Source of the DNA: a bacterium | GTDB lineage: Bacteria > Electryoneota > Electryoneia > Electryoneales > Electryoneaceae | Reading direction: 5' to 3' | Assembly: GCA_020444265.1 (NCBI GenBank) | Contig: JAHLLH010000009.1 | Span: forward strand, 8,427 to 72,426 | DNA length: 64,000 nucleotides | Shown here: positions 1 to 64,000 of the stretch, one piece after another | How the letters are laid out: every line of letters begins with the position of its first letter | Position numbering within the stretch: position 1 is the first letter of the stretch | Translations under genes and position numbers: made by a program | Notes under the pieces: model-generated | The model's input: only the letters and a program-made list of their open reading frames with translations | Told to the model about the DNA's origin: nothing | The model's database searches: none

Positions 1-1153
1 CACCGACGATGTTATGGTGGAATGGGCGCACCCGCTCTGGACACCTACCCAGGTCGAGCATGATCTTGTTCAGGAGACTGGCGAGGTTACCCTTTCCTGG
101 CTGCAGGGTGGCAGTTATGGCGAAGGTGTTGAGGAAATTTATGACGACACCGAAGCTTGGACGGGTTCCTACATTTGGCCCGGAAACACGATGGCGGCTC
201 GTTTTGAAGTCGAAGGTCCGGTCGAGGTGATCGGTCTGAAATACTTTACCACCATCGCCGCCGGCGCCCGTCAGTTCAACGCTGAGATGTATGAGTGGGA
301 TAGCGAAAACCAGGAACCAGCAAGTGTCGAACCCATCTTTACGACCGCTGCGATGGGTGCGGATGATGCCTGGGTCGTGCTCGACATGAGTGCAAGCCCA
401 GTGGTTGTTGAATCTGACATCATTGTCGGCTTCGGCTCGATCGATGGTAGTGTTGCGGTTGGATTCGAACCGGCTGAAGGTTGGCTCAACACTTGGGATC
501 TAACGGGTGAAGGCTGGGTGCCGAACTCCTTCAACGAGCGCTATGGCATTCGCATGATCGTTCGCCCGGTCGAGCCTGTTGAAGCCCCGGCCTACGAGAT
601 TCCGGTCGGTCATCCGGTCGCGTTCCGTGGCACTGTTGCTGAGGAACGGCTTGTTCGCGAAATCCGTCCAAATGAGCTGGATGATCTCACCCAGTACACG
701 GTTCTGCGTGATGGTGAAGAAGTCAGTACCGTAACAGAATCCATGTACGAAGAGACTCTCCCGGCTTTCGGTACGTACGAGTACAGTGTCGTGGCGAACT
801 ACGATGAGGGCGATTCAGAAGCGGCCACCGAAACGGTTGAGTGGACCGATACGGCTGTTGAAGATGGGCAGTGGGATGGTATTCCGACCGAGTACGCGAT
901 TGCCTCCGCCTACCCGAACCCCTTCAATCCGTCGATGAATGTCGTCCTTGCCATCCCGAAGACCGGCCATGTTGAGGCACAGGTCTACGATGTACTGGGC
1001 CGTCGTGTCGCGACGCTGAGCCGTGGCAACCTTACAGCAGGGTATCACCGTTTTGTCTGGCAGCCGCAGAATCTGCCGACGGGTATGTATTTCCTGCGTA
1101 TGCAGAGCACCACAGGCTTCGTCGCCACTCGTAAGGTCATGTTCATGAAGTAA
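1..1153 (+). CDS. Secreted protein, C-terminal fragment (5' end lies outside the window) with a T9SS (Por) C-terminal sorting domain
   Basis: The reading frame is open from the window edge. The C-terminus (YPNPFNPS...LRMQSTTGFVATRKVMFMK) matches the Por secretion-system sorting-domain pattern shared by four other proteins in the window. A strong terminator follows. Confidence 0.7.
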   Translation, partial: TDDVMVEWAHPLWTPTQVEHDLVQETGEVTLSWLQGGSYGEGVEEIYDDTEAWTGSYIWPGNTMAARFEVEGPVEVIGLKYFTTIAAGARQFNAEMYEWDSENQEPASVEPIFTTAAMGADDAWVVLDMSASPVVVESDIIVGFGSIDGSVAVGFEPAEGWLNTWDLTGEGWVPNSFNERYGIRMIVRPVEPVEAPAYEIPVGHPVAFRGTVAEERLVREIRPNELDDLTQYTVLRDGEEVSTVTESMYEETLPAFGTYEYSVVANYDEGDSEAATETVEWTDTAVEDGQWDGIPTEYAIASAYPNPFNPSMNVVLAIPKTGHVEAQVYDVLGRRVATLSRGNLTAGYHRFVWQPQNLPTGMYFLRMQSTTGFVATRKVMFMK

Positions 1154-1178
1154 GACGACTACTTCTTGTGATTTATCA

Positions 1179-1205
1179 GGGGCTGCCTCGGCAGCCCCTT
1201 TTTTT
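1179..1205 (+). terminator. Rho-independent terminator (GGGGCTGCC-TCG-GGCAGCCCC followed by T7)
   Basis: A 9-bp GC stem with a 3-nt loop and a run of seven T lies directly after the stop codon of the upstream CDS. Confidence 0.85.
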
Positions 1206-1342
1206 GGCCCAGGCCTGCGGCTCGGGTCTATCCTGTTTTCCCACCTCTCCGTGCCTTTGGCGCAAATAGCTGTCAGGTCTCCGCCTCGCTAAAGACCTGA
1301 CAAAATGTAGAGTATCCAGAGAGTCTCGCAGGGTCGCGACTT

Positions 1343-1383
1343 CGGCAAGGTGGCACGGGCATCCTGCCCGTGCCACCTTGCCG
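1343..1383. promoter_or_regulatory. 19-bp perfect inverted repeat (CGGCAAGGTGGCACGGGCA-TCC-TGCCCGTGCCACCTTGCCG) ~78 bp upstream of the acetoacetyl-CoA synthetase start; candidate operator or leader hairpin
   Basis: The palindrome is perfect when read directly. It is not followed by a T-tract, so it is unlikely to be a simple terminator. Confidence 0.5.
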
Positions 1384-1460
1384 AGCACCTTGTCACCGCT
1401 TGGCATCGGGTTTTGGGCCGCCTATCTTCGGCGTAACAAGACAACCCGCTGGAGCAACCC

Positions 1461-3413
1461 ATGACTCAGCCGCTCTACCAACCTTCTGAAGATGCTATCA
1501 ACGCCAGTCGAATCAACGATTTTATTCGCCATGTGAACGAGACTAACGGTCTCACCCTGGATGGGTTCGAGGAATTGTATGACTGGTCCGTGCGTGAGCC
1601 CGCCACTTTCTGGGGGGCGATGGCGGAGTATGGTGGAGTGATTTTCCACACGCCACCTGAAGCGGTTTTTGAACCCGGTGAAACCTTCCTTTGTGCGTCC
1701 TGGTTCCGTGGCGCGAAACTAAACTTCGCGCAAAACCTGCTGAAGTACCGTGACGATCAACCAGCGCTGGTCTTCCGCAATGAAGCTGGGGATCGCCGAA
1801 CCTTCAGTTATGCGGAGCTGTACGACGAAGTCAGCCGTGCCTCCCAGGCATTACGTGCCATGGGAGTGGTGAAAGGGGACAGGGTAGCTGGCTTCATGCC
1901 AAACATGCCAGAAACCATCATTGCCATGCTGGCGACATCAAGCATCGGCGCAATCTGGTCCTCCTGTTCCCCTGATTTCGGCGTCAAGGGGGTGCTGGAT
2001 CGTTTCGGTCAGATCGAGCCGAAGGTGCTTTTCGCGGCGGATGGCTACCACTACAATGGAAAGCAGATCAACAGTCTGCATCGTGTCCATGATTTTCTGG
2101 AATCGCTTCCGTCCGTTGAAAAAGTGGTGGTTGTTCCCCACCTGAACGAGACTCCGAACCTCGAAGATTTGGATGGCGCGGTCGTTTATTACGATTTCGT
2201 AGCACCCTTTCTGGCAAGCGAAATACGATTCGAGTCTCTGCCTTTTGATCACCCCTTGTACATAATGTATTCCTCCGGGACCACAGGTCTGCCGAAGAGC
2301 ATTGTACACGGTCAGGGTGGGACATTGTTGCAGCATCTGAAGGAGCTCATGCTGCATACCGACCTTCGTCGCGAAGAAACCATCTTCTACTTCACTACCT
2401 GCGGATGGATGATGTGGAACTGGCTGGTCAGCAGTCTGGCGGTGGGCGCGACGGTCGTCCTGTTCGATGGTTCGCCCTTCCACCCGGATGGACACACCCT
2501 GTGGACGATGGCCGAGGAAGAAGGGGTCCATGTTTTCGGGACAAGCGCGAAGTATCTCTCCGCCGTGGAAAAGGCTGGGATTGTGCCGGGCAAGGAACAC
2601 AACCTTGAAGCCCTGCGTGCCGTGCTGTCCACGGGAAGTCCTCTCGCACCGGAACAGTTCGACTGGGTTTATGAGGCAATAAAACCCGACCTGCAACTCG
2701 CCTCGATTTCAGGAGGCACGGATATCGTTTCATGCTTCGCGCTGGGCAATCCGACCGGCCCTGTCTGGCGCGGTGAATTACAGACTCGTGGGCTCGGTAT
2801 GGCGGTGAATGTCTTCAACGAGGATGGCCGGCCGGTTGTGGGTGAGAAAGGGGAGCTTGTTTGCGAGAAGCCCTTCCCAAGTCGTCCCATCTACTTCTGG
2901 AACGATGAGACGGGTGAGCGCTACCGACGCGCCTATTTCTCACGGTTCGAGAACATCTGGACGCATGGCGACTTTGCCGAGCTGACCGAGCGTGGAGGGA
3001 TGGTGATCCATGGACGGTCCGATGCGGTATTGAACCCCGGTGGAGTGAGGATTGGCACTGCGGAGATTTACCGTGTGGTGGAAAGCTTCGACGAGGTCGT
3101 GGAATCGATTTGTATCGGGCAGGAGTGGCAGGAAGATGTTCGTGTCGTCCTCTTTGTCCGACTGCGCGAGGGGCTGACCCTGGATGACGATCTGCGTGAC
3201 CGCCTGCGGAAAGAAATTCGCAGGGAAGAGACCCCCCGTCACGTCCCCGCGAAAATCCTCCAGGTGACAGACATCCCGCGTACCATTTCCGGCAAGATCA
3301 CCGAACTGGCGGTTCGCAGCATCATCCACGGCAAAGAGGTGAAAAACCGTGATGCGCTGAAAAACCCGGAGACCTTGGACCTGTTCAAGGATCTTGATGC
3401 TTTGAAGACATGA
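1461..3413 (+). CDS. Acetoacetyl-CoA synthetase (acetoacetate-CoA ligase), AMP-forming acyl-CoA synthetase family
   Basis: The 650-aa product has the AMP-binding motif YSSGTTGLPKSIVHGQGG. Its N-terminus (YQPSEDAINASRINDFIRHVNE) and length are typical of acetoacetyl-CoA synthetases rather than acetyl-CoA synthetase. Confidence 0.8.
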   Translation: MTQPLYQPSEDAINASRINDFIRHVNETNGLTLDGFEELYDWSVREPATFWGAMAEYGGVIFHTPPEAVFEPGETFLCASWFRGAKLNFAQNLLKYRDDQPALVFRNEAGDRRTFSYAELYDEVSRASQALRAMGVVKGDRVAGFMPNMPETIIAMLATSSIGAIWSSCSPDFGVKGVLDRFGQIEPKVLFAADGYHYNGKQINSLHRVHDFLESLPSVEKVVVVPHLNETPNLEDLDGAVVYYDFVAPFLASEIRFESLPFDHPLYIMYSSGTTGLPKSIVHGQGGTLLQHLKELMLHTDLRREETIFYFTTCGWMMWNWLVSSLAVGATVVLFDGSPFHPDGHTLWTMAEEEGVHVFGTSAKYLSAVEKAGIVPGKEHNLEALRAVLSTGSPLAPEQFDWVYEAIKPDLQLASISGGTDIVSCFALGNPTGPVWRGELQTRGLGMAVNVFNEDGRPVVGEKGELVCEKPFPSRPIYFWNDETGERYRRAYFSRFENIWTHGDFAELTERGGMVIHGRSDAVLNPGGVRIGTAEIYRVVESFDEVVESICIGQEWQEDVRVVLFVRLREGLTLDDDLRDRLRKEIRREETPRHVPAKILQVTDIPRTISGKITELAVRSIIHGKEVKNRDALKNPETLDLFKDLDALKT

Positions 3414-3513
3414 TCGTGCCCCATCTTGGCTTGCAAGCCGGGTTTTCTAAAGAGTCTGACATCCGCAGGACAACCTTAACGCGCCCTTGGCGCGAAGCAT
3501 GTGCAAGAAGTCC

Positions 3514-4611
3514 ATGCTATCAGAAACGGAGCGAACTGTGTCTCATCTTTTTACACCTCTTTCGTTGCGAAGTGTCACGCTTCCCAACCGGATTACCGTC
3601 TCCCCGATGTGCATGTATTCGGCTGTGGATGGGATTCCTCAAGACTGGCACCTGGTCCATCTCGGCGCTCGTGCATCTGGGGGAGCTGGCCTGATCATCG
3701 CCGAGGCGACTGCCGTGGTGCCGGAAGGACGAATCAGCCCCGGAGATACGGGCCTCTGGAATGACGAGCAGGTGGCCGCGTGGGCACGGATCAACACCTT
3801 CATCGAGAGCCAGGGATCGGTACCGGGAGTGCAGTTGGGGCATGCTGGACGGAAGGCTTCGACCAAACGGCCTCCCTTCGATGGGGTCGGACCCATCGCA
3901 CCGGACGAACCAGAAGGATGGCAAACGGTGGCACCATCTGCGATCCCCTTCAAGCCGGATTACCCGATCCCGCACGAGATGACGACGGCCGAGATGCATA
4001 CTTTGACTGATGCGTGGGTAGCATCGGCGAAAAGAGCTCATGCTGCCGGGTTTAAAGTGATTGAACTGCACATGGCGCACGGCTACCTGCTGCACCAGTT
4101 TTATTCACCCATCACCAACCAGCGCACGGATGAGTATGGCGGGTCACGTGACAGCCGGATGCGTTACCCGCTGGAGGTGACCCGCGCGGTTCGAGCAGCA
4201 TGGCCCGAGGAATTGCCTTTGCTGGTTCGCATTTCAGCTAGGGATTGGGTGGATGGTGGCTGGACGATCGAGGATTCTATCGAACTGGCAAAGGAGCTGA
4301 AAGCGGCGGGTGTCGACCTGATCGACTGTTCGAGTGGTGGCGGATCACCAGAAGAACGAGGCAAAGTCGACATCGGGGATCACCCGATGTTTGCGGAGAG
4401 AGTCCGTCGGGATGCGGGTATCACGACAGGAACGGTCGGCGGTATCACTGAACCCGCGCAGGCTGAGGCCCACCTCGCAGAGGGACGTGCCGACCTGGTC
4501 CTGCTGGCGCGTCAACTGCTGCGAGAACCGACCTGGCCCCAACGTGCCGCGCAGGAACTGGGCGATGAACTCGTCTGGCCGAAGCAGTACGGGCGGGCCA
4601 AGCTAGGCTAA
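3514..4611 (+). CDS. NADH:flavin oxidoreductase, Old Yellow Enzyme family (NamA/YqjM-like)
   Basis: Motifs LFTPLSLRSVTLPNRITVSPMCMY and HMAHGYLLHQFYSPITNQRTDEYGGS match the OYE TIM-barrel family. The ORF track starts at a TTG at 3487; ATG codons at 3499 and 3514 are more plausible starts. Confidence 0.8.
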   Translation: MLSETERTVSHLFTPLSLRSVTLPNRITVSPMCMYSAVDGIPQDWHLVHLGARASGGAGLIIAEATAVVPEGRISPGDTGLWNDEQVAAWARINTFIESQGSVPGVQLGHAGRKASTKRPPFDGVGPIAPDEPEGWQTVAPSAIPFKPDYPIPHEMTTAEMHTLTDAWVASAKRAHAAGFKVIELHMAHGYLLHQFYSPITNQRTDEYGGSRDSRMRYPLEVTRAVRAAWPEELPLLVRISARDWVDGGWTIEDSIELAKELKAAGVDLIDCSSGGGSPEERGKVDIGDHPMFAERVRRDAGITTGTVGGITEPAQAEAHLAEGRADLVLLARQLLREPTWPQRAAQELGDELVWPKQYGRAKLG

Positions 4612-4629
4612 CCTCATTGGGCGGCCCTG

Positions 4630-4899
4630 CTATTTCGAGAGATTCAGGTAACCGTCCCGTAAATCGGACAAGCGTGTCCTCAATTTGTCGAGGTAGGAGG
4701 GGATGGCGTCCGTTTGGGTAACGCGGAGCCCGTCCAGCAGGAGCTGGCTGTTCTCGTAGGCAAGCCGTTCCGGCAGGCTGGTTTTCAAATCGACAACAAA
4801 ACGATGCAGGTGGGCGAGGTCTCTGGAAGTCGCGATCTCGTCCACTACCTGTAAGGCGGAAGCAAGCTGCTTGGCAGTTTTACGGTAATGTGCTTTCAT
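4630..4899 (-). CDS. Hypothetical small protein (~89 aa) downstream of the HD-domain gene
   Basis: This is the ORF 4630..4977 trimmed to the internal ATG (MKAHYRKTAK...), which avoids overlap with the upstream CDS. No recognisable motifs were seen. Confidence 0.3.
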   Translation of the reverse strand: MKAHYRKTAKQLASALQVVDEIATSRDLAHLHRFVVDLKTSLPERLAYENSQLLLDGLRVTQTDAIPSYLDKLRTRLSDLRDGYLNLSK

Positions 4900-4906
4900 A
4901 TCCGTC

Positions 4907-6091
4907 TCACTTACTTCTCTTGCGTACCGCGCGGATGCCGTGACGATCAATGCCGTGGATCGAGAAATCTGGATCATTCAGGAACGAGGCGAAGGTGGCG
5001 ATGAAGGTGACCACGGCGGTTACCAGGTAGTCCTTGTCGCTGAAGAGCTTCGCCATCTGGTTGCGACGTTCCGCCTTGTCCGCAATCGCATAGTTGCTGA
5101 GGAACAATCCATCCAAACCATGCTCATCCTCCGACGCATGCACCTCAATCGCCCCGCCACCATAACAATAGTGCATGGTATCCAGCAGCATCTCACGCAG
5201 GCGTGGCAGCTTTTTCTCCGGGAAAGCGGCAAAGAGTTCGAGGGCAATCCATTGCGCTTCACGGATGCTCGCAATAGCGACCGCGTCAAAGAGGTTGCGT
5301 GTCGTCTGATCCAGCGTGTCAAGCTTCTCACTACGCAGCAGGGAAAGGAAGACGGCGTTTTTGAAGAGCTGCATCAATAGCAAGCCGCCCTCTTCGGGTG
5401 TGGGGAGGAAATGATACTGGCGAATCTGGACACCTTTGTAGACCGGTACAAAAAGCAGATCGAATACACTACGGTAGAAGTTGTAACGAATGACACCGGG
5501 ACGGTCAATGTGGTTGTCGAGGGTGTTATCGAAACGATCCGCCAGTTTCACATGCAGCAGGTCCGGCATGCCGCGGGCATGGTCGAGCAGGTTGGCGAGG
5601 TAGACATCGTAGGGAGTGCCCGGTTGGCGGGTCAGCAGATCAATTCGTTCTCCCAGGTACCAACGTTGCTCATGACCAATTCGGTCCTGCAAGTCGTCGA
5701 ACACCTGCTCGAATTTTTTACGGTTGGCGGCGGGCATCATCTGAGGTTGCAGGTCTTCACCCTTATCGTGGAGCAGGGCGCCAAGCAGATCAAGACAGGA
5801 GGGTGTGTCCATAATCCTGCTGAGCAGGGCAGCGGTACGCAGTGGGTGGAGCACCGCCAACGGCCCGATCTTGCGCCTTGACTGGGCATACCCAAGTTGC
5901 AAAAGTTTCAACGCCAGGAGAAGATGCTCTTTGTCATCCACTTGCTGAGGCCCAAGCACGAGGGCCAGCATCGCCTCGTTATTGGGTCGTTTCGCGCTGA
6001 GCAGGTAGTTGATCTCCGCCGAGAGATTCATGAAATGTTCGACGGTTATCAGCTCACGCTGTCCTTCAAATGTGTCCGATTGGAAAGGCAT
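4907..6091 (-). CDS. HD-domain protein with a RelA/SpoT-like (p)ppGpp-hydrolase-type HD motif set
   Basis: The sequence LHPLRTAALL...LGALLHD...VKLADRFDNTLDNH parallels the SpoT hydrolase motifs HP...LLHD...KLADRLHNM. At 394 aa it has extra N- and C-terminal regions, and no synthetase domain is present. Confidence 0.5.
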   Translation of the reverse strand: MPFQSDTFEGQRELITVEHFMNLSAEINYLLSAKRPNNEAMLALVLGPQQVDDKEHLLLALKLLQLGYAQSRRKIGPLAVLHPLRTAALLSRIMDTPSCLDLLGALLHDKGEDLQPQMMPAANRKKFEQVFDDLQDRIGHEQRWYLGERIDLLTRQPGTPYDVYLANLLDHARGMPDLLHVKLADRFDNTLDNHIDRPGVIRYNFYRSVFDLLFVPVYKGVQIRQYHFLPTPEEGGLLLMQLFKNAVFLSLLRSEKLDTLDQTTRNLFDAVAIASIREAQWIALELFAAFPEKKLPRLREMLLDTMHYCYGGGAIEVHASEDEHGLDGLFLSNYAIADKAERRNQMAKLFSDKDYLVTAVVTFIATFASFLNDPDFSIHGIDRHGIRAVRKRSK

Positions 6092-6177
6092 TCGAGGGTC
6101 CCTGAAAACAAAACCTTGCTGCCCAAAAATACGGACAGCAAGGTCGTAGATGGTAAGATCGGATCATGTGACTCACA

Positions 6178-7311
6178 TTACCCTTGAGTCATCGCTCGGC
6201 CGCGAGTCGGACCTTCCAGCAGGGAGGCGTGGATCAGTTTGTAGCTCTGATAGCGATCCACGTTTATCCGTCCCTCCTCAACCGCAACCTTGACTGCACA
6301 GCCATCCGAATCATCGAGGTGCAGGCAGTCATTGTAGTGGCAGTTCTCCGCTTCCGCCTGAAATTCCGGGAAGTAGAAACGCAAATCCGCGGCATCATGG
6401 ATGACCGGGTAAAACTCACGCACACCCGGAGTGTCCGCCACGGTTCCGCCATTGGGGACACGGTAAAGCTGGGTGGCCGTTGTCGTGTGTACGCCACGGT
6501 CATTGGTTGCGGAGACAGCGGCGGTGTCCAAATCGAGATCCTCGATCAACCGGTTCAGCAGGGTCGATTTCCCTACACCTGAGGGACCAGCCAGAAGCGT
6601 GGTCCGTCCCACCAGTTCATCGAGCAACATGTGCAATCCCTGCCCGGTTTCCGCGCTTACACGCAGCACCGTATACCCGGCATCTTCCCAGGGTTTGGAG
6701 AAGGTGTCCAACTCATCGCTGTCAAACAGGTCGATCTTGTTGATCACAATCCACGGTTCCACATTGCCAACTTCTGCGCCGACCAGCATACGGTCAATCA
6801 GACGCGGGCTGACAATCGGTTCACGTGGTGTTGCGATCAGCAGGACACGATCCATGTTCGCGGCAATCTCTTTGATCCGTCCGAAGACATAGCGGTGGAA
6901 CAAGCTGGATCGTTCCTCAATCCCCTCGATCCACCCGTCGGACGTTTCGGTCGAAGGTTTGTAGCGAACCTGATCGCCCGGAACCGGTACTTTCGCAAGG
7001 CTGCCTTTCCCGGGCACCCGGCACCAGTGCAGGTTGTGATCCTCTGCTTGTACAAGGATACCGGTTCGAGCTCGTGTCAGGATTCTCCCGACTGGCAAAG
7101 CCGCATACTCGGCATTGCGTTGCTCGATCTGCTCAGGTGTCTGCTGCTGTTTACGCGCCTCATCGCGTGACCGTCGCTCCACATCACGCTTCGCACCTTT
7201 TTTGTACCGTGCGATGCTGATTGCTTTTTGACGTTCACGTTTATCCATGCCCTTCTGGTATGCGGCATGTCGTTCTTCAGGACTTTTTGGTCGATTTGAG
7301 TCTTTCATGGT
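6178..7311 (-). CDS. rsgA: Ribosome small-subunit-dependent GTPase A (RsgA/YjeQ) with a lysine/arginine-rich N-terminal extension
   Basis: The circularly permuted GTPase motifs are present (NKIDL...LAGPSGVGKSTLLN...DTPG) and a C-terminal zinc-finger Cys/His cluster (CHYNDCLHLDDSDGC). The likely start is MKDSNRPKS at 7311 rather than the upstream alternative at 7440. Confidence 0.88.
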   Translation of the reverse strand, partial: TMKDSNRPKSPEERHAAYQKGMDKRERQKAISIARYKKGAKRDVERRSRDEARKQQQTPEQIEQRNAEYAALPVGRILTRARTGILVQAEDHNLHWCRVPGKGSLAKVPVPGDQVRYKPSTETSDGWIEGIEERSSLFHRYVFGRIKEIAANMDRVLLIATPREPIVSPRLIDRMLVGAEVGNVEPWIVINKIDLFDSDELDTFSKPWEDAGYTVLRVSAETGQGLHMLLDELVGRTTLLAGPSGVGKSTLLNRLIEDLDLDTAAVSATNDRGVHTTTATQLYRVPNGGTVADTPGVREFYPVIHDAADLRFYFPEFQAEAENCHYNDCLHLDDSDGCAVKVAVEEGRINVDRYQSYKLIHASLLEGPTRGRAMTQG

Positions 7312-7315
7312 CTTT

Positions 7316-7969
7316 CTACACGAATGGGAACCAGATAAATACTGCAGCATCCCACAGCGCGTGCGATACAACTCCGGGGCCGACATGACCCACCTTGATG
7401 TACATGATGCCCCAGAAGATCCCGGCGATGGTTGCTGCACCGATTAAGGTGAAGTTGAGCGATGCGAAGTGCACGGCTGCATAGAGGATCGTGGTAAACG
7501 CGAATCCTTTCCATGCGCCGAACTTCTTCATCATCAGTCGCTGCACCCATGCACGCCAGAAAAGTTCTTCCCCGGGGCCAATCGGGAATAAAAGGAGCGA
7601 CCCGATCAAGCCTGGTGCGGCCTGTGCCTTGGTGGCGTAGACATTGGCCACTTCTTTCCCGCCATTCAAGAAGGGAATCATCCGTACGACCTGATTCCCG
7701 ATGGCGAAAATGAAGTAGAGCACCACCGCACCGGCAATCCCGATCAGGATGTACCGCATCCACTGCTTCCCGGAGGCCTTGAAGGTGTCCGGGTAAACCA
7801 GGACAGCCGAACCGCCGAGAACGAAGGTCGCGGGTGCGATCACCATCCAGAACGGTGTGCCCGGGACGGCGAAGAGGAAGAACCAGATGACAAAGGCTGC
7901 AGCGACAGCGGCTATCACAAGGGGCCAGCCACCTCGCGGCATACGTGTATCGTTCAAGAGTGTGGTCAT
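7316..7969 (-). CDS. CPBP-family intramembrane metalloprotease (CAAX protease/Abi-like)
   Basis: Multiple transmembrane segments carry the CPBP motifs EELFWRAWVQ, FTTILYAAVHF and HALWD. The start was chosen at MTTLLND. Confidence 0.75.
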   Translation of the reverse strand: MTTLLNDTRMPRGGWPLVIAAVAAAFVIWFFLFAVPGTPFWMVIAPATFVLGGSAVLVYPDTFKASGKQWMRYILIGIAGAVVLYFIFAIGNQVVRMIPFLNGGKEVANVYATKAQAAPGLIGSLLLFPIGPGEELFWRAWVQRLMMKKFGAWKGFAFTTILYAAVHFASLNFTLIGAATIAGIFWGIMYIKVGHVGPGVVSHALWDAAVFIWFPFV

Positions 7970-8067
7970 AAGACGAAATTGGTCTCCCAATAAAGGGTAA
8001 TAAAAGGCCCGGCTTGAAACGTCCAAGCCGGGCGACAGTCAAATCATCCATTTCAGATCGTGTCAAA

Positions 8068-8218
8068 GTGTCGTTGCGAGGACCGTAGGGACGAAGCAAG
8101 CTCGAATCACTGAATGTTTAATGGCTGCACGCATGGGCGCAGGAGCATTAGAGGAGTGATACGAGGTTGCTTCGTTGCCCGGCTGCGCTTCGCTTTGCCG
8201 GACGCCTCGCAATGACAC
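8068..8218. repeat. Large imperfect inverted repeat (GTGTCGTTGCGAGG...GACGAAGCAAGCTCG // CGAGGTTGCTTCGTT...CCTCGCAATGACAC); member of a 'GTCATTGCGAGG / GACGAAGCAA' hairpin-repeat type
   Basis: The two arm pairs match 13/14 and 13/15 in inverted orientation and flank a ~57-nt core. The element lies in the menA / CPBP intergenic region. The smaller ORFs on the supplied six-frame track that overlap this span read like translated repeat sequence. Confidence 0.55.
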
Positions 8219-8224
8219 AGAGCA

Positions 8225-9178
8225 CTAAATCTTGAAGAAATGTCCGAGCACGATGCCGATGGTGAAGAGGATACCGAACTGGAAATGCAGTTGGGCAGTC
8301 ATCACGTCGACCATGGCAAAGTGGCTACGCTCGAGCTTAAGCGAATCTTGAATCAGCTTGTTGACTTTCAATGCCGCCGGGATCGAGATCACCGCCAGCA
8401 GGGCCCAGACCGGGACCTTCTGGAAGGCGACCAGCGCACCCAGAATGGCATAGGCACCGAAAAGCATACCGGCGTAAAGGATGCGTGCTTTTTTACGCCC
8501 AAGGATGCTCGCCTGGGTCTGGTAGCCTGATCCAGTGTCGTCCTCGATGTCGCGCAAGTTGTTCGCGAAGAGAATCGCGGCAACCAGTACACCGATCGGC
8601 AGGCTGATGAGCAACGGCAGCAGTTCCAGTGCACCGATCTGCACAAAGTGGGCGCCCCAAACCATCAGCGGACCCATCAGGGCGAAGACGAGGAACTCAC
8701 CAATCGCACGGTATTTATACCCGATGGGGCCGGCGGTATAGAAATAGCCGCCCGCGATCCCGGCGAGGCCAAACATCACAATCGGCCAGCCGTGGTTGAT
8801 CACCAGGAAGATGCCGATCAGGGTCGCAATGGCAAAGGCGAAGAGCCCGCCATTGAGGACATCACGCGGTTCCATCACCTTTTCCACGAGAATCCGGCTT
8901 CCGCCGAAGGTGTCCTCGCGATCCACGCCTTTTTTGTAGTCGTAGTAGTCGCTGATCAGGTTGGTTCCAGCGTGCAGAATCATCCCGCCGAACAGGGCGG
9001 CAACAAGCATCAGCACGTCGACCGAACCAGTCTGGTAAAATGCGAGCGCGGTTCCAAGCAGGACAGGGGTCGCGGATGCGGTAAAGGAGAAGGGCCGTGC
9101 CGCTGTCATCCATGTCTTGAAGGGATATCGTGCCACCAGTACCTCCACGTATGCGGCGGGTTTCTTCCCGTACCGCAA
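8225..9178 (-). CDS. menA: 1,4-dihydroxy-2-naphthoate octaprenyltransferase (UbiA prenyltransferase family, MenA-like)
   Basis: The ~317-aa polytopic membrane protein carries the UbiA-family Asp-rich motifs (NLISDYYDYKKGVD...; ANNLRDIEDD). Confidence 0.75.
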   Translation of the reverse strand: MRYGKKPAAYVEVLVARYPFKTWMTAARPFSFTASATPVLLGTALAFYQTGSVDVLMLVAALFGGMILHAGTNLISDYYDYKKGVDREDTFGGSRILVEKVMEPRDVLNGGLFAFAIATLIGIFLVINHGWPIVMFGLAGIAGGYFYTAGPIGYKYRAIGEFLVFALMGPLMVWGAHFVQIGALELLPLLISLPIGVLVAAILFANNLRDIEDDTGSGYQTQASILGRKKARILYAGMLFGAYAILGALVAFQKVPVWALLAVISIPAALKVNKLIQDSLKLERSHFAMVDVMTAQLHFQFGILFTIGIVLGHFFKI

Positions 9179-9356
9179 CCTCTCTTAGCTGCCACTCACC
9201 CCCAGGGATTTTTCCCCCCGCGCCCGGGAGCGACAAACGCTGAGAATATAGACCCTTGAACTCGTTCAGAAAAGCGGGGATTGGGGTTGCGAGAGGTTTG
9301 GTTCAAATGGGAGAGGAAAAGTCGGTCCAGGAATGGCAGTCGTCGTCCAGAAGGAG

Positions 9357-9695
9357 TCACCCCTTCACCAAAAAACCATCCTTCTCGAGCAGGGCGCGGA
9401 TTTTATCGCGCTGGTCGCCCTGGAGTTCGGCGAGGTCGCCTTTGGTGGTGCCCCCGACACCGCAGGCCGCTTTGAGGGATTTGCCTACCTCGAGGATGCG
9501 TGCGCCCGCTGTGCCACGGAACTGAATCACCGTCACCGCCTTGCCACCACGTCCCTTCTTCTCGAGGCGCAGAACAGCTGTTTCCTTGCCGGAGGGTTTT
9601 GCATCAGACTGGCTGTCTTTTTCTCCCTCCCAGTCAATGGGGGAGGGGCCGGTGCTGAAGACGAGTCCATCGGATCGTCTGTTTTTCTTGCTCAT
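9357..9695 (-). CDS. Translation initiation factor SUI1/YciH family protein
   Basis: The 112-aa product ends with the SUI1 fold pattern (KGRGGKAVTVIQF...KAACGVGGTTKGD...IELQGDQRDKIRALLEKDGF). Confidence 0.8.
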   Translation of the reverse strand: MSKKNRRSDGLVFSTGPSPIDWEGEKDSQSDAKPSGKETAVLRLEKKGRGGKAVTVIQFRGTAGARILEVGKSLKAACGVGGTTKGDLAELQGDQRDKIRALLEKDGFLVKG

Positions 9696-10167
9696 CGTGC
9701 CTCTCTCGTGGCGATTCTACTGTCATCCCGGACTTGATCCGGGATCCAGCTATCCGGTCTCGTATCGAGCGACTCTGTTCCATCCGAGGACATCAGAAGC
9801 TGCGAGCGTTGTCCCTTCTCAGCGACACATCCTGCTCACCAACATGGAATCTACCTGTCACAAGTTCCGTCTGACAAATGCCGGCCACCCATCTGTGGGG
9901 AGATGGTCCTTTTAGCACGCCCGCTTTCATTGCAAGTAGATGAACAAGGCTCAAACTTGAATCTCTGGCAACCCAGCGGAGGCTGGATCCCGGGGCAAGC
10001 CCGGGATGACATGTTTGGAAACGCGGGATCGCGGTATATCAGTACACCAAAACCGTGGTTCTTGCTCCCACAAGCCACTGTTGGTCCGTCAATGTCTATG
10101 CAGCGAGTGCTGAAATGCAAGCCGTGGTGACGGGGCACCCCGGCCACTTGGGGCGGTGGTGAAACAC

Positions 10168-10197
10168 AAAAACGGACAGCCAGAGCTGTCCGTTTTG
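10168..10197. terminator. Bidirectional rho-independent terminator (AAAA-ACGGACAGC-CAGA-GCTGTCCGT-TTTT)
   Basis: A 9-bp stem is flanked by an A-run and a T-run. On the minus strand it lies 73 nt downstream of the rex stop codon. Confidence 0.75.
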
Positions 10198-10269
10198 TAT
10201 AGAGATCGATGTTGTAACCCGGGGCTGAAGCCCCGGGCAACCCGAAACATCTAACAGAATTGGTAGGCC

Positions 10270-10935
10270 TTACTCGCCCAATGTCCGGCGCGGTTCGCGA
10301 CGGTTGGTCAGGGCGAAGCTAAGCGCTTCCAGTTCGATCGCCATGTTCTCGTTGCGGACAAAAACTCCGTCCGGCACCTGCACGGTGATCGGGGCGAAGT
10401 TCAGGAATGCACGCACCTTGCACTCGACCAGACGGTCGACCACACCCTGCGCAAACTGCGCGGGGACAGCGACAATGGCGATCTTGATCTTGCCCTTTTT
10501 AACCTCTTCCTCGACATTGGCGAAGTCACGCACTTCGATGCCGTGGTAGACCTTGCCGATCTTGTCGGGATCGTTATCCAGCACCACCTTCATCAGGAAG
10601 CCCTGCTGACGGAACTGGTCGTAATCGATCAACGCGCGACCGATGTTACCCGCACCGACCAGTGCGACATTCCAGGTCTTGTTGATGCCGAGAATACGTG
10701 CGATGTTGCGTTGCAAGTCGGCCACGTAGTAACCCAGGCCGCGCCGTCCGAACGCTCCGAAGAAGGAGAGATCCTTACGCACCTGCGCCGCAGTCAGTGT
10801 GTTCATGTCAGCCAGTTCCTGGCTGGAAATCGTGCGCATCCCCCGGTCGTACGCATACTTGAGCGAGCGATAATACTTGCTCAAGCGCCGTACGGTGGCG
10901 TCCGAAATCTTGTTTCCGTTCGGTGAGACGACCAT
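10270..10935 (-). CDS. rex: Redox-sensing transcriptional repressor Rex
   Basis: An N-terminal winged helix (ATVRRLSKYYRSLKY) is followed by a Rossmann NAD(H)-binding domain (VALVGAGNIGRAL), at the typical length of 221 aa. Confidence 0.9.
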   Translation of the reverse strand: MVVSPNGNKISDATVRRLSKYYRSLKYAYDRGMRTISSQELADMNTLTAAQVRKDLSFFGAFGRRGLGYYVADLQRNIARILGINKTWNVALVGAGNIGRALIDYDQFRQQGFLMKVVLDNDPDKIGKVYHGIEVRDFANVEEEVKKGKIKIAIVAVPAQFAQGVVDRLVECKVRAFLNFAPITVQVPDGVFVRNENMAIELEALSFALTNRREPRRTLGE

Positions 10936-10982
10936 CTCTAGTTCCCCTTTTCTTCCAACCGGGTCAAACGGACCCGGTTGTC

Positions 10983-13541
10983 CTACTCATCGTCGCCAGC
11001 GTTGTCGTCCGCGTCGCCAGCATCAGACTCTGTATCCGTACCGTTATTGTTTTCGTCATCATCGTCCATGAAGGGAGCGTCCGGATCTTCCTCTTCGACC
11101 GCTTCCTCCACTTCGTCCTGACGGGCCACACGTGCCACGGAACCAATCGTATCGCCATCGTCGAGACGGAGCAACCGGACACCCTGCGTGGCGCGTCCAA
11201 TCACACGGACATCCTTGATCGGCAGACGGATCATGACACCCTTCTGGGTGATGATCATCAAGTCGTCATCATCGACCACCTCCATGATGGTCATCATGTG
11301 GCCGACCTTTTCGGAGGTTTTGATGGTGATCACACCACCCGCGCCGCGTTTGGTCAGACGGTAGTCGGTGACATCACTCCGCTTGCCGTAGCCCTTGTCC
11401 GATACAACCAGCAAAGTTCCGGAAACACGGATGACGACCATGCCGACGACACGTTGTCCCTTCGGCAGGTTGACACCACGGACACCAGCTGCGGTACGTC
11501 CCATCGGACGGACATCGGTTTCACGGAAGCGGACTGCCTTGCCGCCGCTGGTACCGAGGATCACTTCGCAGTCGCCATCGGTGACGGACGCTGCTATCAG
11601 CTCGTCCCCATCATGGATATTGATCGCGTTGATCCCGCCCTTGCGGACGTTTTTGTACGAGTCGAGTGACGTTTTCTTGACCGTGCCCAGGCGAGTAGCC
11701 AGCATCAGGTACTTGTCCTCGGCGAACTCCTTGACGTTGACAAACGCCCGGATGTTCTCGCCGCCAAGTGCGAGCAGGTTGACCAGCGCTTTGCCCCGCG
11801 ACGAACGACCCAACTGCGGAATATCATAGACCTTGAGCCAGTGCAGGCGGCCCATGTCGGTGAAGATCAGCAGGTAATCGTGGGTCGATGCCACGAACAG
11901 ATGCTCGATAAAATCTTCTTCCTTGGTCTTGGCGCCTGTTTTGCCGCGACCACCTCGAGCTTGTCGTCGATAAGAGGAAACCGGCTGCCGTTTGATGTAA
12001 CCGGTGTGACTGATGGTGACCACCATGTCTTCTTCGGCGATCATATCCTCGATGGTGAACTCTTCGTAGTGCTTCACCACCTCGGTGCGACGCTCATCGC
12101 CATATTCGTCACGCAGTTCGATCAACTCTTCCTTGATCAGGGAGAGGCGCGCTTCACGATTGGCCAGCAGGGTCTCGAGTTCGGCGATCACTTCACGGAT
12201 CGCTTTGAGCTCATCGACCAACTTCTGGACTTCCAGACCGGTCAGCTTGGCCAGTCGCATGTCGAGAATCGCCTGGGCCTGGACTTCGCTGAGGCCAAAT
12301 TCACCCATCAGGGATTCGCGTGCGGTTTCGACTCCGCTGCTGCCGCGAATAATCTCGATGACCCGGTCGATGTTGTCGACCGCAATCTTCAAGCCTTCGA
12401 GAATGTGTTCGCGTTCCTTCGCCTTGCGCAGCTCGAACTGGGTACGGCGCAGGACGACATCCTCGCGGTGCTCGAGGAACTTCTGCAGGATGTCGCGAAG
12501 GTTCATCAACTTCGGCACGCCCTTGTCGAGGGCGATCATGTTGATCCCGAAGCTGGACTGCATCTGTGTATGCTTGTAGAGCTGGTTAAGGATAATGTCG
12601 GCGATCGCATCACGCTTGAGCTCGATTACGACTCGTGTACCGTCACGATCGGACTCGTCACGGATATCCCGAATGCCCTCGATCTTCTTGTCGTTGACCA
12701 ACTCTGCGATGCGGAGGATCATCGAGGTCTTGTTGACCTGGTACGGCAACTCGGTGACCACGATCGACTGCATGTCCCCCTTGCCCTCTTCCACATGGGC
12801 ACGGGCACGGATGACCACTCGTCCACGGCCGGTACGGTAGCCCTCATGGACCCCGGAGATGCCGTAGATGATGCCGCCGGTGGGGAAGTCAGGCGCGGTG
12901 ACATACTTGATCAAATCATCGATTTCGCAATCGGGATTGTCGATCAGGTAGGAAATCGCGTTGACAATTTCGGTCAGGTTGTGCGGGGGGATGTTGGTCG
13001 CCATACCGACGGCGATACCACCAACCCCGTTGACCAGCAAGTTGGGAAGCTTGGCCGGGAGGACAACCGGTTCCTTCAGGCTGTCATCATAGTTCGGTGC
13101 AAAGTCGACCGTATCCTTGTCAAAATCGTCGAGCATTTCCTCGGCGATTTTGTGGAGACGGGCTTCGGTGTAACGCATGGCCGCGGCACCGTCCCCATCG
13201 ACCGAACCGAAGTTGCCTTGCCCATCCACCAGCGGGTAGCGCAGCGAAAAGTTCTGTGCCATTCGCACGAGTGTATCGTAAATCGCGGAGTCGCCATGAG
13301 GGTGGTACTTACCCATGACATCACCAACGATACGTGCAGATTTTTTGTACGAAGACCGGGCTCCAACGCCCAACTCACGCATACCATAGAGGATGCGGCG
13401 GTGGACCGGCTTCAAGCCGTCCCGCACATCCGGCAGGGCGCGCGAGACGATGACCGACATGGAGTAATCGAGGTAGGAGTTGCGCATCTCTTGTTCGAGG
13501 GAGACCTCGCGGATGCGTTCTCCAGTAAACTGCAGGCTCAT
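10983..13541 (-). CDS. gyrA: DNA gyrase subunit A, with an acidic C-terminal tail
   Basis: The active-site region (AMRYTEARL), the GyrA box and C-terminal beta-pinwheel repeats are present across 852 aa. The protein ends in a D/E-rich tail. Confidence 0.97.
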
Positions 13542-14462
13542 GGTGTGGGTTATGCTCCGTAGATGCTGATCTGGTTTCCGAGCAAGGGATAGAGTGTCAC
13601 GCTAAACCCACGCGATATAGAACATACCTGGCTCGGGATGTCGGACAGGGACCGGGAACGGCTTGTTGCAAATCAGGTTTTGGAGGGTGGAATCTTGGAT
13701 AGGATCGGTATGATCAATCGGGGATTCCCCCCTGACAGAACCTGGGCAAAGCCGCACGGCCCCGGGAAGTTTGTCTCCCTGCTCCCAGAACCCGGGACCA
13801 AGAAAAAATATACGCACACTTTTTCACATAGGACAAGCGGAATTCAGAGAAATGCCTCCCTTGCTCTTTGTGATGCCTCTAATTTAAGTAATTGGTAAAT
13901 AATGGGATAAATTTACGTGAAATGCTATTGCATCTTTCTGGGACTGGATGCTGCCTGCGACGGTTCCCAGTAGAAACAATACCCACTGAAATTTCTTGTT
14001 CTTACCTAAAGTCAGGTTCCACTCCGGGCTCCGGGGGAAGTGAATAAGATGATAGTGGGGGTGCGTGGAGTGTTGCGTCCATGTCTCGAGCCCTATATTA
14101 CAGAGTGTAAGACGAGTTCATTCTTGCACGAAACGGGCCAATAACGGTCCAAAGTCGTTCAAACTCGCATCAAGCTTATTGTAGAAGGTGATCATGAGGC
14201 AGCTCAGCAAAATTGAGCAGAATGCCCCGCTTCGGAACCGCACGGTTCCGTCGATCCCTCTCTGCACCCCTGCCTGGTGGCGATGGCGGGGCCTTACCCG
14301 CCGTTAACCTCTAGTGTGACTTCGTGGGCATGTCCCACAGTCATCCGTACGTGCACCCGCACGGCGTCAATCCTATTCCCAAAGTCCCGTTCCGGCTTGT
14401 GACCGTACCGCGAAGTACGTCCACTGCTTGTTCATTCCCGGCCCGGGACGGTCGATGATCTG

Positions 14463-14557
14463 CCGTTAATTAGTGACAGTTACTAATTAACTGGTGGTAG
14501 GTAAGCTATTGAGTTTGTAAAGCTGTTTTAATTAGTAACTGTCACTAATTAACGGCT
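14463..14557. promoter_or_regulatory. 95-bp AT-rich element with 29-bp perfect terminal inverted repeats (GCCGTTAATTAGTGACAGTTACTAATTAA ... TTAATTAGTAACTGTCACTAATTAACGGC) 56 bp upstream of the TrpB2 gene; candidate operator or MITE-like insertion
   Basis: The two copies are exact reverse complements (checked base by base) and each is internally near-palindromic. AT content is high against a GC-rich background. A Shine-Dalgarno sequence (AAAGGAG) and the ATG follow downstream. Confidence 0.55.
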
Positions 14558-14612
14558 TTCAAACAGAGATGACCTGTCCATCGAGGACGGTTCGATAAAA
14601 GGAGTTTGTACG

Positions 14613-15971
14613 ATGCAGCACACACGCATCCAGCTCGCACAGGACGATATCCCGAAGCAGTATTACAACATCCAGGCCGATCTCCCGGAAGCTTTGCCGC
14701 CGGTGATTCATCCCGGTACCGGGCAGCCCATCGGTCCGGACGATCTGGCCCCCCTCTTTCCGATGGAACTGATCGGGCAGGAAGTGAGCCAGGAAAGGTT
14801 CATTGACATTCCTGACGAAGTCCGTGACGTCTATTCGATGTGGAGACCAACCCCGTTGATCCGAGCTGTGCGCCTCGAAAAAGCGCTCGATACGCCAGCG
14901 AAGATCTACTACAAGTATGAGGGCACGAGTCCGGCTGGCAGCCACAAGCCGAATACCGCCGTGCCGCAAGCCTATTACAACAAAGTGGCGGGGATCAAAA
15001 AGCTGACAACCGAAACCGGTGCTGGGCAGTGGGGCAGCGCACTTTCCTTCGCTTGCCAACTGATGGGAATTGACCTGGAAGTCTACATGGTCAAGGCGAG
15101 CTACAACCAGAAACCGTATCGTCGATCGATGATCCAGACCTGGGGCGGGCAGGTGTTTCCGAGCCCCAGCGACCGGACCCAGGCGGGCCGTAATGTGCTC
15201 TCGATCAGCCCGGACAGCCCAGGCAGCCTGGGTATCGCGATTAGCGAGGCAGTCGAGCTTGCTGCGACCCGTGAGGATACCAAGTATGCCCTCGGTAGCG
15301 TGCTGAACCACGTGCTGATGCACCAGACGGTGATCGGGGAAGAGGTAAAACGTGGCTTCGAGATCATCGGTGACGAACCGGACATCCTGGTAGCCTGTGT
15401 CGGCGGTGGGTCGAACTTCGGCGGTTTTACTTTCCCCTTCCTCGCGGACAAGATGAACGGCAAGTCCGATATGCGTGTGGTCGCCGTCGAACCGACCGCT
15501 GCGCCAAGCCTGACCAAGGGGCAGTATGTCTATGATTTCGGAGATACGGCCCAGACCACCCCGCTGATGAAGATGTACACCCTCGGGCACAGCTTCATCC
15601 CGGCCCCGATCCACGCCGGAGGGTTGCGTTACCACGGCATGGCACCTCTGGTCTGCCACCTCTATGACCTTGGCTTCATCGAGGCGGTGGCGGTGACGCA
15701 GACAAAGGTGTTCGAGGCAGCGGTCCTCTTCGCACGGACAGAGGGGATTGTCCCGGCGCCGGAACCGAGCCATGCGATCCGAGTCGCGATCGATGAGGCG
15801 TTGAGGTGCAAGGAGAGTGGCGAAGCGAAGACCATCTGCTTCGACCTCTGCGGGCATGGCCATTTCGACATGGCGGCCTATGACGCGCACCTGTCAGGCA
15901 GCCTGGAGGATTACCAGTATCCCGAGACGGAAGTCGGGAAAGCACTCAGCCTGTTGCCGAAGGTTGGGTAG
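14613..15971 (+). CDS. TrpB-like PLP-dependent enzyme (tryptophan synthase beta chain 2, TrpB2 family)
   Basis: The 452-aa length with N-terminal extension matches TrpB2. The PLP lysine context ([16 protein letters not shown]) and glycine loop (GGGSNFGG) are present, preceded by a strong SD. Confidence 0.82.
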
Positions 15972-15986
15972 CAGTTCTTCTGTGTG

Positions 15987-16016
15987 GCCCGGGCAATCTT
16001 GTTGCCCGGGTTTCTT
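15987..16016 (+). terminator. Rho-independent terminator GCCCGGGCAA-TCTTG-TTGCCCGGG + TTTCTT
   Basis: The hairpin is followed by a T-rich run immediately after the TrpB2 stop. The stem is almost identical to the terminator after sucB at 56724. Confidence 0.8.
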
Positions 16017-16031
16017 GGGCACGAACCCGTT

Positions 16032-16120
16032 CCGGCAGGCCTCTGAGCCTGCCGGATTTTCTGTCAGACGAGGGCGTCTGACAGAACGGGTCTTGACTTG
16101 AGCGTCCGGCAGAACGCTCG
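16032..16120. terminator. Three further GC hairpins in tandem in the convergent TrpB2 / TetR gap (CCGGCAGGC...GCCTGCCGG+ATTTT; TCTGTCAGACG-AGGG-CGTCTGACAGA; GAGCGT...ACGCTC)
   Basis: All three are perfect stems when read directly. The first is followed by ATTTT. Confidence 0.5.
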
Positions 16121-16446
16121 CTTAATAGCTGGAACCACGGTGCTGACATGCACGCTTGGGGGGCGGGGCACCCAAGCCACTTGCCTCTGTCATCCCCAGG
16201 GCGATATCCGGCGGTAGCTGGATTGTGTCCGCAGGACACCCCCAGCCCGTCGGGGATCCCCTTTGATCGAAGCCGCTCGGTATGTTTCCATAGGCGGGGG
16301 ATGCCCGACCCGTCTTCGCTGTGGCTATGCCGGGCAGGCGACCGCAACATCTACTTCGTGTCGGTTGGCACCGACATGCGGTCTGGGCATGACAGGTTTT
16401 ATTCTCATAACCGCACATGTTGGGCATGACAGCTCGATATGTTCGA

Positions 16447-17043
16447 CTACTCCTTCGGTGGCAGGATGCCATGCCTCAGCATCTGCAGCATGGAGTTGTG
16501 TTTCAGCTCGAGGAAGGTGTCTACATCCATGCTGGGGTACATCTGGACGATGGAGTCGATGTTGACATGGCTGACGGAAACCATGGAGTCGAGGAGGAAG
16601 CTGAGAGTCGCAGGATCAATCGCAATTTTCCCCTGCTCGTACATCTTGGCAAGCTGCTCGAAAAAGCCGGAGGGGTAGAAGCTGCGGTTCATCACTTTCC
16701 GCATGCTGTCCGGTCCTTCGGACATTGCCCTGAAAAAGATCGAAGCGATCTCACGTCTATCGACCAGGAACTGGTCGAGCAAACGCATCGATTTATCGAT
16801 CATCGCGATCGGGTCTGTTTCCTCTTCGACCGCAAAGGAAATGGCTGAGACGATTGGTTCGGTTGCTTCCATCAGGCACTCGTCCAGCAGCTGATCCTCA
16901 TCGGTAAAGATCGAATGCGCGGCACCAACCTCCACGCCCGCCGCATCGGCCACATGCTTGATGGTCGTGTCGTGTATTCCCTGCTTGCTGTACAGGTCGA
17001 GTGCGTGGTTCAACAGTGCGCGTCGAATCTCTGAAATTTCCAT
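16447..17043 (-). CDS. TetR/AcrR family transcriptional regulator
   Basis: An N-terminal HTH (LYSKQGIHDTTIKHVADAAGVEVGAAHSIF) is followed by an all-helical ligand-binding domain. The length is 198 aa. Confidence 0.75.
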   Translation of the reverse strand: MEISEIRRALLNHALDLYSKQGIHDTTIKHVADAAGVEVGAAHSIFTDEDQLLDECLMEATEPIVSAISFAVEEETDPIAMIDKSMRLLDQFLVDRREIASIFFRAMSEGPDSMRKVMNRSFYPSGFFEQLAKMYEQGKIAIDPATLSFLLDSMVSVSHVNIDSIVQMYPSMDVDTFLELKHNSMLQMLRHGILPPKE

Positions 17044-17069
17044 AGTTCCCCCAGCTTGTCCAGCAACGA

Positions 17070-17816
17070 CTATAAGAGCACATCCAGTTTCGTAGAGGTC
17101 AAGGTAACCCCATCGGAGGTTACTTCTGCCAGCATCGGGATTGCTTCGACACCAACCTCAAGCGCCTCGCGAAACTTCTCCGCATAACCGGGATCGAAAC
17201 CTCGCGCAATGGCGAATCGTTTCGCATCGGCCCGTTGCGCGGTGTAGAGCATGACCGCTCGTTCCCCGGCCTTCACCCGTCCCATCAGCTCATCGAGATG
17301 TTTCGCGCCACGGCTGGTGACCGCATCCGGGAAGGTGGCGATGTCACCCACATTTAGTGAGGTCTTGTCGCCCGGGTCCTCCTGCACGACAGTCGTGTTT
17401 TTCACCTCAACCCAGCAAGGGGGACGGTCCTTTGATTCAAGTAACAGGTCAATCCGGCTGTGGTCTCCCAGCTTGACCTCGCTACGGACCGTGTCATACC
17501 CCTCCAGCCCTGGCACAATTCCCGCTTCGATGGCTTCCTTCGAGATGTGATTCGGGATGGCGGTGTTGACCCCGACCCAGATCACCTGCCCATCGGGCCG
17601 AGTTACTTCGATCTGTTCGAGACCGTAACGGAGTTTCCGTGTCGGCGCATGAGGTCCGCTGATGCGTACACGGTTGCCCTCGTCCTTCAGCCCCGCCATC
17701 GAGCCGGAGTTGGGGCAGTGGACGGTCATCTCTTCGCCATCCACCAGTACATCGGCGAGAAATCGTTTGTAGCGACGCAGCAAGCGTCCCTCGAGAATCG
17801 GTGTCTTGTAGCGCAT
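17070..17816 (-). CDS. sfsA: Sugar fermentation stimulation protein A (SfsA)
   Basis: The 248-aa length and pattern (GRLLRRYKRFLADV...CPNSGSM...) are characteristic of SfsA. Confidence 0.85.
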   Translation of the reverse strand: MRYKTPILEGRLLRRYKRFLADVLVDGEEMTVHCPNSGSMAGLKDEGNRVRISGPHAPTRKLRYGLEQIEVTRPDGQVIWVGVNTAIPNHISKEAIEAGIVPGLEGYDTVRSEVKLGDHSRIDLLLESKDRPPCWVEVKNTTVVQEDPGDKTSLNVGDIATFPDAVTSRGAKHLDELMGRVKAGERAVMLYTAQRADAKRFAIARGFDPGYAEKFREALEVGVEAIPMLAEVTSDGVTLTSTKLDVLL

Positions 17817-17932
17817 GGATGGAAGGTAGCAGTCTCAGAACAGAGCTACCAGACAAAATCAGGTTGGATGTGCCCTTGTTCGGGCTCCATATGTCTGTTA
17901 CGAAAAACGTGCCGATTACTCGGTACGTACCA

Positions 17933-20599
17933 TCACTTGAGAAGCATGATTTTTCTTGTCTCTTGCCATTTCCCTGGTACAGATGCTCGCAACAGGTATA
18001 GCCCGCTCGCTTGGCTATGTCCGTTAAATTGCAGCGCATGCTGTCCAGCAGCCAAGCGTTGATCCGCCAACGTTGCAACTTTTTGCCCCAAGAGGTTGAA
18101 GACCGATACTCGCAGGTACGATGCAGTTGGCAAGTTTATTCGGACCATAGTGGTTGGATTGAATGGATTGGGCCAGGCCTGACTCATTTCATAGTTCTCC
18201 GGTAATGAAGCCGCTGGATTCTCCTCAACAGCCACACCTGTCGAGATTAGCGATATTTCTTTGCTGTAGTTGTTTTCGGTGTCGAGCACGATCACACTTG
18301 TCGTGAACGGATCTGAAACAAGCACACGTAAGACAGCCTTTTCGTTCATGTCTCCTGACTCATCGACTACTTCGATCAAACCAGGATCATCAACACTCCA
18401 ACTAAAGGACGGATCTAACAAACCGAACAGAGTTTGTGACGTGAACTCTTGCTGGTAGGTGTCGCCCTCGTAGACATACTCTTCGATTCCGAGCAGAGCA
18501 TTGAAGTCACGATTCACATAGACGCCCGGATCCACACTAGAGAAGCCAACGCTGCTGAACTCAATATCGATGGAAGGATTGTTGATAGCCGAAGGAATGG
18601 ATAGCTGCAAGTTTACCGATGAGTTGTTTCTGCTTGGGCTGATGTAAACAAGCCAGTAGAAGCTGTTAGCGTAATCCTCGATATCCCTCTGAATGGCACC
18701 GAATAGCGTACCCAGATCGTTGAAATCACCGTCATAGGCGCCGGCGGAACCAAGGTTGGCAAGAGCTTCCGTATCGGCATTATCCCCGACGGCAATTGTA
18801 AACACCTGTTGATCAGATACAGCATTCAGTGCTTCCGTTTCACTGGTGGAGCCTTGGGTATCCTCGCCATCGGACATCACCAGCATGGAACTTTGAATGA
18901 TACCATCAACGCTGTAATCGTTGACCAATTCAGCAACACCTGAGACCACCGCACCGTACAAATTGGTGGAGGCAGGACCGAGGGCGATTCCATCAATTGC
19001 GGCGATCAGGGCGGTAGTATCTTCAGTGAAAGACTGGAGTTCATCCACATCTTCCGAGAAGGTCCAAACCGCGAAAGATTGATTTGCAAAACGATTGCGG
19101 ACCGCATTTTTTGCTGCCTGCTTCACCGTGGGCAGGTTCAAGCCGATAGAAAAGCTGTTGTCCAACATCAGTAGGGTTCGCTGCTCAAAAGGCAGGTTCT
19201 CAACTTGACCGACATTCGGTATGGATTCTGTTTCCGATATCGCACTTCCGTCTTCACGAATGTCATAGTACTGTAGCGAATCGAGGAAAGAGATTGCTTT
19301 GCCAGTTCCGGAAGCGACCCGGTAGATGACATTGACAAAGGAAGGATGAACAGTGTCAGACAATACTTCCACCAACTGAACATTACCGAGTTGCATGTCG
19401 AACACCATATCGCTGGTGTCACGGTATGTGTAGTCACCGACAGTCGAGGTAATCTCGATCTGGAAATCATTGAGGCCAGCGACGGGTTCCACCATCCAGT
19501 CATACTCGCCGGTGTTTTCTGCAGCGGCTGCAATCGTGGAATACCACTCACCATGCTGCAGAAGCGAAATGTTGACAGATGATTGAATACTGCTTTCCCA
19601 TGTGATCGATGCAATGGTTCCGGTGGCAACGGTCTCACCCGCGTTCAAAGAGGTCAGTTGTAAGGGATTTGTAAGGCTGAAGGTGGGTGATGTAGTGTCC
19701 GTCAGGGTTGTTTCCAAGTATTCCATACTCGCGACGATTGCATACCCGTCGCCCAACTCATGTGGGGTGATTTGCCAAGCCCATTCAGATGTTCCAGTTA
19801 TATTTGAAGCAATATTTTCGACCCATTCGCCGTTGTGTAAAAGGTCTAAATCCAAGGGTTGTTCGACATCGAGGACTTCCAACCAAAGGATTTGGAGAGT
19901 TGATCCAACCGGATACTCTCCACCCTCTGGCTGCGAAATAGTCATCGATGATAAGATTTGAAAAGTCTCGGATGTGTCAGCGTAGGTTGTGCCTGCAAAG
20001 TCAATATCAATCCTGAGCTGATATCCGTCACCAAAATCGGTGATATCAATAAGCCAATCATATTGGCTTTCCGTAATGCCTTCCGCAATTGTTTCCACGA
20101 AGTTGTTTTCACGCAGAAGCTGCAGGGAGACAGGAGATCCAGTTGAGCTTGTCCATAGCGGGTACATGTAATTACCGAAGAAGAACTCTCCGTTCAGGTC
20201 TGATTCGAACCACAAAGAAGGCTCAATATCATTGTACCAGACAACCGGTAAAATGATTTCGTCCTCCCCAACGACCAGGGTTCGGTTTTCTCTCATTTCC
20301 CAAACGACATTTTCACCATGGAGTATCACAAACTTGTAAGAATAGGTACCAACGGAAAATGAGTTCATTCCTGCATAGATCAAATCGGAATCGTCATCGG
20401 ACAGGAGTGTCACTTCATTCCAGCCATTCCATGAACCCTTCACAGCCATCTCATCCGTCAGGGGATCGAATTCATCAAGACTTTCCTGGAGGGACATGTC
20501 AACCTGGAAAGTGACATCCGTAGCGAATGATGGTGCGGTGGTAAGACAAATCAGAACCAGCAACAGACAAGCAGAAAACACCCAGCGGACGTGTGCCAT
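17933..20599 (-). CDS. Large secreted vWA-domain protein with a T9SS C-terminal sorting domain
   Basis: An N-terminal signal peptide is present. A central von Willebrand A domain (LLMLDNSFSI...MSDGEDTQG) and repeated beta-sandwich modules follow. The C-terminus (AWPNPFNPTTMVRINL...RKIMLLK) matches the Por sorting-domain pattern. Confidence 0.75.
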   Translation of the reverse strand: MAHVRWVFSACLLLVLICLTTAPSFATDVTFQVDMSLQESLDEFDPLTDEMAVKGSWNGWNEVTLLSDDDSDLIYAGMNSFSVGTYSYKFVILHGENVVWEMRENRTLVVGEDEIILPVVWYNDIEPSLWFESDLNGEFFFGNYMYPLWTSSTGSPVSLQLLRENNFVETIAEGITESQYDWLIDITDFGDGYQLRIDIDFAGTTYADTSETFQILSSMTISQPEGGEYPVGSTLQILWLEVLDVEQPLDLDLLHNGEWVENIASNITGTSEWAWQITPHELGDGYAIVASMEYLETTLTDTTSPTFSLTNPLQLTSLNAGETVATGTIASITWESSIQSSVNISLLQHGEWYSTIAAAAENTGEYDWMVEPVAGLNDFQIEITSTVGDYTYRDTSDMVFDMQLGNVQLVEVLSDTVHPSFVNVIYRVASGTGKAISFLDSLQYYDIREDGSAISETESIPNVGQVENLPFEQRTLLMLDNSFSIGLNLPTVKQAAKNAVRNRFANQSFAVWTFSEDVDELQSFTEDTTALIAAIDGIALGPASTNLYGAVVSGVAELVNDYSVDGIIQSSMLVMSDGEDTQGSTSETEALNAVSDQQVFTIAVGDNADTEALANLGSAGAYDGDFNDLGTLFGAIQRDIEDYANSFYWLVYISPSRNNSSVNLQLSIPSAINNPSIDIEFSSVGFSSVDPGVYVNRDFNALLGIEEYVYEGDTYQQEFTSQTLFGLLDPSFSWSVDDPGLIEVVDESGDMNEKAVLRVLVSDPFTTSVIVLDTENNYSKEISLISTGVAVEENPAASLPENYEMSQAWPNPFNPTTMVRINLPTASYLRVSVFNLLGQKVATLADQRLAAGQHALQFNGHSQASGLYLLRASVPGKWQETRKIMLLK

Positions 20600-20939
20600 T
20601 TCTATTCAATCTCCTGTCGAACAGTAATTCAGGAAGGAACATACGGGAAAATTGTAAGGAATGGCTAACTTATACGCAAGAATCTTCGAGTAATTTTCCG
20701 GATTCGCGCGAGAACTCGATAGCGCGTTAGATAAAGTGGTTCAGGAGTAAATGAGAGGGATTTACAGAAACTTTCCAATGTGTCTGGCTCATTGCCTCTT
20801 TGGAAAGCTGTTAATCGTACCATAGTGCGAGAAACCATTTGCACCTCTTTAGAGTTCTCCTCCGAACGGGCATTTACGGGTGCGAGCCTGTACATTGTTC
20901 GACTGGCTTCCGATGACCAACAGGGACCTCTTCGCCTGC

Positions 20940-21911
20940 ATGCTGAACTTGATCCGCATCCGACGGTTGTATCTCGTCGTTCTGCTGTTTGCTCTGCTAC
21001 CTGGGGCGGCATCTGCCCAGCTCGATGTGTTTGGACGGGAACAGATGGAACCATCCTCATTGACCGTTCGAGCGGGAGTGACAGGTCGTATTTGGTCGCC
21101 GAAAGGGTTTGAACCGTACAGCCTGGATGGCTTTTCGCGCGGTGCGATCTATGGTGGGCTGGAATGGCGTCACCCGCTGCATCCATTGGGCGAGATTTGG
21201 GATGTGATTGATTTTCCTGAACTGGAATTCCACACCAACTCTTCGCACGTCGATTTTCGCCCCCAGGCAGGTCAATTTCCCGAAACCTCCAGCGACTACC
21301 ACAACAGCCGCTATACCATCTGGGGTGTCTTTTCCAACTTCCTCTCCGTCCGCTATACGACAGACATTGCCCAAGCGAAATTCCTCGATGAACGTGCCTC
21401 GTTCGAGGATTTACTCGAGGAACCTGGCCGTTTCATCAAGGTCTGGGAAAACTGGACTCGTCAGATTGATGTCGGCATCATCGGCGCTCCATCCGATGAA
21501 ATCGAAGGCACCGAACTCGAGATCGGCTACTACCGGACCCGTCTCCAATGGCCCCTGATCGACTGGAATCGTGAGGAACGGTTCGAGGATGTGGGCGGCA
21601 TCTACCTGATTCAGGAAGATCTTCTGACAGAGGGGTTTTACGCGGAGCTGCACAGCGATCCGATCCCCGAGATCTGGCCCCTGGAAAGCCGTCTGCGAGT
21701 TCAGGTCGGCGGGATGTTCGGGATCAGCGCACGGTTCCGCTTGGAGCAGCAGATCTGGAAGGGTTTGCTTGGTGGGGCGGAGTTTATGGCGGAGTGGCAA
21801 ACCTTGAACAATGCCCGCGATAAATTTGAGCAGGATATCGACCTGAAAAGCCGCAGCCCACGTGAGACAAGGTTGCGGGTGAAAGCATATGTGGCGTGGC
21901 AGTTGTATTAG
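20940..21911 (+). CDS. Hypothetical outer-membrane (beta-barrel-like) protein
   Basis: A signal peptide (MLNLIRIRRLYLVVLLFALLPGAASAQ) is present and the C-terminus ends in aromatic residues (VAWQLY). No other motifs were seen, and the start was moved to the internal Met. Confidence 0.45.
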   Translation: MLNLIRIRRLYLVVLLFALLPGAASAQLDVFGREQMEPSSLTVRAGVTGRIWSPKGFEPYSLDGFSRGAIYGGLEWRHPLHPLGEIWDVIDFPELEFHTNSSHVDFRPQAGQFPETSSDYHNSRYTIWGVFSNFLSVRYTTDIAQAKFLDERASFEDLLEEPGRFIKVWENWTRQIDVGIIGAPSDEIEGTELEIGYYRTRLQWPLIDWNREERFEDVGGIYLIQEDLLTEGFYAELHSDPIPEIWPLESRLRVQVGGMFGISARFRLEQQIWKGLLGGAEFMAEWQTLNNARDKFEQDIDLKSRSPRETRLRVKAYVAWQLY

Positions 21912-22025
21912 GAAGTATTGCGAGGCGGACGGCTCAAACCGGACAACGAAGCAACCCCCGTCGGATTGGCAAGCAGGTGCCAGATCGACGGGGGTTGCTT
22001 CGTCACTTCGTTCATCGCAATGACT

Positions 22026-23219
22026 TTAGAAGGCAAAGAACCACTGTAGCGCGAGGATCTCGATGGGGTCGATGTCGGAATCGAAAAACATCGTCCGCTG
22101 GTAGTCGAGACGGATGTAGCCCTCGCGAATCACTCGATAACCGACCGCCACTTCAGCACGATGCAAATCGTCCCCCCAGGCATCCTTTGAGCCGGTCCCG
22201 TCGTTGAACCGTGCAATCTCGCTGTAGATCAGGCCATCGTAACGGCCCGCCAGATACCAACCAGGTGTGAAGTTCCAGCGCAGTTCCCCATAACCCGTCA
22301 TCAACCCAACTTCGCCTTCGTAGACATAAGGCGTTTCGAGGGTCATGCTCATCCCTTCCGAGAAGAACTGGAAGTGGCCGAAGCTGTACTCGAGGTAGGC
22401 GCCGAATGCAGTCTGCATGTAGTCCTCGACCGGGTCAACCGATCGGTTCGGTGGATTGGCAACTGCGTCAGTCAAGCCGGCGGGTGTTGGGGTACCATAC
22501 AACCAGGGGCCCCAGGCGACGGATCCCCCGAAACGAAGACCATTTGTAGGATGCAGGCCGAGGTTGCCGATCAGCTGGTAGCCGTCGTTGTCGTAGGCAC
22601 GAGTATTGGCGAGTGAGCCCTGTGTCAGGGCGAAACCAGTCTCGAAGATGCCGGGGGTGTACTGCAGCCAGATGCCCGTATCCCAGCAGGCATCGTAAGC
22701 GGGTGTGATCCCGGACCGTTGCCAAAGAGGACGGTAGGCGGAACGCAGGGTCTCGTTTGTTGCTGAGCCATCCTTCGGGAATGGTGTGTGGTAGTGCCAC
22801 ATCACCGGCACCCCAATCAGGGGATTCTGGTTGAAGTAGGTCGAGCGCCAGCCATAGTTGCCGAAGGGGGAAGGGATCAGTCCGACCTTTGCGGTCAGGT
22901 TTTGGACGGCAATGTTTTCGAACGTGAAATAGGCACCTTGAACACGTGGAGCTGCTTGGTCATCCCAGAGGAATTCGATAGCAAGCCCCATATCTTCCGT
23001 CCACTGCTTGTTGATGAAGCTGCGGACTCGGTAGGTATGGAAGGGGTCGTCCCCACGGTTGTTAATGTTGACGTCGCTGTGTTTGTCCAGCTCACGCATG
23101 GTGAAGGCGAAGTCGCCGCTGAAATCAAACCCCGTCGACCCGAGGGAGTACGATTTTGCGAAGACGGTCCCGGCCAGCAGCATGCCTGCGATCAGAATAA
23201 GGGGGGCGAATCGTTTCAT
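22026..23219 (-). CDS. Putative outer-membrane porin-like beta-barrel protein
   Basis: A signal peptide (MKRFAPLILIAGMLLAGTVFA) is present. Alternating amphipathic strands and a C-terminal aromatic signature (QWFFAF) fit an outer-membrane barrel. Its ATG overlaps the TGA of the upstream kinase gene (gcATGAaa). Confidence 0.5.
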   Translation of the reverse strand: MKRFAPLILIAGMLLAGTVFAKSYSLGSTGFDFSGDFAFTMRELDKHSDVNINNRGDDPFHTYRVRSFINKQWTEDMGLAIEFLWDDQAAPRVQGAYFTFENIAVQNLTAKVGLIPSPFGNYGWRSTYFNQNPLIGVPVMWHYHTPFPKDGSATNETLRSAYRPLWQRSGITPAYDACWDTGIWLQYTPGIFETGFALTQGSLANTRAYDNDGYQLIGNLGLHPTNGLRFGGSVAWGPWLYGTPTPAGLTDAVANPPNRSVDPVEDYMQTAFGAYLEYSFGHFQFFSEGMSMTLETPYVYEGEVGLMTGYGELRWNFTPGWYLAGRYDGLIYSEIARFNDGTGSKDAWGDDLHRAEVAVGYRVIREGYIRLDYQRTMFFDSDIDPIEILALQWFFAF

Positions 23220-25027
23220 GCTACAACCTCTGTTTCTTCGAGAATGGGCAGACGGATATCGAAGGTGGTCCCTTTTCCGATGGTGCTGGTGACCAGAATG
23301 TTCCCCCCATGCTCCTCGACGACTCGTGCTGCAACCGACAACCCCAGCCCGGTCCCTTCCTGCTTGCCATGAGTGACGAAAGGTTCGAAGAGATGATCGC
23401 GTATCTCTTCGGGGATACCGGGTCCGTTATCGACCACCTTGATGGAGATCACGTTTTCGTCCGGGACCAGCTCAGTCCGCACTTCAACTTCACCACGACC
23501 ACTCGTAATATCGATTGCCTGGAAAGCATTGCGTACGATGTTCTCGAGCACTCGTTCCACACGTCCCTGGTCCATCGAGATAATACCGTCCCACCCACAT
23601 GTGCAGGTGAGGTTGATGTTCTTTGCACGGTGATCCTGTTCGAAGTTGGTGACAATGTCCTGCAAGAAGGCGCCAATAGAGACTTCGCGCCGTTGCAGGA
23701 TCACATCCCCCTTCGCAAAATCAAGTAGTTCGGTGATCATGCTCTGCATGCGGTCAATCTGGTGAAGTACACGCTTGGCATAGTCTTGACGCTGGTCCTG
23801 GGTGGTGTTGGGCAGGGCGGTGAGCTGCATGAAACCGTAGATCGTGGTGATCGGTTGACGGAAATCATGAGTGATGGTCGAGGCCATTCGACCAATGGTC
23901 GACAACCGTTCATTCTTGATTAAGTCTTCGCGTGCCTTTTTCAGTGAGATACGCATCGCATCGAGCGATTGAGCGAGTGTGCCTATTTCATCGCTGGTCT
24001 GCACCGGAATGCTGGTGTCCAGGTCACCCCGACCAAGCCGTTTCGAGGAGTCTACCAGACGATGGATGGGTGATGTGAGCCCACGGGCGAGGAAATACGT
24101 AACAATCAGCACCAGGACGATGGCGGCAATACCAACCGCCAGCAGAGCACCCTGGATACGGTTCAGCAGCTCGACCAGGGAGGCCGTTGATTCGTAGACC
24201 ATGCCCTGTGCGAGAACCTCGTTGGATACATCCCGCAGTTCGAAAAGCGCTCCCGCATACCGTTGCCCGTTCAGCACAAATTCTGTGAAGGGCGCTTTAG
24301 GTGGAGAACCCTGCTGATCCTGTTTGACCCAGGGGATGCTCGGCAGTACTTCCGGGTTGCCAGCTTCTGAATGGGGTACGCTGCATATCGCGTCGGTCAA
24401 AGCATATTCGTCGAGCAGGTCGCCGGTGCTGGTGATCAGGGTATCGCTGCGTGCGAAGGCGAGATGATACCCGGTAAGGTCGGCAAAATGCTTGTCGATT
24501 CCCCGATCAAAACTGGTCCCGATCAGCAGCATGCCAAGGGACTGGTTGCCGCTGCGAATCGGCACAACGGCGACCTGGTAAAGCTGGCCCATCATGAACC
24601 AGATATCCCCGGAATCGTAGCCATTGCGGACATCCTGGATGATCGGGTTGGATAAGAGGTTGTCCCCATTCTGGTCCGGCGAATGGACTCGGTGGAGAAC
24701 GGTTCCCCGCACATCCAGAATCCAGAAAAGGTCAGTATCGTAGAGGGCGTGTGTCTGGTTGGCGGCGGCGACGATGGTGGCACGGTCCCCGGTGGAGAGT
24801 GCCCCGCGCAAACTGGGATCCGTGGAGATGTTGACCGCACGGTTGATCAGATTGTCCATCTGGGAGCGTTGGAAGGAATCAAATACAGAGGGGGTGACTT
24901 CCAGCTCTTCACGGAGTTGTTCCCGAGTGAAGTGGCCGAACCGGTTGCTGACGGCGGCAATCGACCCGATTACCATCAGGACGGCAACCAGGGCGAACAA
25001 CAGGAATAAACGACCACGGAATGTCAT
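23216..25027 (-). CDS. Sensor histidine kinase (periplasmic Cache-like domain, HAMP, HisKA, HATPase_c)
   Basis: Two transmembrane segments flank a ~280-aa periplasmic domain. The HAMP, the H-box (STITHDFRQP) and the G-boxes (GTGLGLSV) are present. No response regulator gene is adjacent. The start was chosen at the ATG (MTFRGRL). Confidence 0.85.
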   Translation of the reverse strand: MTFRGRLFLLFALVAVLMVIGSIAAVSNRFGHFTREQLREELEVTPSVFDSFQRSQMDNLINRAVNISTDPSLRGALSTGDRATIVAAANQTHALYDTDLFWILDVRGTVLHRVHSPDQNGDNLLSNPIIQDVRNGYDSGDIWFMMGQLYQVAVVPIRSGNQSLGMLLIGTSFDRGIDKHFADLTGYHLAFARSDTLITSTGDLLDEYALTDAICSVPHSEAGNPEVLPSIPWVKQDQQGSPPKAPFTEFVLNGQRYAGALFELRDVSNEVLAQGMVYESTASLVELLNRIQGALLAVGIAAIVLVLIVTYFLARGLTSPIHRLVDSSKRLGRGDLDTSIPVQTSDEIGTLAQSLDAMRISLKKAREDLIKNERLSTIGRMASTITHDFRQPITTIYGFMQLTALPNTTQDQRQDYAKRVLHQIDRMQSMITELLDFAKGDVILQRREVSIGAFLQDIVTNFEQDHRAKNINLTCTCGWDGIISMDQGRVERVLENIVRNAFQAIDITSGRGEVEVRTELVPDENVISIKVVDNGPGIPEEIRDHLFEPFVTHGKQEGTGLGLSVAARVVEEHGGNILVTSTIGKGTTFDIRLPILEETEVVA

Positions 25028-25043
25028 CACCACCCTCGTTTGA

Positions 25044-25745
25044 TCATGGTCCACCCAGAATGAAGTCGAGCTCGATCTCTCCTTCAGCTGGCACGGTTAC
25101 TGTCCGAATCTGTTCGTTGAAGCTCTCATGCCACGCATGTAGTTCATACGTGCCAGCCGGTACATCGTCGATCCTATAAGAACCGTCCTGATGCACTGAC
25201 GCAAACCATGAGTTTGGCAGGACCAGAATGACCCCATTCATGTGGGGATGAATGTCGCAATAGACACGGATTTCCCCGACCTTTTTGAACGTTTCCCGTT
25301 TGCTGTCCCCCTGGCCGTAACGACCAAGGTCGAATTTCCGTGACGGTGAAAGGCTGAAAAGGTTGTGGTAGACATCGTCCGAGTTTGGGAAGTCGACCGT
25401 TGTCCCCACCTGAACCGGGAGGATATGGGGAATGATGGTCATCTCGACCTGGTTCATCTTTGGAAACTCCCCAGGGGGAGGAGCGGGGGGCAGGTTCTCG
25501 TGTTCACCCAGATAGATCACTGCGATGATGGGTTGATCCTCACGGATCAGGTCCGGTTCGGTATGGTCTGTGTGACGGGAACGCGCGTACGGGCTGACCG
25601 AGTGGGTCTGGGGAAGGGTGGAGGCGACAAGTTGAACCTGGCCGATAATATCCCCTGCGAGGAGGGAGTGTGGCAGAGTTAGGAGTAGCAGGAGGGCAAG
25701 GATTCCAGTCAGCCCTGCCAGCCGCTTGTGCCACCTGATTATCAT
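25044..25745 (-). CDS. Secreted cupredoxin (type-1 copper, plastocyanin/amicyanin-like) domain protein with a C-terminal carboxypeptidase-regulatory-like beta-sandwich
   Basis: A signal peptide is present. The cupredoxin ligand pattern is complete: the upstream His in ...TVDFPNSDDVYHNLF, and C-x2-H-x2-M in RVYCDIHPHMNGV. Confidence 0.65.
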   Translation of the reverse strand: MIIRWHKRLAGLTGILALLLLLTLPHSLLAGDIIGQVQLVASTLPQTHSVSPYARSRHTDHTEPDLIREDQPIIAVIYLGEHENLPPAPPPGEFPKMNQVEMTIIPHILPVQVGTTVDFPNSDDVYHNLFSLSPSRKFDLGRYGQGDSKRETFKKVGEIRVYCDIHPHMNGVILVLPNSWFASVHQDGSYRIDDVPAGTYELHAWHESFNEQIRTVTVPAEGEIELDFILGGP

Positions 25746-25895
25746 CCGGATGCCTCCACCTTAATTCATCTCCCCGATCCATCCCCGACGGCTATAGAAA
25801 AAGGAATATCAAACCATTGGAGATGTCAACCAGAAACTATTTCTATGAACATGGTTTCCAGAGGAGACACTCTTCCATGTTCCAACTGCAAAAGG

Positions 25896-26978
25896 CTAGC
25901 GGTCGTAACCGACCATTTCAACAAAGCCGAGTGTCGAGCCTTCCACTCCCTTCCGAGTTACCTCAACCGCACCCTCGTAGTAGGTGACTCGTGTCGAGCC
26001 ATCTGTTCGGAGCTCCTGGTCCTCATACAATGGTGTTACGTTCAGTTCAATCTTCTTGCTGGGAATGGTCATGCTCCAGCCAAAGGGATAGGTGGCACCG
26101 CTTGCTTCGCTGGTCCAGCTTCCGGTCGGTTCGATGGTGATCTGGTCGAGGTGGATGCGTTCACGGCGGCCGTCACGTCCGATAAACGTGCCCTCGCTTT
26201 GCGGGATAGCCTCGCCGTCTCCTCGACGAATCCGGTAGAACATCAGGGCATCTCCACCCGGCAGCTCGAGGCCCCACCAGTCCCAACCCACCAGCCCGCC
26301 ACCGAGCTGCTGATTGCCGAACTCATGGTCCATCCAGAGACGACCCGTCACCTTTATCGGCTCGAGTGAAGTGGCATTCTCGTCGGCCCCAGGCAAGTAC
26401 CATCCGGTGGCGTCAATGAAGGGCAAAGAGTAATAATAAGAGGCTTCAGCATCCCCTGGCCCTTTCGGGCTGTAACCGTCCTCGCCATGCAGCACGGGAG
26501 TAGTTGTTGCGGTGGCGGTCAAACGGATTCCACCGACATCATCATCGTATGCTTCAAGCACAAAGGTGGTGTCGATCAGGCTCGCTTCCCAGGCATCGAG
26601 CCAGACCTTCATCATGTTGTCGTCCGACCCAGCTTCTCCGAGGATCCCACGCGCAATGGCCTCCCCGTAAGCGAAGGGTTGACCGTTGCCCGAAGTAGCG
26701 AAATGGCTGAAATAGAGCTCGCCGGATCCCTCACCGGGCAGGGAATTGCGAAAAAAGGTCAGCTCGAGGTTGATCCAGTTTTCCATATCGTCCGGGTCCG
26801 CGCCTTCCGGCAGCAGGTGCCCAGTGAAGTACCACCACTCGACGGCATAGTCCGAATGGTTGGCATGGTCACGCGGGAAGGACCACTCGTAGCCCGGGGC
26901 AGGACGTTTGAAGTCCTGGGCCGAAGCACTGGTTGTGGTGAAGATCAAGATGGGTAGGAGCAGTAAAAATCGCTTCAT
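25896..26978 (-). CDS. AttH-like secreted lipocalin/CrtC-domain protein
   Basis: A signal peptide is followed by WSFPRDHANHSDYAVEWWYFTGHL, typical of the AttH / hydroxyneurosporene-synthase-like domain. The gene sits downstream of a MacB-type ABC pair, as in attEFGH. Confidence 0.6.
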   Translation of the reverse strand: MKRFLLLLPILIFTTTSASAQDFKRPAPGYEWSFPRDHANHSDYAVEWWYFTGHLLPEGADPDDMENWINLELTFFRNSLPGEGSGELYFSHFATSGNGQPFAYGEAIARGILGEAGSDDNMMKVWLDAWEASLIDTTFVLEAYDDDVGGIRLTATATTTPVLHGEDGYSPKGPGDAEASYYYSLPFIDATGWYLPGADENATSLEPIKVTGRLWMDHEFGNQQLGGGLVGWDWWGLELPGGDALMFYRIRRGDGEAIPQSEGTFIGRDGRRERIHLDQITIEPTGSWTSEASGATYPFGWSMTIPSKKIELNVTPLYEDQELRTDGSTRVTYYEGAVEVTRKGVEGSTLGFVEMVGYDR

Positions 26979-27005
26979 GATTTCCCCTTCCTCTTTACAT
27001 CCATG

Positions 27006-29567
27006 CTATTCACTATCCACACGCACACCCTGCGCAACAGGGATACGAGACGCATGCACCGCCGGGACTGCACCGGCCAACAGCGCGGCGGCAACCATCA
27101 AGCCACCTGAGAGGGCGATCTGGCCCCAGGGAACGATCAGCGCAAGCGACCAGCCGAAGCTGTAACGATTGACGACAAAGGTTAGCACAATACTCAATAC
27201 CACCCCTAGCGCACTGCCCAATCCCCAGCCAATCGCCCCGATCAGGCCCGATTCAAACAAAACTCGCTTCATCAGTTGCACTTTGCTGCCGCCCATCGAG
27301 CGGAGGATCGCCAGTTCACGCCGTCGTTCTGCCACCAGCGAGGCCATTCCGCCACCGACGGCCAGCAAGGCAACCATAATCGCCACTGCTTCAAGGGCGT
27401 AAGTGATCGCAAACGTGTTGTCGAAGGTTTCGAGGACGGAACTGCGTAACTCATTGTTGGTAAAAATCTCAACTTGCACATCTTTGGGTAGCGCTCGACG
27501 GATGGCAAGCCGTCCCTCGGCAAGAGACAGCGAGTCAGGGATGTAGACCGCAATAGATTCGATGCGGTCGTCCTGCCATTTCTCAATAAACCAGGGCCTG
27601 TCCACCAGCACCATACCGGCATCCGAGGAATAGTCGTAGAAGACGCCCGTAATCCGCAGGGCCGCAGGGCCGGATGGGGTGGGGAAGTGAATGGTGTCAC
27701 CCGGAGACAAATCGGCGCGGAAGGCGAGCGGTTCGGTAATCAAGCAGGCTGGCTCCCCTCGCACGATTGGTTCCGTGGGCGATTCGTCCCTGATCGTGCT
27801 GGCAAAGTGTAGCCGCTGCTGACGATGGACGCTTCCCATGTCTACCATCGCGATCGTGGTCGGCAGTCCGTCGTAGGGCACACGCGCTGTACGAAAGTGA
27901 TCGACATCCTCGATACCGGGAGCACCCTGCAAGTTGGTAAATGCTTCCAATGGTAGCAGAATATCTTTACGGACCGACATGCCGCCTTCGGTTGTGATAA
28001 TCAGGTCGGCGGTAATGGTCCCCCGCACCCAGGTGTCCACAGTCAGGCGGAACGAACGGACCATCATATCGACCGAGAGCCACATGGCAACGGCGGTTGC
28101 CAATGCTGCAATCGCGGGGGTGATCCGGTGACGAGATCGCACAAGCACGGACAGGCCGAGACGTAGGGCCGATCCAAGCCTCCAGCCGATCAGCAGATTG
28201 ATGATACGATGCAGTACACCCAGCAGCCACGGAGTCACCAGGGCGACTCCGAGGATGTAGAGGGCAGATGTCGCGTAGCCGGAATGAACGGGAAATGCCT
28301 TGAACGGGTAACGTGTCAGGATCGCTGCCAAGAGCAGGATCAGGGCGCCAAAAAGGGCCAGCTTCCGAGGACGCATCCGGTCTTCGAGCACCTGCCTGGA
28401 CATTGATTCACGTGGCGGGACTCGCGAGGCTTCCAGCGCCAGGGGCCAAACCGATCCAAGCGAGACCACGATCCCCAGGAAGGCGCTGCTGAGGATGGTC
28501 TCCCAGGTCAGAAAGAGCTGGGCGGTGGTTTCGAGCAGGTAGACCGATTGTACGGTCCGTGTGACGGCATCCACAGCTCCTTTTGCAAGCAGCAATCCCA
28601 GCGGGATCCCCACCACAGAACCCGCAACCCCCAGCCATAGTCCTTCGAGCAGGAACATCCGTCGAATGAAACCCTTCGATGCACCAATCGAACGTAACAC
28701 CCCGGCGTTTTTACGACGTTCCAGGGCGGTGGTAGCGACGGTCTGGAAAACGAGGAAGCCCGCGACCAGCAGGGCGACAAAAGCGAGGGCGGTGAGGTTC
28801 AGACGGAAGCTGGCGAGCATCTTTTTCGCCTGGGGGCGTTTCCATCCGGCCACTTCCGCACGCATCCCCGGGGGCAGGCTGGCACGTATCGCTTCCGCCG
28901 CCTCGTTGACATCGACTCCGGGCTTGAGCAGCAGATCGATACGGTGCAGTCGTCCCATGTGCCCCTCAAGTTCCCAGGCACGAGGCAGGTCCATGACCAT
29001 GATGTCGCGTGTTTGCGCAATCGAAACATCTTCGCCGCGCAACAACCCGAGCAGGGTCAGTGTGTCGAGGATGCCAGCATGATGGAAGAGGAAACGGTCC
29101 CCCTTTTCAAAGCCCAATTCTTCCGCGAGGGCCGGGGTCATGAGGACGGAACGTGGCTGAGTAAAGGGCGCGAGATAATCGTCCTGTTCGCGTAATTCAG
29201 CGCTATACCAGGGACGCATCTGGCTGTCGCGCGCCATGTCCACTCCGAGCAGCCGGACCCCACGCAGGCTATCCCCGACCTGTCCTGCGAGGGTGTAAAC
29301 CGGAGCCGCGCTGCGTACGCCGGGCATACGAGTGAATCGTGCGAATTCACGTCCATCGAAGCTGCCATCCCCTTCCGCGAAAATTTCGATGTCGGCACGT
29401 CCCGCAACCATCTCGAGGGTCCGCCCAAAGGCTTCGATCGCAGAAAAGTTGGCGGTACGGACCGCGAGCAGCACTGCGACCCCGAGGGCGACACCCCCGA
29501 TTGCCAGTAGTGTTCTGCCGGGGCGACTGAGCCAGCCACGGTAAACAAAACGAGTCAGCGGCCTCAT
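27006..29567 (-). CDS. ABC transporter permease, FtsX/MacB family (duplicated FtsX domains)
   Basis: The 853-aa product has two 4-TM FtsX modules, each preceded by a large periplasmic domain. It overlaps the upstream ATPase gene by 4 nt. Confidence 0.85.
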   Translation of the reverse strand: MRPLTRFVYRGWLSRPGRTLLAIGGVALGVAVLLAVRTANFSAIEAFGRTLEMVAGRADIEIFAEGDGSFDGREFARFTRMPGVRSAAPVYTLAGQVGDSLRGVRLLGVDMARDSQMRPWYSAELREQDDYLAPFTQPRSVLMTPALAEELGFEKGDRFLFHHAGILDTLTLLGLLRGEDVSIAQTRDIMVMDLPRAWELEGHMGRLHRIDLLLKPGVDVNEAAEAIRASLPPGMRAEVAGWKRPQAKKMLASFRLNLTALAFVALLVAGFLVFQTVATTALERRKNAGVLRSIGASKGFIRRMFLLEGLWLGVAGSVVGIPLGLLLAKGAVDAVTRTVQSVYLLETTAQLFLTWETILSSAFLGIVVSLGSVWPLALEASRVPPRESMSRQVLEDRMRPRKLALFGALILLLAAILTRYPFKAFPVHSGYATSALYILGVALVTPWLLGVLHRIINLLIGWRLGSALRLGLSVLVRSRHRITPAIAALATAVAMWLSVDMMVRSFRLTVDTWVRGTITADLIITTEGGMSVRKDILLPLEAFTNLQGAPGIEDVDHFRTARVPYDGLPTTIAMVDMGSVHRQQRLHFASTIRDESPTEPIVRGEPACLITEPLAFRADLSPGDTIHFPTPSGPAALRITGVFYDYSSDAGMVLVDRPWFIEKWQDDRIESIAVYIPDSLSLAEGRLAIRRALPKDVQVEIFTNNELRSSVLETFDNTFAITYALEAVAIMVALLAVGGGMASLVAERRRELAILRSMGGSKVQLMKRVLFESGLIGAIGWGLGSALGVVLSIVLTFVVNRYSFGWSLALIVPWGQIALSGGLMVAAALLAGAVPAVHASRIPVAQGVRVDSE

Positions 29568-30250
29568 GCACCGGTCTCCAAGCGGCCATCACGGAATTTC
29601 AAGACACGGTCGGCGCGCCCCACGACATCCGGATCATGGGTCGCGACAATTGCCGAAGCACCTTCGTCTGCGGTGACACGAGCGAAGAGGTCCATGACAC
29701 GTGCTGAAGCCTGGCTGTCGAGGTTACCGGTTGGTTCATCAGCGAGGACCAGCAGGGGACGGTTGATCAGGGCGCGCGCAATGGCGGTACGTTGGATCTC
29801 ACCACCCGAAAGCTCATGAGGGCGATGGGTGCCACGATGAGAGAGGTTGACCTTCTCGAGCATTTCCCTGGCACGGTCCATCGCTTCTCGGATGCTTTTT
29901 CCGGCCAATTCGGCGGGCAGGGCGATGTTTTCCAGGACGGTGAGTGTGGGCATGAGGTGGAAAAACTGGAAGACAATCCCAACAGTTTCACGTCGGAAAC
30001 GGTCCATCTCCACTTCACTCAGTGCCTCCAGCTTCAGACCGCCTACCGCGAGGCTACCGCTGGTCGGTTCATCCAGCGCTCCCATCAGGTTGATCAGGGT
30101 TGATTTTCCGCAGCCTGAAGGACCCGAGAGGACGGTCAGTCCCGAGGCGATGTCGAGGGTGAGGTTGTCCACGGCCACCACATCACCACCACCGCCCTGG
30201 TATACTTTACGGACCTGCTGAAGCGAAACCACAGGAGAATCTGGACTCAT
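29564..30250 (-). CDS. ABC transporter ATP-binding protein (MacB/LolD-like)
   Basis: Walker A (GPSGCGKST), the ABC signature (LSGGEIQR) and Walker B (LLVLADEPTGNLD) are present. Confidence 0.9.
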   Translation of the reverse strand: MSPDSPVVSLQQVRKVYQGGGGDVVAVDNLTLDIASGLTVLSGPSGCGKSTLINLMGALDEPTSGSLAVGGLKLEALSEVEMDRFRRETVGIVFQFFHLMPTLTVLENIALPAELAGKSIREAMDRAREMLEKVNLSHRGTHRPHELSGGEIQRTAIARALINRPLLVLADEPTGNLDSQASARVMDLFARVTADEGASAIVATHDPDVVGRADRVLKFRDGRLETGA

Positions 30251-30480
30251 CGATGAGGACTCACGTTGTCAGTTGCTGCGCCACCGCAGTTGTCTGCAAA
30301 CGTGGGACCGTGAGACCGGTTCCGTCCAGCGCTCGACACCTCTTTCGTCTCCCGAGGAGGCGCAGTATTAGACGTGCCGATGCTGATGAAATGACAAAAA
30401 GCTGAGCGTTTCTACCAATGAAGTGTTACCTTTTCACCTTCAAGATGGTCCTACGTGAAACGATAAACTACTGTAACCAG

Positions 30481-31122
30481 ATGCTTGTTGAACAAATCCG
30501 AACCGGGGGTGACCGCAACTTCGCCTATGTAGTGGGCGATGAAGCGAGTGGCGAAGCCCTCGTGATCGATCCCTCCTACTGGCCCGCACGAGTCGCCCAG
30601 GTTGCAGCTGATGCTCATCTGACGATCCGCTATGTCCTGAACACTCATCGTCACCATGATCATACCAATGGCAATGAGGAAATGGAGCAGCTCACAGGCT
30701 GCCATGCCCTTGCCTTTGGCGACAGCGATCCGGTAAACGGTGTGATCATCGAGGATGGAGTGGAACTGAAGGTGGGCGAGTTAACGGCAACAATCATCCA
30801 TACACCGGGTCACACCAAAGATTGCATCTGTGTGTTGGTTGGGGATGCGTTGTTCACAGGCGACACGTTATTCGTCGGGAAGGTTGGAGGTACCGATTTC
30901 GGGGAGCAGGCTGAGCTGCAGTACAAATCGTTGCATGAGAAATTGATGACACTCCCGCCTGAGATAAAAGTGTTTCCCGGTCACGATGTGGGAATGGCTC
31001 CGAATTCAACGATTGCAGAAGAGAAGGTAAAAAACCCATTTTTGCAGCAGCCAGACCTTGAAAGCTTCATCCACCTGAAGCGAACCTGGCTCGAGTACAA
31101 ACGAATTCATGGAATTGACTGA
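30481..31122 (+). CDS. MBL-fold metallo-hydrolase
   Basis: The HxHxDH motif (NTHRHHDHTNGN) is present, with downstream His/Asp ligands (HTPGHT, GDTLF, HD). Confidence 0.8.
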   Translation: MLVEQIRTGGDRNFAYVVGDEASGEALVIDPSYWPARVAQVAADAHLTIRYVLNTHRHHDHTNGNEEMEQLTGCHALAFGDSDPVNGVIIEDGVELKVGELTATIIHTPGHTKDCICVLVGDALFTGDTLFVGKVGGTDFGEQAELQYKSLHEKLMTLPPEIKVFPGHDVGMAPNSTIAEEKVKNPFLQQPDLESFIHLKRTWLEYKRIHGID

Positions 31123-31148
31123 ACGCTTATCTGGGGAGGTAATGCGGC

Positions 31149-33698
31149 ATGCGTGACAAGGTACTGAATGTCCTCGTTTCATTCGTAGGCCTTGTCGTGG
31201 TCGCCGCCAGCCTGGTCATTGGTGTGCATGACTACTCAGAACTCTTTATCTGGCGTGTATCCGGAGATTTGGGAACCGCCGTCACACGTGACACTACCAC
31301 CGATATCATGACCTTCAATCTCGTCAGTGAATCAGATGTTGTTGAAGGGGCAATGCCGACAATTGGGGATACAGTTCTAACCTTTAATGGGCTTCCTGCA
31401 ACTCGAGAGAATCGCAACAGTATATTTATAGGGCCCCAGGAACCTGGCACTAAGGTTGACGTTGAATTCCGTCAGCATGGCGAGACAAAGAAAGCGACCT
31501 TCCTCTTCAATGTCCCCAGAAAAGGGGACTTCATTATGTCTGCAGTGATGATCACACTTAAATATGTGATCAACATCGCCTTCCTGATCGTCGCCCTGAT
31601 CGCTCTGATCCAGCAGCCAGCAAGTGGTGCAGCGAGGATGCTGATTCTTTTCAATTTTGCGATGGCCGCACTCATTGCCAATTCGCTGGATCTGGCATCG
31701 GATACGTTCACCTCGGTGAGGTTGACACAACTGAAGGATCTTGCTGAGTCGGCATCCAATATCATCATTCCATCGTTCGCCAGTTTCTGGCTGGGCCTGC
31801 AAACGCTTTTCCCGCGCCCGATCAGACTGATGGAACGTCACCCTGTTCTCGTCTACACGTTCCTCTTTTTACCGGTGGCAGGATTGGTTCTCGCTGTGAA
31901 TGTCGATTGGATTCCCTGGTCGATCTTCCAGATCATGCTCATCGGGTATGTTGCAGCAGGATTTGTTGTCCTCGGGTACAATGTCTCGAAGACGAAAGAT
32001 CCTGTCCAGAAAAGGCAGGCGAAGCTGGTGATGTGGGGAACCGCGGTGGGTCTAACTCCAATGTTTGCGGCCATCGTATTCTTCATTATCTTTCCGGGTT
32101 TTATCAAAGTACTCGGCCTGAGAGGCATCCTGGTGATGCTGATGTTTCTGTTCACCGCGATGCTCGCGGTACCCATCACCTATCTCTACGCTTTCAACCG
32201 TTATGGACTTCTAGAGATTGAGGCGAAAATTCGTCGCGGTACTCGGCACGTCCTTATCACTGGAGTGCTGCTGGCCCTCCTCTTTGGAATTGTTTTCGGA
32301 GCGAGCGAATTGATGGCACGAGTGCTCGGTGTGACCGACCGGACGCCGGTGCTCATTTTATCGGTCGTTCTCGCGGTGGGGGTGACCCCAGCGCAACGGC
32401 GACTGCAACGGTGGCTGGACCGCCGCTTTTTCCCGGAACGGTTCAAATTACGTGGCCTGCTGGACGACTTCCTGCAACGGGCATCCACCTTACCGGACCG
32501 TGAATCCCTCTGGTCGAGCCTTTCACACGAACTGTCCAGCGGGTTGAACGCCAAGAAAGTCTTGCCGCTTCAGCGGATTAAAGAGGGTGGTTTTGAGACC
32601 CTGGATCATCAAGCTGTTCCGCTCGACCCGGAAGGATTGTTTTACAAAACGATGCTGGACGAGCGGAAACCGATCCTGCTGGACGAAGCGTTGCAAAGCA
32701 ATCACATCGAGTTCAAAGATGATGAGCTTGCCTGGTTGCAAGAAAACGAGATTGAAATTATCGTTCCGATCATCGATTCATCCACCATCCAGGGCATCCT
32801 AACCCTGACGGGGCGAGAGGGGGACGATCCCTACGGAGCGGAGGAAGTACGAATCCTCGCCAGCCTGGCCCGTCAGATTGCCTTGACCAGCGAGAACCTG
32901 TTGCTGCTCGAAGATAATGTCGAGAAGAAGCGGCTTGAGGAGCAGTTGGCAGTTGCGCGTCACATCCAGCAGGGCTTCCTGCCCAGCACCATCCCGGATA
33001 CTCCCGGGATCGAGATTTCCGCGACCAGCCTCTTTTGTCTCGAGGTCGCAGGAGACTACTACGATGTCATTTCCCTTCCTGGGGGACGGACCCTTTTTGC
33101 GGTGGGAGATGTGTCTGGCAAGGGTGCCGGGGCGGCGATGATTATGGCCAACCTGCAAGCGAGTCTGCGTGCATTGTCGAGGGTGGAAGTGCCTTTGACC
33201 GAACTGGTTGCGGGGATCAATGACCTGATTCATCACAACACGCCACCGGAAGACTACATCACCTTCTTTGTCGGGATCTTTGACCCGGACTCTTCGAAGG
33301 TGACATATGTAAATGCAGGCCACAACCCGCCCTTTGTCTTCCGGAAGGGAGGCGGCAGGGAACTTCTCGAGGCGGGAGGCGTGATTCTAGGAAGCATTCC
33401 TGGCATGCCGTACGAAGAGGGCGAGGTCGTCCTGACCGAAGGAGACCTCCTGTTGCTTTTCACCGACGGGGTGACGGAAGCGATGAACGAGACGGAGGAG
33501 GAGTTCGGCGAAGAGCGTCTCGCAGATACCGTTCTCGAACATTTTTCTTCCCCCACGGTAGATTTGCTCAGTACCATCGAAGATCGAGTCATTGACTACA
33601 CCGGCGATGCACATTTCGCCGATGATTTTACATTGCTCATTCTGCGACGCGGTAGCCAGGATGCGGAGGGAGCCGCTACAGGATCTGGGGAGGTTTGA
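31149..33698 (+). CDS. 7TM-receptor (7TMR-DISM-like) / GAF / PP2C (SpoIIE-type) protein serine/threonine phosphatase, paralogue 1
   Basis: An extracytoplasmic N-terminal domain precedes 7 predicted TM helices and a GAF-like region. The PP2C motifs follow (AGDYYDV...VGDVSGKGAGAAMIMANLQ...VNAGHNPP...FTDGVTEA...FADDFTLL). Confidence 0.8.
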   Translation: MRDKVLNVLVSFVGLVVVAASLVIGVHDYSELFIWRVSGDLGTAVTRDTTTDIMTFNLVSESDVVEGAMPTIGDTVLTFNGLPATRENRNSIFIGPQEPGTKVDVEFRQHGETKKATFLFNVPRKGDFIMSAVMITLKYVINIAFLIVALIALIQQPASGAARMLILFNFAMAALIANSLDLASDTFTSVRLTQLKDLAESASNIIIPSFASFWLGLQTLFPRPIRLMERHPVLVYTFLFLPVAGLVLAVNVDWIPWSIFQIMLIGYVAAGFVVLGYNVSKTKDPVQKRQAKLVMWGTAVGLTPMFAAIVFFIIFPGFIKVLGLRGILVMLMFLFTAMLAVPITYLYAFNRYGLLEIEAKIRRGTRHVLITGVLLALLFGIVFGASELMARVLGVTDRTPVLILSVVLAVGVTPAQRRLQRWLDRRFFPERFKLRGLLDDFLQRASTLPDRESLWSSLSHELSSGLNAKKVLPLQRIKEGGFETLDHQAVPLDPEGLFYKTMLDERKPILLDEALQSNHIEFKDDELAWLQENEIEIIVPIIDSSTIQGILTLTGREGDDPYGAEEVRILASLARQIALTSENLLLLEDNVEKKRLEEQLAVARHIQQGFLPSTIPDTPGIEISATSLFCLEVAGDYYDVISLPGGRTLFAVGDVSGKGAGAAMIMANLQASLRALSRVEVPLTELVAGINDLIHHNTPPEDYITFFVGIFDPDSSKVTYVNAGHNPPFVFRKGGGRELLEAGGVILGSIPGMPYEEGEVVLTEGDLLLLFTDGVTEAMNETEEEFGEERLADTVLEHFSSPTVDLLSTIEDRVIDYTGDAHFADDFTLLILRRGSQDAEGAATGSGEV

Positions 33699-36236
33699 TT
33701 GCAGCCAAAGGCAATCAAAACAATAATTAATGCCATCGGGCTCCTGCTCCTGGCCTATGTGTTTGTCTTCTTTTCCTGGGAAGGCAGCAAGCTTGCTCGC
33801 TGGAGTATGAGCGGCCAGATAGATTCCGAAATTGAATCGACGGATGGTGTCTCCTGGGTATTCACAGAAATTGACTCCAGCGATTTTGCAGGTGTCTTTA
33901 TCCCCGCCGAAGGGGATACCCTGATCGCGATCAATGATACTCTGACCAGCTACGACCAGATTGATGGCTTTATTACCCAGATTTACGATCCGGGTGAACG
34001 GTTCAAGACCACTTATCGCAGGTTTGGACGTGAACGATCTGCGGTCGCGGTTGCCAAGCCAGTAACTGTTTCCCGTGCCCTGCCCTTTTACATCCTCCAG
34101 GTCCTCCGTCTCCTGATCATCCTCTCCTTTATCGGGGTCGGACTGTGGGCATTTCAGAAACGATCTGACTCGGCGGGGGTGCGGGCGCTTGCCCTCTTTT
34201 CCTTTGCGGTTGCGGCCTTCATGCTCTCCTCAGTGAATGTGCTCAGTTCACGGTACGCTTCGTTCCAGATTCCGTCTCGTACTGTAATCGAGTACACACT
34301 TCGCACGATTTGGGCGTTTGTCGGCGGGCTCTGGCTGTCGCTCCAGCTGCTCTTCCCGAAACGGTCCAGTTTCTTTCGGCGGACAAAGGGCTACAGCTAC
34401 CTCATTATCCTTTTCCCGCAGATCATTCTCGGCATCTTCGCGATCACCGACCAGTTTGAACTGACCCATGCCTTCTCCCCGTTGCTGGCGATTCTGACAA
34501 CGGCGCAATTCACCGTGGGCTTTGCCCTGCTGGCACGACACTATGTGCAGTCACACAACGTCCTCCAGCGCAGGCAGACACGGTTGGTGCTATACGGGTC
34601 AGCGATTGGATTAATTGCTCTGACCTCGCTTCTCTTCATTGGTGCCTTCTTCGGCGGCTGGTTCGCGGAGCTGAGTCTGGCGACCCAACTCGCGATGATC
34701 AACGGCGCCTTCCTGGCGCTGCTGCTGACCCCGGTCTCCCTCGCTTATGCCTTTGGGAAGTATCGTCTTTTGGAGGTGGAAGGAAAGCTCCGCCGTGGGA
34801 CCCGTCACCTGCTGATCACGACCGTCCTGCTGGCTCTCTTCTTCGTTGTGATTTACATGGTCGGCGAGTTGCTGATTCGCAACTTGGGTATCACCAGCCG
34901 TACTCCAATCCTGGTCATTGCGATGTTGCTCGGGTTGGGGATCAGCCCGCTGCAAAGGCGGTTACAGGAGTTGCTCGAACGTCGATTTTACCCGGAACGC
35001 TATCAACTCCGTGTGATGATCGAGGACTTTTCCCAGCGGATGGGCAGCTTCCCCGACCGTGAAACCCTCTACCTGCAGCTCGAAGCACGATTGCGTGAAG
35101 CGGTCGGTGTGGAGCGGATTGTGGCCGTTCTTGCCAATCCGAACGGGGAGTTTCTCTCCCATGACGGCACCGAAACACCGTTCCGCAAGGACAGCGATGT
35201 AATCCAGATGATGATTCGCACGGGTCGTCCCATCCTGATGGACGAGGCGATGGCGAGTCTGCGCGTCCCCTTCTCGGACGGGCAGATCATGTGGATTCGC
35301 CAGCGACGGGTCAATTTGTTGATGCCGATGTTCGCACGGCTCAACCTGATCGGCTTCCTCGCCCTCGGACGGACCACTCGCGGCACGGACTATACCCCGG
35401 AAGTGATCGAGGTGCTGGCAGGTTTGATCAGCCAGGTGGCGTTGTCGAGCGAGAACCTGCGTCTGCTCGAGGACAACCTCGAGAAACGGCGTCTCGAAGA
35501 ACAGCTCCAGATGGCGCGTGACATTCAGGAGGGTTTTCTGCCGCGTGTCATTCCCACGACCCCCGGCATTCAGATCGCCGCAAAAAGCCGTTTCAGCCTC
35601 GAGGTAGCGGGCGATTACTACGATGTCATTGGCTTGAAAGATGGCAAAACTGTCATCGCGGTTGGGGATGTCTCCGGCAAGGGTGCCGGTGCGGCCCTGA
35701 TTATGGCCAATTTGCAAGCGAGTTTGCGTACCGCGGTCAAGGTGGGAGTTGACCTGGGAGAAGTGGTCGGCGAGATCAATGATCTTATCCACCAGAACAC
35801 ACCAATCGAACAGTACATCACCTTCTTTGTCGGGGTGTTTGACCCGGACAATGGTGTGATGACCTATGTCAATGCTGGCCACAATCCACCGATGCTCTTC
35901 CGCAATGGGGGCGAGATCGAGGAACTGAGTGTGGGCGGCATGATCCTCGGCGCGATGCCCGGCATGCCCTACGAGCAGGGCGCCGTCACGCTGGACGAAA
36001 AAGACCGTTTCCTGCTCTACACCGACGGTGCATCCGAAGCGGCGAACGCGCGTGACGAGGAGTTTGGCGAGGACCGTATCCGCGACATCGTCCTCGCGAT
36101 GGACGAGGCCGCTCCGAAAGAGGTGGTTGATCAGATCGAGCGCAAGGTGATGGAGTTCCACGGCAACCGTGAGCTCGAGGACGACTGCACGCTGCTGATG
36201 GTCTGTCGGTGTGCAAATGGAGCTACGCCAGCCTGA
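33699..36236 (+). CDS. 7TM-receptor / GAF / PP2C phosphatase, paralogue 2 (tandem duplicate)
   Basis: The architecture and PP2C motifs are the same as paralogue 1 (AGDYYDVIGLKDG...VGDVSGKGAGAALIMANLQ). It begins at a TTG directly abutting the upstream TGA. Confidence 0.75.
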   Translation: MQPKAIKTIINAIGLLLLAYVFVFFSWEGSKLARWSMSGQIDSEIESTDGVSWVFTEIDSSDFAGVFIPAEGDTLIAINDTLTSYDQIDGFITQIYDPGERFKTTYRRFGRERSAVAVAKPVTVSRALPFYILQVLRLLIILSFIGVGLWAFQKRSDSAGVRALALFSFAVAAFMLSSVNVLSSRYASFQIPSRTVIEYTLRTIWAFVGGLWLSLQLLFPKRSSFFRRTKGYSYLIILFPQIILGIFAITDQFELTHAFSPLLAILTTAQFTVGFALLARHYVQSHNVLQRRQTRLVLYGSAIGLIALTSLLFIGAFFGGWFAELSLATQLAMINGAFLALLLTPVSLAYAFGKYRLLEVEGKLRRGTRHLLITTVLLALFFVVIYMVGELLIRNLGITSRTPILVIAMLLGLGISPLQRRLQELLERRFYPERYQLRVMIEDFSQRMGSFPDRETLYLQLEARLREAVGVERIVAVLANPNGEFLSHDGTETPFRKDSDVIQMMIRTGRPILMDEAMASLRVPFSDGQIMWIRQRRVNLLMPMFARLNLIGFLALGRTTRGTDYTPEVIEVLAGLISQVALSSENLRLLEDNLEKRRLEEQLQMARDIQEGFLPRVIPTTPGIQIAAKSRFSLEVAGDYYDVIGLKDGKTVIAVGDVSGKGAGAALIMANLQASLRTAVKVGVDLGEVVGEINDLIHQNTPIEQYITFFVGVFDPDNGVMTYVNAGHNPPMLFRNGGEIEELSVGGMILGAMPGMPYEQGAVTLDEKDRFLLYTDGASEAANARDEEFGEDRIRDIVLAMDEAAPKEVVDQIERKVMEFHGNRELEDDCTLLMVCRCANGATPA

Positions 36237-36266
36237 GGCTCTTCACCTACGATACTTACTAGACTG

Positions 36267-36300
36267 GCCCCGGCTGTTCGATGCCGGGGTTCACTTGTTT
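36267..36300 (+). terminator. Terminator hairpin CCCCGGC-TGTTCGAT-GCCGGGG followed by TTCACTTGTTTGT
   Basis: A 7-bp GC stem and T-rich tail lie 30 nt after the stop of the second PP2C gene. Confidence 0.6.
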
Positions 36301-36597
36301 GTGGCGTTGCTGCGGGCTAGGACCCTGTCATGCCCAGGCCCCATGCCTGCGTCAGCAGGCACGTTCTTTCAGTTGGGGCCGTCGGGGATTCCCATTGATC
36401 GAAGACAGCAAGCGTTGTTCAGCATCGAAGGGGACCCAAGACGCGACAGGATACCCTTCGGTCACAACAGAGGTAGCGCCCGTTTGTTGATGGGGGTGAC
36501 AGGTACACTCGGTGATCAGAACCAGGTTGGGATGTTTTCCGGGCTGGGAACGGTCATATCATTCGGATAGGAGATGATGTGTACCAATCACCATCGC

Positions 36598-37683
36598 TTA
36601 GGCGGACACTGCGAAGAATTGGCCGGGGAGCATTGCCTGCTCAAGGGTGAAGCTCTCGTTCAGGCTGGGAGTTGAGTCTTCTGAGCTCGGGGACGCGGGA
36701 ATCGATTGGGATTGATAGGCGCTTGCGACACGAGCATAGGGGTTGGAGCCTGTCGTGGAAGGCGCGGCATTCTTCTGCTCGTCGTTCTTCGGAACGATGA
36801 ACTCCCCATCCTCGCCTGCTTTTCTTTCTTCGACTTCGGACGCAGGCTGATGACCCATGCTGACGCGGGCTTCATCAGACCCTTGCTGGGCGATTTCCTG
36901 ACGTGCTTCGGCGGCGACACGATTGGCCTTGTTGGCGACTGCACGATCTTGGCCGGAGGGCTCGGCGGGGGCGAGGGCGGCGCGAGCTGCCTGTTCCGCC
37001 TGCCGTAACCGTTCTTCCGGTGTATCCCCACCAAAGCTGATGTTCACATCGCCGGCGACGGCGTAGTGGTGGCCATCCGGACCACGTTCCGTCTCGAAGT
37101 TCGCGCCGCCGTTTGCAAGGGATCCGGCAGCGGCGAGGTGGGCCTGTTCGTGGGCACGCACTTCCAGATCGCGCGCCTTCATCTCCTGCACGTCTTTCTT
37201 CTCGTCCTCGCTCAACTCACCGTTGAACGATTCCGAGCCGGTCTGCGAGGAGTCCTCGTCGCTTTCCTGCGGCTGGCTGACACCGGCGACTGCACCGCTG
37301 GGCTGGCCAGGATGCGGGGATTCGTCAGAGGTGGGTGAGCTTTCCCCGTGCGCATGGGATGATGTCTGGCTGCTCTGCGGTGTGAAGCCATTCGGTGATG
37401 GAACAGGGCGTTCTGCCGCCGTGAGGGGATCGTTCGCCTTGTTCTGCTCGATCTGGCCGATGTTCTGTGGTTGACGTGCCAACGCGAGGGCTTCGCTGGA
37501 GAGTTCGGTGCGGTCGCTGTAGGTGCAGCAGGAGAAGCCAGACTGGCCACACTTCGGGCAGACATTGGACTCCTCCGCAGGACGTCCCGTCAACCCGGAG
37601 AGCAGCGCACCGTTCCGGATCACTACCGCCGGACCGTTGACCTGCACTCCGTTCGTGTGTGCTTCCACTCTCACCAGCTTCAC
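36598..37683 (-). CDS. Low-complexity protein with an N-terminal Cys cluster and a VRAHEQAHLAAAG...GPDGHHYAVAGDVNISFG motif (putative HExxH metalloprotease-like, SprA-related-type)
   Basis: An HEQAH motif is followed by a GPDG...YAV.GDV block. The sequence is rich in S/P/Q/E/A, and CPKCGQSGFSCC lies near the N-terminus. Confidence 0.4.
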   Translation of the reverse strand: MKLVRVEAHTNGVQVNGPAVVIRNGALLSGLTGRPAEESNVCPKCGQSGFSCCTYSDRTELSSEALALARQPQNIGQIEQNKANDPLTAAERPVPSPNGFTPQSSQTSSHAHGESSPTSDESPHPGQPSGAVAGVSQPQESDEDSSQTGSESFNGELSEDEKKDVQEMKARDLEVRAHEQAHLAAAGSLANGGANFETERGPDGHHYAVAGDVNISFGGDTPEERLRQAEQAARAALAPAEPSGQDRAVANKANRVAAEARQEIAQQGSDEARVSMGHQPASEVEERKAGEDGEFIVPKNDEQKNAAPSTTGSNPYARVASAYQSQSIPASPSSEDSTPSLNESFTLEQAMLPGQFFAVSA

Positions 37684-37888
37684 TCCTGCCGTTCAACAGC
37701 AATCAGGGCGCACTCCATCCCCTGGACAGAGTCCCCCCTCATCTTTCCTATCGGCGGAGTGGTTCGAGAGCTTGAGAGACGGGAGGAGAGATTCGGGGAC
37801 TGTATACAAAATCCGGGGTAGAAACGATTCCGTTCCCGAGACCGTTGGGTGCGAGATTTTGTATGCTGTTCCCGAATCGATGATAGGG

Positions 37889-40270
37889 CTATTTAATGAG
37901 AGTGATCTTCCTTGTCACCACTCTTGAGGAAGTTTCTAGTTTGATAAAATAGGAGCCTGTTGGCCAGGATGAAGCGTCGAGTCGAAGGTTGTAGACACCG
38001 GGCGTTTTTACAGCGTCCAGCAGAGTTGCCATTTCCCGTCCTTGAATATTGTACACCCTGACCTTAACCTTCTCGGTCTTTCCAATGGTGATGGAAATCC
38101 GAGTTTCCGAATTGAACGGATTCGGATAGGCTTGCAGAAGTGTGTGATCTTGTGGATGCAGTGGGATGACTTCATCATCGACCGATACAATTTGTGCCAC
38201 ATCCATGTACATCAAGCCGAGCGCGGTAGATACCCACACTTTTTCGCTGGCCTGATCGTACGTCAGTCCCCTGATTTTAATGAATTGATCGTAGTAGGGA
38301 AGCTCAGACTGATCCGTGTCAAGTCGTTCCCACTGATCCCCTTGATTGGAGACGAGATACATTCCCTCCCTAATATCGAAAGGATCTCCAATTCGTCTGG
38401 ATAGAAGAATATGCGAAGGTGATGTTGGAAGTAATGTAACGCTTGAGGGTTGAAAAATATAGCCTGCGGTCCTGTCCCAAATCCCCTCACTATGACGCCA
38501 CAGACTTCTTGATGCGAACACATAAAAGGATTGATCAGTCGTATCGGCGACTCCATGAATTGGCCAGAGCTGTAGTTGCTCTATCTCTGGGAAATCCATG
38601 TCCTGCCATGTGGCTCCAAAGTCCGTGCTGGAGAAGATGCCATTTGGTGCAAGTGCATAGAGTACATCATCGCCATAGGCGAAGGAGACGACAAATGCCC
38701 ACCCATCCGTTGTGATCCAGGTCTGTCCTGAATCGATCGAGACATCCGTCGTCCAGGATGATTCTAATTCACGGCTTAGCGCGATGATTGAACGATCCGC
38801 TGTCTCGAATAGATCAGGCACAAGCGTCATGCTAGCATGGTTTATACCCGGAGTAAGACTTGTTCCGTACTCGTCCCAGGAGGATCCATTGTCATAACTA
38901 ACGACTGGATGAACGGTTGTAAGTTCTGACTCGACAACGTGTTTTTCACAGAGAGATATTAATTTTGACTGATCTTCCAGAATGACAGGTAACGGGTATA
39001 CAAGAGTGTCGACGGATTCTGGTAAGAGTGAAATTCTCTGCCAATCATTCGTTTCCGATTCATAGAGGTACATCATTCTATCACGTTCACCCCTTGCTAC
39101 GATTCCATTCGTAATAATTTGAAAGTGCATCATTTTGCCAAAGGGAAGTCCAATATTAAATTCTTCCCAGCTGTTCCCGGAGTTATCTGAGGCCCATATC
39201 CCTCGATCCATTGAGCAGATGTACGTTGTTTCGGTATAGGAGTTAACCGAAATTCCTGCGATCACGTTCATGTCTGATGGAAGACCATTTGGATTTCGAG
39301 AAAAGGTTTCCGCGTAATCATTGCTTATGTATACTCCTCGCCCTGTGTTCAGGTAGATTGATCCCCTGACTAGTACAGTGCCATCAGCATGCGGGTCTTC
39401 CACAATTTGTTCAGATAAATTATTGTAGGGTAGGCCAGCATCTGCAGTCGTCCATGAATCCCCCCCATCCAGACTACGAAAGATGGAATCGCAGGCGAAG
39501 TATTCAAGGGGTGGGAACTCGTCATACGAGTGGGACGCCACGGCGACCAGATCACCATTTCCCAGGAAGGTCATGCTCTCAACGGCTGCGCCGGGATGGG
39601 TGATCAGGGTATCCAGATCAAACAGGGGAGACCAAGTCTGATTGAAGTCAGTGGACCTGTAAATGCCGAATTCACGATGTGAGCCAAGGGACAGTCCACT
39701 CAGGTAGAACGTGCTGTCTTGAACGGGATGACGGATAAAGGAAAGTTTCTGTTGGGAGTGATCATCATAGAGTGTGTTTGTCCATGTTTCACCGAAATCC
39801 TCCGAAATACAGATGAAGGCAGCGTTTGTAGCAATTAAGCGGTTGTGATTGTTTCTGTCCACGAGGAGATGATGACTGAGTGAACCCGCATCATGGACCG
39901 GAAAAATTGGATTCCAAGCTTCGCCGTTCATCGTACTAAAAGCCCAAGCCCAACGCTGAGCTGGCGAAAATGACATCATGGCAAAAACGGTGTCCGCATC
40001 TTGGTCGAACGCGACAATTTTGTGAGTTAATCCAATTTTAAATGACTGATCTGGATGAATAAGCTCATTTATCGGCTGCCAGCTCTGGCCAGCGTCATTG
40101 GATTCCCATATCCCTCCGTCTAACAAACCAACGTATTGTCGTGTTCCATCTTCGCTCATCGCAATGGATGAGAAGGCTGGAACAGGACCATTTGTGTTCG
40201 CCCAAGCATACACGGCGAGAGGGATAAGTAACAACGAGGAAAATCCACCAAATCTTAAGAGTCGTCGCAT
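37889..40270 (-). CDS. BNR/Asp-box repeat beta-propeller protein (sortilin/VPS10-like) with a T9SS C-terminal sorting domain, copy 1
   Basis: A signal peptide is present and at least nine S-x-D-x-G-x-(T/S)-W Asp-box repeats follow (SNDAGQSW, SEDFGETW, SLDGGDSW, ...). The C-terminus (YPNPFNSETRISIT...RKITLIK) matches the Por sorting-domain pattern. The product is 793 aa. Confidence 0.8.
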   Translation of the reverse strand: MRRLLRFGGFSSLLLIPLAVYAWANTNGPVPAFSSIAMSEDGTRQYVGLLDGGIWESNDAGQSWQPINELIHPDQSFKIGLTHKIVAFDQDADTVFAMMSFSPAQRWAWAFSTMNGEAWNPIFPVHDAGSLSHHLLVDRNNHNRLIATNAAFICISEDFGETWTNTLYDDHSQQKLSFIRHPVQDSTFYLSGLSLGSHREFGIYRSTDFNQTWSPLFDLDTLITHPGAAVESMTFLGNGDLVAVASHSYDEFPPLEYFACDSIFRSLDGGDSWTTADAGLPYNNLSEQIVEDPHADGTVLVRGSIYLNTGRGVYISNDYAETFSRNPNGLPSDMNVIAGISVNSYTETTYICSMDRGIWASDNSGNSWEEFNIGLPFGKMMHFQIITNGIVARGERDRMMYLYESETNDWQRISLLPESVDTLVYPLPVILEDQSKLISLCEKHVVESELTTVHPVVSYDNGSSWDEYGTSLTPGINHASMTLVPDLFETADRSIIALSRELESSWTTDVSIDSGQTWITTDGWAFVVSFAYGDDVLYALAPNGIFSSTDFGATWQDMDFPEIEQLQLWPIHGVADTTDQSFYVFASRSLWRHSEGIWDRTAGYIFQPSSVTLLPTSPSHILLSRRIGDPFDIREGMYLVSNQGDQWERLDTDQSELPYYDQFIKIRGLTYDQASEKVWVSTALGLMYMDVAQIVSVDDEVIPLHPQDHTLLQAYPNPFNSETRISITIGKTEKVKVRVYNIQGREMATLLDAVKTPGVYNLRLDASSWPTGSYFIKLETSSRVVTRKITLIK

Positions 40271-40396
40271 TTGTCTAATCCTATATATCCACCAAACGAA
40301 CAGTCATCGACGTATATACTATCTATTCGTGTGTACTGGATAAGCAACACTGAGAAATAGAATATGCACCTTTTTAACACGAATCTTCCAAATCAA

Positions 40397-40422
40397 CCAG
40401 GCGGTCTTTGAAGACCGCCTGG
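40397..40422 (-). terminator. Terminator hairpin (CCAGGCGGTCTT-TG-AAGACCGCCTGG) downstream of the small secreted-protein gene
   Basis: A 12-bp perfect stem is followed on the minus strand by TTGATTTGG. Confidence 0.6.
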
Positions 40423-40432
40423 TGATAAAATA

Positions 40433-40846
40433 CTAAATCGGGGGAAGTACATTTGCCCAAAGATGGTAGGCACCGCTCCAATTCGAAGCGCCAGCGATGC
40501 TAATCGTCCAATACTGACACCCACCATAGTTCACGCGGACAACATCAGACTGGGCAGGGTTACCATTGCTTGTGGCAGCAAAGCAATAGCCCTCTTCAAT
40601 GTCAGGCATTTTATACAGCGCCCCAGGCGTAAGGCAACCTGCCAGATTGCCAGTTCCTACAGTTCCAGGGACTATTTTGCCTTGACTATCCAATGAGCCG
40701 CCTAACGTGAGAAACGTGCTCGAGTTACTTCCTTGGCCAAGCGATAGGGTAACTGAATCTACGTTTTGCCAGCGTGCTTCCGCAGTTCCAGTGAAGCCAA
40801 TCAGCAAAAGGAGCACTGCCAGGAGTACAATTGCAGGATACTTCAT
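40433..40846 (-). CDS. Hypothetical small secreted protein (137 aa, 4 Cys) in a lower-GC stretch
   Basis: A signal peptide (MKYPAIVLLAVLLLLIGFTGTAEA) is present and no motifs were recognised. Local GC is visibly lower than the surroundings. Confidence 0.45.
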   Translation of the reverse strand: MKYPAIVLLAVLLLLIGFTGTAEARWQNVDSVTLSLGQGSNSSTFLTLGGSLDSQGKIVPGTVGTGNLAGCLTPGALYKMPDIEEGYCFAATSNGNPAQSDVVRVNYGGCQYWTISIAGASNWSGAYHLWANVLPPI

Positions 40847-41013
40847 GATTCACCTCATAGTGTGTTACAACTCATCGAGGCCAATTTCATTTCCGGCCGG
40901 AAGAGACCTCCTGTATAAACTGTTTACAAGTTCGGGGGGGGCAAGAGAAATGCGAGTTTAATGTAAAATAATAATTCAAGACTCCTCCCGGAGGAGATTC
41001 CATTCAACCGTAA

Positions 41014-41037
41014 CGCCCCTGCCTAGCGGCAGGGGCG
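41014..41037 (-). terminator. Terminator hairpin CGCCCCTGCC-TAGC-GGCAGGGGCG downstream of the YeeE-rhodanese gene
   Basis: The stem is a perfect 10 bp. A second small hairpin and a T-rich tract follow on the minus strand. Confidence 0.55.
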
Positions 41038-41065
41038 CAGAATCACCCGGGCAGTGCTTGCCAGA

Positions 41066-42241
41066 TCAGCAGCCGCCTTGGACCTTTTTGATGGTTGGGG
41101 GTGCGACATCGGTGGCGTCGGCCCGTTTCGCGATCTCGTCCAGTTTGCCACCATTGCGTAGGAAGAAGGTCCCCAACATGCCGTCGAGCTGGTCCGGGGT
41201 TTCCATTCCAGTATGGTAGAGGGCATACCCTTCAGTGTAGACCGCTTGACGTTTCGAGTCACCCAGTTCACGGCTGAGCACGGCTGCCTTACGGGCTTCT
41301 TCCTCCGTCGCTCCGTAAAAGAGGTACTCCTTGCCCGGCTCCCGCAGCACGGTACGCCATCTCGCGTCGGCCAGGGAGGCGAGGGGGATGTTCATCGCGG
41401 TGGCAATGTGACCGTTCTCGTAGGCCGCCTTGTCGCGGACGTCGATGATCTTCAGGCTGATGTCCTGCTCCAGCAAGCGCATTGCCACTTCCTCGAGCGG
41501 GATCGTTTCGATCTGCTGCGCTTTTACTTCCCAGCCATCATGGGCGATGGTCGCCAGCGCCTGGGATTTTTTATCCGTCATGACAATCAGGGCGGCGGCG
41601 AGGACGACGGCGACGGCAGCGTAAGCTGCGGGACGGGGCTGGGTCCAGAAGTGACGGATGGGTCGTTTGTTGACACGATCCTCGACAATGGTCGTCGCCG
41701 CGAAGGCAACAATTGCTACCACGGCCACCAGCAGGATGAAGAGGCCACGATTCATACCGAAGGCCTGCGGCACGGTGAGTGGGCCGTAGTTGTCCGCAAC
41801 GAGGAAGTCCGCGAAGAGGGGATAGGCTTCGAGGTAGCCGAAAATGCCGATCAGGGCGCCGAGGATGAAGACCATGCCGTCAATCCGTCCGATGGCCGCC
41901 GAGCAGACACTCGTGCCGGGGCAGAAGCCGCCAAGAATGAAGCCAACACCCATGATCGCCCCGCCGACAAGTGCAGATCGCAGGAAGAGGGGGTTGACGA
42001 AGATAAGGTCGAGGTTGATCAGACCGAAGGTGGCCAGCAGGCTGACCCCGACCATCGCGGTGACACCGGCGGTGAAGAAGACACGCAGCACGACGAAGTC
42101 ATAGCCGTAGAAAAGGCCTGCCAGCTTGCGCGAATCGGAGAAGCCAGCCTGCTCCAGGACAAACCCGAAGCCCATTCCGAGGAACAACGCAATCACCAGA
42201 TTCAGCTCGGGGCTGATCAGTTCAGGGAGATAAGGTCCCAT
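41066..42241 (-). CDS. YeeE/YedE family sulfur-compound (thiosulfate-type) transporter fused to a C-terminal rhodanese-like domain that lacks the catalytic Cys
   Basis: The polytopic N-terminal part carries the YeeE/YedE motif GGFCPGTSVCSAAIG. The C-terminal ~100 aa have the rhodanese fold (IIDVRDKAAYENGHIATAMNIP), but the active-site loop reads YGATEEEA where C-R-x-G is expected. Confidence 0.7.
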   Translation of the reverse strand: MGPYLPELISPELNLVIALFLGMGFGFVLEQAGFSDSRKLAGLFYGYDFVVLRVFFTAGVTAMVGVSLLATFGLINLDLIFVNPLFLRSALVGGAIMGVGFILGGFCPGTSVCSAAIGRIDGMVFILGALIGIFGYLEAYPLFADFLVADNYGPLTVPQAFGMNRGLFILLVAVVAIVAFAATTIVEDRVNKRPIRHFWTQPRPAAYAAVAVVLAAALIVMTDKKSQALATIAHDGWEVKAQQIETIPLEEVAMRLLEQDISLKIIDVRDKAAYENGHIATAMNIPLASLADARWRTVLREPGKEYLFYGATEEEARKAAVLSRELGDSKRQAVYTEGYALYHTGMETPDQLDGMLGTFFLRNGGKLDEIAKRADATDVAPPTIKKVQGGC

Positions 42242-42262
42242 GATATCCTCCAGGGGGTCAGG

Positions 42263-42781
42263 TTAGATCCACAATTTGCGGAAGAAGAAGGCCACGGCAT
42301 ACCCGCTGCCGAAGATGGCCATCATCGTTATGAAACCGCCCGCGCTCAGCACCGCCATCCCGGATAACGCTGCGCCGCTGGTGCAGCCGCGTGCGAACTG
42401 TGCGCCGATACCGAACAATGCTCCACCAATCAGGGCGAAGACGAGCCGTTTACGGGTGGTTGTGTTCGGGCCCTTGTTGGTGATGAAGCCGAGACGGTTG
42501 CTGATCAGGCCGCTGATGAAGCCGCCTGCAACCACTCCACCGAGAAGAAACACCAGCCAGGCCTTCAAGGGGGCCGGATGCGACTGGCTATACTCGGCGA
42601 AAAAGCTGGCTTTGTCCGCATGGGCAGGGGCTATCGTTTCGGTGATCGCAACAACGATGCTCTTCAGGGCCCCGCTCGCACCCAAGCCACGACCGGTGAC
42701 AAAGATGGTGGCGGTCAGCACCAGGCCGAGCAGCACACCAGCGAAATAGGGGTTCATGTAGGGACGAGGTTTGTCGTTCAT
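42263..42781 (-). CDS. YeeE/YedE family membrane protein (single-repeat half-size form)
   Basis: The YeeE/YedE motif (GAQFARGCTSGAALSGMAV) is present on a ~170-aa hydrophobic protein. The start was chosen at MNDKPRPYMNPYFAG. Confidence 0.65.
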   Translation of the reverse strand: MNDKPRPYMNPYFAGVLLGLVLTATIFVTGRGLGASGALKSIVVAITETIAPAHADKASFFAEYSQSHPAPLKAWLVFLLGGVVAGGFISGLISNRLGFITNKGPNTTTRKRLVFALIGGALFGIGAQFARGCTSGAALSGMAVLSAGGFITMMAIFGSGYAVAFFFRKLWI

Positions 42782-42785
42782 GAGA

Positions 42786-43508
42786 TTACTCCTTCGCGTC
42801 GACTGCAAGGACGCCGACTTCTGCGCCTGTGACGGCTTGTTCTCCGTTCGTGGCGATTGCATGCGCCAGCGCAGCCTGGTTCGGATGCTGTTGCAACTCT
42901 TCCTCATCTTCCAGCTCTTCATACCCGGTGATCATCGCCTTCAGGTTGGACAGGACGGTGGTTCCGGTGGTGATGAGGTAGAGATGAGCGATGAGGAAGG
43001 CGGCCAGAGCGAAGGCTCCGATGGTGTGGACCACGGCAACCACTTCCAGCCCACCGATGTTCAGGGTTCCCATTCCCCCAGCCTGCGGGTAGCGGTAAAA
43101 CATGTAGAGCAGGCCGCTGGTCACCATGACCGGGATGACAAGAACCTTGAGGCCGAGGTAAACCAGACGCTGCAACGGGTTCAGCTTGCTCAGTTCCGTC
43201 TTGTGATGCGGGTGCGGTGCATGTTTAAAGATGCCGGTCAGGTAGAAGGCGATCTGGGCACGCAGGTTCTGACGGGTCGGCAGGTACTGACGCCATTCGC
43301 CGGTGGCATAGTGCCAGAAGATGGCGAAGACAATCAGCCCGATGAAGAGATAGGCCGCGATGTTGTGGTAGTGGACGGCATTCTCAAAGCCCATGAAACT
43401 GTACGAGCTGTGGATCTCAAAACCGGTCAGCATCAGGAATCCGATCAGCACGGCTTGCATCCAGTGCCAAAACCGCTCGAAGCTCTTGTAAATTTTGACG
43501 ACTCTCAT
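42786..43508 (-). CDS. Dihaem cytochrome b membrane subunit (Ni/Fe-hydrogenase / FdnI-type cytochrome b, HydC-like)
   Basis: The RxxHW motif (FERFWHWMQA) is present with four TM helices carrying conserved His (HYHNIAAY, HLYL). Its ATG overlaps the TGA of the octaheme gene (TGATG). Confidence 0.75.
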   Translation of the reverse strand: MRVVKIYKSFERFWHWMQAVLIGFLMLTGFEIHSSYSFMGFENAVHYHNIAAYLFIGLIVFAIFWHYATGEWRQYLPTRQNLRAQIAFYLTGIFKHAPHPHHKTELSKLNPLQRLVYLGLKVLVIPVMVTSGLLYMFYRYPQAGGMGTLNIGGLEVVAVVHTIGAFALAAFLIAHLYLITTGTTVLSNLKAMITGYEELEDEEELQQHPNQAALAHAIATNGEQAVTGAEVGVLAVDAKE

Positions 43509-45079
43509 CAGGATTCCCTCCTGTCACGTGCCCATGCAAAGAGACGGACGCTCATGTGGACAAGCACACCGATGATGCTGAGGATCAGGATTGTGCGGCC
43601 CATGAATTCCACCGAAGCGTGCGAGTCACGGCCCGGCATGTAGAAATCGGTAAGGTTGGCAAGACGGCCATTGTCAGGCGTATGGCACTCTTCACAGCTG
43701 ACAGCTTCGTCCGCCTTCGATACCATGTGGTTCACCGGCCAGTACATCTCTGTTTCAACAAAGCAGAAGTTGCCGCTGTAGGGCGCGCCCACATGTTCCA
43801 TGCCCAGTTTCGCCGCGATGTCCCAGTCGAAGTCCTGCCAGTAGCCACCTTCACCCTTCTTCTCTGCGAAGAGTTTCGGCTGGATGATCATGTTGTTTTC
43901 GCAGTCGAATATCTGCTTGGCACGGTGAATCTTCACCGGGATGATTTTCGCATCAGGGTCTGCATAATCGCCGTACAGCGTGTTCATCTTGACCACTTCC
44001 ATCGGGTCGATCACATCGCCGAGGAAATAGTGGTCCGCCGTGCCGTTGAACCAGGTGTACTCCGGCTCGAGGTTCTTTTCCCAGGTGAATTCGCCCTTGA
44101 TCGAGAGGTAGGTGTGGTTGCCATCCTCATCTTCCTCGTGGAAGGGTTCGCCATCCTTTAGACGGCCCGCTTTCGACCAGTCCCAGGAGGTCTTGGTCGC
44201 ATTGACCTTTGCGTAGACCGGGATGTGGCAGGTCTGGCAGGCGACCTTGAGGGTGTGCTCGTTCAGGATGTTTTTCGCGTGCGGTTCGCTGGTATGGCAC
44301 TGGTCGCACGTTACACGGTCCCGGTTCATCGAAGAAACGGAGTAAAGCTTGCCGCTGATCTGGTGCTTGTCGGTGACATGGCAGGCGGTGCAGTTCATGT
44401 CGGTGCCGTCATAGCCCATGTGGACATCAACATCCTGGCCCGAGGTAAGCAAGGCTTCCTCGAGGTCTCCATGTTTGACATTGTTCCCACCACCTGAATA
44501 GAAGTGGCAGGCACCGCAGTTGTCCTTCTCAGGAACTCCGACCGACCGCGCTGCGACACCGAGATCGACAGTCGCCATCGGGTAACCTGCGCCACCGCTC
44601 GCCTTGACATAGGTATCGGACTGATCATGGCAGATGAGGCAGTCAATGTTCTCCTCCACCTCGAAGTCGAAACCGGTGTCAGTCCAGCCATAGCCGGCAT
44701 GGCACTTGGTGCAACTTGTTTCCGACCCGCCAATGCCGATGCAGAAGTTGTTGATTAGATTTTTTTTCCCCACTTCGGTAATGCCACGGCCCGGGATGTA
44801 GGCTTCGCGATCCCAGTTCCAGTGGTTGGATGCCATCACCTCATGGTGACGTTCCGTGTGGCAGGAGATGCAGGTACGTGTGACATCTTGGGGACGCTCA
44901 AACGTTCCCTGCAATGCGGCCAGCTTCGCATGGTCAACACTGGCAATGTGCGGTTTGCTGTGGTCGGCACGAAGCTCTTCCAGGTTGCCTGTGCCCACGG
45001 GAGTGAAGGGGAATTCCATCACCACGAGGATCGCAATCGCAACCGCGAGGAAAAAGAGAACCTTGATGGGCCGGATCAT
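43508..45079 (-). CDS. Octaheme c-type cytochrome with a signal peptide and a C-terminal transmembrane anchor
   Basis: Eight CxxCH motifs were counted (CISCH, CTKCH, CLICH, CGACH, CTACH, CDQCH, CQTCH, CEECH). An N-terminal signal/anchor (MIRPIKVLFFLAVAIAILVV) and a C-terminal hydrophobic helix (RTILILSIIGVLVHMSVRLFAW) are present. Confidence 0.85.
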   Translation of the reverse strand: MIRPIKVLFFLAVAIAILVVMEFPFTPVGTGNLEELRADHSKPHIASVDHAKLAALQGTFERPQDVTRTCISCHTERHHEVMASNHWNWDREAYIPGRGITEVGKKNLINNFCIGIGGSETSCTKCHAGYGWTDTGFDFEVEENIDCLICHDQSDTYVKASGGAGYPMATVDLGVAARSVGVPEKDNCGACHFYSGGGNNVKHGDLEEALLTSGQDVDVHMGYDGTDMNCTACHVTDKHQISGKLYSVSSMNRDRVTCDQCHTSEPHAKNILNEHTLKVACQTCHIPVYAKVNATKTSWDWSKAGRLKDGEPFHEEDEDGNHTYLSIKGEFTWEKNLEPEYTWFNGTADHYFLGDVIDPMEVVKMNTLYGDYADPDAKIIPVKIHRAKQIFDCENNMIIQPKLFAEKKGEGGYWQDFDWDIAAKLGMEHVGAPYSGNFCFVETEMYWPVNHMVSKADEAVSCEECHTPDNGRLANLTDFYMPGRDSHASVEFMGRTILILSIIGVLVHMSVRLFAWARDRRES

Positions 45080-45711
45080 GATGCCCTCCCGGCAGGACCG
45101 TCCGTCTTGGCATCGGTCGTTGGGTTGTTGTATTCGTGGCAAAGCGATTCCAGACGGTCTCGCGAATCGTTCAAGGTCTCTTCGATCGCTACGCGGCAGG
45201 GATCACTTTCGCTCAAGGATGACTGAAGGGTTTCGAGGATGCTGTCAGCCTGTCCCATCCAATCACGGACCTGAGTGAGGACCTGCTGACGGTTGCTGTT
45301 TCGCTCGATCACAACACTCTCGATGCAGCCGCGCGCATGCAGGATGAGGTGATTGACCAGGGTGTCACGCGGGATCTCGTGGCTCTTGGACAAGTCGTTC
45401 AGCATCTGGACCGAGGAACGTTGCAGCACGAGGTTTTTGCGCTGGTTGTAGGCGGTACGGTCGCCGCTCTCGGTCGTTTCGATGCGCTGAAGTATGTCCC
45501 GGACACAGGAGTCGCTGTCCGCACCGATCTTGTTTGGGGCGAGGTCGCTTAGGGCAAGCTCAGCGATGTCACGCGCCTGCACCCCGACCTCTTCGCCCAA
45601 CCAGTTCAGCGCCTCAATCGCTTCCTCGGTCAGGGTGAACGTGGTCCGGACTTCCGGCTCACGTTTCTGGTCCAACAGGGTGCTGAACAGCTCTTTGGTT
45701 GCCATGTTCAT
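45076..45711 (-). CDS. Hypothetical cytoplasmic protein, first gene of the cytochrome operon
   Basis: The 211-aa product has no signal peptide and no recognisable motifs. Its stop overlaps the octaheme start by 4 nt. Confidence 0.45.
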   Translation of the reverse strand: MNMATKELFSTLLDQKREPEVRTTFTLTEEAIEALNWLGEEVGVQARDIAELALSDLAPNKIGADSDSCVRDILQRIETTESGDRTAYNQRKNLVLQRSSVQMLNDLSKSHEIPRDTLVNHLILHARGCIESVVIERNSNRQQVLTQVRDWMGQADSILETLQSSLSESDPCRVAIEETLNDSRDRLESLCHEYNNPTTDAKTDGPAGRAS

Positions 45712-46006
45712 GGTCTACCTACCCGTATTGTGATTTTCTGCACATAAGGTACGTGCAATGAATACGTGAAATCAAGTGCATACTCGGCAGGTGGAGTATA
45801 CGCGATTGTCCGTGTAAAGGAGTCAATGTGGGTAAGGGCGAACGGGGAATAGTGGGAAAATAAAATTGAGGACGAACTAACATTTTTTCATCGAGATTGT
45901 AACACCTTTCACATAATAGGGTTAAGGAAGATTAGTGGGTTCAAGAGGAGGCCTAACCTGATGATGAGGGACGGCTTGGTTGATCGAGGTCGGTGGTGAT
46001 ACACAC

Positions 46007-46044
46007 GAAAAACGGAGAGCCTCCGGTTGACTCGGGAGGCTCCC
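46007..46044 (-). terminator. Rho-independent terminator (GAGCCTCC...GGAGGCTC followed by TCCGTTTTT on the minus strand) after BNR gene copy 2
   Basis: The hairpin and a T5 run lie 40 nt after the stop at 46087. Confidence 0.7.
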
Positions 46045-46086
46045 TGTGATGCCTGGTGAAAGGTGTTGAACTGGTGATGCGGTAGC

Positions 46087-48468
46087 CTACTGAACCAGCA
46101 CGGTTTTCCTCGTGATCTCCCCGACTGGGGTGTGCAAGCGGAGGAAATAGGTACCCGAAGGCCAGTCGTTGGCATCGAGGGTGGTCGTATGATCGCCCGC
46201 TTGCAGGGACTCATTCAACAGAGTAGTAACAAGCCGTCCCTGGAGATCAAATACCGACAACGTGACTTCCGTTGCTTCGGGTACGTTGAACTGGATGCGT
46301 GTATGGCCATTGAACGGATTCGGGTATGCGTCCAGCAGGAGGTGTGAGGAGGGTTGGGCTGGAGATGGGTCTTCGTTGACTCCCACAATGTTCTCGATAT
46401 CCGTATGGACCAGGCCCAGCGGAGTGGAAAGCCAGAGTTGCTCACGCCAGGGGTCGTACTGGACGTTGGTCACGGAGGTGTACTGTTCTTCAAAATAGGG
46501 CGGCATGTTCGCTCTGCCGAAATTGCTCCAGTTCTCCCCACCATCCTGGCTGATGTACATGTTGGTGGGTTGTTGGTTGTTCTGCACGAGTCGTACCAGG
46601 CGGGATGGTGTCCCGGGGATCAGTGCCAATCCTGCTGTAGAACCTGGAGCTGGCCCGAGATCGTTCCAGCCGTTTTCATCGAACCGATAGGTCACATCTC
46701 GTACGATCACATACAGGTCACCGTTCGCGGGATTGATCTCGATGAAGTCCCTGGCTTGGCTGAGATCGTCCGGATGCGGGAAGAAGAGGTTCCCCCAGTG
46801 GAGGCCATTTGTGGTTGAACGAAACACACCATCTCTGTTCACGGCATAGAGCACAGAATCGTTCTGGCAGGTCCTGCTGTACCAGGACCAACCCTCATAG
46901 CTGTTCCAGGTTCGACCAGTATCGACACTCACATCCACAGAAAAGTGATCGGAATCCACCCATCTTGAGATAACCAGACGAAGAAGTGAGGAATCCTGGT
47001 ACACGGACAAGTAAGGGTCGTGCAGGTTGGCGGCGGAGGCTGCTGGAAGTGGGGGGTGAAGCGGCTGTGGTTCGGGATGATCGGGAGTGCTGACCATAGA
47101 CTGGATTTCTCCAGTCGAATCCCCCCGTATCGAGGTCGCTTCAAAGGTGATCGTCCGATCCTCATCCTCGATCAGGAGTGGCAAGGCGAAGCGCACGGAA
47201 TCCGTGGTCGAAGGACGCACAGGGAGCGGCGCCCATTCCTCTTCACCAGAACTGTATGTCGAACCAACCGCGTCTGCCCAGCCTCGCGCAAGAATCCGTT
47301 CTTCCTCGACCGTGAACATTTGCAGACGACCCCTATCAAAACCGGTATCGAACGGTTCCCAGTTTTCGCCACCGTCCATCGTCTGCCAGGCACCATGGCT
47401 GTATGAGGATAACACCGCAACGCCTGTCGATTCATTGATGTCCACATTGCTGACATGGTTCATGCTGAGGGGAAGCCCATTCTCCACCCGTTCAAATGTC
47501 AGGCCATCGTCGAGCGACTGGTAGAGTCCCATACCGATCCAGGTGTCCGCTTCTTGCCAGAGATAGAGTCGGTCGGAGACAGGATCCTGGGCCATCTGGA
47601 ACCCAAAGGCCCGTCGCGGAAGTCCCTCTTCGACGATGGTCCAGTTGTAGCCGCCGTCCTCAGTTCTGAACAACCCATTGAAGCGCACCTGTTCATAGGG
47701 AAACAATCCATTGTACATTGTACGAGCGGATAACAGGATCGTACCGGATTGAAGGACAATCATGTCGGAAAAGAAGGCGTTTTCGAATCCGGTCAACGTG
47801 TCGCTTCGCATCATTTGAGACCAGATGTGCCCATCACTGTCCGAGATGAACGCTCCTGCATCATAGAAGCTCGAGAAACGGTCTGCAGCGGTGTAAAAGA
47901 GGTCCCCATTCGAAGGGTGCTGAACAAGATCGCCCACCACCCAGGGGGTTAAATCCAAGCTGTGTGTTTCCCATGTTTCACCGAAGTCCAAGGAATTCGC
48001 GACATTGGCTGCGGTCAGGTAGAGAAGATGATCCGGATCGGTCCAGTCCGAAAGCAGGAAATGATTGCCGGAACCGACCTCGGGAATGGGGTTGACCCAG
48101 GTCCAGCTCTCACCGGAGGTGGATGTGATCGCGTGATCATACGACCGGAGGTCGGTGAAGCTGGCCTGAACGATCAGCGAGTCCAGGTCAGGATCAATCG
48201 GGTCGAGTTTGTGGACGAGCTTTACATGGGGATTTGCATGTTCCGTAAGGGGTTCATTCGCGGGTAGCCACGTTTCGCCGCCATCCTCACTCTGCCACAA
48301 ACCACCCTGGTAGAGGGCGATGATCAGACGATCCCCATCCACATCGGTCAGGATAGAGCGGTATTCCGCAGAAGGGCCGGGAAGGGTTTCCCATGAGAAG
48401 CTGTGAACAGGAACGAGAAAGCATGCCAGGAGAAGCAATTTTAGAACGGGTTTCATCGTTGACCTCAT
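46087..48468 (-). CDS. BNR/Asp-box repeat beta-propeller protein with a T9SS C-terminal sorting domain, copy 2 (793 aa paralogue)
   Basis: The architecture matches 37889..40270 (SEDGGETW, SLDFGETW, TEDGGYNW, ...). The C-terminus (YPNPFNGHTRIQFN...RKTVLVQ) matches the Por sorting-domain pattern, and the length is identical. Confidence 0.8.
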   Translation of the reverse strand: MRSTMKPVLKLLLLACFLVPVHSFSWETLPGPSAEYRSILTDVDGDRLIIALYQGGLWQSEDGGETWLPANEPLTEHANPHVKLVHKLDPIDPDLDSLIVQASFTDLRSYDHAITSTSGESWTWVNPIPEVGSGNHFLLSDWTDPDHLLYLTAANVANSLDFGETWETHSLDLTPWVVGDLVQHPSNGDLFYTAADRFSSFYDAGAFISDSDGHIWSQMMRSDTLTGFENAFFSDMIVLQSGTILLSARTMYNGLFPYEQVRFNGLFRTEDGGYNWTIVEEGLPRRAFGFQMAQDPVSDRLYLWQEADTWIGMGLYQSLDDGLTFERVENGLPLSMNHVSNVDINESTGVAVLSSYSHGAWQTMDGGENWEPFDTGFDRGRLQMFTVEEERILARGWADAVGSTYSSGEEEWAPLPVRPSTTDSVRFALPLLIEDEDRTITFEATSIRGDSTGEIQSMVSTPDHPEPQPLHPPLPAASAANLHDPYLSVYQDSSLLRLVISRWVDSDHFSVDVSVDTGRTWNSYEGWSWYSRTCQNDSVLYAVNRDGVFRSTTNGLHWGNLFFPHPDDLSQARDFIEINPANGDLYVIVRDVTYRFDENGWNDLGPAPGSTAGLALIPGTPSRLVRLVQNNQQPTNMYISQDGGENWSNFGRANMPPYFEEQYTSVTNVQYDPWREQLWLSTPLGLVHTDIENIVGVNEDPSPAQPSSHLLLDAYPNPFNGHTRIQFNVPEATEVTLSVFDLQGRLVTTLLNESLQAGDHTTTLDANDWPSGTYFLRLHTPVGEITRKTVLVQ

Positions 48469-48671
48469 GACTTATAAAACCGTCGAGCCATGCAAACGAG
48501 TTGCAACAATCAGATTGTTCGTCTTCATAGGGGTAGGTTTAAAATACAACATGCCGGATTTGATTGGTAGGGTGCGAGGGTAGGAACCTCAATTCTTTCA
48601 TTTCGATACGGTATTGAAGCACCCGATTCGGCTGCTTACTTTGCCAGCCAGTTTGTTGATCCGTTACTCAA

Positions 48672-49883
48672 TTGGGGATCTTTTTGTCACACTACAATAC
48701 TCTATCCGGCACATTCTCGTGGCGGGATGATAAAATCGAATGGCCGGTGACATCGGATGTCGGGCCGGGACTCGAGGGAGTGATCGCGAGTGATACTGCT
48801 GTCTCATGGCTTGATCCGACCAGCGGCAGTCTCTCCTACCGTGATGTGCCCATTGAACGGCTTGCTGGGATACGCAGCTTTGAAGAAGTCGCCTACCTGC
48901 TGATTACCGGGGATCGTGACCGTGAAGAGGATGAACTTGCAGCCTTCCGGAGCCGACTCCGCTCCAGCCGCGCCCTGCCTAACGAAGTGGTCCAGCTGAT
49001 TCGTTCGCTTGACCCCTTGATTCATCCGACTCGTTTGCTTCGTGCCGGCGTCTCCGTACTTGGTTGCCATGAGTTGAGTGGCGATGAGGACATGAGCGGG
49101 GAACGTCACTGGCGGGAGTTGCGTGTTGTTGGCCAGGTAGCGGCGTTGGTCAGCGAGATCGCACGCCACCGTGCCGGAAGCGAGGAGCACCAGTACGATG
49201 AGCGGCGCAGCCTGGCCGAGTGCATGCTGGTTGCGTTGCTGGACCGTCCGCCTGAGCCGATCGAAGTGGAAACCCTCGACATGCTCTGGGTATTGTACGC
49301 TGATCATGGCCTCGATGCTCCGACCTTCACCTCGATGATTGTAGCCAGTACCCTCGCCGATCCCTACTACAACGTGGTCGCAGGGCTGTCCGCGTTGCGT
49401 GGCCCACGTTTGGGAGGTGCGGGGGAACAGGTGCTCGAGCAGATTCTTGATCTGGCCGATGAAGTTTATGCGGTGGATTGGGTGCATGAGATGGTAGAGA
49501 AGGGCGGCCGGATTGCCGGGTTCGGGCACCGGATCTACCACATGCCCGATCCTCGAGTCGTCATCCTTCGTAAGCAGATGGCAACCCTTGCACGAGCGCG
49601 TGGACGTGGTGAACTGTTTACCATCGCACGAGCGGTCGAAGAAACCGCCACTGCCCTGCTGGCGCACAAAGGCATCCATGTCAACATCAACTTCTATGCT
49701 GCGTTGCTGTTCCACCTCCTCGGTGCGGACGGCCCGCTGGTGCCAGTGATGTATGTGGTCGGGCGCATGGCCGGGTTGGTGGCACGTGTCCACGAAGCTC
49801 TCGAAAATCCAAAGCTCTATCGTCCCCTGAGCCAATACCTCGGCACTCCGGATCGCGAGATGGACCAGGGAGGTGTGGAATGA
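48672..49883 (+). CDS. Citrate synthase family protein, divergent paralogue (HGGAN motif replaced by RLGGAG)
   Basis: The citrate synthase signature GFGHRIYHMPDPRV is present. The position that aligns with the catalytic-His motif reads ALRGPRLGGAGE. The N-terminal start is uncertain. Confidence 0.65.
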   Translation: MGIFLSHYNTLSGTFSWRDDKIEWPVTSDVGPGLEGVIASDTAVSWLDPTSGSLSYRDVPIERLAGIRSFEEVAYLLITGDRDREEDELAAFRSRLRSSRALPNEVVQLIRSLDPLIHPTRLLRAGVSVLGCHELSGDEDMSGERHWRELRVVGQVAALVSEIARHRAGSEEHQYDERRSLAECMLVALLDRPPEPIEVETLDMLWVLYADHGLDAPTFTSMIVASTLADPYYNVVAGLSALRGPRLGGAGEQVLEQILDLADEVYAVDWVHEMVEKGGRIAGFGHRIYHMPDPRVVILRKQMATLARARGRGELFTIARAVEETATALLAHKGIHVNINFYAALLFHLLGADGPLVPVMYVVGRMAGLVARVHEALENPKLYRPLSQYLGTPDREMDQGGVE

Positions 49884-51001
49884 TCGGCGGCGTTTACAGG
49901 ACAGATGTCCAGACCTATGGACGAGGGCTCGAAGGATTGGTCGCCGGAACCACCTCGATTGGCTACATCGACGGGGAAGAGGGTCGGTTGGTTTATCGTG
50001 GCTATGCGGTGGAAGAGCTGGCGGCGAATGCATCATTCGAAGAGGTGACCTACCTGCTGTTGAACGGTGACCTACCGGACGATTACCAGCTCGATGAGTG
50101 GCACCACGAAATTGCCAGCTGGCGCAACCCGCCCGAAGAGGCATTTAAAGCCCTGGGTCGCATCCCCAATGATGCCCATCCGCTCGCCAAGTACAGGACG
50201 ATGCTGACCGTCGCAGCCTGTCACATCCCGGAAGCGGATGCGACAGACCTCGGTGCCCAGCAAAGGCGTCCAGCACGCATTCTGAGCTGGGCGGGTTCAC
50301 TTGCTTCGGCTGCGATTCGGCACTTGCACAATGAACCGCCGGTCCCGCCACGAATGGATCTCGGTTACGCAGCCCATTTCCTCTACCAGGCACTTGGACG
50401 AGTGCCTACTGAAGAAGAACGGAAGGCGTTCGAGGCGAGTCTGATCGTGCAGGCGGAGCACGGCCTCCACGCCGCAGCCTTTGCCGCGCTTGTGGTTATC
50501 TCGACTGGTGCAGACCTCGGTAGTGCCGTTTTGGCTGGGATGGGAGCGTTGTCGGGGGTCCGTCACGGTGGCGCTAACCAGCTCGCCTGGGAAGTACTGG
50601 AAGGTCTTGAAGACCCGGACCACGCTCGCAAATGGGCGAAGGAGAAGCTGGCGGAGGGGTACCGTTTCCCCGGTTTCGGCCACCGAGTCTACAAATGCCC
50701 CGATCCTCGGGTTCGTGTGATGGAACCCTATGCGGAAGCGCTACTCCGTTCGAAAGGTCTCGAGAATCGCTGGGAGACTTACCTGGCGTTGCGTGACGAA
50801 GTCGAGCAGGCGTTGGGTCCGCGTGGCATCTTCGCCAACGTCGACAGCATCACCGGACTGGTCTACCATCCGCTGGGTCTGCCGCCGAGCGCCTTCCCGA
50901 TCCCCTTCTGCCTCGCGATTCAAACCGGCTGGATGGCCCACTGCCTCGAGTACCTGCCCGAAGGCCGCATGATCGAGCCCGGTGCGGTGTATGTGGGGTA
51001 G
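49880..51001 (+). CDS. Citrate synthase family protein (canonical catalytic motifs), translationally coupled to the upstream paralogue
   Basis: VRHGGANQ, GFGHRVYKCPDPRV and Asp are all present. The length is 373 aa and there is an ATGA overlap with the upstream gene. Confidence 0.75.
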   Translation: MIGGVYRTDVQTYGRGLEGLVAGTTSIGYIDGEEGRLVYRGYAVEELAANASFEEVTYLLLNGDLPDDYQLDEWHHEIASWRNPPEEAFKALGRIPNDAHPLAKYRTMLTVAACHIPEADATDLGAQQRRPARILSWAGSLASAAIRHLHNEPPVPPRMDLGYAAHFLYQALGRVPTEEERKAFEASLIVQAEHGLHAAAFAALVVISTGADLGSAVLAGMGALSGVRHGGANQLAWEVLEGLEDPDHARKWAKEKLAEGYRFPGFGHRVYKCPDPRVRVMEPYAEALLRSKGLENRWETYLALRDEVEQALGPRGIFANVDSITGLVYHPLGLPPSAFPIPFCLAIQTGWMAHCLEYLPEGRMIEPGAVYVG

Positions 51002-51073
51002 TGCGAAGTAAAGGGTTGAAAGCGAGTGGTCGAGGGGATTGCTTCGCTTCGCTCGCAATGACTTGAGAGGTTT

Positions 51074-52243
51074 ATGCCTACACCCGCAGAAATCGCAAAG
51101 CTGAGTTTCAAACCCTCGATCTTTAACCGGATCAAGGAGGAGATGGACCGTCGCTCCGGAAGCGGTGATGCGCCGATTGCGCTGCATGTCGGGGATACGT
51201 GGTACGACCTACCGCCCGAGATCAACGAGCCCCTCGATCAGGAGCCGTGGAACAGCCGTTTGAGCCGGTATGGCGACACTCAAGGTGAGCCGGAACTGCG
51301 GAAACGGCTGGCAAAGAAAGTGCGTGAGCAGAATGGACTGGCGGTTGAGAGTGAACGTCAGATTCAGGTCACCTTCGGTGCAACGGGTGGCCTGTTTCTC
51401 GCGCTGCGCCGTTTATTAGATCCTGGCAGCGAGGTGCTCGTCCTCGCTCCCTACTGGACCATCTTTAAAATGGTCGCCGCCACGGCGGGCGTTCGTGTGG
51501 TTGAGGTCCCCTTCTTTGACAAGGTGGCAGAAGATTTGACGACCGATCTCGAAGCGTTGCTTGCTCCTCACCTGACCGACAAAACAGCCGCGATCTATTT
51601 CAACAACCCGAACAACCCCGGTGGGGTGCTGCTGGATAGAGGTCAGCTCGAGCAACTGGGCCGTTTTGCATCGAAACATGATCTTTGGGTACTCAGCGAC
51701 GAGGCCTATGAGGACTTTGTCTGGTCAGATCAGCTCTGTGTCAGCATCGGCAGTCTCGAGGGGATGGCCGAGAGGACCATTTCAGTTTTCAGTTTCTCGA
51801 AGTCCTACGCGATGGCGGGACTGCGTCTTGGCTTTGTCGCGGCGACCGAAGGAGCGATTGCCGCAATGAACCCGGGCCATGTGGGGGTTGGCTACGAACC
51901 CCCTCGTGCCGTGCAGGTTCAGGCGATTCGTGCCCTCGAGCGACGAGACCGGATCGTCCCGAGGCTGTACCGTGCCTATCTCGAGGGACGTGATGCTGCC
52001 TTGCGTCACATCGAGCTGCCCACCCTTCGAGCGGATGGCTCCTTCTTCCTCTTCATCGACCTTCGTGATCGCTGGGCGGGGCTTGATGACAAGGCCAAGC
52101 TGGATCGGATGCTGAGCGCCGGAGTTGTGCTGAGCCCTGGCGCGCCCTTCGGGCAGGAGTATGATGGTTGGGCGCGTTTCTGCTTCACAACTGAAAAGCC
52201 GGAGGTGATCGCTGAAGCTGCGAGACGGGTGAATCAATTGTAG
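51074..52243 (+). CDS. PLP-dependent aminotransferase, class I/II (aspartate/aromatic aminotransferase-like)
   Basis: The PLP-lysine motif SFSKSYAMAGLRLGF is present and the length is 389 aa. Confidence 0.8.
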   Translation: MPTPAEIAKLSFKPSIFNRIKEEMDRRSGSGDAPIALHVGDTWYDLPPEINEPLDQEPWNSRLSRYGDTQGEPELRKRLAKKVREQNGLAVESERQIQVTFGATGGLFLALRRLLDPGSEVLVLAPYWTIFKMVAATAGVRVVEVPFFDKVAEDLTTDLEALLAPHLTDKTAAIYFNNPNNPGGVLLDRGQLEQLGRFASKHDLWVLSDEAYEDFVWSDQLCVSIGSLEGMAERTISVFSFSKSYAMAGLRLGFVAATEGAIAAMNPGHVGVGYEPPRAVQVQAIRALERRDRIVPRLYRAYLEGRDAALRHIELPTLRADGSFFLFIDLRDRWAGLDDKAKLDRMLSAGVVLSPGAPFGQEYDGWARFCFTTEKPEVIAEAARRVNQL

Positions 52244-52496
52244 GCGAGTGCCCCGAGAGGTTCTCGAGAGGCCGTCTGATGGGCTGTTGAGGGGCGTTTC
52301 TGGGCCCCAATCTCTTTATTTTAAGACTTCCTAATCTTTTACAAACGTCCTGCTGACACGCGACGTATTGCCAGCGTTGGGATGTTATACTGGGATTGGA
52401 TATCCGGCCACCACCCGTCGAGGGTGGACGTGGGGCAGATGGGACAAACCCGCGCACTCTCACGGATTTTGGAGGGTCGCTTTGTCGAGCGAGAAG

Positions 52497-55325
52497 ATGC
52501 CACAACCAAGTAAAATTCCGCCATTTGGTCAGCTCAACGCGGAGTATGTCGAATCTGTCTACGAACAGTGGAAAGCGGATCCGGCATCTGTTGATGAGAG
52601 CTGGCAAAGCTTTTTCCAGGGCTTCGAATTTGGTCTCCCCTTCGCACCGTCGGAGGGGTCTGCTGCTCAAGGGGCAGAGATCAGTGCAAACGACGCCAGC
52701 GCGCAAAGTCGTGTCGCCAGTCTGATTTTTGCCTATCGCAACAGTGGACATGCCAGCGCGGATGTAAATCCGCTCAAGGACACTCCGCCCCTCCATCAGG
52801 ATCTCGAGCTGTCGCAATTTGGCTTTTCCGAACAGGATCTTGACCGTCTCTTCGACACCGGTCACCTGCCTGTTCCGGATCAGCTCAGTTTGCGTGAAAT
52901 CCTTGACGTTCTGCAGGAAACCTACTGTGGCCACATTGGAGTACAGTACCTGCATATCCAGGATGTCCCGATCCGTCGATGGCTGCAAGCTGAGATGGAA
53001 CCGAAGCGGAATAAGCCGGATTACGATCGAGATAAACGCCTTGAGATCCTCTCGCAACTGACCGATGCCGAAATGTTCGAATCGTTCATCCAGACACGGT
53101 ACCCCGGTCAGAAACGATTCAGCCTCGAGGGGGCTGAAACCTTGATCCCGGCAGTGCACGCGCTTGTCGAAGCGGCACCGGAAGTGGGGATCAAGGAGAT
53201 GGTGATTGGCATGGCCCACCGTGGCCGCTTGAACATCCTCGCTAACATCCTCGATAAATCCTACGCAGGTATTTTCTCGGAATTCGAAGGCAATTTGCTG
53301 CCGGATCATTTCGGTGGCGATGGTGATGTGAAGTACCACAAAGGATTCTCATCCGAGCACCGGAACCGTTATGGACGTTCCGTCCACCTCAGCTTGACCG
53401 CCAACCCGAGCCACCTCGAAGCGGTTAACCCGGTTGTGCTGGGTCGTGTCAGAGCCAAGCAACGTCAGCATGGTGATCTTGACGAACGCACCTCGATCCT
53501 TGGCTTGCTGATTCACGGTGATGCTGCATTTGCCGGGCAGGGGATGGTTTCCGAAACTCTTAACATGTCCCAGCTCAAGGGCTACCGCACTGGCGGGACG
53601 GTCCACATCATTGTTAACAATCAGATCGGCTTTACGACCGACCCGACCGATTCACGTTCCTCTGCCTACTGCACCGATGTCGCCAAGGCGATTGATGCAC
53701 CGATCTTCCATGTGAATGGGGATGATCCGGAAGCGGTGGTCTATGCGGTCGAGCTCGCGCTCAGATTCCGTCAGGAGTTCAAGCGGGATGTTGTGATTGA
53801 TATGCTCTGCTACCGTAAGCACGGCCACAACGAGGGCGATGAACCCGCCTTCACCCAGCCGCTGCTCTACGATAAAATTCGTAACCACCCCTCGACTCGA
53901 ACTGCATACACCAAGCGTCTGGTCGAAGAGGGTGTACTGGATGATGCAAAGGCGAAAGAAATTGCTGAGCACTTCCAGACCCAGCTCCAACGTCACTTTG
54001 AATATGCGCGTGCAAGCCATGCGGAACTCGAAGTGCAGGCGTTCGATGATCTCTGGCAAGGACTTGAAGCGCCTTATTCCAGTGAGCCGATCAAGACGGC
54101 AGCGGAGCAGGAAACCCTGCTGAAGGTCACACGCGCACTGACCAACGTCCCGGACGGGTTCAATCTGCACCGGAAGATCAAGCGTTACCTGCCGGAGAAA
54201 ATGGAAGCCATCGAGAAGGGTGGCATGGTGGACTGGTCGTTCGGAGAGGCGCTCGCCTTCGGCACCCTTCTGGCGGAAGGCAGCCCGGTTCGCCTCTCGG
54301 GCCAGGATAGCGAACGAGGTACCTTTTCCCAGCGCCACGCCGCTTGGATAGACATCAAGTCCGGGGAGAAGATGCTGCCGCTGAATAACATCAGCGAGGA
54401 GCAAGCGCATTTCTGTGTCTACAACAGCCCGTTAAATGAGGCGTCCGTCCTCGGATTCGAATATGGTTACTCCCTTGCCGAGCCCAGGATGCTGGTGATC
54501 TGGGAAGCGCAGTTTGGCGATTTTGTCAACGGGGCGCAGGTGATCATCGATCAGTTTATCACCTCGAGCCAGTCAAAATGGCAACGGACCAGCGGGTTGG
54601 TCATGCTTCTGCCGCACGGCTGGGAAGGGCAGGGGCCGGAGCATTCGAACGCTTACCTTGAACGATACCTGGCAGCCTGTGCACAGGATAACATCCAGGT
54701 GTGCAACCTTACGACGCCTGCGCAGTACTATCATGTGTTGCGTCGTCAGATTAAACGACCCTTCCGCCGCCCCTTGATCATCATGGCGCCCAAGAGCATG
54801 CTGCGCCATAAACGTGCGGTGTCACCTGTCAAGGAATTGATGGAAGGTAGCTTTCAGGAGATCATTGACGACGACGAGATGAAGGTCAAAGATGTCCGTC
54901 GTGTCGTGCTTTGCAGCGGCAAAGTCTACTGGGACCTGCTCGAGAAACGTGAAGAGGAAGAGGTCAAAGATGTCGCGCTGCTCAGGGTAGAGCAGTTCTA
55001 CCCGCTGCGAAACGACTTGCTGACCAAGTACATCGGCCGCTACAAGAACGCAGAAGAAATCCTCTGGGTACAAGAAGAACCGAAGAATCGCGGCGGTTGG
55101 ACCCACATGCGTCCGGTGCTGCAGCACCTCTTCCCGGAGCACAACCTGCGTTATGTGGGACGTGGCTATGCCGCCAGCCCGGCGACTGGATCGCTGAAAC
55201 GTCACCAGCAGGAACAGGCGACGCTTGTCAGCGAAGCAGTTGTGGGTGAACGGTCGACGACCGATACACCGGTTCTGCCGGAGTCGATCGAGAAGGATGA
55301 AGAGTGCGAACCCTCTGCTGCGTAG
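52497..55325 (+). CDS. sucA: 2-oxoglutarate dehydrogenase E1 component
   Basis: The ~940-aa product has the N-terminal LNAEYVESVYEQWKADPASVDESWQSFF, ThDP-binding and transketolase-like domains. The start was moved to MPQPSKIP, whereas the ORF track extends further upstream. Confidence 0.93.
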   Translation: MPQPSKIPPFGQLNAEYVESVYEQWKADPASVDESWQSFFQGFEFGLPFAPSEGSAAQGAEISANDASAQSRVASLIFAYRNSGHASADVNPLKDTPPLHQDLELSQFGFSEQDLDRLFDTGHLPVPDQLSLREILDVLQETYCGHIGVQYLHIQDVPIRRWLQAEMEPKRNKPDYDRDKRLEILSQLTDAEMFESFIQTRYPGQKRFSLEGAETLIPAVHALVEAAPEVGIKEMVIGMAHRGRLNILANILDKSYAGIFSEFEGNLLPDHFGGDGDVKYHKGFSSEHRNRYGRSVHLSLTANPSHLEAVNPVVLGRVRAKQRQHGDLDERTSILGLLIHGDAAFAGQGMVSETLNMSQLKGYRTGGTVHIIVNNQIGFTTDPTDSRSSAYCTDVAKAIDAPIFHVNGDDPEAVVYAVELALRFRQEFKRDVVIDMLCYRKHGHNEGDEPAFTQPLLYDKIRNHPSTRTAYTKRLVEEGVLDDAKAKEIAEHFQTQLQRHFEYARASHAELEVQAFDDLWQGLEAPYSSEPIKTAAEQETLLKVTRALTNVPDGFNLHRKIKRYLPEKMEAIEKGGMVDWSFGEALAFGTLLAEGSPVRLSGQDSERGTFSQRHAAWIDIKSGEKMLPLNNISEEQAHFCVYNSPLNEASVLGFEYGYSLAEPRMLVIWEAQFGDFVNGAQVIIDQFITSSQSKWQRTSGLVMLLPHGWEGQGPEHSNAYLERYLAACAQDNIQVCNLTTPAQYYHVLRRQIKRPFRRPLIIMAPKSMLRHKRAVSPVKELMEGSFQEIIDDDEMKVKDVRRVVLCSGKVYWDLLEKREEEEVKDVALLRVEQFYPLRNDLLTKYIGRYKNAEEILWVQEEPKNRGGWTHMRPVLQHLFPEHNLRYVGRGYAASPATGSLKRHQQEQATLVSEAVVGERSTTDTPVLPESIEKDEECEPSAA

Positions 55326-55392
55326 CGCAGGGTTACAACGATAACGTTTCCTGTTCATACGGGAACCACTTGGCCGGGGGGCCGAAGGAACC

Positions 55393-56697
55393 ATGAAGGC
55401 TGACATCACAGTACCCGCCGTCGGTGAATCAATCACCGAAGGGTTTATTGTCGAGTGGCATGTTGCAGATGGCGACACGGTCGAAGCCGACCAGCCGTTG
55501 TTCGAACTCGAGACCGACAAGATTACGATGACCATTGCAGCCGAACAGGCTGGAAAGGTCAGCATCTCGGTCGGCGAAGATAGCAAGGTCGAGGTCGGGC
55601 AGGTTGTCGGCAACATTGACAGCGATGGTGCTGGCAGCAGTGCGCCCGCACCTGCTGAGGAGAAGGCTGAATCTGCCCCCGAACCGAAGGTGGAAGAAGA
55701 GGCCCCCACCGCAGAGCAGGATTCGGGCAATGGCCAGGTGAATGAGTCCGCACTGGAAGAGTTGGCTCCTGCGGCACGTCGCCTGGTGCTCGAGAACCAG
55801 CTTGACCCGACGAAAATCGAAGGGTCGGGAAAGGGTGGACGCATCCTGAAAGAGGATGTGATGCGCTTCATGGAGAGCGGTCCGGCAGTGGAAGAAAAGG
55901 CTGCTCCCGCACCGAAGCCCCAGGCTGAAGCCAAACCTGCCGCTGCGAAGCCGGCACCAAAGCCGGCAGCACCACGTGATCCGGCCGAGCGTCAGACTCG
56001 CAAGCCGATGAGCACCATCCGTAAGCGCATTGCGGAACGTCTGGTTTCCGCCAAGCAGGATACCGCCATGCTGACCACCTTCAACGAGGTGGATATGACG
56101 AACCTGATGGCAATGCGTGCCAAGTACAAGGAGACCTACCAGAAGAAATATGGGGTCAAACTTGGGGTGATGTCGTTCTTCGTCAAAGCGGTAGTCGATG
56201 CGTTGAAGACGATCCCGGAAGTGAACCGGATGATCGACGGTGAGGACTTGATTGAAAATCACTACTACGACATCGGAATCGCGGTGAGCACGGAACGTGG
56301 TCTGATGGTCCCGGTGCTGCGCGATGCGGATCAGAAGAGCTTCTCCGAGATTGAACTCGAAATTGGTGACTTCGCTAAACGGGCACGAGACGGGAAGATC
56401 AAGCTCGACGAGCTCCAGGGTGGTGTCTTTACGATCACCAATGGTGGAGTTTTCGGGTCGCTGCTGTCCACCCCGATCCTCAACCCGCCGCAGAGTGCGA
56501 TCCTCGGTATGCACGGGATTAAGAAACGGCCGATTGTAGTGGAGAAGGATGGCGAGGATACCCTCGAAATCCGTCAGATGATGTACCTCGCGATGAGCTA
56601 CGATCACCGTGTGATTGATGGACGTGAATCGGTCACTTTCCTGAAGCGTATCATGGAGTGCATCGAGGACCCGGAACGGATGATGTTCGAGGTGTAA
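55393..56697 (+). CDS. sucB: Dihydrolipoyllysine-residue succinyltransferase (E2 of 2-oxoglutarate dehydrogenase)
   Basis: The lipoyl domain (ETDKITMTI), an Ala/Pro linker, the E3-binding region and the catalytic DHRVIDG are present. Confidence 0.93.
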   Translation: MKADITVPAVGESITEGFIVEWHVADGDTVEADQPLFELETDKITMTIAAEQAGKVSISVGEDSKVEVGQVVGNIDSDGAGSSAPAPAEEKAESAPEPKVEEEAPTAEQDSGNGQVNESALEELAPAARRLVLENQLDPTKIEGSGKGGRILKEDVMRFMESGPAVEEKAAPAPKPQAEAKPAAAKPAPKPAAPRDPAERQTRKPMSTIRKRIAERLVSAKQDTAMLTTFNEVDMTNLMAMRAKYKETYQKKYGVKLGVMSFFVKAVVDALKTIPEVNRMIDGEDLIENHYYDIGIAVSTERGLMVPVLRDADQKSFSEIELEIGDFAKRARDGKIKLDELQGGVFTITNGGVFGSLLSTPILNPPQSAILGMHGIKKRPIVVEKDGEDTLEIRQMMYLAMSYDHRVIDGRESVTFLKRIMECIEDPERMMFEV

Positions 56698-56723
56698 GTC
56701 TCTTTAACGTGTTTGTTAGTGAT

Positions 56724-56755
56724 GACCCGGGCAATCAAGATTGCCCGGGTTTCTT
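56724..56755 (+). terminator. Rho-independent terminator CCCGGGCAATC-AA-GATTGCCCGGG + TTTCTT
   Basis: The hairpin with T-rich tail lies 27 nt after the sucB stop. Its stem sequence is shared with the terminator at 15987. Confidence 0.8.
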
Positions 56756-56908
56756 ATGTGTGGTCCTTATCTGCAAGCTCCTTGATCCAGAGCACCTATC
56801 GTCTCCGGTCTCCATTCCCGATTGAGCTACCAGTCAAGCAGAATCGGCAAGCAACGTCGTATCGTACGGTACGACGTAAGGAGGTCCTAACTAGGGAGGG
56901 TGCTGCGA

Positions 56909-57298
56909 ATGAATATCTTCATCTGGGTTGTACAAGTGCTGGTTGCGTTGTTGTTCCTGATGTCTGGATTTTTCAAAGGGTTTATTCCGATTGAGCAGAT
57001 GGCCTCGCAGGGGGCGATTTGGGTGACGACTGTGCCAGCGTGGATGGTAAAGGCTGCGGCTGCGACAGACATCCTCGGTGGGTTGGGGCTTCTGCTGCCT
57101 TCGATCCTGCGCATCCGGCCGCGCCTGACGATCATCGCGGCATGGTGCCTCATCCTGCAGATGGTGCTCGCGGTGGTGGTCCATCTCCGAGCGGGTGATA
57201 TCCAGGTCATCGGGATGAATGTTTTCCTGATCGTGGGAACCGCTTTCATCATCTGGGGTCGAACGAAGAAGGCGCCCATCGCTCCACGGGGCGCATGA
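56909..57298 (+). CDS. DoxX family membrane protein
   Basis: The ~130-aa protein has 4 TM segments with the DoxX-like pattern. An SD (AGGGAGGG) lies 9 nt upstream of the ATG at 56909. Confidence 0.7.
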   Translation: MNIFIWVVQVLVALLFLMSGFFKGFIPIEQMASQGAIWVTTVPAWMVKAAAATDILGGLGLLLPSILRIRPRLTIIAAWCLILQMVLAVVVHLRAGDIQVIGMNVFLIVGTAFIIWGRTKKAPIAPRGA

Positions 57299-57352
57299 AT
57301 AAAAACGGCCAGGTCAAAAGAGCTGGCCGACTGCTTTGCTACCCATCAAACC

Positions 57353-58897
57353 TCACTTTACCAACAGCATCTTTCGCACAATTTCGCCGCCCTTGTGTGA
57401 CAGCTTGTAGAAGTAGATTCCGCTGGATGCATCGGTGCGTTGGTCTGGATCCAGGTTCCAGACCACTTCATGTCGTCCGGCGCTGAGGGTGCCACGAGCA
57501 AGCTCTGCGACCTGTTGGCCAAGGCTGTTGTAAACGGAGAGGGTGACCTCGGAAGCGGCTGGCAGGCTGAACGCGATAATGGTGCTCGCGTTGAATGGGT
57601 TCGGGTAGTTCGGCTCGAGCTGGAAACGATCTGGCAGGCTGCTCTGCTCGGTTTCGCCGCTGGAGGCAGTGTCCGCGTCACGCACTAGTCGCACGTAGTT
57701 GTAAATGCGGATCACATCGCCCTGGGGACCGTGCCCGTAGGGATAGTCATCCGGGTTGCCCGCCTTCGGGTCACTCCGCTGGGCACCGGCACCGTGCACA
57801 TCAAGCAGCTGGTAGTTGCCCGATTCTGGTGGCATCTCCATCCATCCCAGCGCACGTCCAAAGCTGATATACGCCGCGCCACGATACTGAATGTCGGCAG
57901 GACCATCGATGTGAGTCGTGTTCGACCAGTAGAAGGGGTACTCATTATCTTCGATTTCCGGCACCTCGAAGAGGGGGTCGATTGCGGGGGAATTCGTGAT
58001 GCCTGGCGCACGGCTGTAATCCGCAATGCTCTGTAATTCCTTGATGTTCGGCAAGCGCCAGTCATTGTAACCGAGGTAAACCTCCCCGTTCATCTGCTGG
58101 ACCCATGCGAGCGCTTCCTGCCAGTTCAGGCCATCATCACTGCTGGCCGCAGACCACATCAGTCCGGTTGCCGCATCGGTGATGGTACCCTCCCCGTTGT
58201 TGGTGTAATCGTTGTTGCCGTACTCGGGGTTGCCTCGCACATACCGAGCGTATAGCACATTGTCACTCCCTGCCTCGGGACGCAGTTTCGGATAACATTT
58301 GATCCGGCCATCCGCGAAATTCACCCCAAAAACACCATCCATTCCGACCATCACCTCGTCCAGATTCTCGGTGGCAGTCCAGTCCTGGCAGTCGATAAAA
58401 CGTTCCCCCTGGTTCTCATCGCCGTATTCAAAACCGAAGTAGTCGGTATCGATGAAGGGCTGCGAAGTTTCGATCGATGTACCCATGTAGCCGGTAAAGA
58501 GGATCAGGCTGTAGAGTTCCTTGATGGTGGGCATGCGCCAGTCGTCATACCCGCCTACGTCACAGCTGGATGCTCCTGCAATGGCATCATCCCAGCTGAT
58601 TTTCTCGCCACGATCCTGCACCCACATCAGACCGGTCACCAGGTCGGAGATGGTGCCGTCGCCATTGTCCAGATAGGAGGGTTGGTTGCCTGTGAACTGC
58701 CCATCCTGGCCGTAAAAGTCCTCGTCTGCTGCAGGAGTGTCAATTGGCGCGGTGTTGTTGAAGGTCTGGAGCTGTCCGGTGTCGACAATTGGGTAGCTCT
58801 GAGCAGACGCTGTGGCATATAAACTGAGGCAAAGCAGGGTGCTTGCCAGCAATCGGATCGCCTGTCGAGTCCGATAGGGGGTGCGTGGCCGGTTCAT
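57353..58897 (-). CDS. DUF1566 (Lcl C-terminal-like) domain protein with a T9SS C-terminal sorting domain
   Basis: A signal peptide is present. Two DUF1566-type repeats occur (GLMWVQD...WDDAI...GGYDDWRMPTIKEL; YNDWRLPNIKELQSI). The C-terminus (YPNPFNASTIIAFSL...RKMLLVK) matches the Por sorting-domain pattern. Confidence 0.7.
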   Translation of the reverse strand: MNRPRTPYRTRQAIRLLASTLLCLSLYATASAQSYPIVDTGQLQTFNNTAPIDTPAADEDFYGQDGQFTGNQPSYLDNGDGTISDLVTGLMWVQDRGEKISWDDAIAGASSCDVGGYDDWRMPTIKELYSLILFTGYMGTSIETSQPFIDTDYFGFEYGDENQGERFIDCQDWTATENLDEVMVGMDGVFGVNFADGRIKCYPKLRPEAGSDNVLYARYVRGNPEYGNNDYTNNGEGTITDAATGLMWSAASSDDGLNWQEALAWVQQMNGEVYLGYNDWRLPNIKELQSIADYSRAPGITNSPAIDPLFEVPEIEDNEYPFYWSNTTHIDGPADIQYRGAAYISFGRALGWMEMPPESGNYQLLDVHGAGAQRSDPKAGNPDDYPYGHGPQGDVIRIYNYVRLVRDADTASSGETEQSSLPDRFQLEPNYPNPFNASTIIAFSLPAASEVTLSVYNSLGQQVAELARGTLSAGRHEVVWNLDPDQRTDASSGIYFYKLSHKGGEIVRKMLLVK

Positions 58898-59114
58898 GAT
58901 GATCTCCCTTGGTCAACGTGGCCCTTCCTGCCAATGGGACGATCCTGAAAGCGGATGGTTTAACGAAGCTACACAATATGTACAGTTGTTCGCCGAGAGG
59001 CACACGCATGGCACGCTCCGGTGTCCCCCAAACCCCTATATTCCTCATTCCCGGCCGGGCAGAGAGGGTGTTCGGTTCTGGGATGAACTGCTAGACCTCG
59101 ACATGGAGCGAGTG

Positions 59115-60509
59115 ATGGAACGCTTTGACTACGCGGTAATCGGATCCGGCCCGGCGGGTTATGTTTCGGCCATTCGTGCCGCTCAGCTTGGTTTGAAAAC
59201 GGTCTTGATCGAAAAGGACAACAGCCTGGGCGGGACCTGCCTGAATGTTGGTTGCATCCCATCCAAAGCTCTGCTGGAAAGCAGCGAGCATTTTGAGGCC
59301 GCCGAGAAGAAGTTTGCTGATCATGGCATCACTGTCGGCACGCCAAAGATTGATGTCAGCACGATGATGGATCGTAAGTCGACTGTCGTCAAGACACTGA
59401 CTGACGGAATCGCGATGCTGATGAAGAAAAACAAGATTACGGTGCTGCAGGGCAAAGGACGCTTGAAGGGCGAAGGTCAGGTCGAGGTGGAAGGCAAGGA
59501 CGGCAAGCAAATTGTCGAAGCCGATGCGATCTGTCTTGCGATGGGCAGCGAACCGGTCGAACTACCGTTCATGAAGTTTGATGGCAAACGGATTGTCAGC
59601 TCGACCGAAGCGCTCGCTTTCGACAAAGTGCCGAAGCACCTGATCGTGATCGGCGGCGGCGCGATCGGCCTTGAGATGGGCTCGGTTTGGGCACGTCTCG
59701 GCGCGAAAGTGACTGTCATCGAAATGATGCCGCAGATTACCCCCTTCGCGGATAAGGCTATGGCGAAAACCCTTCAACGCTCTCTCGAAGGTCAGGGCCT
59801 GGAGTTCATGCTCCAGACCAAGGTGACCGGCGCCGAGGTTCAGAAGACCCAGGTCAAGGTCTCCATCGAGGACAAGAAGGGTGAAGCGGGCGAAGTGAAG
59901 GGCGATGTGGTGCTGGTGGCGGTGGGACGTAAACCCTTCACTACAGACTGCGGCCTCGAAGAAGCCGGGGTGAAGATGGAGAAGGGGCAGGTTGTCATTG
60001 ATGACCAGTTCCGCACGAACCTGAAGGGTGTCTACGCGATCGGTGATCTGGTGCGTGGCCCGATGCTCGCTCACAAGGGCGAGGAAGAGGGCATTGCGGT
60101 CGCCGAGATCATCGCCGGGCAGCCGGGGCATGTCAACTACGATGTCATCCCGAATGTCGTCTACACCCACCCTGAGCTCGCCTCGGTTGGCATCCATGAG
60201 GCCGAAGCGAAGGAGCAGGGGATCAAGACGAAGAGTGGCAAATTCCTCTTCCGTGGCCTGGCACGTATCCAGACGATGGGCGAAAGCGATGGGATGGTGA
60301 AGATCGTGGCAGACGCTGAGACAGATCGCATCCTCGGCGCGACCATTGTCGGCCCTCGTGCCTCTGAGATCATCGGCGAGCTGACGGTTGCGATGGAGTT
60401 CCGTGCCAGCAGCGAGGATGTGGCCCGTACGACCCATGCCCACCCAACTCTCTCTGAAGTGGTCAAGGAAGCCTGCCTCGCGGTCGATGGACGTGCGATT
60501 CATGGCTGA
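59115..60509 (+). CDS. lpdA: Dihydrolipoyl dehydrogenase (E3)
   Basis: The FAD-binding GxGxxG (AVIGSGPAGY), the redox-active disulfide (GGTCLNVGCIPSK) and the C-terminal HAHPTLSE are present. The start was chosen at the ATG preceded by GGAG. Confidence 0.93.
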   Translation: MERFDYAVIGSGPAGYVSAIRAAQLGLKTVLIEKDNSLGGTCLNVGCIPSKALLESSEHFEAAEKKFADHGITVGTPKIDVSTMMDRKSTVVKTLTDGIAMLMKKNKITVLQGKGRLKGEGQVEVEGKDGKQIVEADAICLAMGSEPVELPFMKFDGKRIVSSTEALAFDKVPKHLIVIGGGAIGLEMGSVWARLGAKVTVIEMMPQITPFADKAMAKTLQRSLEGQGLEFMLQTKVTGAEVQKTQVKVSIEDKKGEAGEVKGDVVLVAVGRKPFTTDCGLEEAGVKMEKGQVVIDDQFRTNLKGVYAIGDLVRGPMLAHKGEEEGIAVAEIIAGQPGHVNYDVIPNVVYTHPELASVGIHEAEAKEQGIKTKSGKFLFRGLARIQTMGESDGMVKIVADAETDRILGATIVGPRASEIIGELTVAMEFRASSEDVARTTHAHPTLSEVVKEACLAVDGRAIHG

Positions 60510-60561
60510 TGATCTGCCCTGATACGACTTCAAATCCCTGGCTCTGCCGGGGATTTTTTGT

Positions 60562-61650
60562 TTAGAAGGCCTGGAACGTGTGGGTCCAGCGAATCGAAGG
60601 AATGAAGCCATAGAAGAGCATCAAGTCGATGGTGTCCTTCGGCCATATGTAACGATAGGCAACCGATCCAATCATAGTATCCTGTATAGCCATGAAATCG
60701 AGCACGATTTTGGTGCTGGCGCTGGTTCGTTTCTGTAAACTTGTCCAGAAAACCGTAAAGTCGCCACCAGCGCTTGCTCCGGCAGCAACTGTTATCGAAG
60801 TGTTTGAACCCAGGGTATAGATAAGAAATGGGGCTGCCCGGAAATGGTTATTTCGCTCGTCCGTCAGTTGAAACCATTCTGGTTCAAACTGACCGGACGC
60901 ATGGCCGTGCCCCTCAATGAGGTCCGCATAAACTCCCATCCCGAAGGTATGAGTGGGACTCTCGAACAGGGTCGACTTGAGTGTACCGAAATAGACCGGC
61001 TCACTGAAGTAATGCGGGATGGCGGTGGCGTGAAGAGCGGTTCGGTTCGGGAAGGTCATTGAGATACCGGGAAATGGCAGCGTCCAGATCGACGTAAGGT
61101 TCAAACCAAACTGCCATGGGCGAGCTGGGGCGGCTGCCGTCGGCATGAGCGCTCCGAACCCCGAATCGTCAAACAGGCGATACTGCCCCTCGGCGATATC
61201 ATTCTGGTCGATTTCACCAATCGCCCGTATGCCGGAAATTGCAAACTGAACAGTCCGGTTGGACTGAAGTGTAGTTCCTTCCATCACCCGACCTTGCCAG
61301 CGTAACGACTTCAGGTTAAACGCCACCCCGTAAGAATCGGTCACACGGATTGAACAATGAGGTTCGGGGAGAAACAAGGATCCGGATCGTCCTCGATGGG
61401 CCAGGAATCTGAAGAGATCATAGGTGATTGAATTGGTGTCCGCCACATCGCCACTATAAATCAGTATCAATTCTGGCGGTTGTTCGTATAGCTCAATCTG
61501 GATAAGGGTAGAATCCGAGGCAAAGAGATCCGGATGCATGGAACTGCTTCGCTCGATGGTCATAAAGGGTATGATTTCCTTGCCAAATGAGACCTGACAG
61601 AGAGAGAGGAGAAGGGGAAAGAGTAGAATGATTCGAACAGCTCGGCTCAT
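60562..61650 (-). CDS. Hypothetical outer-membrane beta-barrel protein (lower-GC gene)
   Basis: A signal peptide is present and the C-terminus ends ...WTHTFQAF. No other motifs were seen. Confidence 0.45.
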   Translation of the reverse strand: MSRAVRIILLFPLLLSLCQVSFGKEIIPFMTIERSSSMHPDLFASDSTLIQIELYEQPPELILIYSGDVADTNSITYDLFRFLAHRGRSGSLFLPEPHCSIRVTDSYGVAFNLKSLRWQGRVMEGTTLQSNRTVQFAISGIRAIGEIDQNDIAEGQYRLFDDSGFGALMPTAAAPARPWQFGLNLTSIWTLPFPGISMTFPNRTALHATAIPHYFSEPVYFGTLKSTLFESPTHTFGMGVYADLIEGHGHASGQFEPEWFQLTDERNNHFRAAPFLIYTLGSNTSITVAAGASAGGDFTVFWTSLQKRTSASTKIVLDFMAIQDTMIGSVAYRYIWPKDTIDLMLFYGFIPSIRWTHTFQAF

Positions 61651-61766
61651 CGTTTTCTCGGTGTTGTGCAGGAATGCTGATTAGGTGCAAAGTAGTTCGT
61701 AATTTGCAGGAACACAATTCCGGTGGAAACGGGCGAAACAAAGCGGTTGTTGGGAGGAGGCTATAG

Positions 61767-62216
61767 GTGGGGAAACGTGGTGAAGGATGGGTTGCAATCC
61801 AGGCGGTGATTTTTGCGGCGATTTTTTTCGCGCCGAGATGTTGCGAAGGGGTGTTTCCGCTTGTTGTACGAATCATGGGCTGGAGCTTGTTTGCAGCGTC
61901 AGGTCTCTTTGCAACCTGGGCTTTTGTGGCGCTGGGCAGCAACCTGACCCCTTTCCCGAAGCCGGTTGAGGGGAACCAATTCGTGCGCAATGGTCCCTTC
62001 GGAATTGTCCGTCACCCGATCTACACCAGTGTCATCTTCGGTTCGCTTGGCTGGTCACTGGGATTATCCTCATGGCCCGGTATCGGTCTTTCTATCCTGC
62101 TCTTCCTCTTCTTTGAACTCAAGTCACGGCGTGAGGAACGGTGGCTGGAGGAGCTGCACGAGGAATACAGGAACTACAAGAGAAGCGTGCACAAGATAAT
62201 TCCCTTCCTTTATTGA
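61767..62216 (+). CDS. Isoprenylcysteine carboxyl methyltransferase (ICMT/PEMT) family membrane protein
   Basis: The C-terminal pattern RHPIYTSVIFGSLGW...ELKSRREERWLEELHEEY is typical of the ICMT/PEMT family. Confidence 0.65.
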   Translation: MGKRGEGWVAIQAVIFAAIFFAPRCCEGVFPLVVRIMGWSLFAASGLFATWAFVALGSNLTPFPKPVEGNQFVRNGPFGIVRHPIYTSVIFGSLGWSLGLSSWPGIGLSILLFLFFELKSRREERWLEELHEEYRNYKRSVHKIIPFLY

Positions 62217-62249
62217 CCCTTGTACCTGAAAGAGTAGTAGATAGATCAA

Positions 62250-63344
62250 ATGGGGCTTGGCGGGACCCTTTCTCCTGCCTACATTTGCCTCGCCGGATCG
62301 CATCAACCAGTTTGGGGCAGGACTGTGAGCGACAGCCACCACATTTCTCAGATTGATCTATCGTCCACGGATATCAGCTTCCGTCCCGCGCCCTTGCGAC
62401 CAGGACGGATCCTCGTAGTCGGTGCTGCCGTGCTCGATAGGATCTATTATGTTGAGCATCTACCTCGTCCCGGAGAAACAGCCATTGGAAGCCGTACAGA
62501 GGTTCACTCTGGTGGCAAAGGAGCCAATCAGGCGCTCGCGGCACGGAAGATGGATGCCGACGTACGTTTCCTGAGTGCCGTTGGGGATGACGAAGCAGGC
62601 GAGATGGTGCTCAAACCATTGCGCGATGCTGGAGTGAACACCGAGACAGTCGCCATCATTCCCGGTGTTGCCACCGCCGAGGCGAGTATCTCGGTGGATG
62701 TGCGTGGCGAGAACCAGATCACCGCCTGCCCCGGTGCCTACCATCAGCTTACCCCGGAAATGATTGCGACCAGCCATGAGGCCTTCGAATGGGCGCAGGT
62801 GCTCTTGATTCAGAATGAACTGCCACGTGCCACGGTGGATGCTGCGATTAAGTTGGCAAAAGAGGTCGGACTGAAGATTATTTTTAACCCGGCTCCGTTC
62901 CGTCCCAATTCGCCACCCCCGCCACGTGACTTGTACGCCATCATTCCCAACGAGATCGAGGCGGCGGGCCTGCTCGGGCAACCAGACTACTTTGGCCTGA
63001 CCCCGCGTGAACGGACTGCCCGCTGGACCGGCTTCGGCGCGGAGCATGTGATTGTGACTCTCGGTCGGAATGGAGGCGAATGGTACGACCCCTTCGGGCA
63101 CCGTCGCGCCTTTGAGGTTGAAGCGGAGACACCTGTCGATTCGGTGGGTGCGGGTGATGCCTTTTGCGGTATCCTGACTGCGCTTCTGGCTGAGGGGATG
63201 GACATGGACAAAGCAATCCGTGTCGCCCATTCCGGCGCGAGCATCAGTGTGACCAAACGTGGCGCGCAGGAAGGGTTGCCAAGCCGTGAAGAGCTGGCGG
63301 AGTACCTGAAAAAGCATCCGAAAGATGTGACTCTACGTCCCTGA
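62250..63344 (+). CDS. PfkB-family carbohydrate kinase (ribokinase-like)
   Basis: GGKGANQA and DSVGAGDAF (PfkB signatures 1 and 2) are present. The N-terminus is ~45 aa longer than usual, and an in-frame TTG at 62394 (MRPGRILVVG) may be the true start. Confidence 0.75.
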   Translation: MGLGGTLSPAYICLAGSHQPVWGRTVSDSHHISQIDLSSTDISFRPAPLRPGRILVVGAAVLDRIYYVEHLPRPGETAIGSRTEVHSGGKGANQALAARKMDADVRFLSAVGDDEAGEMVLKPLRDAGVNTETVAIIPGVATAEASISVDVRGENQITACPGAYHQLTPEMIATSHEAFEWAQVLLIQNELPRATVDAAIKLAKEVGLKIIFNPAPFRPNSPPPPRDLYAIIPNEIEAAGLLGQPDYFGLTPRERTARWTGFGAEHVIVTLGRNGGEWYDPFGHRRAFEVEAETPVDSVGAGDAFCGILTALLAEGMDMDKAIRVAHSGASISVTKRGAQEGLPSREELAEYLKKHPKDVTLRP

Positions 63345-63434
63345 GGTCCCTCCGAGGCAGGTGGCGGGGATCACGCCCAATCCGAAAATGTTTGTCCTAC
63401 CTTTCTCCCATCACCAACACACCGGGAGAGAATC

Positions 63435-64000
63435 ATGAGTATCGCAAAGGGTGGAGTCCTGACCGGCGACCAGGTGCAGGAACTCTTCACCATCGCCAAA
63501 GAACATGAGTTCGCCCTGCCGGCCGTGAATGTAACCGGCACGAACACGGTCAACGCAGCCCTCGAGACCGCTGCGGAAATGGAATCCCCGATTATCATCC
63601 AGCTCAGCAATGGCGGCGCACATTTCTACGCCAGCAAAGGGCTCGATAACTCCGACCAGAGTGCAGCGATTGTCGGTGCGGTGTCGGCGGCCAAACATGT
63701 GCATGAGGTGGCAAAACTGTACGGTGTCCCGGTGATCCTGCACACTGACCATGCAGCCAAAAAGCTGATGCCCTGGGTCGATGGCATGCTCTCTGCGAAC
63801 GAGGAGTTCTACCCGCGTCACCAGCATGCCTTGTTCTCCAGCCACATGATGGACCTCAGCGAAGAACCGCTCGAAGAAAACATCGCCCTCTGCAAAGATC
63901 GTCTCGCCCGCATGGACAAGATCGGCATCACCCTCGAGATCGAACTTGGGGTGACCGGCGGGGAAGAGGATGGGGTCGACAACACCGATGTTGACAGCAG
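63435..64000 (+). CDS. fba: Fructose-bisphosphate aldolase, class II (3' end lies outside the window)
   Basis: The N-terminal part reads MSIAKGGVLTGDQVQELF...PVILHTDHAAKKLMPWVDGML. The frame is open to the window end, and the ORF is not in the supplied track because no stop codon occurs within the window. Confidence 0.85.
   Translation, partial: MSIAKGGVLTGDQVQELFTIAKEHEFALPAVNVTGTNTVNAALETAAEMESPIIIQLSNGGAHFYASKGLDNSDQSAAIVGAVSAAKHVHEVAKLYGVPVILHTDHAAKKLMPWVDGMLSANEEFYPRHQHALFSSHMMDLSEEPLEENIALCKDRLARMDKIGITLEIELGVTGGEEDGVDNTDVDS

Follow-up and report, generated by a model that had tools for sequence, protein, structure and literature searches.

What kind of element occupies the 95 bp just upstream of the trpB2 gene in the 64-kb stretch of DNA analyzed here (the window), and does it act on the gene behind it? 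The host is an uncultured bacterium of the FCB group. The proteins of the window include type-IX-secretion sorting domains and multiheme cytochromes, and the nearest named relatives of its GyrA are labelled Calditrichota and Candidatus Electryonea. The initial annotation had noticed an AT-rich inverted repeat ahead of trpB2 and had named an operator, a cruciform-forming control element and a miniature inverted-repeat transposable element (MITE) as candidates, a reasonable list. The element belongs to already known kinds of sequence (palindromic doublets or operators). The reading that we favor, with a probability of roughly 40%, is that of a solitary REPIN-like palindrome doublet, which was inserted in the trpB2 leader and has been kept there as a sequence-specific long hairpin.

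Anatomy of the inverted repeat

The two arms of the element are complementary at all positions (29/29, 100%) and enclose a 37-nt spacer, which brings the total to 95 bp (Table 1). The initial annotation had the arms and the spacer right and the coordinates one base too high, the true start being 14462. Each arm is in turn a near-palindrome of 25 bp, which reads TTAATTAGTGAC-A-GTTACTAATTAA on the left (14466-14490) and TTAATTAGTAAC-T-GTCACTAATTAA on the right (14528-14552). Internal near-palindromes had also been noted before, in a 9-N7-9 form; this form gives way to a tighter 12-1-12 arrangement with one asymmetric pair (G10/T16) and an unpaired center. These asymmetric positions too are mirrored between the left-arm and right-arm palindromes. 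The outer half-sites (GTGAC) and the inner half-sites (GTTAC) differ, yet mirror each other, and the complementarity between the arms runs beyond the 25-bp palindromes to the full 29 nt, including the GCC/GGC flanks. The centers of the two palindromes are 62 bp apart, which corresponds to approximately six helical turns.

A chance origin of this inverted repeat is excluded. The number of perfect 29-nt inverted repeats expected within 300 nt is ~7e-11 in 64 kb of uniform random sequence, the 25-mer pattern had 0 matches in 100 shuffles of the window, and the element is the longest perfect inverted repeat of the 64-kb window. The identical sequence is present in an independent Logan assembly (L001), so that the element is not an assembly artifact, and a diverged copy was found in another run (L002). 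The description as AT-rich within GC-richer DNA was borne out by a GC content of 0.35 at the element (100-nt window 14450-14549) versus 0.56 for the whole window, and stop codons are present in all of the frames of the 25-mer (6/6). When folded as RNA, the element forms one hairpin of -49.3 kcal/mol (z = -9.1), and folding as DNA gives -29.9 kcal/mol. Local hairpins of the single arms on the plus strand are far weaker (-11.4 and -5.2 kcal/mol); the former value, for the left arm, includes a CC/GG extension by the first four nucleotides of the spacer (CTGG), which are conserved.

Table 1. Coordinates of the inverted-repeat element and of the features around it (positions within the 64-kb window).
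Feature	Coordinates	Strand	Remarks
Rex gene	10270-10935		candidate binder (see text)
gyrA	10983-13541	minus	
Leader-peptide ORF	14194-14307	plus	MRQLSKIEQNAPLRNRTVPSIPLCTPAWWRWRGLTRR, then stop codon
Conserved leader hairpins P1-P5	14282-14448	plus	RNAalifold; between leader ORF and element
P1	14282-14290/14297-14305	plus	overlaps third Trp codon and leader stop codon
P2	14316-14328/14333-14344	plus	
P3	14346-14354/14359-14366	plus	
P4	14404-14408/14415-14419	plus	
P5	14436-14440/14444-14448	plus	
Left arm	14462-14490	.	29 nt, GCCGTTAATTAGTGACAGTTACTAATTAA; repeat search
Spacer	14491-14527	.	37 nt; loop of the long hairpin
Right arm	14528-14556	.	29 nt, exact reverse complement of left arm; repeat search
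Stretch from element to start codon	14557-14612	plus	56 nt
trpB2	14613-15971	plus	TrpB-like PLP-dependent enzyme, 452 aa; NF009057, PALP domain
TetR-family regulator gene	16447-17043	minus	PF00440
sfsA	17070-17816		

A tryptophan leader ahead of trpB2

The assignment of the downstream gene as TrpB2-type holds, with a score of 737.8 bits against NF009057 (cut-off 366). The element is extragenic, within the 1.07-kb intergenic region between gyrA and trpB2, and 56 nt separate its right arm from the trpB2 ATG, as the initial annotation had said. While that position upstream of trpB2 was right, the context had been missed, as the element appears to lie not at a promoter but within a structured 5' leader like those of classical Trp leader-peptide systems, downstream of a leader peptide with clustered Trp codons. 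The leader ORF starts ~250 nt upstream of the element, directly behind a Shine-Dalgarno-like motif (GAAGGTG), and its product would end in AWWRWRGLTRR, with three Trp codons within four (14275-14280 and 14284-14286). We compared this leader with those of relatives ranked by TrpB2 identity (96% for L002, 85% for L003, and 73-74% for L004 and L005). The block CTGGTGGCGATGGCGGGGCCTTACCCGCCG at the C-terminal/3' end of the ORF is invariant in L002 and L003, and the leader ORFs of L004 and L005 end in STLWLWRV. The Trp cluster expected of an attenuator is thus WWRW in the window, L002, and L003, and WLW in L004 and L005. Judged from these sequences, a Trp leader peptide is conserved across all five trpB2 lineages examined and would be the more general regulatory feature of this locus.

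Between the leader ORF and the element, RNAalifold predicted five hairpins from the window, L002, and L003, comprising 49 pairs of which 8 had compensatory changes. The element begins ~13 nt past the last of these hairpins. On its other side, a small conserved hairpin (GTCC-N5-GGAC, 14578-14590) is found between the element and the trpB2 ribosome-binding site (AAGGAG, 14600-14605). The context as a whole resembles trpL-type attenuators in that a short ORF upstream has a cluster of Trp codons (WWRW) toward its end, and in the conserved, alternative-looking hairpins ahead of a tryptophan-biosynthesis gene. It differs from them in that a stand-alone trpB2 is controlled and no canonical U-tract terminator was detected, and the inverted-repeat element constitutes an extra module before the ribosome-binding site in one sub-lineage only.

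A consensus scan of the plus strand between 13500 and 14700 predicted no sigma-70-like promoter, and the only promoter-like site in this region was on the minus strand, where the gyrA promoter block (13807-13836) is invariant and lies ~0.65 kb from the element. Similarly, no canonical U-tract terminator was found on the plus strand of the same region, and no U-tract follows the element hairpin. Rfam returned nothing for the whole window at gathering thresholds, neither a T-box nor another riboswitch; at relaxed thresholds there were only spurious matches of microRNA-precursor hairpins on the element. A Pfam scan of 48 window ORFs revealed no transposase, recombinase, RAYT (Y1_Tnp), or further trp gene. 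On the far side of trpB2, the TetR-family regulator gene is convergent with trpB2 and lies 476 bp past its stop codon, with no copy of the palindrome near the tetR 5' end. The small orf134 (15946-16350) is unlike the small ORFs that L027 and L003 have in the corresponding position, and it may not be a gene.

Conservation and lineage distribution of the element

The L002 lineage carries the element at the same position, again with a 37-nt spacer, between the arms GCCTTTAATTAGTGACAGTTACTAATTAG and CTTTAATTAGTAACTGTCACTAATTAAAGGC. It is absent from L003, L004, L005, and L006, all four of which have kept the Trp leader. From this distribution, the element is best described as a lineage-specific insertion that probably took place before the window lineage and L002 parted, in their shared ancestor. 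Since the leaders of L003, L004, and L005 lack the element, the attenuator does not need it.

How fast unconstrained DNA has diverged between the window and L002 can be read from four-fold degenerate sites, 0.49 of which differ in trpB2 and 0.40 in gyrA, and from the least constrained intergenic stretch (13841-14080), which is 54% identical (a neutral divergence of ~46%). Against this background only 3 of the 58 arm positions differ (P = 6e-12): two of the 29 in the left arm, and one of the 29 in the right arm that complements a left-arm change. The interior of both palindromes was conserved at 49/50 positions, and the central bases and the flanking GCC/GGC were unchanged. The differences from window to L002 amount to one double change from G-C to U-A and one change from A-U to G-U, with the result that all arm pairs (29/29) are intact in both lineages. 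For comparison, the leader is 82-84% identical to that of L002, and the 3' flank (14557-14612) is 66% identical. The spacer is 46% identical, with 17/37 matches in direct orientation (shuffle mean 10, P = 0.009) and 10/37 when inverted, which is the random level; its length is 37 nt in both lineages. The similarity of the spacers in direct orientation points to one ancestral insertion followed by neutral drift, without inversion. Altogether, these comparisons indicate a cis element under strong purifying selection at every position of both arms, and they support a cis-acting functional site. This is the part of the proposed regulatory role that stands, with 55/58 arm positions kept; that the site is an operator is still a live rival to the reading we favor.

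The surroundings of the element are also specific to this lineage. In the GyrA relatives L022-L029, tetR, trpB2, and the leader are all absent between sfsA and gyrA, and in relatives with 81-89% GyrA identity sfsA adjoins gyrA with at most one short unannotated ORF between them. The arrangement of gyrA and trpB2 seen in the window was absent from all GyrA relatives L022-L030. The relatives in which sfsA and gyrA occur without tetR, trpB2, and the leader therefore mark the block from tetR to the leader as a lineage-specific addition between sfsA and the gyrA promoter.

Searches for further copies

In the 64-kb window there was no further copy even at up to 8 mismatches in 25, and 226 kb of related loci contained none besides L001, L002, L007 with its duplicate L017, and the unrelated L008-L016. 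An exact-pattern scan of 185,579 species genomes (GTDB), a collection without the window's own lineage or an L002-like relative (neither was returned), gave one site. This site is located in a Candidatus Aegiribacteria/Fermentibacterota MAG (L007), which belongs to a different phylum and has one exact site in the whole species genome. It is a single perfect palindrome, TTAATTAGTGACAGTCACTAATTAA, which is 24/25 identical to the window arms; its two halves equal the left half of the left arm and the right half of the right arm, respectively. The palindrome sits exactly between the convergent lexA and HAD-hydrolase genes, and both stop codons are inside it. By our own estimate, there are only a few chances in a hundred that this single database match arose by coincidence. 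In a relative with a 77% identical LexA (L018), the orthologous spot is occupied by a different, 53-nt imperfect palindrome that has only the center GTGACAGGCACTA in common with it. This differing and longer palindrome implies that the one in L007 may have arisen in place and not by insertion.

A scan of JGI metagenomes produced two AT-rich matches (L008 and L009), apparently eukaryote-like or unrelated. IMG/VR produced seven matches on contigs of 20-31% GC, one of them named as a giant-virus MAG, all with a different center. Because these JGI and IMG/VR matches were AT-rich and differed in their center, they were judged unrelated. BLAST searches of plasmids and phages returned nothing relevant. 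Finally, no target-site duplication was seen in the flanks of the element, which are gatgatct on the left and tttcaaac on the right in the window, and acgatct and ttcccaac in L002.

A proposed REPIN-like hairpin in the leader

REPINs consist of two REPs in inverted orientation around a less conserved spacer, form a hairpin, and measure about 89-100 bp; central bases render each of their palindromes imperfect, and long perfect palindromic singlets occur as derivatives (PMC3337134; bioRxiv 10.1101/2021.07.10.451892). The REPINs and REP singlets of Pseudomonas and enterobacteria are mobilized by RAYT transposases (Bertels & Rainey 2011; PMC3337134, PMC3116915). The anatomy of the trpB2 element, at 95 bp with a 37-nt spacer and a 29-bp stem, fits this published description: it has inverted imperfect palindromes, a characteristic spacer length, a near-perfect hairpin of ~90-100 nt, and an extragenic position, and the central bases mark the orientation of each palindrome. 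The presence of the element in the window and L002 and its absence from L003-L006 also speak for this reading, as do its deviating GC content and its stop codons in every frame. The palindrome of L007, a perfect singlet between convergent genes, has both the form and the place of a REP singlet. Unlike REPINs, the element is solitary wherever we searched, no RAYT was seen among the window ORFs, its composition is AT-rich and not GC-rich, and it is found in a 5' leader instead of at 3' ends or between cistrons. It also differs in being conserved at a single orthologous locus, in this case of an uncultured FCB-group lineage.

In the reading that we favor, the doublet would be made up of two mirror-image copies of one imperfect 25-bp palindrome, inserted between the Trp-codon leader-peptide attenuator and the ribosome-binding site and retained there by purifying selection. 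The constraint would cover all arm positions at once, through perfect mutual complementarity combined with a kept sequence. The element may then function as a long stem-loop bound by a structure- or sequence-specific protein, either in the leader RNA (provided that transcripts from a leader promoter continue through it) or in single-stranded DNA. It would probably act on the trpB2 transcript after the attenuation decision, at the level of processing, stability, or elongation, and not the firing of a promoter. The location of the L007 singlet at two convergent 3' ends would fit an origin from a REP-type palindromic element.

Several of the observations above argue for such a hairpin. The arms are nearly invariant, the spacer has drifted, and the changed pairs still pair; in addition, the element sits in a leader with 8 compensatory pairs and with no plus-strand promoter predicted nearby. 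A long, perfectly paired hairpin accounts for the uniform constraint, including that on the center and the GCC/GGC flanks, and for the mirror-exact asymmetry of the arms and the substitutions that preserve pairing. Such a hairpin would, moreover, be certain to form in any leader transcript that reads through.

Other observations count against this reading. The REP/REPIN family is repetitive by definition, whereas this element was single-copy wherever searched, and the scanned ORFs of the window included neither a RAYT nor another transposase. A neutral mobile copy would not stay 95% conserved, so that a locus-specific function must be added to the REPIN reading. If stem stability alone were selected, several A-to-G or C-to-U wobble changes would be predicted; we estimate that about seven would be tolerable, and one was seen. 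The single wobble change therefore calls for sequence-specific recognition, which a dimer that binds duplex DNA would explain equally well. Furthermore, the internal dyad of each arm is unnecessary for a long stem, and the REPIN origin is weakened by the orthologous spot in L018, which shares with L007 no more than the palindrome center.

A possible two-site operator

The strongest rival, which we hold to be possible yet somewhat less probable than the hairpin, is a two-site operator in which each 25-bp near-palindrome is bound by a dimeric helix-turn-helix regulator. The two sites could form one dyad-symmetric repressor complex or a road-block between the attenuator and the ribosome-binding site. 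This would be a second layer of control over attenuation, perhaps responsive to indole or tryptophan, with the TetR-family protein encoded in the same block as the nearest candidate regulator. The 12-1-12 dyad symmetry of each arm is as expected of such sites, and dyad 25-bp sites in fixed helical phase resemble the 24-28-bp inverted repeats of TetR/AcrR-family or QacR-type operators. The conservation pattern is likewise that of paired operators, with site interiors kept at 49/50 positions in the face of 46% neutral divergence, a spacer fixed in length and free in sequence, and a TetR-family gene nearby. A single overall dyad axis would explain the mirrored differences between the GTGAC and GTTAC half-sites, and the 62-bp spacing of the centers would place both sites on the same helix face. 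It also speaks for this reading that tetR belongs to one lineage-specific block with trpB2 and its leader, and the rarity of further copies fits a locus-specific site.

The position of the element is less favorable to an operator. The consensus scan gave no promoter-like site in or beside it, in contrast to the usual promoter overlap, and this leaves only road-block action, although paired operators do include auxiliary ones that lie past the start site and work through looping or as road-blocks. The TetR-family protein is a candidate binder only, with no direct link to the element; its gene is convergent and 476 bp away, lacks a palindrome copy of its own, and departs from the usual divergent arrangement. 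A second candidate is Rex, whose known box, TTGTGAA-N4-TTCACAA, is unlike the site. The near-invariance of the whole 29 bp, including center and flanks, goes beyond what contacts with a transcription factor usually need. Moreover, the sites are exact mirror images down to their asymmetric positions, both substitutions preserve the pairing between the arms, and an operator would not be expected between convergent stop codons, where the L007 site lies. In the exact-pattern scan, the motif was present in no relative outside the genus.

Domestication, mobility, and other readings

A further view, which we regard as speculative, is that a REP-type doublet, once mobile, was domesticated and now serves an indole-salvage trpB2 as a second, single-copy control module. 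A perfectly paired, sequence-specific 29-bp hairpin or a dual dyad site would then stand between a ribosome-mediated Trp attenuator and the ribosome-binding site and be read by a dedicated protein. This protein could be the TetR-family regulator acquired along with trpB2, or one of HUH type that binds hairpins, and one leader of an uncultured FCB-group phylum would combine the sensing of tRNA-Trp with a second signal.

It is unlikely that the element is a selfish and still mobile copy of a MITE or REPIN, in the leader by chance and without a part in trpB2 expression. Its 29-bp terminal inverted repeats, small size, and foreign, AT-rich composition, its presence in some and absence from other orthologous leaders, and a related palindrome in another phylum could all be taken as marks of mobility. 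The element further resembles IS-derived MITEs (Correia, RUP, IS630-type) in its length of ~100 bp, its terminal inverted repeats, its hairpin-forming transcript, and a possible influence on the expression of the neighboring gene. It differs from these MITEs in that no target-site duplication, dispersed copies, or parental IS were found, and in that its arms are themselves palindromes. The MITE proposed initially is accordingly not upheld, given that neither the window nor L002 shows a target-site duplication, that the window and the 226 kb of related loci have no other copy, and that no transposase was found in the window; second copies were equally absent from the species genomes, JGI, IMG/VR, plasmids, and phages. 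The evolutionary record is also at odds with a passenger, because there was a single ancestral insertion and a neutral copy of that age would be ~46% diverged, versus 5% for the arms.

Still less probable is that the element forms part of the Trp attenuator (as terminator or anti-antiterminator), a supercoiling-sensitive cruciform, or an invertible DNA switch. The first of these would suit its location directly past the last conserved leader hairpin, but L003, L004, and L005 have the same Trp leader without it, and a terminator hairpin would be followed by the U-tract that is lacking here. An AT-rich inverted repeat ~0.65 kb from the gyrA promoter might suggest a cruciform, as had been put forward initially; large loops, however, disfavor extrusion, and the 37-nt spacer would make it improbable here. 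For a switch, each arm may be viewed as two inverted 9-bp repeats that flank an asymmetric 7-bp core, with the cores of the two arms facing opposite ways, but the 62 bp between the cores are too short for known invertases, the spacer evolves neutrally, contains no conserved promoter, and is oriented alike in the window and L002, and no recombinase gene was found in the window.

A few further resemblances were considered and rejected. A CRISPR mini-array (62-bp period, 37-nt spacer) does not apply, as the copies are 88% identical in direct and 100% in inverted orientation and no cas genes are present. Where the left arm ends on its inner side, ACTAATTAACTGGT matches 12/14 positions of the E. 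coli trp operator core ACTAGTTAACTAGT; this TrpR-like match extends from the arm into the spacer, is reduced to 9/14 in L002, lacks a counterpart on the right, and was put down to chance. The same verdict applies to the 8-mer GCCGTTAA, which occurs both at the leader stop codon (14300-14307) and at the left end of the element, and for which L002 has GCCTTTAA.

Implications

The practical value of the element is modest, as it concerns one locus in one genus-level lineage. Should it be a REPIN-like hairpin that was exapted, it would clearly exemplify a palindromic repeat under purifying selection in the leader of one gene, and the known range of such elements would widen to an uncultured FCB-group lineage close to Calditrichota and Electryonea. 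If the arms are a pair of operators instead, a stand-alone trpB2 would be under dual control by attenuation and a repressor, which would be relevant to the unsettled question of what TrpB2 enzymes do in the cell, for example indole salvage.

A Trp-codon leader ORF precedes trpB2

The stand-alone trpB2 gene was found to be preceded by a conserved leader ORF with clustered Trp codons in five lineages, namely the window, the two closer relatives L002 and L003, and the more distant trpB2 loci L004 and L005. The final 10 codons of this ORF were nucleotide-identical in three lineages. On the same strand, the window region 14282-14448 (+) contains five conserved leader hairpins, which are accompanied by eight compensatory pairs over three lineages; a canonical U-tract terminator was not found in this hairpin region. 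In addition, RNAalifold predicted that the Trp-codon stretch (UGGUGGC) pairs over a long range with the bases immediately 5' of the inverted-repeat element. The leader ORF with its clustered Trp codons looks like part of a ribosome-mediated attenuator through which Trp would control a TrpB2-type gene.

The 8-mer GCCGTTAA occurs twice in the window, at the leader-ORF stop codon (14300-14307) and at the left end of the element (14462-14469), and since it forms that left end, the copy at the stop codon is complementary to the right end of the element (14549-14556). This recurrence is probably due to chance, because the 8-mer is not kept in L002, where its counterpart reads GCCTTTAA.

Features located in the window and in the compared loci
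Feature	Sequence	Position	Strand	Details
Leader-peptide ORF with clustered Trp codons	Window	14194-14307	+	ends …AWWRWRGLTRR*
Leader-peptide ORF	L002	1224-1337		
Leader-peptide ORF	L003	362-475		
Leader-peptide ORF	L004	1183-1290		ends …STLWLWRV*
Leader-peptide ORF	L005	9724-9831		ends …STLWLWRV*
Second inverted pair	Window	9721-9750 and 9982-10011		30-nt arms, 90% complementary, 231 nt apart
Intergenic inverted repeat	Window	37790-37813 and 37855-37878		24-nt arms, 88% complementary, 41-nt spacer, ~89 bp total
Perfect palindrome, source of both stop codons	L007 (= L017)	1653-1677 (= 395-419)		25 bp
Imperfect palindrome	L018	about 3626-3678		53 nt
Sigma-70-like gyrA promoter block	Window	13807-13836	-	TTGTCC-18-TATATT

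Other inverted repeats and palindromes

Both arms of the second inverted pair in the window form GC-rich hairpins of their own (GTCATCCCGG-N-CCGGGAT), with no copies in the window beyond these two. The pair is another palindrome-doublet or MITE-like structure, of a different sequence family from the trpB2-leader element. The intergenic inverted repeat resembles that element in size and layout, but is unrelated to it in sequence. The window also carries duplicated genes: two tandem citrate synthase genes (48672-51001), two tandem SpoIIE/GAF phosphatase genes of ~850 aa each (31149-36236), and a pair of Sortilin/BNR proteins, each 793 aa long and bearing type-IX-secretion sorting domains, which lie ~6 kb apart (37889-40270 and 46087-48468).

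Outside the window, Candidatus Aegiribacteria-like MAGs have convergent lexA and HAD-hydrolase genes that both terminate within a palindrome. The L007 and L018 palindromes have the centre GTGACAG(G/T)CACTA in common, a hairpin centre conserved at the convergent junction. Four IMG/VR viral contigs of 31% GC (L010, L011, L013 and L014, the last named as a giant-virus MAG) have in common a conserved block around TTAATTAGT-ATATTYR-ACTAATTAA with similar flanks, and a marine metagenome contig (L008) has a cluster of TAATTAG motifs 5' of an ORF. The viral block and the L008 motifs look like separate families of AT-rich repeats or putative binding sites, unrelated to the window.

The gyrA promoter and the history of the locus

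The window, L002 and L003 all conserve the gyrA promoter block, which is also recognisable in L023. The gyrA 5' UTR of ~265 nt 3' of this block (13542-13800 region) is 77% conserved relative to L002, well above the neutral level of 54%. The gyrA leader may be structured or regulated. In the relatives L022-L029 (GyrA identity 81-89%), sfsA adjoins gyrA, with at most one short unannotated ORF between them. Compared with these loci, window 13840-17069 holds the TetR-family gene, trpB2 and the leader as a block between sfsA and the gyrA promoter. By this comparison the TetR-family gene/trpB2/leader block is an insertion between sfsA and the gyrA promoter in the lineage of the window.

What the first reader, a model, noticed from the sequence alone, without database searches (positions are those of the whole stretch)
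37889..48468. Approximately 6 kb island bounded by two paralogous 793-aa BNR-repeat T9SS proteins, with a GC drop
Two genes of identical length (793 aa) and the same architecture (Asp-box beta-propeller plus T9SS CTD) lie on the same strand at 37889..40270 and 46087..48468. They bracket the small low-GC secreted-protein gene and the cytochrome/YeeE operon. The first copy and the small gene look visibly AT-richer than the flanking genes. This pattern would fit a duplication-mediated insertion or a horizontally acquired island, but that interpretation is inferred.
Basis: partly seen in the sequence, partly recalled or inferred. Interest (0 to 1): 0.55.

Follow-up and report, generated by a model that had tools for sequence, protein, structure and literature searches.

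The report
Variable secreted-propeller genes around a sulfur operon
The two look-alike 793-aa genes are ancient, very divergent copies of a secreted double-propeller protein that sit in a gene-content hot spot, and the variable, probably acquired pieces are these propeller genes, not the sulfur-respiration operon between them.

Summary
In detail: there are two 793-aa ORFs at the stated coordinates with the same strand and architecture, and a GC drop over the first copy and the small gene next to it. The proposed model does not hold. The copies share 29% amino-acid identity, 41% codon-aligned nucleotide identity and no exact word longer than 15 nt, so they cannot have mediated an insertion. Each has a closer relative in another genome. 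In the nearest relative found (L026, flanks 88-94% identical at protein level) the operon p211-Otr-cyt b-YeeE-YeeE/rhodanese sits in the same place. The same operon core is a widespread portable unit elsewhere, without BNR neighbours. Three things vary. (1) A 3.2 kb low-GC two-gene cassette, the small secreted protein p137 plus BNR-1 (37779..41011), is replaced by 27 bp in L026. Its closest homologue is the same two-gene unit beside an IS30-like transposase. (2) The propeller part of BNR-2 is 41% identical to its positional counterpart, with saturated synonymous sites, which indicates allele replacement. (3) L026 has two further cassettes on the other side of the SprA-related gene. In more distant relatives the whole 11 kb is absent. 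This is an ordinary flexible-genome hot spot for T9SS cargo. It is of moderate interest only.

The parts
37684..48671 (-). Lineage-specific block of eight same-strand genes between the SprA-related gene and citrate synthase 1. It is absent in the relatives L007 and L009, where those two genes are adjacent and divergent.
   Evidence: tblastn synteny and ORF lists
37779..41011 (-). Window-specific 3,233-bp low-GC two-gene cassette (p137 + BNR-1). The close relative L026 has 27 bp (8907-8933) at this site.
   Evidence: blastn breakpoints, junction alignment and sequences, GC3 0.47
37889..40270 (-). BNR-1: 793-aa secreted Asp-box double beta-propeller with a T9SS type A C-terminal sorting domain. 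Its closest relative is P0319 (42%).
40433..40846 (-). p137: small protein with a signal-peptide-like N-terminus and no family hit. It is homologous (35%, E 1e-9) to the small ORF upstream of P0319 in L111, so it is the partner gene of the cassette.
40990..41000 (-). Left copy of the imperfect direct repeat GAATCTCCTCC at the cassette junction.
   Evidence: chance about 1%, suggestive only
37782..37794 (-). Right copy of the imperfect direct repeat GAATCTCTCCTCC at the cassette junction.
37790..37878 (-). 89-nt inverted repeat (24-nt arms) just after the BNR-1 stop, inside the cassette's right end. It forms a stable hairpin and is probably the terminator of BNR-1.
   Evidence: the repeat finder pair I1; fold -33.6 kcal/mol, z -3.4
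41014..41038 (-). G+C-rich terminator-like hairpin after YeeE/rhodanese, conserved in L026. It marks the end of the operon and the left edge of the cassette insertion site.
41066..42241 (-). YeeE/YedE C-terminal half fused to a rhodanese domain (391 aa).
   Evidence: Pfam Sulf_transp + Rhodanese; 90% identical to L026
42263..42781 (-). YeeE/YedE-family half-transporter (172 aa).
   Evidence: 94% identical to L026
42786..43508 (-). Membrane cytochrome b (Ni_hydr_CYTB, PhsC-like), the presumed quinol-oxidising anchor.
   Evidence: 94% identical to L026
43508..45079 (-). Octahaem c-type cytochrome of the tetrathionate reductase (Otr) family, with 8 CxxCH motifs.
   Evidence: TIGR04315 582 bits against a cut-off of 375; 92% identical to L026
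45076..45711 (-). p211: cytoplasmic-looking 211-aa protein of unknown function, overlapping the Otr start. 90% identical in L026; a 30% homologue sits upstream of Otr in L027/L028.
46087..48468 (-). BNR-2: paralogous double-propeller T9SS cargo (probably 789 aa, starting at 48456) and a separate transcription unit.
46507..48588 (-). Hyper-divergent segment of the BNR-2 locus (promoter-proximal region plus residues 1-653). There is no detectable nt similarity to L026, and 4-fold sites are saturated (0.31 against 0.28 by chance).
46087..46506 (-). C-terminal 140 codons of BNR-2, including the T9SS tail. Their synonymous divergence (0.53) matches the backbone's.
36598..37683 (-). SprA-related (PF12118) backbone gene at the pivot of the variable region. 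Cassettes lie upstream of it in the window and downstream of it in L026. Its C-terminal ~90 aa are also diverged.
48672..49883 (+). Citrate synthase 1, the conserved backbone gene on the other flank.

Best explanation
The region between the SprA-related gene and citrate synthase is a gene-content hot spot made of three modules with different histories. It is not one island bracketed by a duplicated gene.

(1) The core operon, p211-Otr-cytochrome b-YeeE-YeeE/rhodanese, is widely distributed and portable. It most likely oxidises quinol at the cytochrome b and reduces tetrathionate or a related sulfur or nitrogen oxyanion at the periplasmic octahaem enzyme. The split YeeE/rhodanese would then take up and handle the thiosulfate-type product. 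That function is inferred from family membership. The operon is resident: it lies in the same place, at about 90% identity, in the nearest relative.

(2) BNR-2 is a T9SS-secreted double Asp-box propeller transcribed on its own. Its propeller part is an anciently diverged allele at a conserved locus. This is best explained by homologous replacement with crossovers in the promoter region and near codon 650.

(3) p137 + BNR-1 is a self-contained two-gene cassette: a small secreted protein plus a double-propeller T9SS cargo, with its own 3' hairpin. It has low GC, is absent from the nearest relative, and was most likely added to the intergenic spacer between the operon terminator and the SprA-related promoter. 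It may have been added by a mobile-element-assisted or microhomology-mediated event.

BNR-1 and BNR-2 are old paralogues within one lineage-specific clade. Their similar size and domain order reflect family architecture, not a recent duplication.
For: Shown directly:
- The paralogues share 29% aa identity, 41% nt identity and 28% identity at third positions, with no repeat longer than 15 nt.
- An exhaustive search finds about 90 full-length family representatives. BNR-1's best hit is P0319 at 42%. In the tree, BNR-1+P0319 and BNR-2+r785 each get 200/200, the four together 181/200, and BNR-1+BNR-2 as sisters 0/200.
- In L026 the flanks and operon are 88-94% identical at protein level, but the BNR at BNR-2's position is 41% identical.
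- At 4-fold sites, BNR-2 residues 1-653 are 0.31 identical against 0.60 for the pooled neighbours (Fisher p 2e-9). The C-terminal 140 codons are 0.53 identical and indistinguishable from the neighbours.
- The breakpoints are clean: 3,233 bp in the window against 27 bp in L026.
- Cassette GC3 is 0.47 against 0.657 +/- 0.068. L026's own two cassettes are also low in GC (0.50-0.55).
- p137 is homologous to the small ORF upstream of P0319. That pair sits next to an HTH_38+rve transposase and is also lower in GC than its host. The small ORF + BNR pairing recurs in L112-116.
- Otr-cyt b-YeeE-YeeE/Rhd are collinear in 35 of 42 metagenome loci with enough upstream sequence, and also in L027-L030, with no BNR neighbour.
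- L007 and L009 have SprArel directly next to CS1.
- Hairpins follow BNR-2, the operon and BNR-1.
- Otr passes the TIGR04315 cut-off and has 8 CxxCH motifs.
- The independent assembly agrees.
Against: - The polarity of every indel is unresolved. No outgroup carries the sites, so loss of p137+BNR-1 in L026, or loss of the 11 kb in the L007/L009 lineage, is as parsimonious as gain.
- The window contains no integrase, transposase or tRNA.
- The flanking direct repeat is short and imperfect, with about 1% chance expectation.
- The divergence profile across BNR-2 is graded rather than a sharp step, and the C-terminal estimate rests on 49 sites.
- Only one close relative (L026) exists in the collections searched.
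- The functions of the BNR proteins, p137, p211 and the operon are inferred from families, not tested. The structure model is only moderately confident (pLDDT 67).
Confidence: 0.75

Rival explanations
1. One reading: a recent duplication of the BNR gene created two direct repeats that captured or bracket a 6 kb inserted island (the cytochrome/YeeE operon).
For: The two genes have the same strand, the same domain order and nominally identical ORF length.
Against: Identity is 29% aa and 41% nt, third positions are saturated, and the longest shared word is 15 nt. Each copy has a closer relative elsewhere, and they are never sisters in 200 bootstraps. The operon is conserved in place in L026 and has normal GC3. 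The equal length depends on the start-codon call, 789 against 793 aa.
Confidence: 0.03
2. Differential loss with no horizontal input. The whole 11 kb, including several BNR cassettes, was ancestral. L007/L009 lost it, L026 lost p137+BNR-1, and the window lost the two cassettes downstream of SprArel. Low GC and extreme divergence are intrinsic to this fast-evolving, weakly expressed gene family.
For: No mobility gene, tRNA or clear att site is present in the window. Parsimony cannot polarise the indels. Another T9SS cargo gene in the window is also low in GC (17933..20599, GC3 0.523). All four members of the sub-clade belong to one lineage-specific group.
Against: The synonymous saturation of the BNR-2 propeller part, against 0.60 identity in the neighbours, cannot come from protein-level fast evolution. 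Even allowing 20% chance matches, p = 5e-7. BNR-2 and r785 have ordinary GC3 (0.635-0.655), so low GC is not a family property. Family members deviate from host GC in both directions in other loci. The nearest cassette homologue sits beside a transposase. The Otr operon occurs in unrelated contexts.
Confidence: 0.17
3. Functional coupling: the BNR/T9SS propellers and p137 are accessory parts of the Otr/YeeE sulfur system, for example surface capture of a sulfur substrate, and are kept next to it by selection.
For: All eight genes are on one strand. BNR-2 sits next to p211-Otr in both the window and L026.
Against: None of the 35 collinear operon loci, nor L027-L030, has a BNR-family neighbour. 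Family members P0319, P0321, P0322 and P0324 lie in unrelated contexts without Otr. Terminator-like hairpins separate the units. In L026 the cassettes lie beyond the SprA-related gene.
Confidence: 0.04
4. Artefact: a chimeric MAG contig or mis-assembly joins a lower-GC organism's BNR gene to this genome.
For: There is an abrupt GC change at 37.8-40.9 kb.
Against: The same order is found in an independently assembled 80 kb Logan contig recovered in 6 samples. The junctions fall in intergenic spacers, with intact flanking sequence homologous to L026 on both sides.
Confidence: 0.01

Closest known systems
Replacement and additive flexible genomic islands (Lopez-Perez, Martin-Cuadrado & Rodriguez-Valera 2014, PMC4033161)
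   Same: A fixed chromosomal site between conserved genes carries genes for exposed or secreted structures. These genes have the same kind of function but very divergent sequence in related genomes (BNR-2 against r785: 41% against about 90% in the flanks). Synonymous divergence is raised, which points to exchange by homologous recombination. Neighbouring spots gain or lose cassettes (p137+BNR-1; L026's two cassettes).
   Different: The published examples compare strains of one species, with sharp SNP peaks at the boundaries. Here the two genomes are only about 83% identical in nt, so boundaries are blurred and the event is old. The cargo is a T9SS double propeller rather than O-antigen, flagellar or pilus glycosylation clusters. 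Surface exposure is inferred, not shown.
T9SS type A CTD cargo proteins of the Bacteroidota/FCB group (TIGR04183 / PF18962)
   Same: An N-terminal signal-like segment, a functional domain, and a C-terminal ~75-residue sorting beta-sandwich that scores above the curated cut-offs.
   Different: The passenger is an uncharacterised ~690-residue Asp-box double propeller. The host is an unclassified, poorly sampled lineage. Secretion and anchoring are untested.
GH74 xyloglucanases (e.g. 2cn3, 5fkt, 6p2k)
   Same: These are the best structural and profile matches. They share two tandem Asp-box beta-propellers of similar overall size (Foldseek E about 5e-19; profile E 1e-45).
   Different: Identity is 12-16% and TM only 0.34-0.40 on a moderate-confidence model. 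The profile alignments are out of register (N-propeller to C-propeller), so this is repeat-level similarity. The catalytic Asp pair could not be placed. There is no carbohydrate-utilisation gene context.
PorZ of Porphyromonas gingivalis (5m11; PMC5121618)
   Same: The architecture is identical: two beta-propellers plus a canonical T9SS CTD, about 780 residues, exported by the T9SS itself.
   Different: The fold match is weak (rank 31, TM 0.26), and PorZ is not among the 60 best of 101 profile hits to solved structures. PorZ is a conserved single-copy machine component, whereas these genes are multi-copy, hyper-variable and dispensable between close relatives.
Octahaem tetrathionate reductase Otr of Shewanella (TIGR04315; Mowat et al. 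2004 and Atkinson et al. 2007, as cited in PMC11237559)
   Same: The central cytochrome passes the family cut-off (582 against 375 bits) and has eight CxxCH motifs.
   Different: Here it is embedded in a conserved cluster with a cytochrome b and a split YeeE/rhodanese. The substrate (tetrathionate, nitrite or hydroxylamine) is not determinable from sequence.

Membership tests
T9SS type A CTD cargo | C-terminal Por_Secre_tail sorting domain above the curated cut-off | tested here: met
   PF18962 scores 42.6 and 49.2 bits (cut-off 27). TIGR04183 scores 48.7 and 46.4 bits (cut-off 23) for BNR-1 and BNR-2. The beta-sandwich at residues 723-791 is the best-predicted part of the model.
T9SS type A CTD cargo | N-terminal Sec signal peptide | tested here: inconclusive
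   Hydrophobic N-termini are visible by eye (MRRLLRFGGFSSLLLIPLAVYAW; MKPVLKLLLLACFLVPVHSFSW). No signal-peptide predictor was available.
T9SS type A CTD cargo | Host encodes the T9SS machinery, and the protein is secreted and anchored | not testable with these tools
   Only 64 kb of the genome is held. Five CTD-bearing proteins in the window suggest that a T9SS is present.
GH74 glycoside hydrolase | Two seven-bladed beta-propellers forming a substrate cleft | tested here: inconclusive
   The top Foldseek hits are GH74 (E about 5e-19) but with TM 0.34-0.40, on a model of pLDDT 67. Asp-boxes recur every ~45-55 residues from residue ~55 to ~645.
GH74 glycoside hydrolase | Conserved catalytic aspartate pair in register with characterised enzymes | tested here: inconclusive
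   Profile hits to GH74 chains are significant (1e-45) but out of register (query 61-295 to chain 506-726), so the catalytic positions cannot be mapped.
PorZ (T9SS component) | Sequence relationship to PorZ and conserved single-copy status | tested here: not met
   There is no PorZ hit in NCBIfam, and PorZ is not among the 60 best of 101 profile hits to solved structures. The fold match is rank 31 with TM 0.26. Two to three divergent copies occur per genome, with presence/absence between close relatives.
Sortilin/Vps10 domain | Full-length ten-bladed Vps10 propeller with the 10CC module | tested here: not met
   PF15902 passes its score cut-off (68.7 and 52.2 against 33), but each stretch covers only about 110 of 446 profile positions. 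The similarity is at Asp-box blade level.
Octahaem tetrathionate reductase family (TIGR04315) | Full-length match above the curated cut-off, and eight haem-binding motifs | tested here: met
   581.8 bits against a cut-off of 375, profile positions 1-440 of 440. Eight CxxCH motifs.
Classical integrative genomic island | Integrase or transposase gene within or next to the island | tested here: not met
   No such domain was found in any island ORF or any other large ORF of the window. Only the homologous cassette in L111 has an adjacent HTH_38+rve gene.
Classical integrative genomic island | Insertion at a tRNA/tmRNA gene | tested here: not met
   ARAGORN finds no tRNA or tmRNA in the 64 kb.
Classical integrative genomic island | Flanking direct repeats | tested here: inconclusive
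   An imperfect 11/13-bp repeat lies at both junctions of the 3.2 kb cassette, with one related copy at L026's empty site. About 1% of random site pairs do as well.
Classical integrative genomic island | Deviant base composition | tested here: met
   This holds for p137+BNR-1 only: GC3 0.47 against 0.657 +/- 0.068. It does not hold for the operon or BNR-2.
Replacement flexible genomic island | Same locus and same kind of gene in related genomes, but far more divergent than the flanks, with excess synonymous change | tested here: met
   BNR-2 against r785 is 41% aa, compared with 88-94% in the flanks. 4-fold identity is 0.31 against 0.60, p 2e-9.
Replacement flexible genomic island | Encodes an exposed cell-surface structure | not testable with these tools
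   This is inferred from the T9SS CTD only.
Known anti-phage defence systems (PADLOC) | Any island protein matching a defence-system model | tested here: not met
   There are no hits for BNR-1, BNR-2, p137, p211 or SprArel.

The most novel reading that the evidence does not exclude
The small secreted ~135-aa protein and the ~780-aa double-propeller T9SS cargo form a previously undescribed, horizontally exchanged two-component surface module. The two partners co-diversify (35% and 42% identity between the window and L111 pairs). The module is swapped or added at hot spots under diversifying pressure such as phage or predator recognition. This would give T9SS-bearing lineages a cassette-based system of surface variation.
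Probability: 0.2. Interest if true: 0.55.

Novelty: new member of a known kind. Interest (0 to 1): 0.33.

Why it matters
It corrects the reading of the locus. The respiratory sulfur operon is a stable resident, and the flanking secreted-propeller genes are what turns over. If the pattern holds more widely, T9SS cargo genes behave in uncultured FCB-type lineages as O-antigen or pilin loci do in well-studied bacteria. They would be sites of allele replacement and cassette gain or loss, so they would be poor markers of vertical descent and possible determinants of phage or predator susceptibility or of substrate specificity. The recurrent pairing with a small secreted partner gives a concrete, testable handle on a large family of propeller proteins that are usually annotated only as 'photosystem II stability/assembly factor-like' or 'T9SS sorting domain-containing'. 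The Otr-cyt b-YeeE-YeeE/rhodanese cluster is also a widespread gene association that could guide work on what Otr enzymes do physiologically.

Tried and rejected
- Recombinogenic repeats between the two BNR genes: searched with the repeat finder, blastn at word size 7 and an exact k-mer scan. Nothing longer than 15 nt was found.
- Word-indexed homologue searches for BNR-1 and BNR-2 found only self-hits plus relatives at 26% or less, and missed the true family. The exhaustive HMMER search was needed.
- The genome-contig scan with citrate synthase found no close relative (best 64%), but it did give the empty-site relatives L007 and L009.
- The metagenome scan with the SprA-related protein found nothing. 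The scan with YeeE/Rhd found no close relative (best 48%) and was useful only for operon statistics.
- tRNA or integrase as an insertion target: none.
- Conserved terminal repeats or att-like ends shared by the window and L111 cassettes: none, only coding-region similarity. Intergenic pieces of the window and L026 cassettes share nothing significant.
- The direct repeat as proof of transposition was rejected as proof, since chance expectation is about 1%.
- Defence-system identity: no PADLOC hits.
- PorZ identity: rejected.
- GH74 catalytic assignment: not possible, because the alignments are out of register.
- The first tree run timed out. A first bootstrap had numerical problems with saturated distances and was repeated with a cap.
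- An integron attC-type site at the 89-nt hairpin was considered but not formally tested. No integron integrase is present.
Full report
OBSERVATION. Two ORFs of 793 aa lie on the minus strand at exactly 37889..40270 (BNR-1) and 46087..48468 (BNR-2). Both carry Asp-box/Sortilin-Vps10-type hits and a T9SS C-terminal sorting domain above the curated cut-offs. They align collinearly over their whole length. Six ORFs lie between them, all on the same strand:
- a 137-aa ORF (p137, 40433..40846) with no family hit;
- a YeeE-type half-transporter fused to rhodanese (41066..42241);
- a second YeeE half (42263..42781);
- a cytochrome b (42786..43508);
- an octahaem cytochrome that passes the TIGR04315 tetrathionate-reductase-family cut-off (582 against 375 bits) and has eight CxxCH motifs (43508..45079);
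- a 211-aa ORF (p211) that overlaps its start.

The GC drop is real. BNR-1 has GC 0.472 and GC3 0.474, and p137 has GC3 0.471. The mean GC3 of 48 window ORFs is 0.657 (sd 0.068). BNR-1 also has the most deviant codon usage of any long gene. BNR-2 (GC3 0.635) and the operon genes (0.72-0.755) are not deviant. An independent Logan assembly (80 kb contig, seen in 6 samples) has the same order, so the arrangement is not a chimera. The 'identical length' depends on start choice: NCBI and Logan call BNR-2 at 789 aa, and the alignment with its L026 counterpart favours that start.

THE TWO COPIES ARE ANCIENT PARALOGUES. They share 29% amino-acid identity (375 bits). At codon-aligned positions nucleotide identity is 41%, and 28% at third positions, which is saturated. 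The longest shared exact word is 15 nt, and no long direct repeat exists in 36.5-49.5 kb. Nothing here could support homologous recombination between the copies.

The word-indexed protein search found only self-hits. An exhaustive HMMER scan of 1.84 billion cluster representatives found about 90 full-length relatives (760-816 aa, E <= 1e-30), mostly at 24-31% identity. BNR-1's best relative is P0319 at 42%, not BNR-2. In a neighbour-joining tree of 32 members, BNR-1+P0319 and BNR-2+r785 (the L026 protein) are each supported 200/200. The four form a clade in 181/200 replicates, and BNR-1+BNR-2 are never sisters. Equal size and domain order are family properties. Asp-box motifs recur every ~45-55 residues from residue ~55 to ~645. 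The AlphaFold model (pLDDT 67) is all-beta with a well-predicted C-terminal sandwich. The best fold and profile matches are GH74 double-propeller xyloglucanases. The TM-scores are low and the sequence alignments are out of register, so only the architecture is shared.

COMPARISON WITH RELATIVES. The lineage is poorly sampled. The nearest citrate synthases among 185,579 species representatives are 64% identical. Two of those loci, L007 and L009, are about 75% identical to each other in nt. They share the backbone MacB-ABC-lactamase_B-SpoIIE-SpoIIE-SprA-related | citrate synthase 1-citrate synthase 2-...-OGDH-E2-LpdA with the window at 45-72% protein identity. In both, the SprA-related gene and citrate synthase 1 are adjacent and divergent. 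The whole 11 kb 37684..48671, including both BNR genes, is missing.

A much closer relative came from the Otr search: P0199, 92% identical, on a 30.6 kb Logan contig (L026). There CS1, p211, Otr, cytochrome b, both YeeE genes and the N-terminal part of the SprA-related protein are 88-94% identical to the window's. The operon sits in the same place next to a BNR gene and CS1. So the intervening genes are conserved in position in the nearest relative.

WHAT ACTUALLY VARIES. blastn between the window and L026 gives blocks of 80-84% identity interrupted at three places.

(a) Window 37779..41011 (3,233 bp: p137, BNR-1 and their spacers) corresponds to 27 bp in L026. On the left, homology runs through the conserved G+C-rich terminator hairpin after YeeE/rhodanese. 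On the right it resumes in the SprA-related upstream region. The segment is flanked by an imperfect direct repeat (GAATCTCCTCC / GAATCTCTCCTCC), and the empty site has one related copy. About 1% of random site pairs do as well, so this is only suggestive. An 89-nt hairpin (z -3.4) lies just after the BNR-1 stop, inside the segment.

(b) Window 46507..48588 (the BNR-2 promoter-proximal region and residues 1-653) has no detectable nt similarity to L026. The encoded proteins are 41% identical overall: 38% in this part and 61% in the last 140 residues.

(c) L026 has 6.5 kb between the SprA-related gene and SpoIIE where the window has 361 bp. This stretch carries two tandem 'small protein + BNR/T9SS' pairs (134+780 aa and 130+769 aa, 43-44% identical to each other). 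These belong to a distant branch that shares little more than the T9SS tail with BNR-1 and BNR-2. All these cassettes are low in GC3 (0.47-0.55) in hosts of about 0.65-0.75.

REPLACEMENT VERSUS FAST EVOLUTION AT BNR-2. I compared third positions of 4-fold codons at residues that are identical in both genomes. The neighbouring genes are 0.52-0.68 identical (pooled 0.60, 1,044 sites). BNR-2 residues 1-653 are 0.31 identical (122 sites; chance 0.28), Fisher p = 2e-9. The deficit remains (p = 5e-7) if one fifth of the identical residues are assumed to be chance matches. The C-terminal 140 codons are 0.53 identical (49 sites). They cannot be distinguished from the neighbours (p = 0.37) and differ from the N-part (p = 0.009). 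Protein-level selection cannot saturate synonymous sites, so the propeller part of the two alleles diverged long before the two genomes did. The simplest reading is exchange of a divergent allele by homologous recombination, with one crossover upstream of the gene and one near codon 650. The profile is graded rather than a step, as expected for an old event between genomes that are about 83% identical.

THE CASSETTE IS A TWO-GENE UNIT FOUND ELSEWHERE. P0319 lies on a 68.9 kb JGI contig (L111). It is immediately preceded by a 135-aa ORF and, divergently, by an HTH_38+rve (IS30-like) transposase gene. That small ORF is homologous to p137 (35% over 119 residues, E 1e-9). The L111 pair is also lower in GC (0.485) than the rest of its locus (0.564). 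A small ORF of 135-143 aa directly precedes the BNR gene in L112-114 (P0321) and L115/116 (P0322, with a Y1 transposase-like gene nearby), but not in L117 (P0324). Apart from p137 and the L111 ORF, those small ORFs are not significantly similar to one another. Cassette GC deviates from host GC in both directions across these loci. No non-coding ends are conserved between the window and L111 cassettes. The window has no integrase, transposase or tRNA, and no island protein matches a known defence system.

THE OPERON. Otr, cytochrome b, the YeeE half and YeeE/rhodanese are collinear in 35 of 42 metagenome loci with at least 6 kb upstream of the YeeE/rhodanese match. Most carry an extra gene of about 1.1 kb between cytochrome b and YeeE. 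They are also collinear in L027-L030, which have unrelated flanks. In none of these loci is a member of this BNR family adjacent. A terminator-like hairpin follows BNR-2, and a promoter-like site precedes p211. The operon is therefore an independent, portable unit. From family membership I infer, without a test, that it oxidises quinol at the cytochrome b and reduces tetrathionate or a related oxyanion at the periplasmic octahaem enzyme. Otr is reported to reduce tetrathionate and also nitrite and hydroxylamine (Mowat 2004 and Atkinson 2007, as cited in PMC11237559). The YeeE/rhodanese would then take up and handle a thiosulfate-type product.

INTERPRETATION. The locus is a gene-content hot spot at the SprA-related | citrate synthase junction with three modules of different age:
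- a resident portable operon;
- a replacement-type locus (BNR-2);
- an additive low-GC cassette (p137+BNR-1).

This matches the description of replacement and additive flexible genomic islands. In that description, loci for exposed structures hold very divergent versions in related genomes and are exchanged by homologous recombination, possibly under phage pressure (PMC4033161). Surface exposure here is inferred only from the T9SS tail.

The polarity of each indel is unresolved, because no outgroup carries the sites. Differential loss remains a rival (about 0.17). Synonymous saturation, composition, and the association with a transposase elsewhere favour exchange or gain. A functional link between the BNR proteins and the sulfur operon is unlikely given the survey. 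PorZ has the same two-propeller + CTD architecture (PMC5121618), but the weak matches and the dispensable, multi-copy nature of these genes argue against membership.

VERDICT. The suspicion of horizontal acquisition holds for a different unit, the 3.2 kb p137+BNR-1 cassette, and perhaps for the 11 kb block relative to distant relatives. This is a new example of a known kind of genome plasticity, in an uncultured T9SS-bearing lineage. The one open point of interest is the recurrent pairing of a small secreted protein with a double-propeller T9SS cargo. Interest 0.33.

Noticed in passing
window 56900..58897: A T9SS-tailed protein with Lcl_C domains (57353..58897, minus strand) and a 132-aa ORF lie between the 2-oxoglutarate dehydrogenase E2 gene (55393..56697) and lpdA (58881..60509). 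In the relative L007, E2 and lpdA are adjacent. This is a second case of T9SS cargo inserted into a conserved backbone.
   Followed up: partly
window 17933..20599: An 888-aa VWA + Kre9/CBM20-like protein with a T9SS tail is the only other long gene with clearly low GC (0.482, GC3 0.523). In all, five T9SS-tailed proteins occur in 64 kb: 14..1153, this one, BNR-1, BNR-2 and 57353..58897.
   Followed up: partly
window 48672..51001: Two tandem citrate-synthase paralogues (403 aa, and 373 aa overlapping by 4 nt) are conserved as a pair in loci labelled Calditrichaeota, Acidobacteriota, Thermoanaerobaculales, Thermodesulfobacteriota, Planctomycetaceae and others.
   Followed up: no
window 41066..42781; L027-L110: YeeE/YedE is split into two genes, a 172-aa half and a 391-aa half. 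In the window, L026 and L027-L030 the longer half carries a C-terminal rhodanese domain. Among the 84 YeeE/Rhd-matching loci (L027-L110), 26 align over at least 380 residues of it. The pair travels with Otr and cytochrome b. Most loci have an extra gene of about 1.1 kb between cytochrome b and YeeE that the window, L026 and L027-L030 lack.
   Followed up: partly
window 45076..45711: p211 has no signal peptide and no family hit, and it overlaps the Otr start codon. It is 90% conserved in L026, and a 30% homologue precedes Otr in L027/L028. Two stretches look like ribbon-helix-helix motifs by eye, so it may be a regulator of the operon. This was not tested.
   Followed up: no
window 36598..36882; L026 9823..10158: The C-terminal ~90 residues of the SprA-related protein are 44% identical between the window and L026, against 89% for the N-terminal 265. 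They lie right next to L026's 6.5 kb two-cassette insertion, so the breakpoint of that indel lies inside the gene.
   Followed up: partly
L002 and L029/L030: The distant family member P0122 (L002) and an Otr operon (L029/L030) both lie beside Tricorn/PD40 and MlaE-ABC transporter genes, in different orientations. This may be coincidence or may reflect related hosts.
   Followed up: no
L115 3907..5104; L116 474..1671: A Y1_Tnp-like (IS200/REP-associated type) 176-aa gene and an unrelated 135-aa ORF lie just upstream of the small ORF + P0322 cassette in two independent contigs.
   Followed up: no

Follow-up and report, generated by a model that had tools for sequence, protein, structure and literature searches.

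Five co-directional genes occupy the minus strand from position 45711 to 41066 of the window, i.e., the whole stretch of 64,000 nucleotides that was analysed (Table 1). Direct reading confirmed the earlier description of their overlaps and spacers: gene 1 and otr overlap by ATGA, otr and the cytochrome b gene overlap by TGATG, and the YeeE-rhodanese gene lies 21 bp downstream of the half-size YeeE gene. The start of otr was placed at the ATG at 45079 and not at the TTG at 45142, and that of the half-size YeeE gene at the ATG at 42781, 4 bp past the cytochrome b stop codon. A longer half-size YeeE frame beginning at 42922 was rejected, as homologues give no support to it. About 30 nt 3' of the last stop codon is a terminator-like hairpin lacking a clear U tract; RNA folding of the region 41000-41066 gave -32.2 kcal/mol (z = -2.4).

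Table 1. Genes, domains and other features of the otr locus (window positions).
Feature	Position	Strand	Description or basis
Gene 1	45076..45711	-	211 aa, probable tandem ribbon-helix-helix regulator
otr (octahaem c-type cytochrome)	43508..45079	-	523 aa, TIGR04315 match
Cytochrome b gene	42786..43508	-	240 aa, HydC/FdnI/PhsC-type, PF01292
Half-size YeeE (PmpA-like)	42263..42781	-	172 aa, PF04143
YeeE-rhodanese gene	41066..42241	-	391 aa
391-aa protein, membrane part (PmpB-like + extra TM)	41579..42241	-	PF04143
391-aa protein, Cys-less rhodanese-like domain	41114..41572	-	PF00581
391-aa protein, Lys-rich linker and ...KKVQGGC-COOH tail	41069..41113	-	Alignment, low pLDDT
GC-rich 11-bp hairpin, terminator-like	41013..41038	-	RNA folding, direct reading
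CRP-like imperfect palindrome TGTGA-N6-GCACA	45729..45744	.	18-33 nt upstream of gene 1

The octahaem protein, whose family the earlier note had left to be established by profile searches, scored 581.6 bits against the NCBIfam model TIGR04315 (cutoff 375) and shares about 54% identity with the Otr of Shewanella (PDB 1SP3; E 7e-137). Its sequence clearly places it in the known Otr (tetrathionate reductase) family, and not among new cytochromes. The segment GKKNxINNFC, which contains the Lys56 haem ligand and the active-site Cys64 of 1SP3, is retained, and a set of 20 homologues shows no variation in the eight CxxCH motifs, in K105 and C113, or in H508 and R512 of the C-terminal helix. The hydrophobic N-terminal segment (signal or anchor) and the C-terminal transmembrane (TM) helix noted previously are both present. 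Such a C-terminal hydrophobic helix was found in 117 of 120 close homologues versus none of 120 Shewanella-type proteins; the soluble Shewanella-type Otr form a separate clade and lack the cytochrome b, YeeE-half and rhodanese partners of the anchored enzymes. In sediment Acidobacteriota, otr was induced 36-fold by tetrathionate (PMC8528874), and in lucinid symbionts a divergent soxY-soxZ pair adjoins otr (PMC11237559). PMC4911364 and PMC11237559 also cite Otr as a reductase of nitrite and hydroxylamine in vitro, so homology does not prove which substrate it uses. Tetrathionate respiration did not sustain growth of Caldithrix abyssi, which carries an Otr gene, of the cassette type or not (PMC5317091); we count this result against a reading as tetrathionate respiration.

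The cytochrome b matched PF01292 (Ni_hydr_CYTB; E 1.1e-28) and contains RFWHW, in agreement with its previous description as a HydC/FdnI-type protein with an RxxHW motif. Its best NCBIfam match was PhsC, at 102 bits and thus under the cutoff of 204. Six histidines (H33, H48, H66, H99, H161 and H175) are invariant in 26 orthologues, and H15 is kept in at least 90% of them. H161 and H175 are 14 residues apart, as in TM4 of FdnI. The protein is presumed to be a menaquinol-oxidising anchor.

Both YeeE halves matched Sulf_transp (PF04143), the 172-aa protein over profile positions 159-307 and the 391-aa protein over positions 13-202; with the rhodanese match described below, this bears out the previously recognised pair of a half-size YeeE/YedE and a YeeE/YedE-rhodanese fusion. 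By its sequence, the 172-aa protein is PmpA-like and corresponds to the C-terminal half of TsuA/YeeE. It aligns to residues 242-329 of Spirochaeta thermophila YeeE, with ARGCTSG facing AGGCNIG, which equates C133 with C293. R31 and C133, the latter in the LD loop, are invariant; R31 was assigned to the LC loop from its position and not from an alignment. The loop charges fit a predicted N-in/C-in topology. In the membrane part of the 391-aa protein, a PmpB-like stretch equivalent to the N-terminal half of TsuA (H1-H6) appears to be followed by a helix resembling H7 and by one additional TM helix. AlphaFold2 modelled helices at residues 11-34, 37-45, 50-71, 84-104, 108-116, 120-148, 165-190 and 202-220, a pattern matching the TsuA plan of PMC7449682. 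An invariant GGFCPGT contains C107; read by eye against the segment 70-111 of the S. thermophila protein, this residue is the counterpart of C91 of TsuA. PDB sequence and fold searches with this membrane part returned no YeeE match, and its assignment as a YeeE half follows from the Pfam match, the motifs and the helix plan. Its alternating loop charges predict an N-out orientation in which the chain emerges on the outer side past TM8. Each half-protein thus has one equivalent (C133 and C107) of the two cysteines essential in TsuA. An equivalent of C22 of TsuA is missing. No TsuB/YeeD-like cytoplasmic partner, essential for E. coli TsuA (PMC11582611), was seen in the cassette.

The soluble domain of the 391-aa protein matched PF00581 with 38.6 bits (cutoff 22.2), and Foldseek aligned it with rhodanese domains, including the Cys-less Alr3790, at an rmsd of 1.5-1.7 A. 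The earlier note had read the active-site cysteine as replaced (YGATEEEA); the loop FYGATEEEA indeed has no cysteine, nor is there one at this site in any of 47 aligned orthologues. Two points are to be added to that reading, the predicted location of the domain and the C-terminal tail, which had gone unnoticed. Given the TsuA topology and the alternating loop charges, the domain and its tail are predicted to lie on the periplasmic side; GGC-tailed double-rhodanese proteins with a lipoprotein-like signal, found in some loci, likewise point to the outside. The chain ends in GGC(x0-2) in 65 of 67 orthologues, G389, G390 and C391 being invariant in the aligned ones, and residues 377-391 were modelled by AlphaFold2 with low pLDDT. 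Among 511 frames of the window only the YeeE-rhodanese protein has a GGC-type end. In the 1315 ORFs taken from the loci, all carriers of such a tail except one stray ORF are rhodanese proteins linked to a cassette. The tail is a candidate sulfur-carrying swinging arm, comparable to that of SoxY, whose canonical motif is VTIGGC, or to the Sud protein. Such a Cys-tipped carrier domain appears to be previously undescribed.

A survey of gene neighbourhoods, covering the best 80 of at least 586 genome matches, revealed the order otr-cytochrome b-PmpA-PmpB/Rhd in 68 of the 68 species-representative loci with at least 3.3 kb downstream of otr. The pairing of the octahaem protein and cytochrome b with YeeE genes, suggested from this single locus, is therefore syntenic elsewhere, and the arrangement is far beyond chance. 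The cassette occurs in Bacteroidota, Ignavibacteriota, Acidobacteriota, Fibrobacteria, Zixibacteria, Balneolales-like bacteria and candidate phyla, and a search begun from the YeeE-rhodanese protein returned the same cassette. The split channel and GGC-rhodanese module also accompanies TAT-exported PsrABC-type reductases (loci L045, L059 and L081). The membership of the Otr family and the strict synteny in both directions support the core of the earlier proposal, a quinol-oxidising module of cytochrome b and multihaem c that is dedicated to a sulfur compound and functionally tied to YeeE/YedE proteins, whose function is deduced from these relationships. Clusters of Otr with cytochrome b had been noted in genome papers (PMC4911364, PMC7509429); unlike this pairing, the link of Otr to a transporter and a carrier appears to be undescribed.

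The first gene, previously listed as hypothetical, encodes a protein with no Pfam or NCBIfam match. Its AlphaFold2 model (pLDDT 89) consists of two strand-helix-helix units (E20-27/H29-42/H46-55 and E90-97/H98-111/H115-) and, after them, long helices; a fold comparison with the PDB gave weak matches only (E ~0.1), the best being F-plasmid relaxosome chains and DndE. Weak ribbon-helix-helix Pfam matches (two RHH_1, one RHH_3) were obtained for 3 of 46 family members, not including the window protein. On the basis of the model, gene 1 probably encodes a lineage-specific DNA-binding regulator that has two ribbon-helix-helix units in tandem and a helical hairpin at its C-terminus. The family numbers about 116 representative clusters and lies upstream of otr only in the loci L001-L005; directly upstream of otr are a MerR-like regulator with a Cys-rich C-terminus in 23 loci and a MarR-like one in seven. 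The CRP-like palindrome pointed out in the earlier note is present upstream of gene 1, but the window has two TGTG-N8-CACA sites where 1.0 would be expected, with two or more in 27 of 100 shuffles, and the palindrome is kept only in L003, a 92%-identical relative, being absent at the orthologous site in L004, L001 and L005. It is probably not a meaningful CRP site.

Altogether, we give an even chance to the interpretation that the locus encodes a respiratory enzyme of the membrane that reduces tetrathionate, or else a polythionate or sulfane-sulfur compound closely related to it, combined with a periplasmic sulfur-carrier and import module. Menaquinol would be oxidised by the four-helix, two-haem cytochrome b, as its family suggests, and electrons would pass through the eight Otr haems to the periplasmic Lys-ligated active-site haem, whose residues are conserved. 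The C-terminal TM helix of Otr would dock it on cytochrome b; in HydA/HydC and FdnH/FdnI, a TM helix holds the partner on cytochrome b in a like manner. The 172-aa and 391-aa proteins may assemble into a heterodimer reproducing the inverted-repeat TsuA/YeeE channel. The GGC thiol, at the end of the flexible Lys-rich arm that follows the catalytically inactive rhodanese domain, could bind sulfur covalently, as a Cys-S-thiosulfonate after tetrathionate or as a persulfide, and the arm could pass it between the Otr active site and the outward-facing channel cysteine. The product (thiosulfate or sulfane sulfur) would enter the cytoplasm, where it could be assimilated, metabolised further or sensed, while gene 1, by its fold, may act as a local transcription regulator in this lineage.

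Two other readings keep the link to sulfur, and each is unlikely without being negligible. The channel and Cys arm could be a sensor, trace import of substrate or product allowing a cytoplasmic regulator to switch on the otr operon, as has been proposed for SoxT1B of the YeeE family, an importer reported to relay a signal to a cytoplasmic repressor (PMC11582611). Regulator genes directly upstream of otr in many loci (MerR-like, MarR-like, or ribbon-helix-helix here) suit this proposal, which agrees with most data and differs from the importer reading in flux only. However, every locus has the channel genes inside the structural operon, whereas the kind of regulator differs between lineages, which fits a structural partner better than a regulator-matched sensor, and the same module accompanies Psr-type enzymes. 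It is also conceivable, if rather doubtful, that anchored Otr acts not on free tetrathionate but on carrier-bound sulfur (arm-Cys-S-S-SO3- or arm-Cys-Sn-), like SoxAX working backwards or Sud as the donor to Psr, and that the channel serves only to dispose of the product. Thiols react spontaneously with tetrathionate to S-thiosulfonates, Cys64 is conserved beside the active-site haem, and the invariant periplasmic GGC arm is found with periplasmic sulfur reductases only. The soxY-soxZ pair next to otr in lucinid symbionts (PMC11237559) agrees with such a substrate, but soluble Shewanella Otr is cited as reducing free tetrathionate without a carrier (Mowat 2004).

The remaining alternatives are far less probable. 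Selenium handling, with reduction of selenite or selenosulfide and import of reduced selenium via YedE-like proteins, is very unlikely: both half-proteins have weak NCBIfam matches to the selenium-linked YedE/FdhT model (E 5e-4 and 8e-6) and the 391-aa protein weakly matches the rhodanese/DsbD-like selenoprotein TsoB, but these matches are far under the cutoffs (19-25 bits vs 350-805). A YedE-like protein is cited as transporting selenium in Methanococcus (in PMC11582611); however, no selenium-utilisation genes were found near the cassette in the loci inspected, and the PhsA/PsrA-like association and the induction of otr by tetrathionate point to sulfur. That Otr here reduces or detoxifies nitrite or hydroxylamine, the adjacent sulfur transporters being unrelated, could draw on the in vitro activity of the Shewanella enzyme on both (Atkinson 2007, via PMC4911364 and PMC11237559) and on the naming of Otr as a possible nitrite reductase in genome papers (PMC7509429). 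This is highly improbable in view of the YeeE halves and rhodanese-like carrier, tightly spaced, in 68/68 loci across phyla, the sharing of the accessory module with Psr-type sulfur reductases, and the absence of consistently linked nitrogen-cycle genes from the loci. We consider it scarcely likely that the module is oxidative, converting periplasmic thiosulfate to tetrathionate and delivering the electrons to the quinone pool via cytochrome b, even though such multihaem enzymes can often work in both directions in vitro and the carrier arm is similar to the one in the oxidative Sox system. At about +198 mV, well above menaquinone, the quinone expected in these lineages, the tetrathionate/thiosulfate couple would make quinone reduction uphill. 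Both this potential and a rise of otr expression on tetrathionate addition, which also speaks against oxidation, were reported in PMC8528874.

The natural function of the Otr enzyme is still debated, and its partners in the cassette point to a role in sulfur metabolism.

The five co-directional minus-strand genes described in the earlier note were borne out by direct reading of positions 40850..46100, and their limits are listed in the table together with those of the other features discussed. Longer open reading frames starting at TTG 45142 (octahaem protein) and ATG 42922 (YeeE half) were rejected, since the starts of homologues coincide with the internal ATGs and the extended versions would run into the upstream genes. 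A GC-rich 11-bp hairpin follows the last stop codon (-32.2 kcal/mol, z = -2.4 by RNA folding); on the other side, a terminator-like hairpin closes the preceding gene and a promoter-like consensus match lies ahead of the operon. The unit is thus bounded on both sides. A 137-aa ORF with a signal-like N-terminal segment, located beyond the downstream hairpin, is probably outside the operon; it has no family match, and L003, a locus of the window's lineage, has a 134-aa ORF in the corresponding position. Genes for 793-aa proteins stand at both operon flanks. Both proteins gave BNR/Sortilin-like, type IX secretion sorting domain and F510_1955 glycosylhydrolase-like matches, which places the organism in the FCB group; similar genes also flank the L003 cassette. 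Two antisense ORFs over the YeeE and cytochrome b genes were taken as by-products of GC-rich coding.

Location of the genes, sites and comparison loci (window positions, or positions within the named locus)
Feature	Position	Strand	Remarks
gene 1	45711..45076	-	211 aa
octahaem gene (otr)	45079..43508	-	523 aa; ATG start (MIRPIK...); ATGA overlap with gene 1 stop
cytochrome b	43508..42786	-	240 aa; TGATG overlap
YeeE half (C-half)	42781..42263	-	172 aa; ATG start 4 bp past cytochrome b stop
YeeE-rhodanese, last gene (N-half)	42241..41066	-	391 aa; 21 bp further downstream
Otr C-terminal TM helix	43508..43600		contains H508 and R512
hairpin after last stop	41038..41013		GC-rich, 11 bp
terminator-like hairpin of preceding gene	~46025..46013
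promoter-like consensus match	45925..45896
conserved upstream element	45785..45763	-	GAGTATGCACTTGATTTCACGTA
ORF beyond downstream hairpin	40433..40846	-	137 aa
flanking gene	37889..40270	-	793 aa
flanking gene	46087..48468	-	793 aa
antisense ORF	41213..42367	+	384 aa
antisense ORF	42771..43643	+	290 aa
upstream regulator gene, example	L009:106-585
upstream regulator gene, example	L006:9442-9900
double-rhodanese protein	L030:11931-13010
203-aa GGC-tailed protein	L030:14801-15427
second operon	L045:3409-9547	-
second operon	L081:3188-9468
second operon	L059:14614-20155
Shewanella-type otr locus	L087:3694-7404		monohaem cytochrome c and DUF3373 genes ahead of otr
Shewanella-type otr locus	L089:3900-7383		monohaem cytochrome c and DUF3373 genes ahead of otr

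In the HMM search, the octahaem protein scored 581.6 bits against TIGR04315 (cutoff 375), covering profile positions 1-440 of 440, and it matched the Shewanella oneidensis Otr (PDB 1SP3) with an E-value of 7e-137 and about 54% identity over 414 residues (55-468). It has the full set of eight CxxCH motifs, which do not vary among 20 diverse homologues; K105 and C113, likewise invariant, lie in a segment (GKKNLINNFC) aligned with GKKNSINNFC of 1SP3. Mowat and colleagues are said to have placed, in 2004, the catalytic-haem ligand Lys56 and the nearby Cys64 within that 1SP3 segment. Judged by its sequence, the octahaem protein is a genuine Otr, with a predicted tetrathionate reductase activity. 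The full TIGR04315 score together with the conserved Otr active site speaks against a new kind of octahaem cytochrome and ruled out a Cbc-like module for metal reduction. Membership of the TIGRFAM Otr family, which the earlier note had proposed to check, was confirmed.

The cytochrome b gave a full-length match to Ni_hydr_CYTB PF01292 (100.7 bits versus 30.1, E 1e-28, positions 2-179 of 179), and this Pfam membership, along with the RFWHW motif, upheld its initial reading as a dihaem-type cytochrome b. Its best NCBIfam match, the thiosulfate reductase subunit PhsC, reached 102 bits against a cutoff of 204; HydC (TIGR02125; 60 versus 121 bits) and FdnI (TIGR01583; 50 versus 116 bits) also remained below their equivalog cutoffs. 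On these scores, the protein appears to be a subfamily distinct from the PhsC, HydC, and FdnI equivalogs. In 26 orthologues, H15 of the RFWHW motif is at least 90% conserved, and H33, H48, H66, H99, H161, and H175 are invariant. The four His expected of two b haems, all predicted as ligands, are therefore available, with H161 and H175 about 14 residues apart in the last helix. H33, H66, and H99 are three invariant His beyond these four. The C-terminal TM helix of Otr likewise carries an invariant H508 and R512, and these two residues and the three additional His of the cytochrome b could form a quinol site or contact an extra cofactor.

The two remaining proteins belong to the YeeE/YedE family, as the earlier note had claimed: against Sulf_transp PF04143 (cutoff 27 bits), the 172-aa protein scored 74.3 bits and the 391-aa protein 59.6 bits. 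The former covers profile positions 159-307, the C-terminal half, and the latter positions 13-202, and they are referred to here as the C-half and the N-half. Thus, instead of the single chain of 330-350 aa with nine TM helices and three Cys that characterises TsuA and SoxT, the channel is split into proteins of 172 and 391 aa with one invariant loop Cys each. The C-half was aligned to residues 242-329 of Spirochaeta thermophila YeeE/TsuA, and its invariant C133 (ARGCTSG) falls on TsuA C293, the outward-facing thiosulfate-binding Cys (PMC7449682). In the N-half, C107 of the invariant GGFCPGT was equated with TsuA C91 by eye against StYeeE 70-111, not by a computed alignment. The invariant R31 of the C-half is taken to lie in the LC loop, where it matches the TsuA LC arginine by position only. 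The window pair therefore shares PF04143 and the equivalents of C91 and C293 with TsuA/YeeE of E. coli and S. thermophila (6LEO, 8K1R), but lacks an equivalent of C22, the LA loop reading LEQAGFS, and no YeeD/TusA-like gene was seen in the cassette among the loci inspected. The NCBIfam TsuA models scored far below their cutoffs (26 versus 400 and 16 versus 645 bits).

Single-sequence, profile, and Foldseek searches of the PDB with the 391-aa protein returned rhodanese matches only; in the absence of matches to solved YeeE structures, the YeeE assignment of its TM half rests on Pfam, motifs, and helix pattern. The AlphaFold2 model of this protein, built with database homologues (pLDDT 78), has TsuA-like helices H1-H6 and an H7-like helix, followed by a further TM helix at 202-220. 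In TsuA, the N terminus is outside and the C terminus inside, since H7 gives the second half an orientation opposite to that of the first (PMC7449682). The mean loop net charges of the 391-aa protein in 46 homologues (-0.9, +0.9, -1.1, +1.0, -1.0, +1.7, and 0 past the last TM helix) fit an N-out arrangement, in which the rhodanese domain and the GGC tail are predicted to lie outside the membrane, while those of the 172-aa protein (+1.2, -0.4, +2.9, +1.0 for the re-entrant LD loop, and +2.0) fit an N-in/C-in arrangement. The predicted orientations of the two proteins are thus opposite, as needed for the TsuA inverted repeat. The window pair therefore shares the predicted helix plan of TsuA as well as its opposite half orientations, and differs in that the extra TM helix would bring a rhodanese-like domain to the outside.

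A similar division of the channel was described by Li et al. (PMC11582611) for PmpA and PmpB of Serratia sp. ATCC 39006, which correspond to the C-half and the N-half, respectively, carry one Cys each, and were proposed to form a heterodimer. The window pair agrees with PmpAB in having separate genes for the two halves, with one conserved Cys in each product. However, PmpA and PmpB are only about 130 aa long, with four TM helices, and the central H7 is missing from them, whereas the window N-half has retained an H7-like helix, which is followed by another TM helix and by 170 aa outside the membrane that comprise the rhodanese-like domain and the GGC tail. The contexts differ as well: PmpAB genes are found in pigment or alcohol-metabolism loci, and the window genes accompany a respiratory reductase.

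In the AlphaFold2 model, the extension of the 391-aa protein consists of a rhodanese fold (224-347), a long helix (354-376), and a low-confidence tail (377-391). The rhodanese assignment agrees with PF00581 (38.6 bits versus 22.2) and Foldseek (probability 1.00, rmsd of 1.5-1.7 A to rhodanese domains). The catalytic Cys was correctly noticed to be missing: the loop reads FYGATEEEA, and Cys is absent from this position in all 47 orthologues. It is likewise absent from Alr3790, the closest solved structure, in which the aligned residues are YGAGDEQ. The only conserved Cys outside the membrane part is the last residue, C391. A C-terminal [KR][KR][VI]xGGC(x0-2) motif, on which the earlier note was silent, is present in 65 of 67 orthologues, the window protein ending in ...KKVQGGC; G389, G390, and C391 are invariant, and the linker before them is variable and Lys-rich. 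Such an end is rare: it occurs in one of the 511 window frames of at least 60 aa, and among 1315 ORFs of related loci it is nearly confined to cassette-linked rhodanese proteins, apart from one stray ORF.

Five loci (L030, L033, L037, L043, and L053) contain, between the cytochrome b and YeeE genes, an additional double-rhodanese protein of 357-376 aa, and all five members end in GGC. In L030, this protein combines canonical active-site Cys residues with a lipoprotein-type signal peptide and a tail reading VQGGC; the joint presence of such a signal and a GGC tail provides independent support for the predicted periplasmic location. A further GGC-tailed protein of 203 aa is encoded past the cassette in four of these five loci.

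A flexible Gly-Gly-Cys arm, predicted here to be on the periplasmic side, is also the C-terminal end of SoxY, whose canonical motif is VTIGGC(GG) (PMC11237559). However, the 391-aa protein had no SoxY or SoxZ family matches in Pfam or NCBIfam, and neither a SoxY domain nor a SoxZ partner accompanies the arm, which is instead borne by a rhodanese fold without active-site Cys that is linked to a membrane channel. The protein is not a SoxY; the likeness is limited to the arm and presumably convergent. Divergent soxY-S3/soxZ genes adjoin otr in lucinid symbionts (PMC11237559), an observation that hints independently at a partnership of Otr with a carrier of the Cys-arm kind.

The earlier note had made its reading depend on the octahaem and cytochrome b genes being syntenic with YeeE/YedE genes elsewhere, and this was clearly the case. 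When one genome per species was scanned, at least 586 octahaem relatives were found, of which the best 80 were examined. Wherever the contig extends 3.3 kb or more past otr (68 loci), otr, the cytochrome b gene, the C-half, and the N-half/rhodanese gene follow one another in this order and on the same strand without exception; the other 12 loci, cut by contig ends, contain as much of the cassette as fits. The cassette-carrying Bacteroidota include Mariniphaga anaerophila DSM 26910, Saccharicrinis, Draconibacterium, and Prolixibacteraceae; other carriers belong to Ignavibacteriota, Melioribacteraceae, Kapabacteria, Chlorobiota, Acidobacteriota, Holophagales, Fibrobacteria, Delongbacteria, and LCP-89, or are MAGs labelled Chromatiales, Planctomycetales, or Chloroflexota. 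In the closest relatives of the window (69-92% identity), the five genes are the same and the flanking genes are different. Among 8,000 candidates scored in each search, 6,403 proteins matched the octahaem protein at E <= 1e-10 and 2,286 the 391-aa protein at E <= 1e-5; nearly all of the 120 matches listed for the latter have both Sulf_transp and Rhodanese domains. Starting from the 391-aa side, the cassette was recovered in three of three contexts, namely Rhodohalobacter sp. 614A, a Zixibacteria genome, and Anaerophaga thermohalophila. The observation is thus confirmed and is far more general than one window.

In three of the loci (L045, L081, and L059), a second operon adjoins the Otr cassette. 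Its products are a TAT-exported PhsA/PsrA-like molybdoenzyme, for which PhsA was the best NCBIfam match (496 bits, short of the 694-bit cutoff), a PsrB-like 4Fe-4S protein, and an NrfD/PsrC anchor (PF03916, E 1e-42). The operon of L045 and L081 continues with its own C-half protein and a 200-aa N-half ending after H7, and then with two rhodanese-like proteins with an N-terminal hydrophobic segment, of which one (L045) or both (L081) have a GGC end. In L059, an N-half ORF was called but no C-half ORF, and a single rhodanese-like protein ends in EGC. The split channel and GGC-rhodanese module is thus combined with two unrelated periplasmic reductases of sulfur-compound families. The concept is the same as in Wolinella succinogenes, where Sud, a periplasmic rhodanese-fold carrier, hands bound sulfur to PsrABC, a membrane-anchored polysulfide reductase linked to quinol, the counterpart being the GGC-rhodanese and split-YeeE module beside a PsrABC-type enzyme. 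However, Sud is soluble and has the canonical active-site Cys, whereas the window domain is tethered to the membrane, lacks Cys at that site, and has its conserved Cys at the C terminus.

Otr proteins of the Shewanella type differ from those of the cassette in several respects. Although Otr of S. oneidensis MR-1 (SO_4144, 1SP3) and the window Otr are members of the same enzyme family with Lys56 and Cys64 in common, Shewanella-type proteins are shorter, at 445-486 aa, and form a pure separate clade on the neighbour-joining tree; the C-terminal TM helix, which 117 of 120 close homologues of the window protein possess, is present in 0 of 120 of them. In Shewanella and Marinobacter, the gene follows genes for a monohaem cytochrome c and a DUF3373 protein, the former in agreement with the SO_4142 annotation, and in Malonomonas it stands alone; no cytochrome b, YeeE half, or rhodanese gene was found beside Shewanella-type otr in the loci examined. 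Gene pairs of Otr with a multi-TM cytochrome b561 have been reported in Thermosulfurimonas dismutans (TDIS_1882/1883) and in the Ignavibacteriae bacterium Ch128a, and were read as a quinol-linked reductase of tetrathionate (or nitrite) (PMC4911364, PMC7509429). Both are described as two genes, and those descriptions do not mention YeeE halves, a pseudo-rhodanese, or a GGC tail. In the open-access literature, we found no cassette description joining Otr or another octahaem protein with YeeE, YedE, or a thiosulfate transporter, and none of the reuse of a split channel and GGC-rhodanese module with Psr-type reductases. The Otr enzyme and its pairing with a cytochrome b are already known; the association with the split YeeE and the GGC pseudo-rhodanese appears, in this literature, to be undescribed.

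The protein encoded by gene 1 has no Pfam or NCBIfam match, and its gene is located upstream of otr only in the window's lineage (L001-L005). An exhaustive HMMER search placed it in a family of about 116 representative clusters of 180-230-aa proteins, three members of which gave weak ribbon-helix-helix Pfam matches (two RHH_1 and one RHH_3). In its AlphaFold2 model (pLDDT 89), a strand-helix-helix unit occurs twice and a long helical hairpin comes after the second; chains of the F-plasmid relaxosome and DndE were the nearest folds in the PDB, with weak E-values. On these grounds, gene 1 probably encodes a tandem ribbon-helix-helix DNA-binding protein, likely the local regulator. Its position is consistent with such a role, since in other lineages the same place is occupied by genes for MerR-like proteins with a Cys-rich C-terminus (23 loci) or MarR-like proteins (7 loci). 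In a few Bacteroidota, sigma-54 response regulators are encoded downstream of the cassette.

The CRP-like palindrome reported upstream of gene 1 exists but is at chance level, with two matches in 64 kb against 1.0 expected. A shuffle-tested pattern count and comparison of orthologue upstream regions led us to reject it as a CRP/FNR operator; it is kept only in the relative with 92% identity. The element GAGTATGCACTTGATTTCACGTA, which is conserved in L003 and, slightly changed, in L004, where Otr is 71% identical to that of the window, is a better operator or promoter candidate.

We propose that menaquinol would be oxidised by the cytochrome b, with electrons passing via Otr to a periplasmic sulfur substrate. 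Contact with the cytochrome b would be made by the C-terminal helix of Otr, in the manner of the small-subunit helix of hydrogenase and formate dehydrogenase. A HydC/FdnI-type dihaem cytochrome b coupled to a periplasmic electron-transfer partner that bears a TM helix is also a feature of CbcL of Geobacter, HydABC, and FdnGHI. Hyd and Fdn, however, deliver electrons to quinone, and CbcL is a single fused polypeptide for metal reduction; in the window, the partner is Otr, a catalytic protein encoded by its own gene, and electrons presumably run from quinol to substrate. The GGC arm would take up sulfur in a covalent bond and carry it to and fro between Otr and the mouth of the channel, through which thiosulfate or sulfane sulfur would enter the cytoplasm. 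Tetrathionate would be the likeliest substrate, given that its couple with thiosulfate lies at about +198 mV and that otr was induced 36-fold by tetrathionate in sediment Acidobacteriota (PMC8528874). A point against it is that Caldithrix abyssi, although it has an Otr gene, did not respire tetrathionate (PMC5317091).

Several other readings were considered, two of which are variants of the same picture: the channel could serve sensing, not bulk uptake, and sulfur bound to the arm could be the true substrate of Otr. Operation of the module in the oxidative direction fits poorly. Action of Otr on nitrite or hydroxylamine has in its favour that both are in vitro substrates beside tetrathionate, according to passages in PMC4911364 and PMC11237559; this reading also fits the data poorly, as does the handling of selenium. 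The pairing of the module with two unrelated sulfur reductases is the strongest argument that it handles sulfur and works on the periplasmic side.

On the sulfur reading, we tentatively hypothesise that the membrane-tethered, Cys-less rhodanese domain with its invariant GGC tail could be the first known example of its kind, a carrier of covalently bound sulfur in the periplasm that does the work of SoxY or Sud on another fold. Together with the split YeeE channel, it would form a portable module for unrelated quinol-linked sulfur reductases (anchored Otr and PsrABC-type), shuttling sulfur between their active sites and the cytoplasm, and would occur widely among Bacteroidota, Ignavibacteriota, Acidobacteriota, and candidate FCB phyla of sediments and the subsurface. 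We regard this proposal as possible, although somewhat short of probable.

What Otr does in the cell has been uncertain ever since its structure became available, and its annotation in genome papers is loose. The invariable occurrence of the anchored Otr, across a large clade that is widespread in the environment, with a sulfur channel and a Cys-armed carrier, in loci that can be checked, is independent genomic evidence for a role in sulfur metabolism. The cassette thus offers a testable handle on that role and, possibly, a new type of periplasmic sulfur carrier, and the proposed four-protein complex could be tested in cultured Mariniphaga, Anaerophaga, Saccharicrinis, and Rhodohalobacter. If the GGC pseudo-rhodanese is indeed a covalent carrier, it would be a new element in periplasmic sulfur trafficking and would bear on the turnover of tetrathionate, thiosulfate, and polysulfide in anoxic sediments, where the carrier lineages are abundant.
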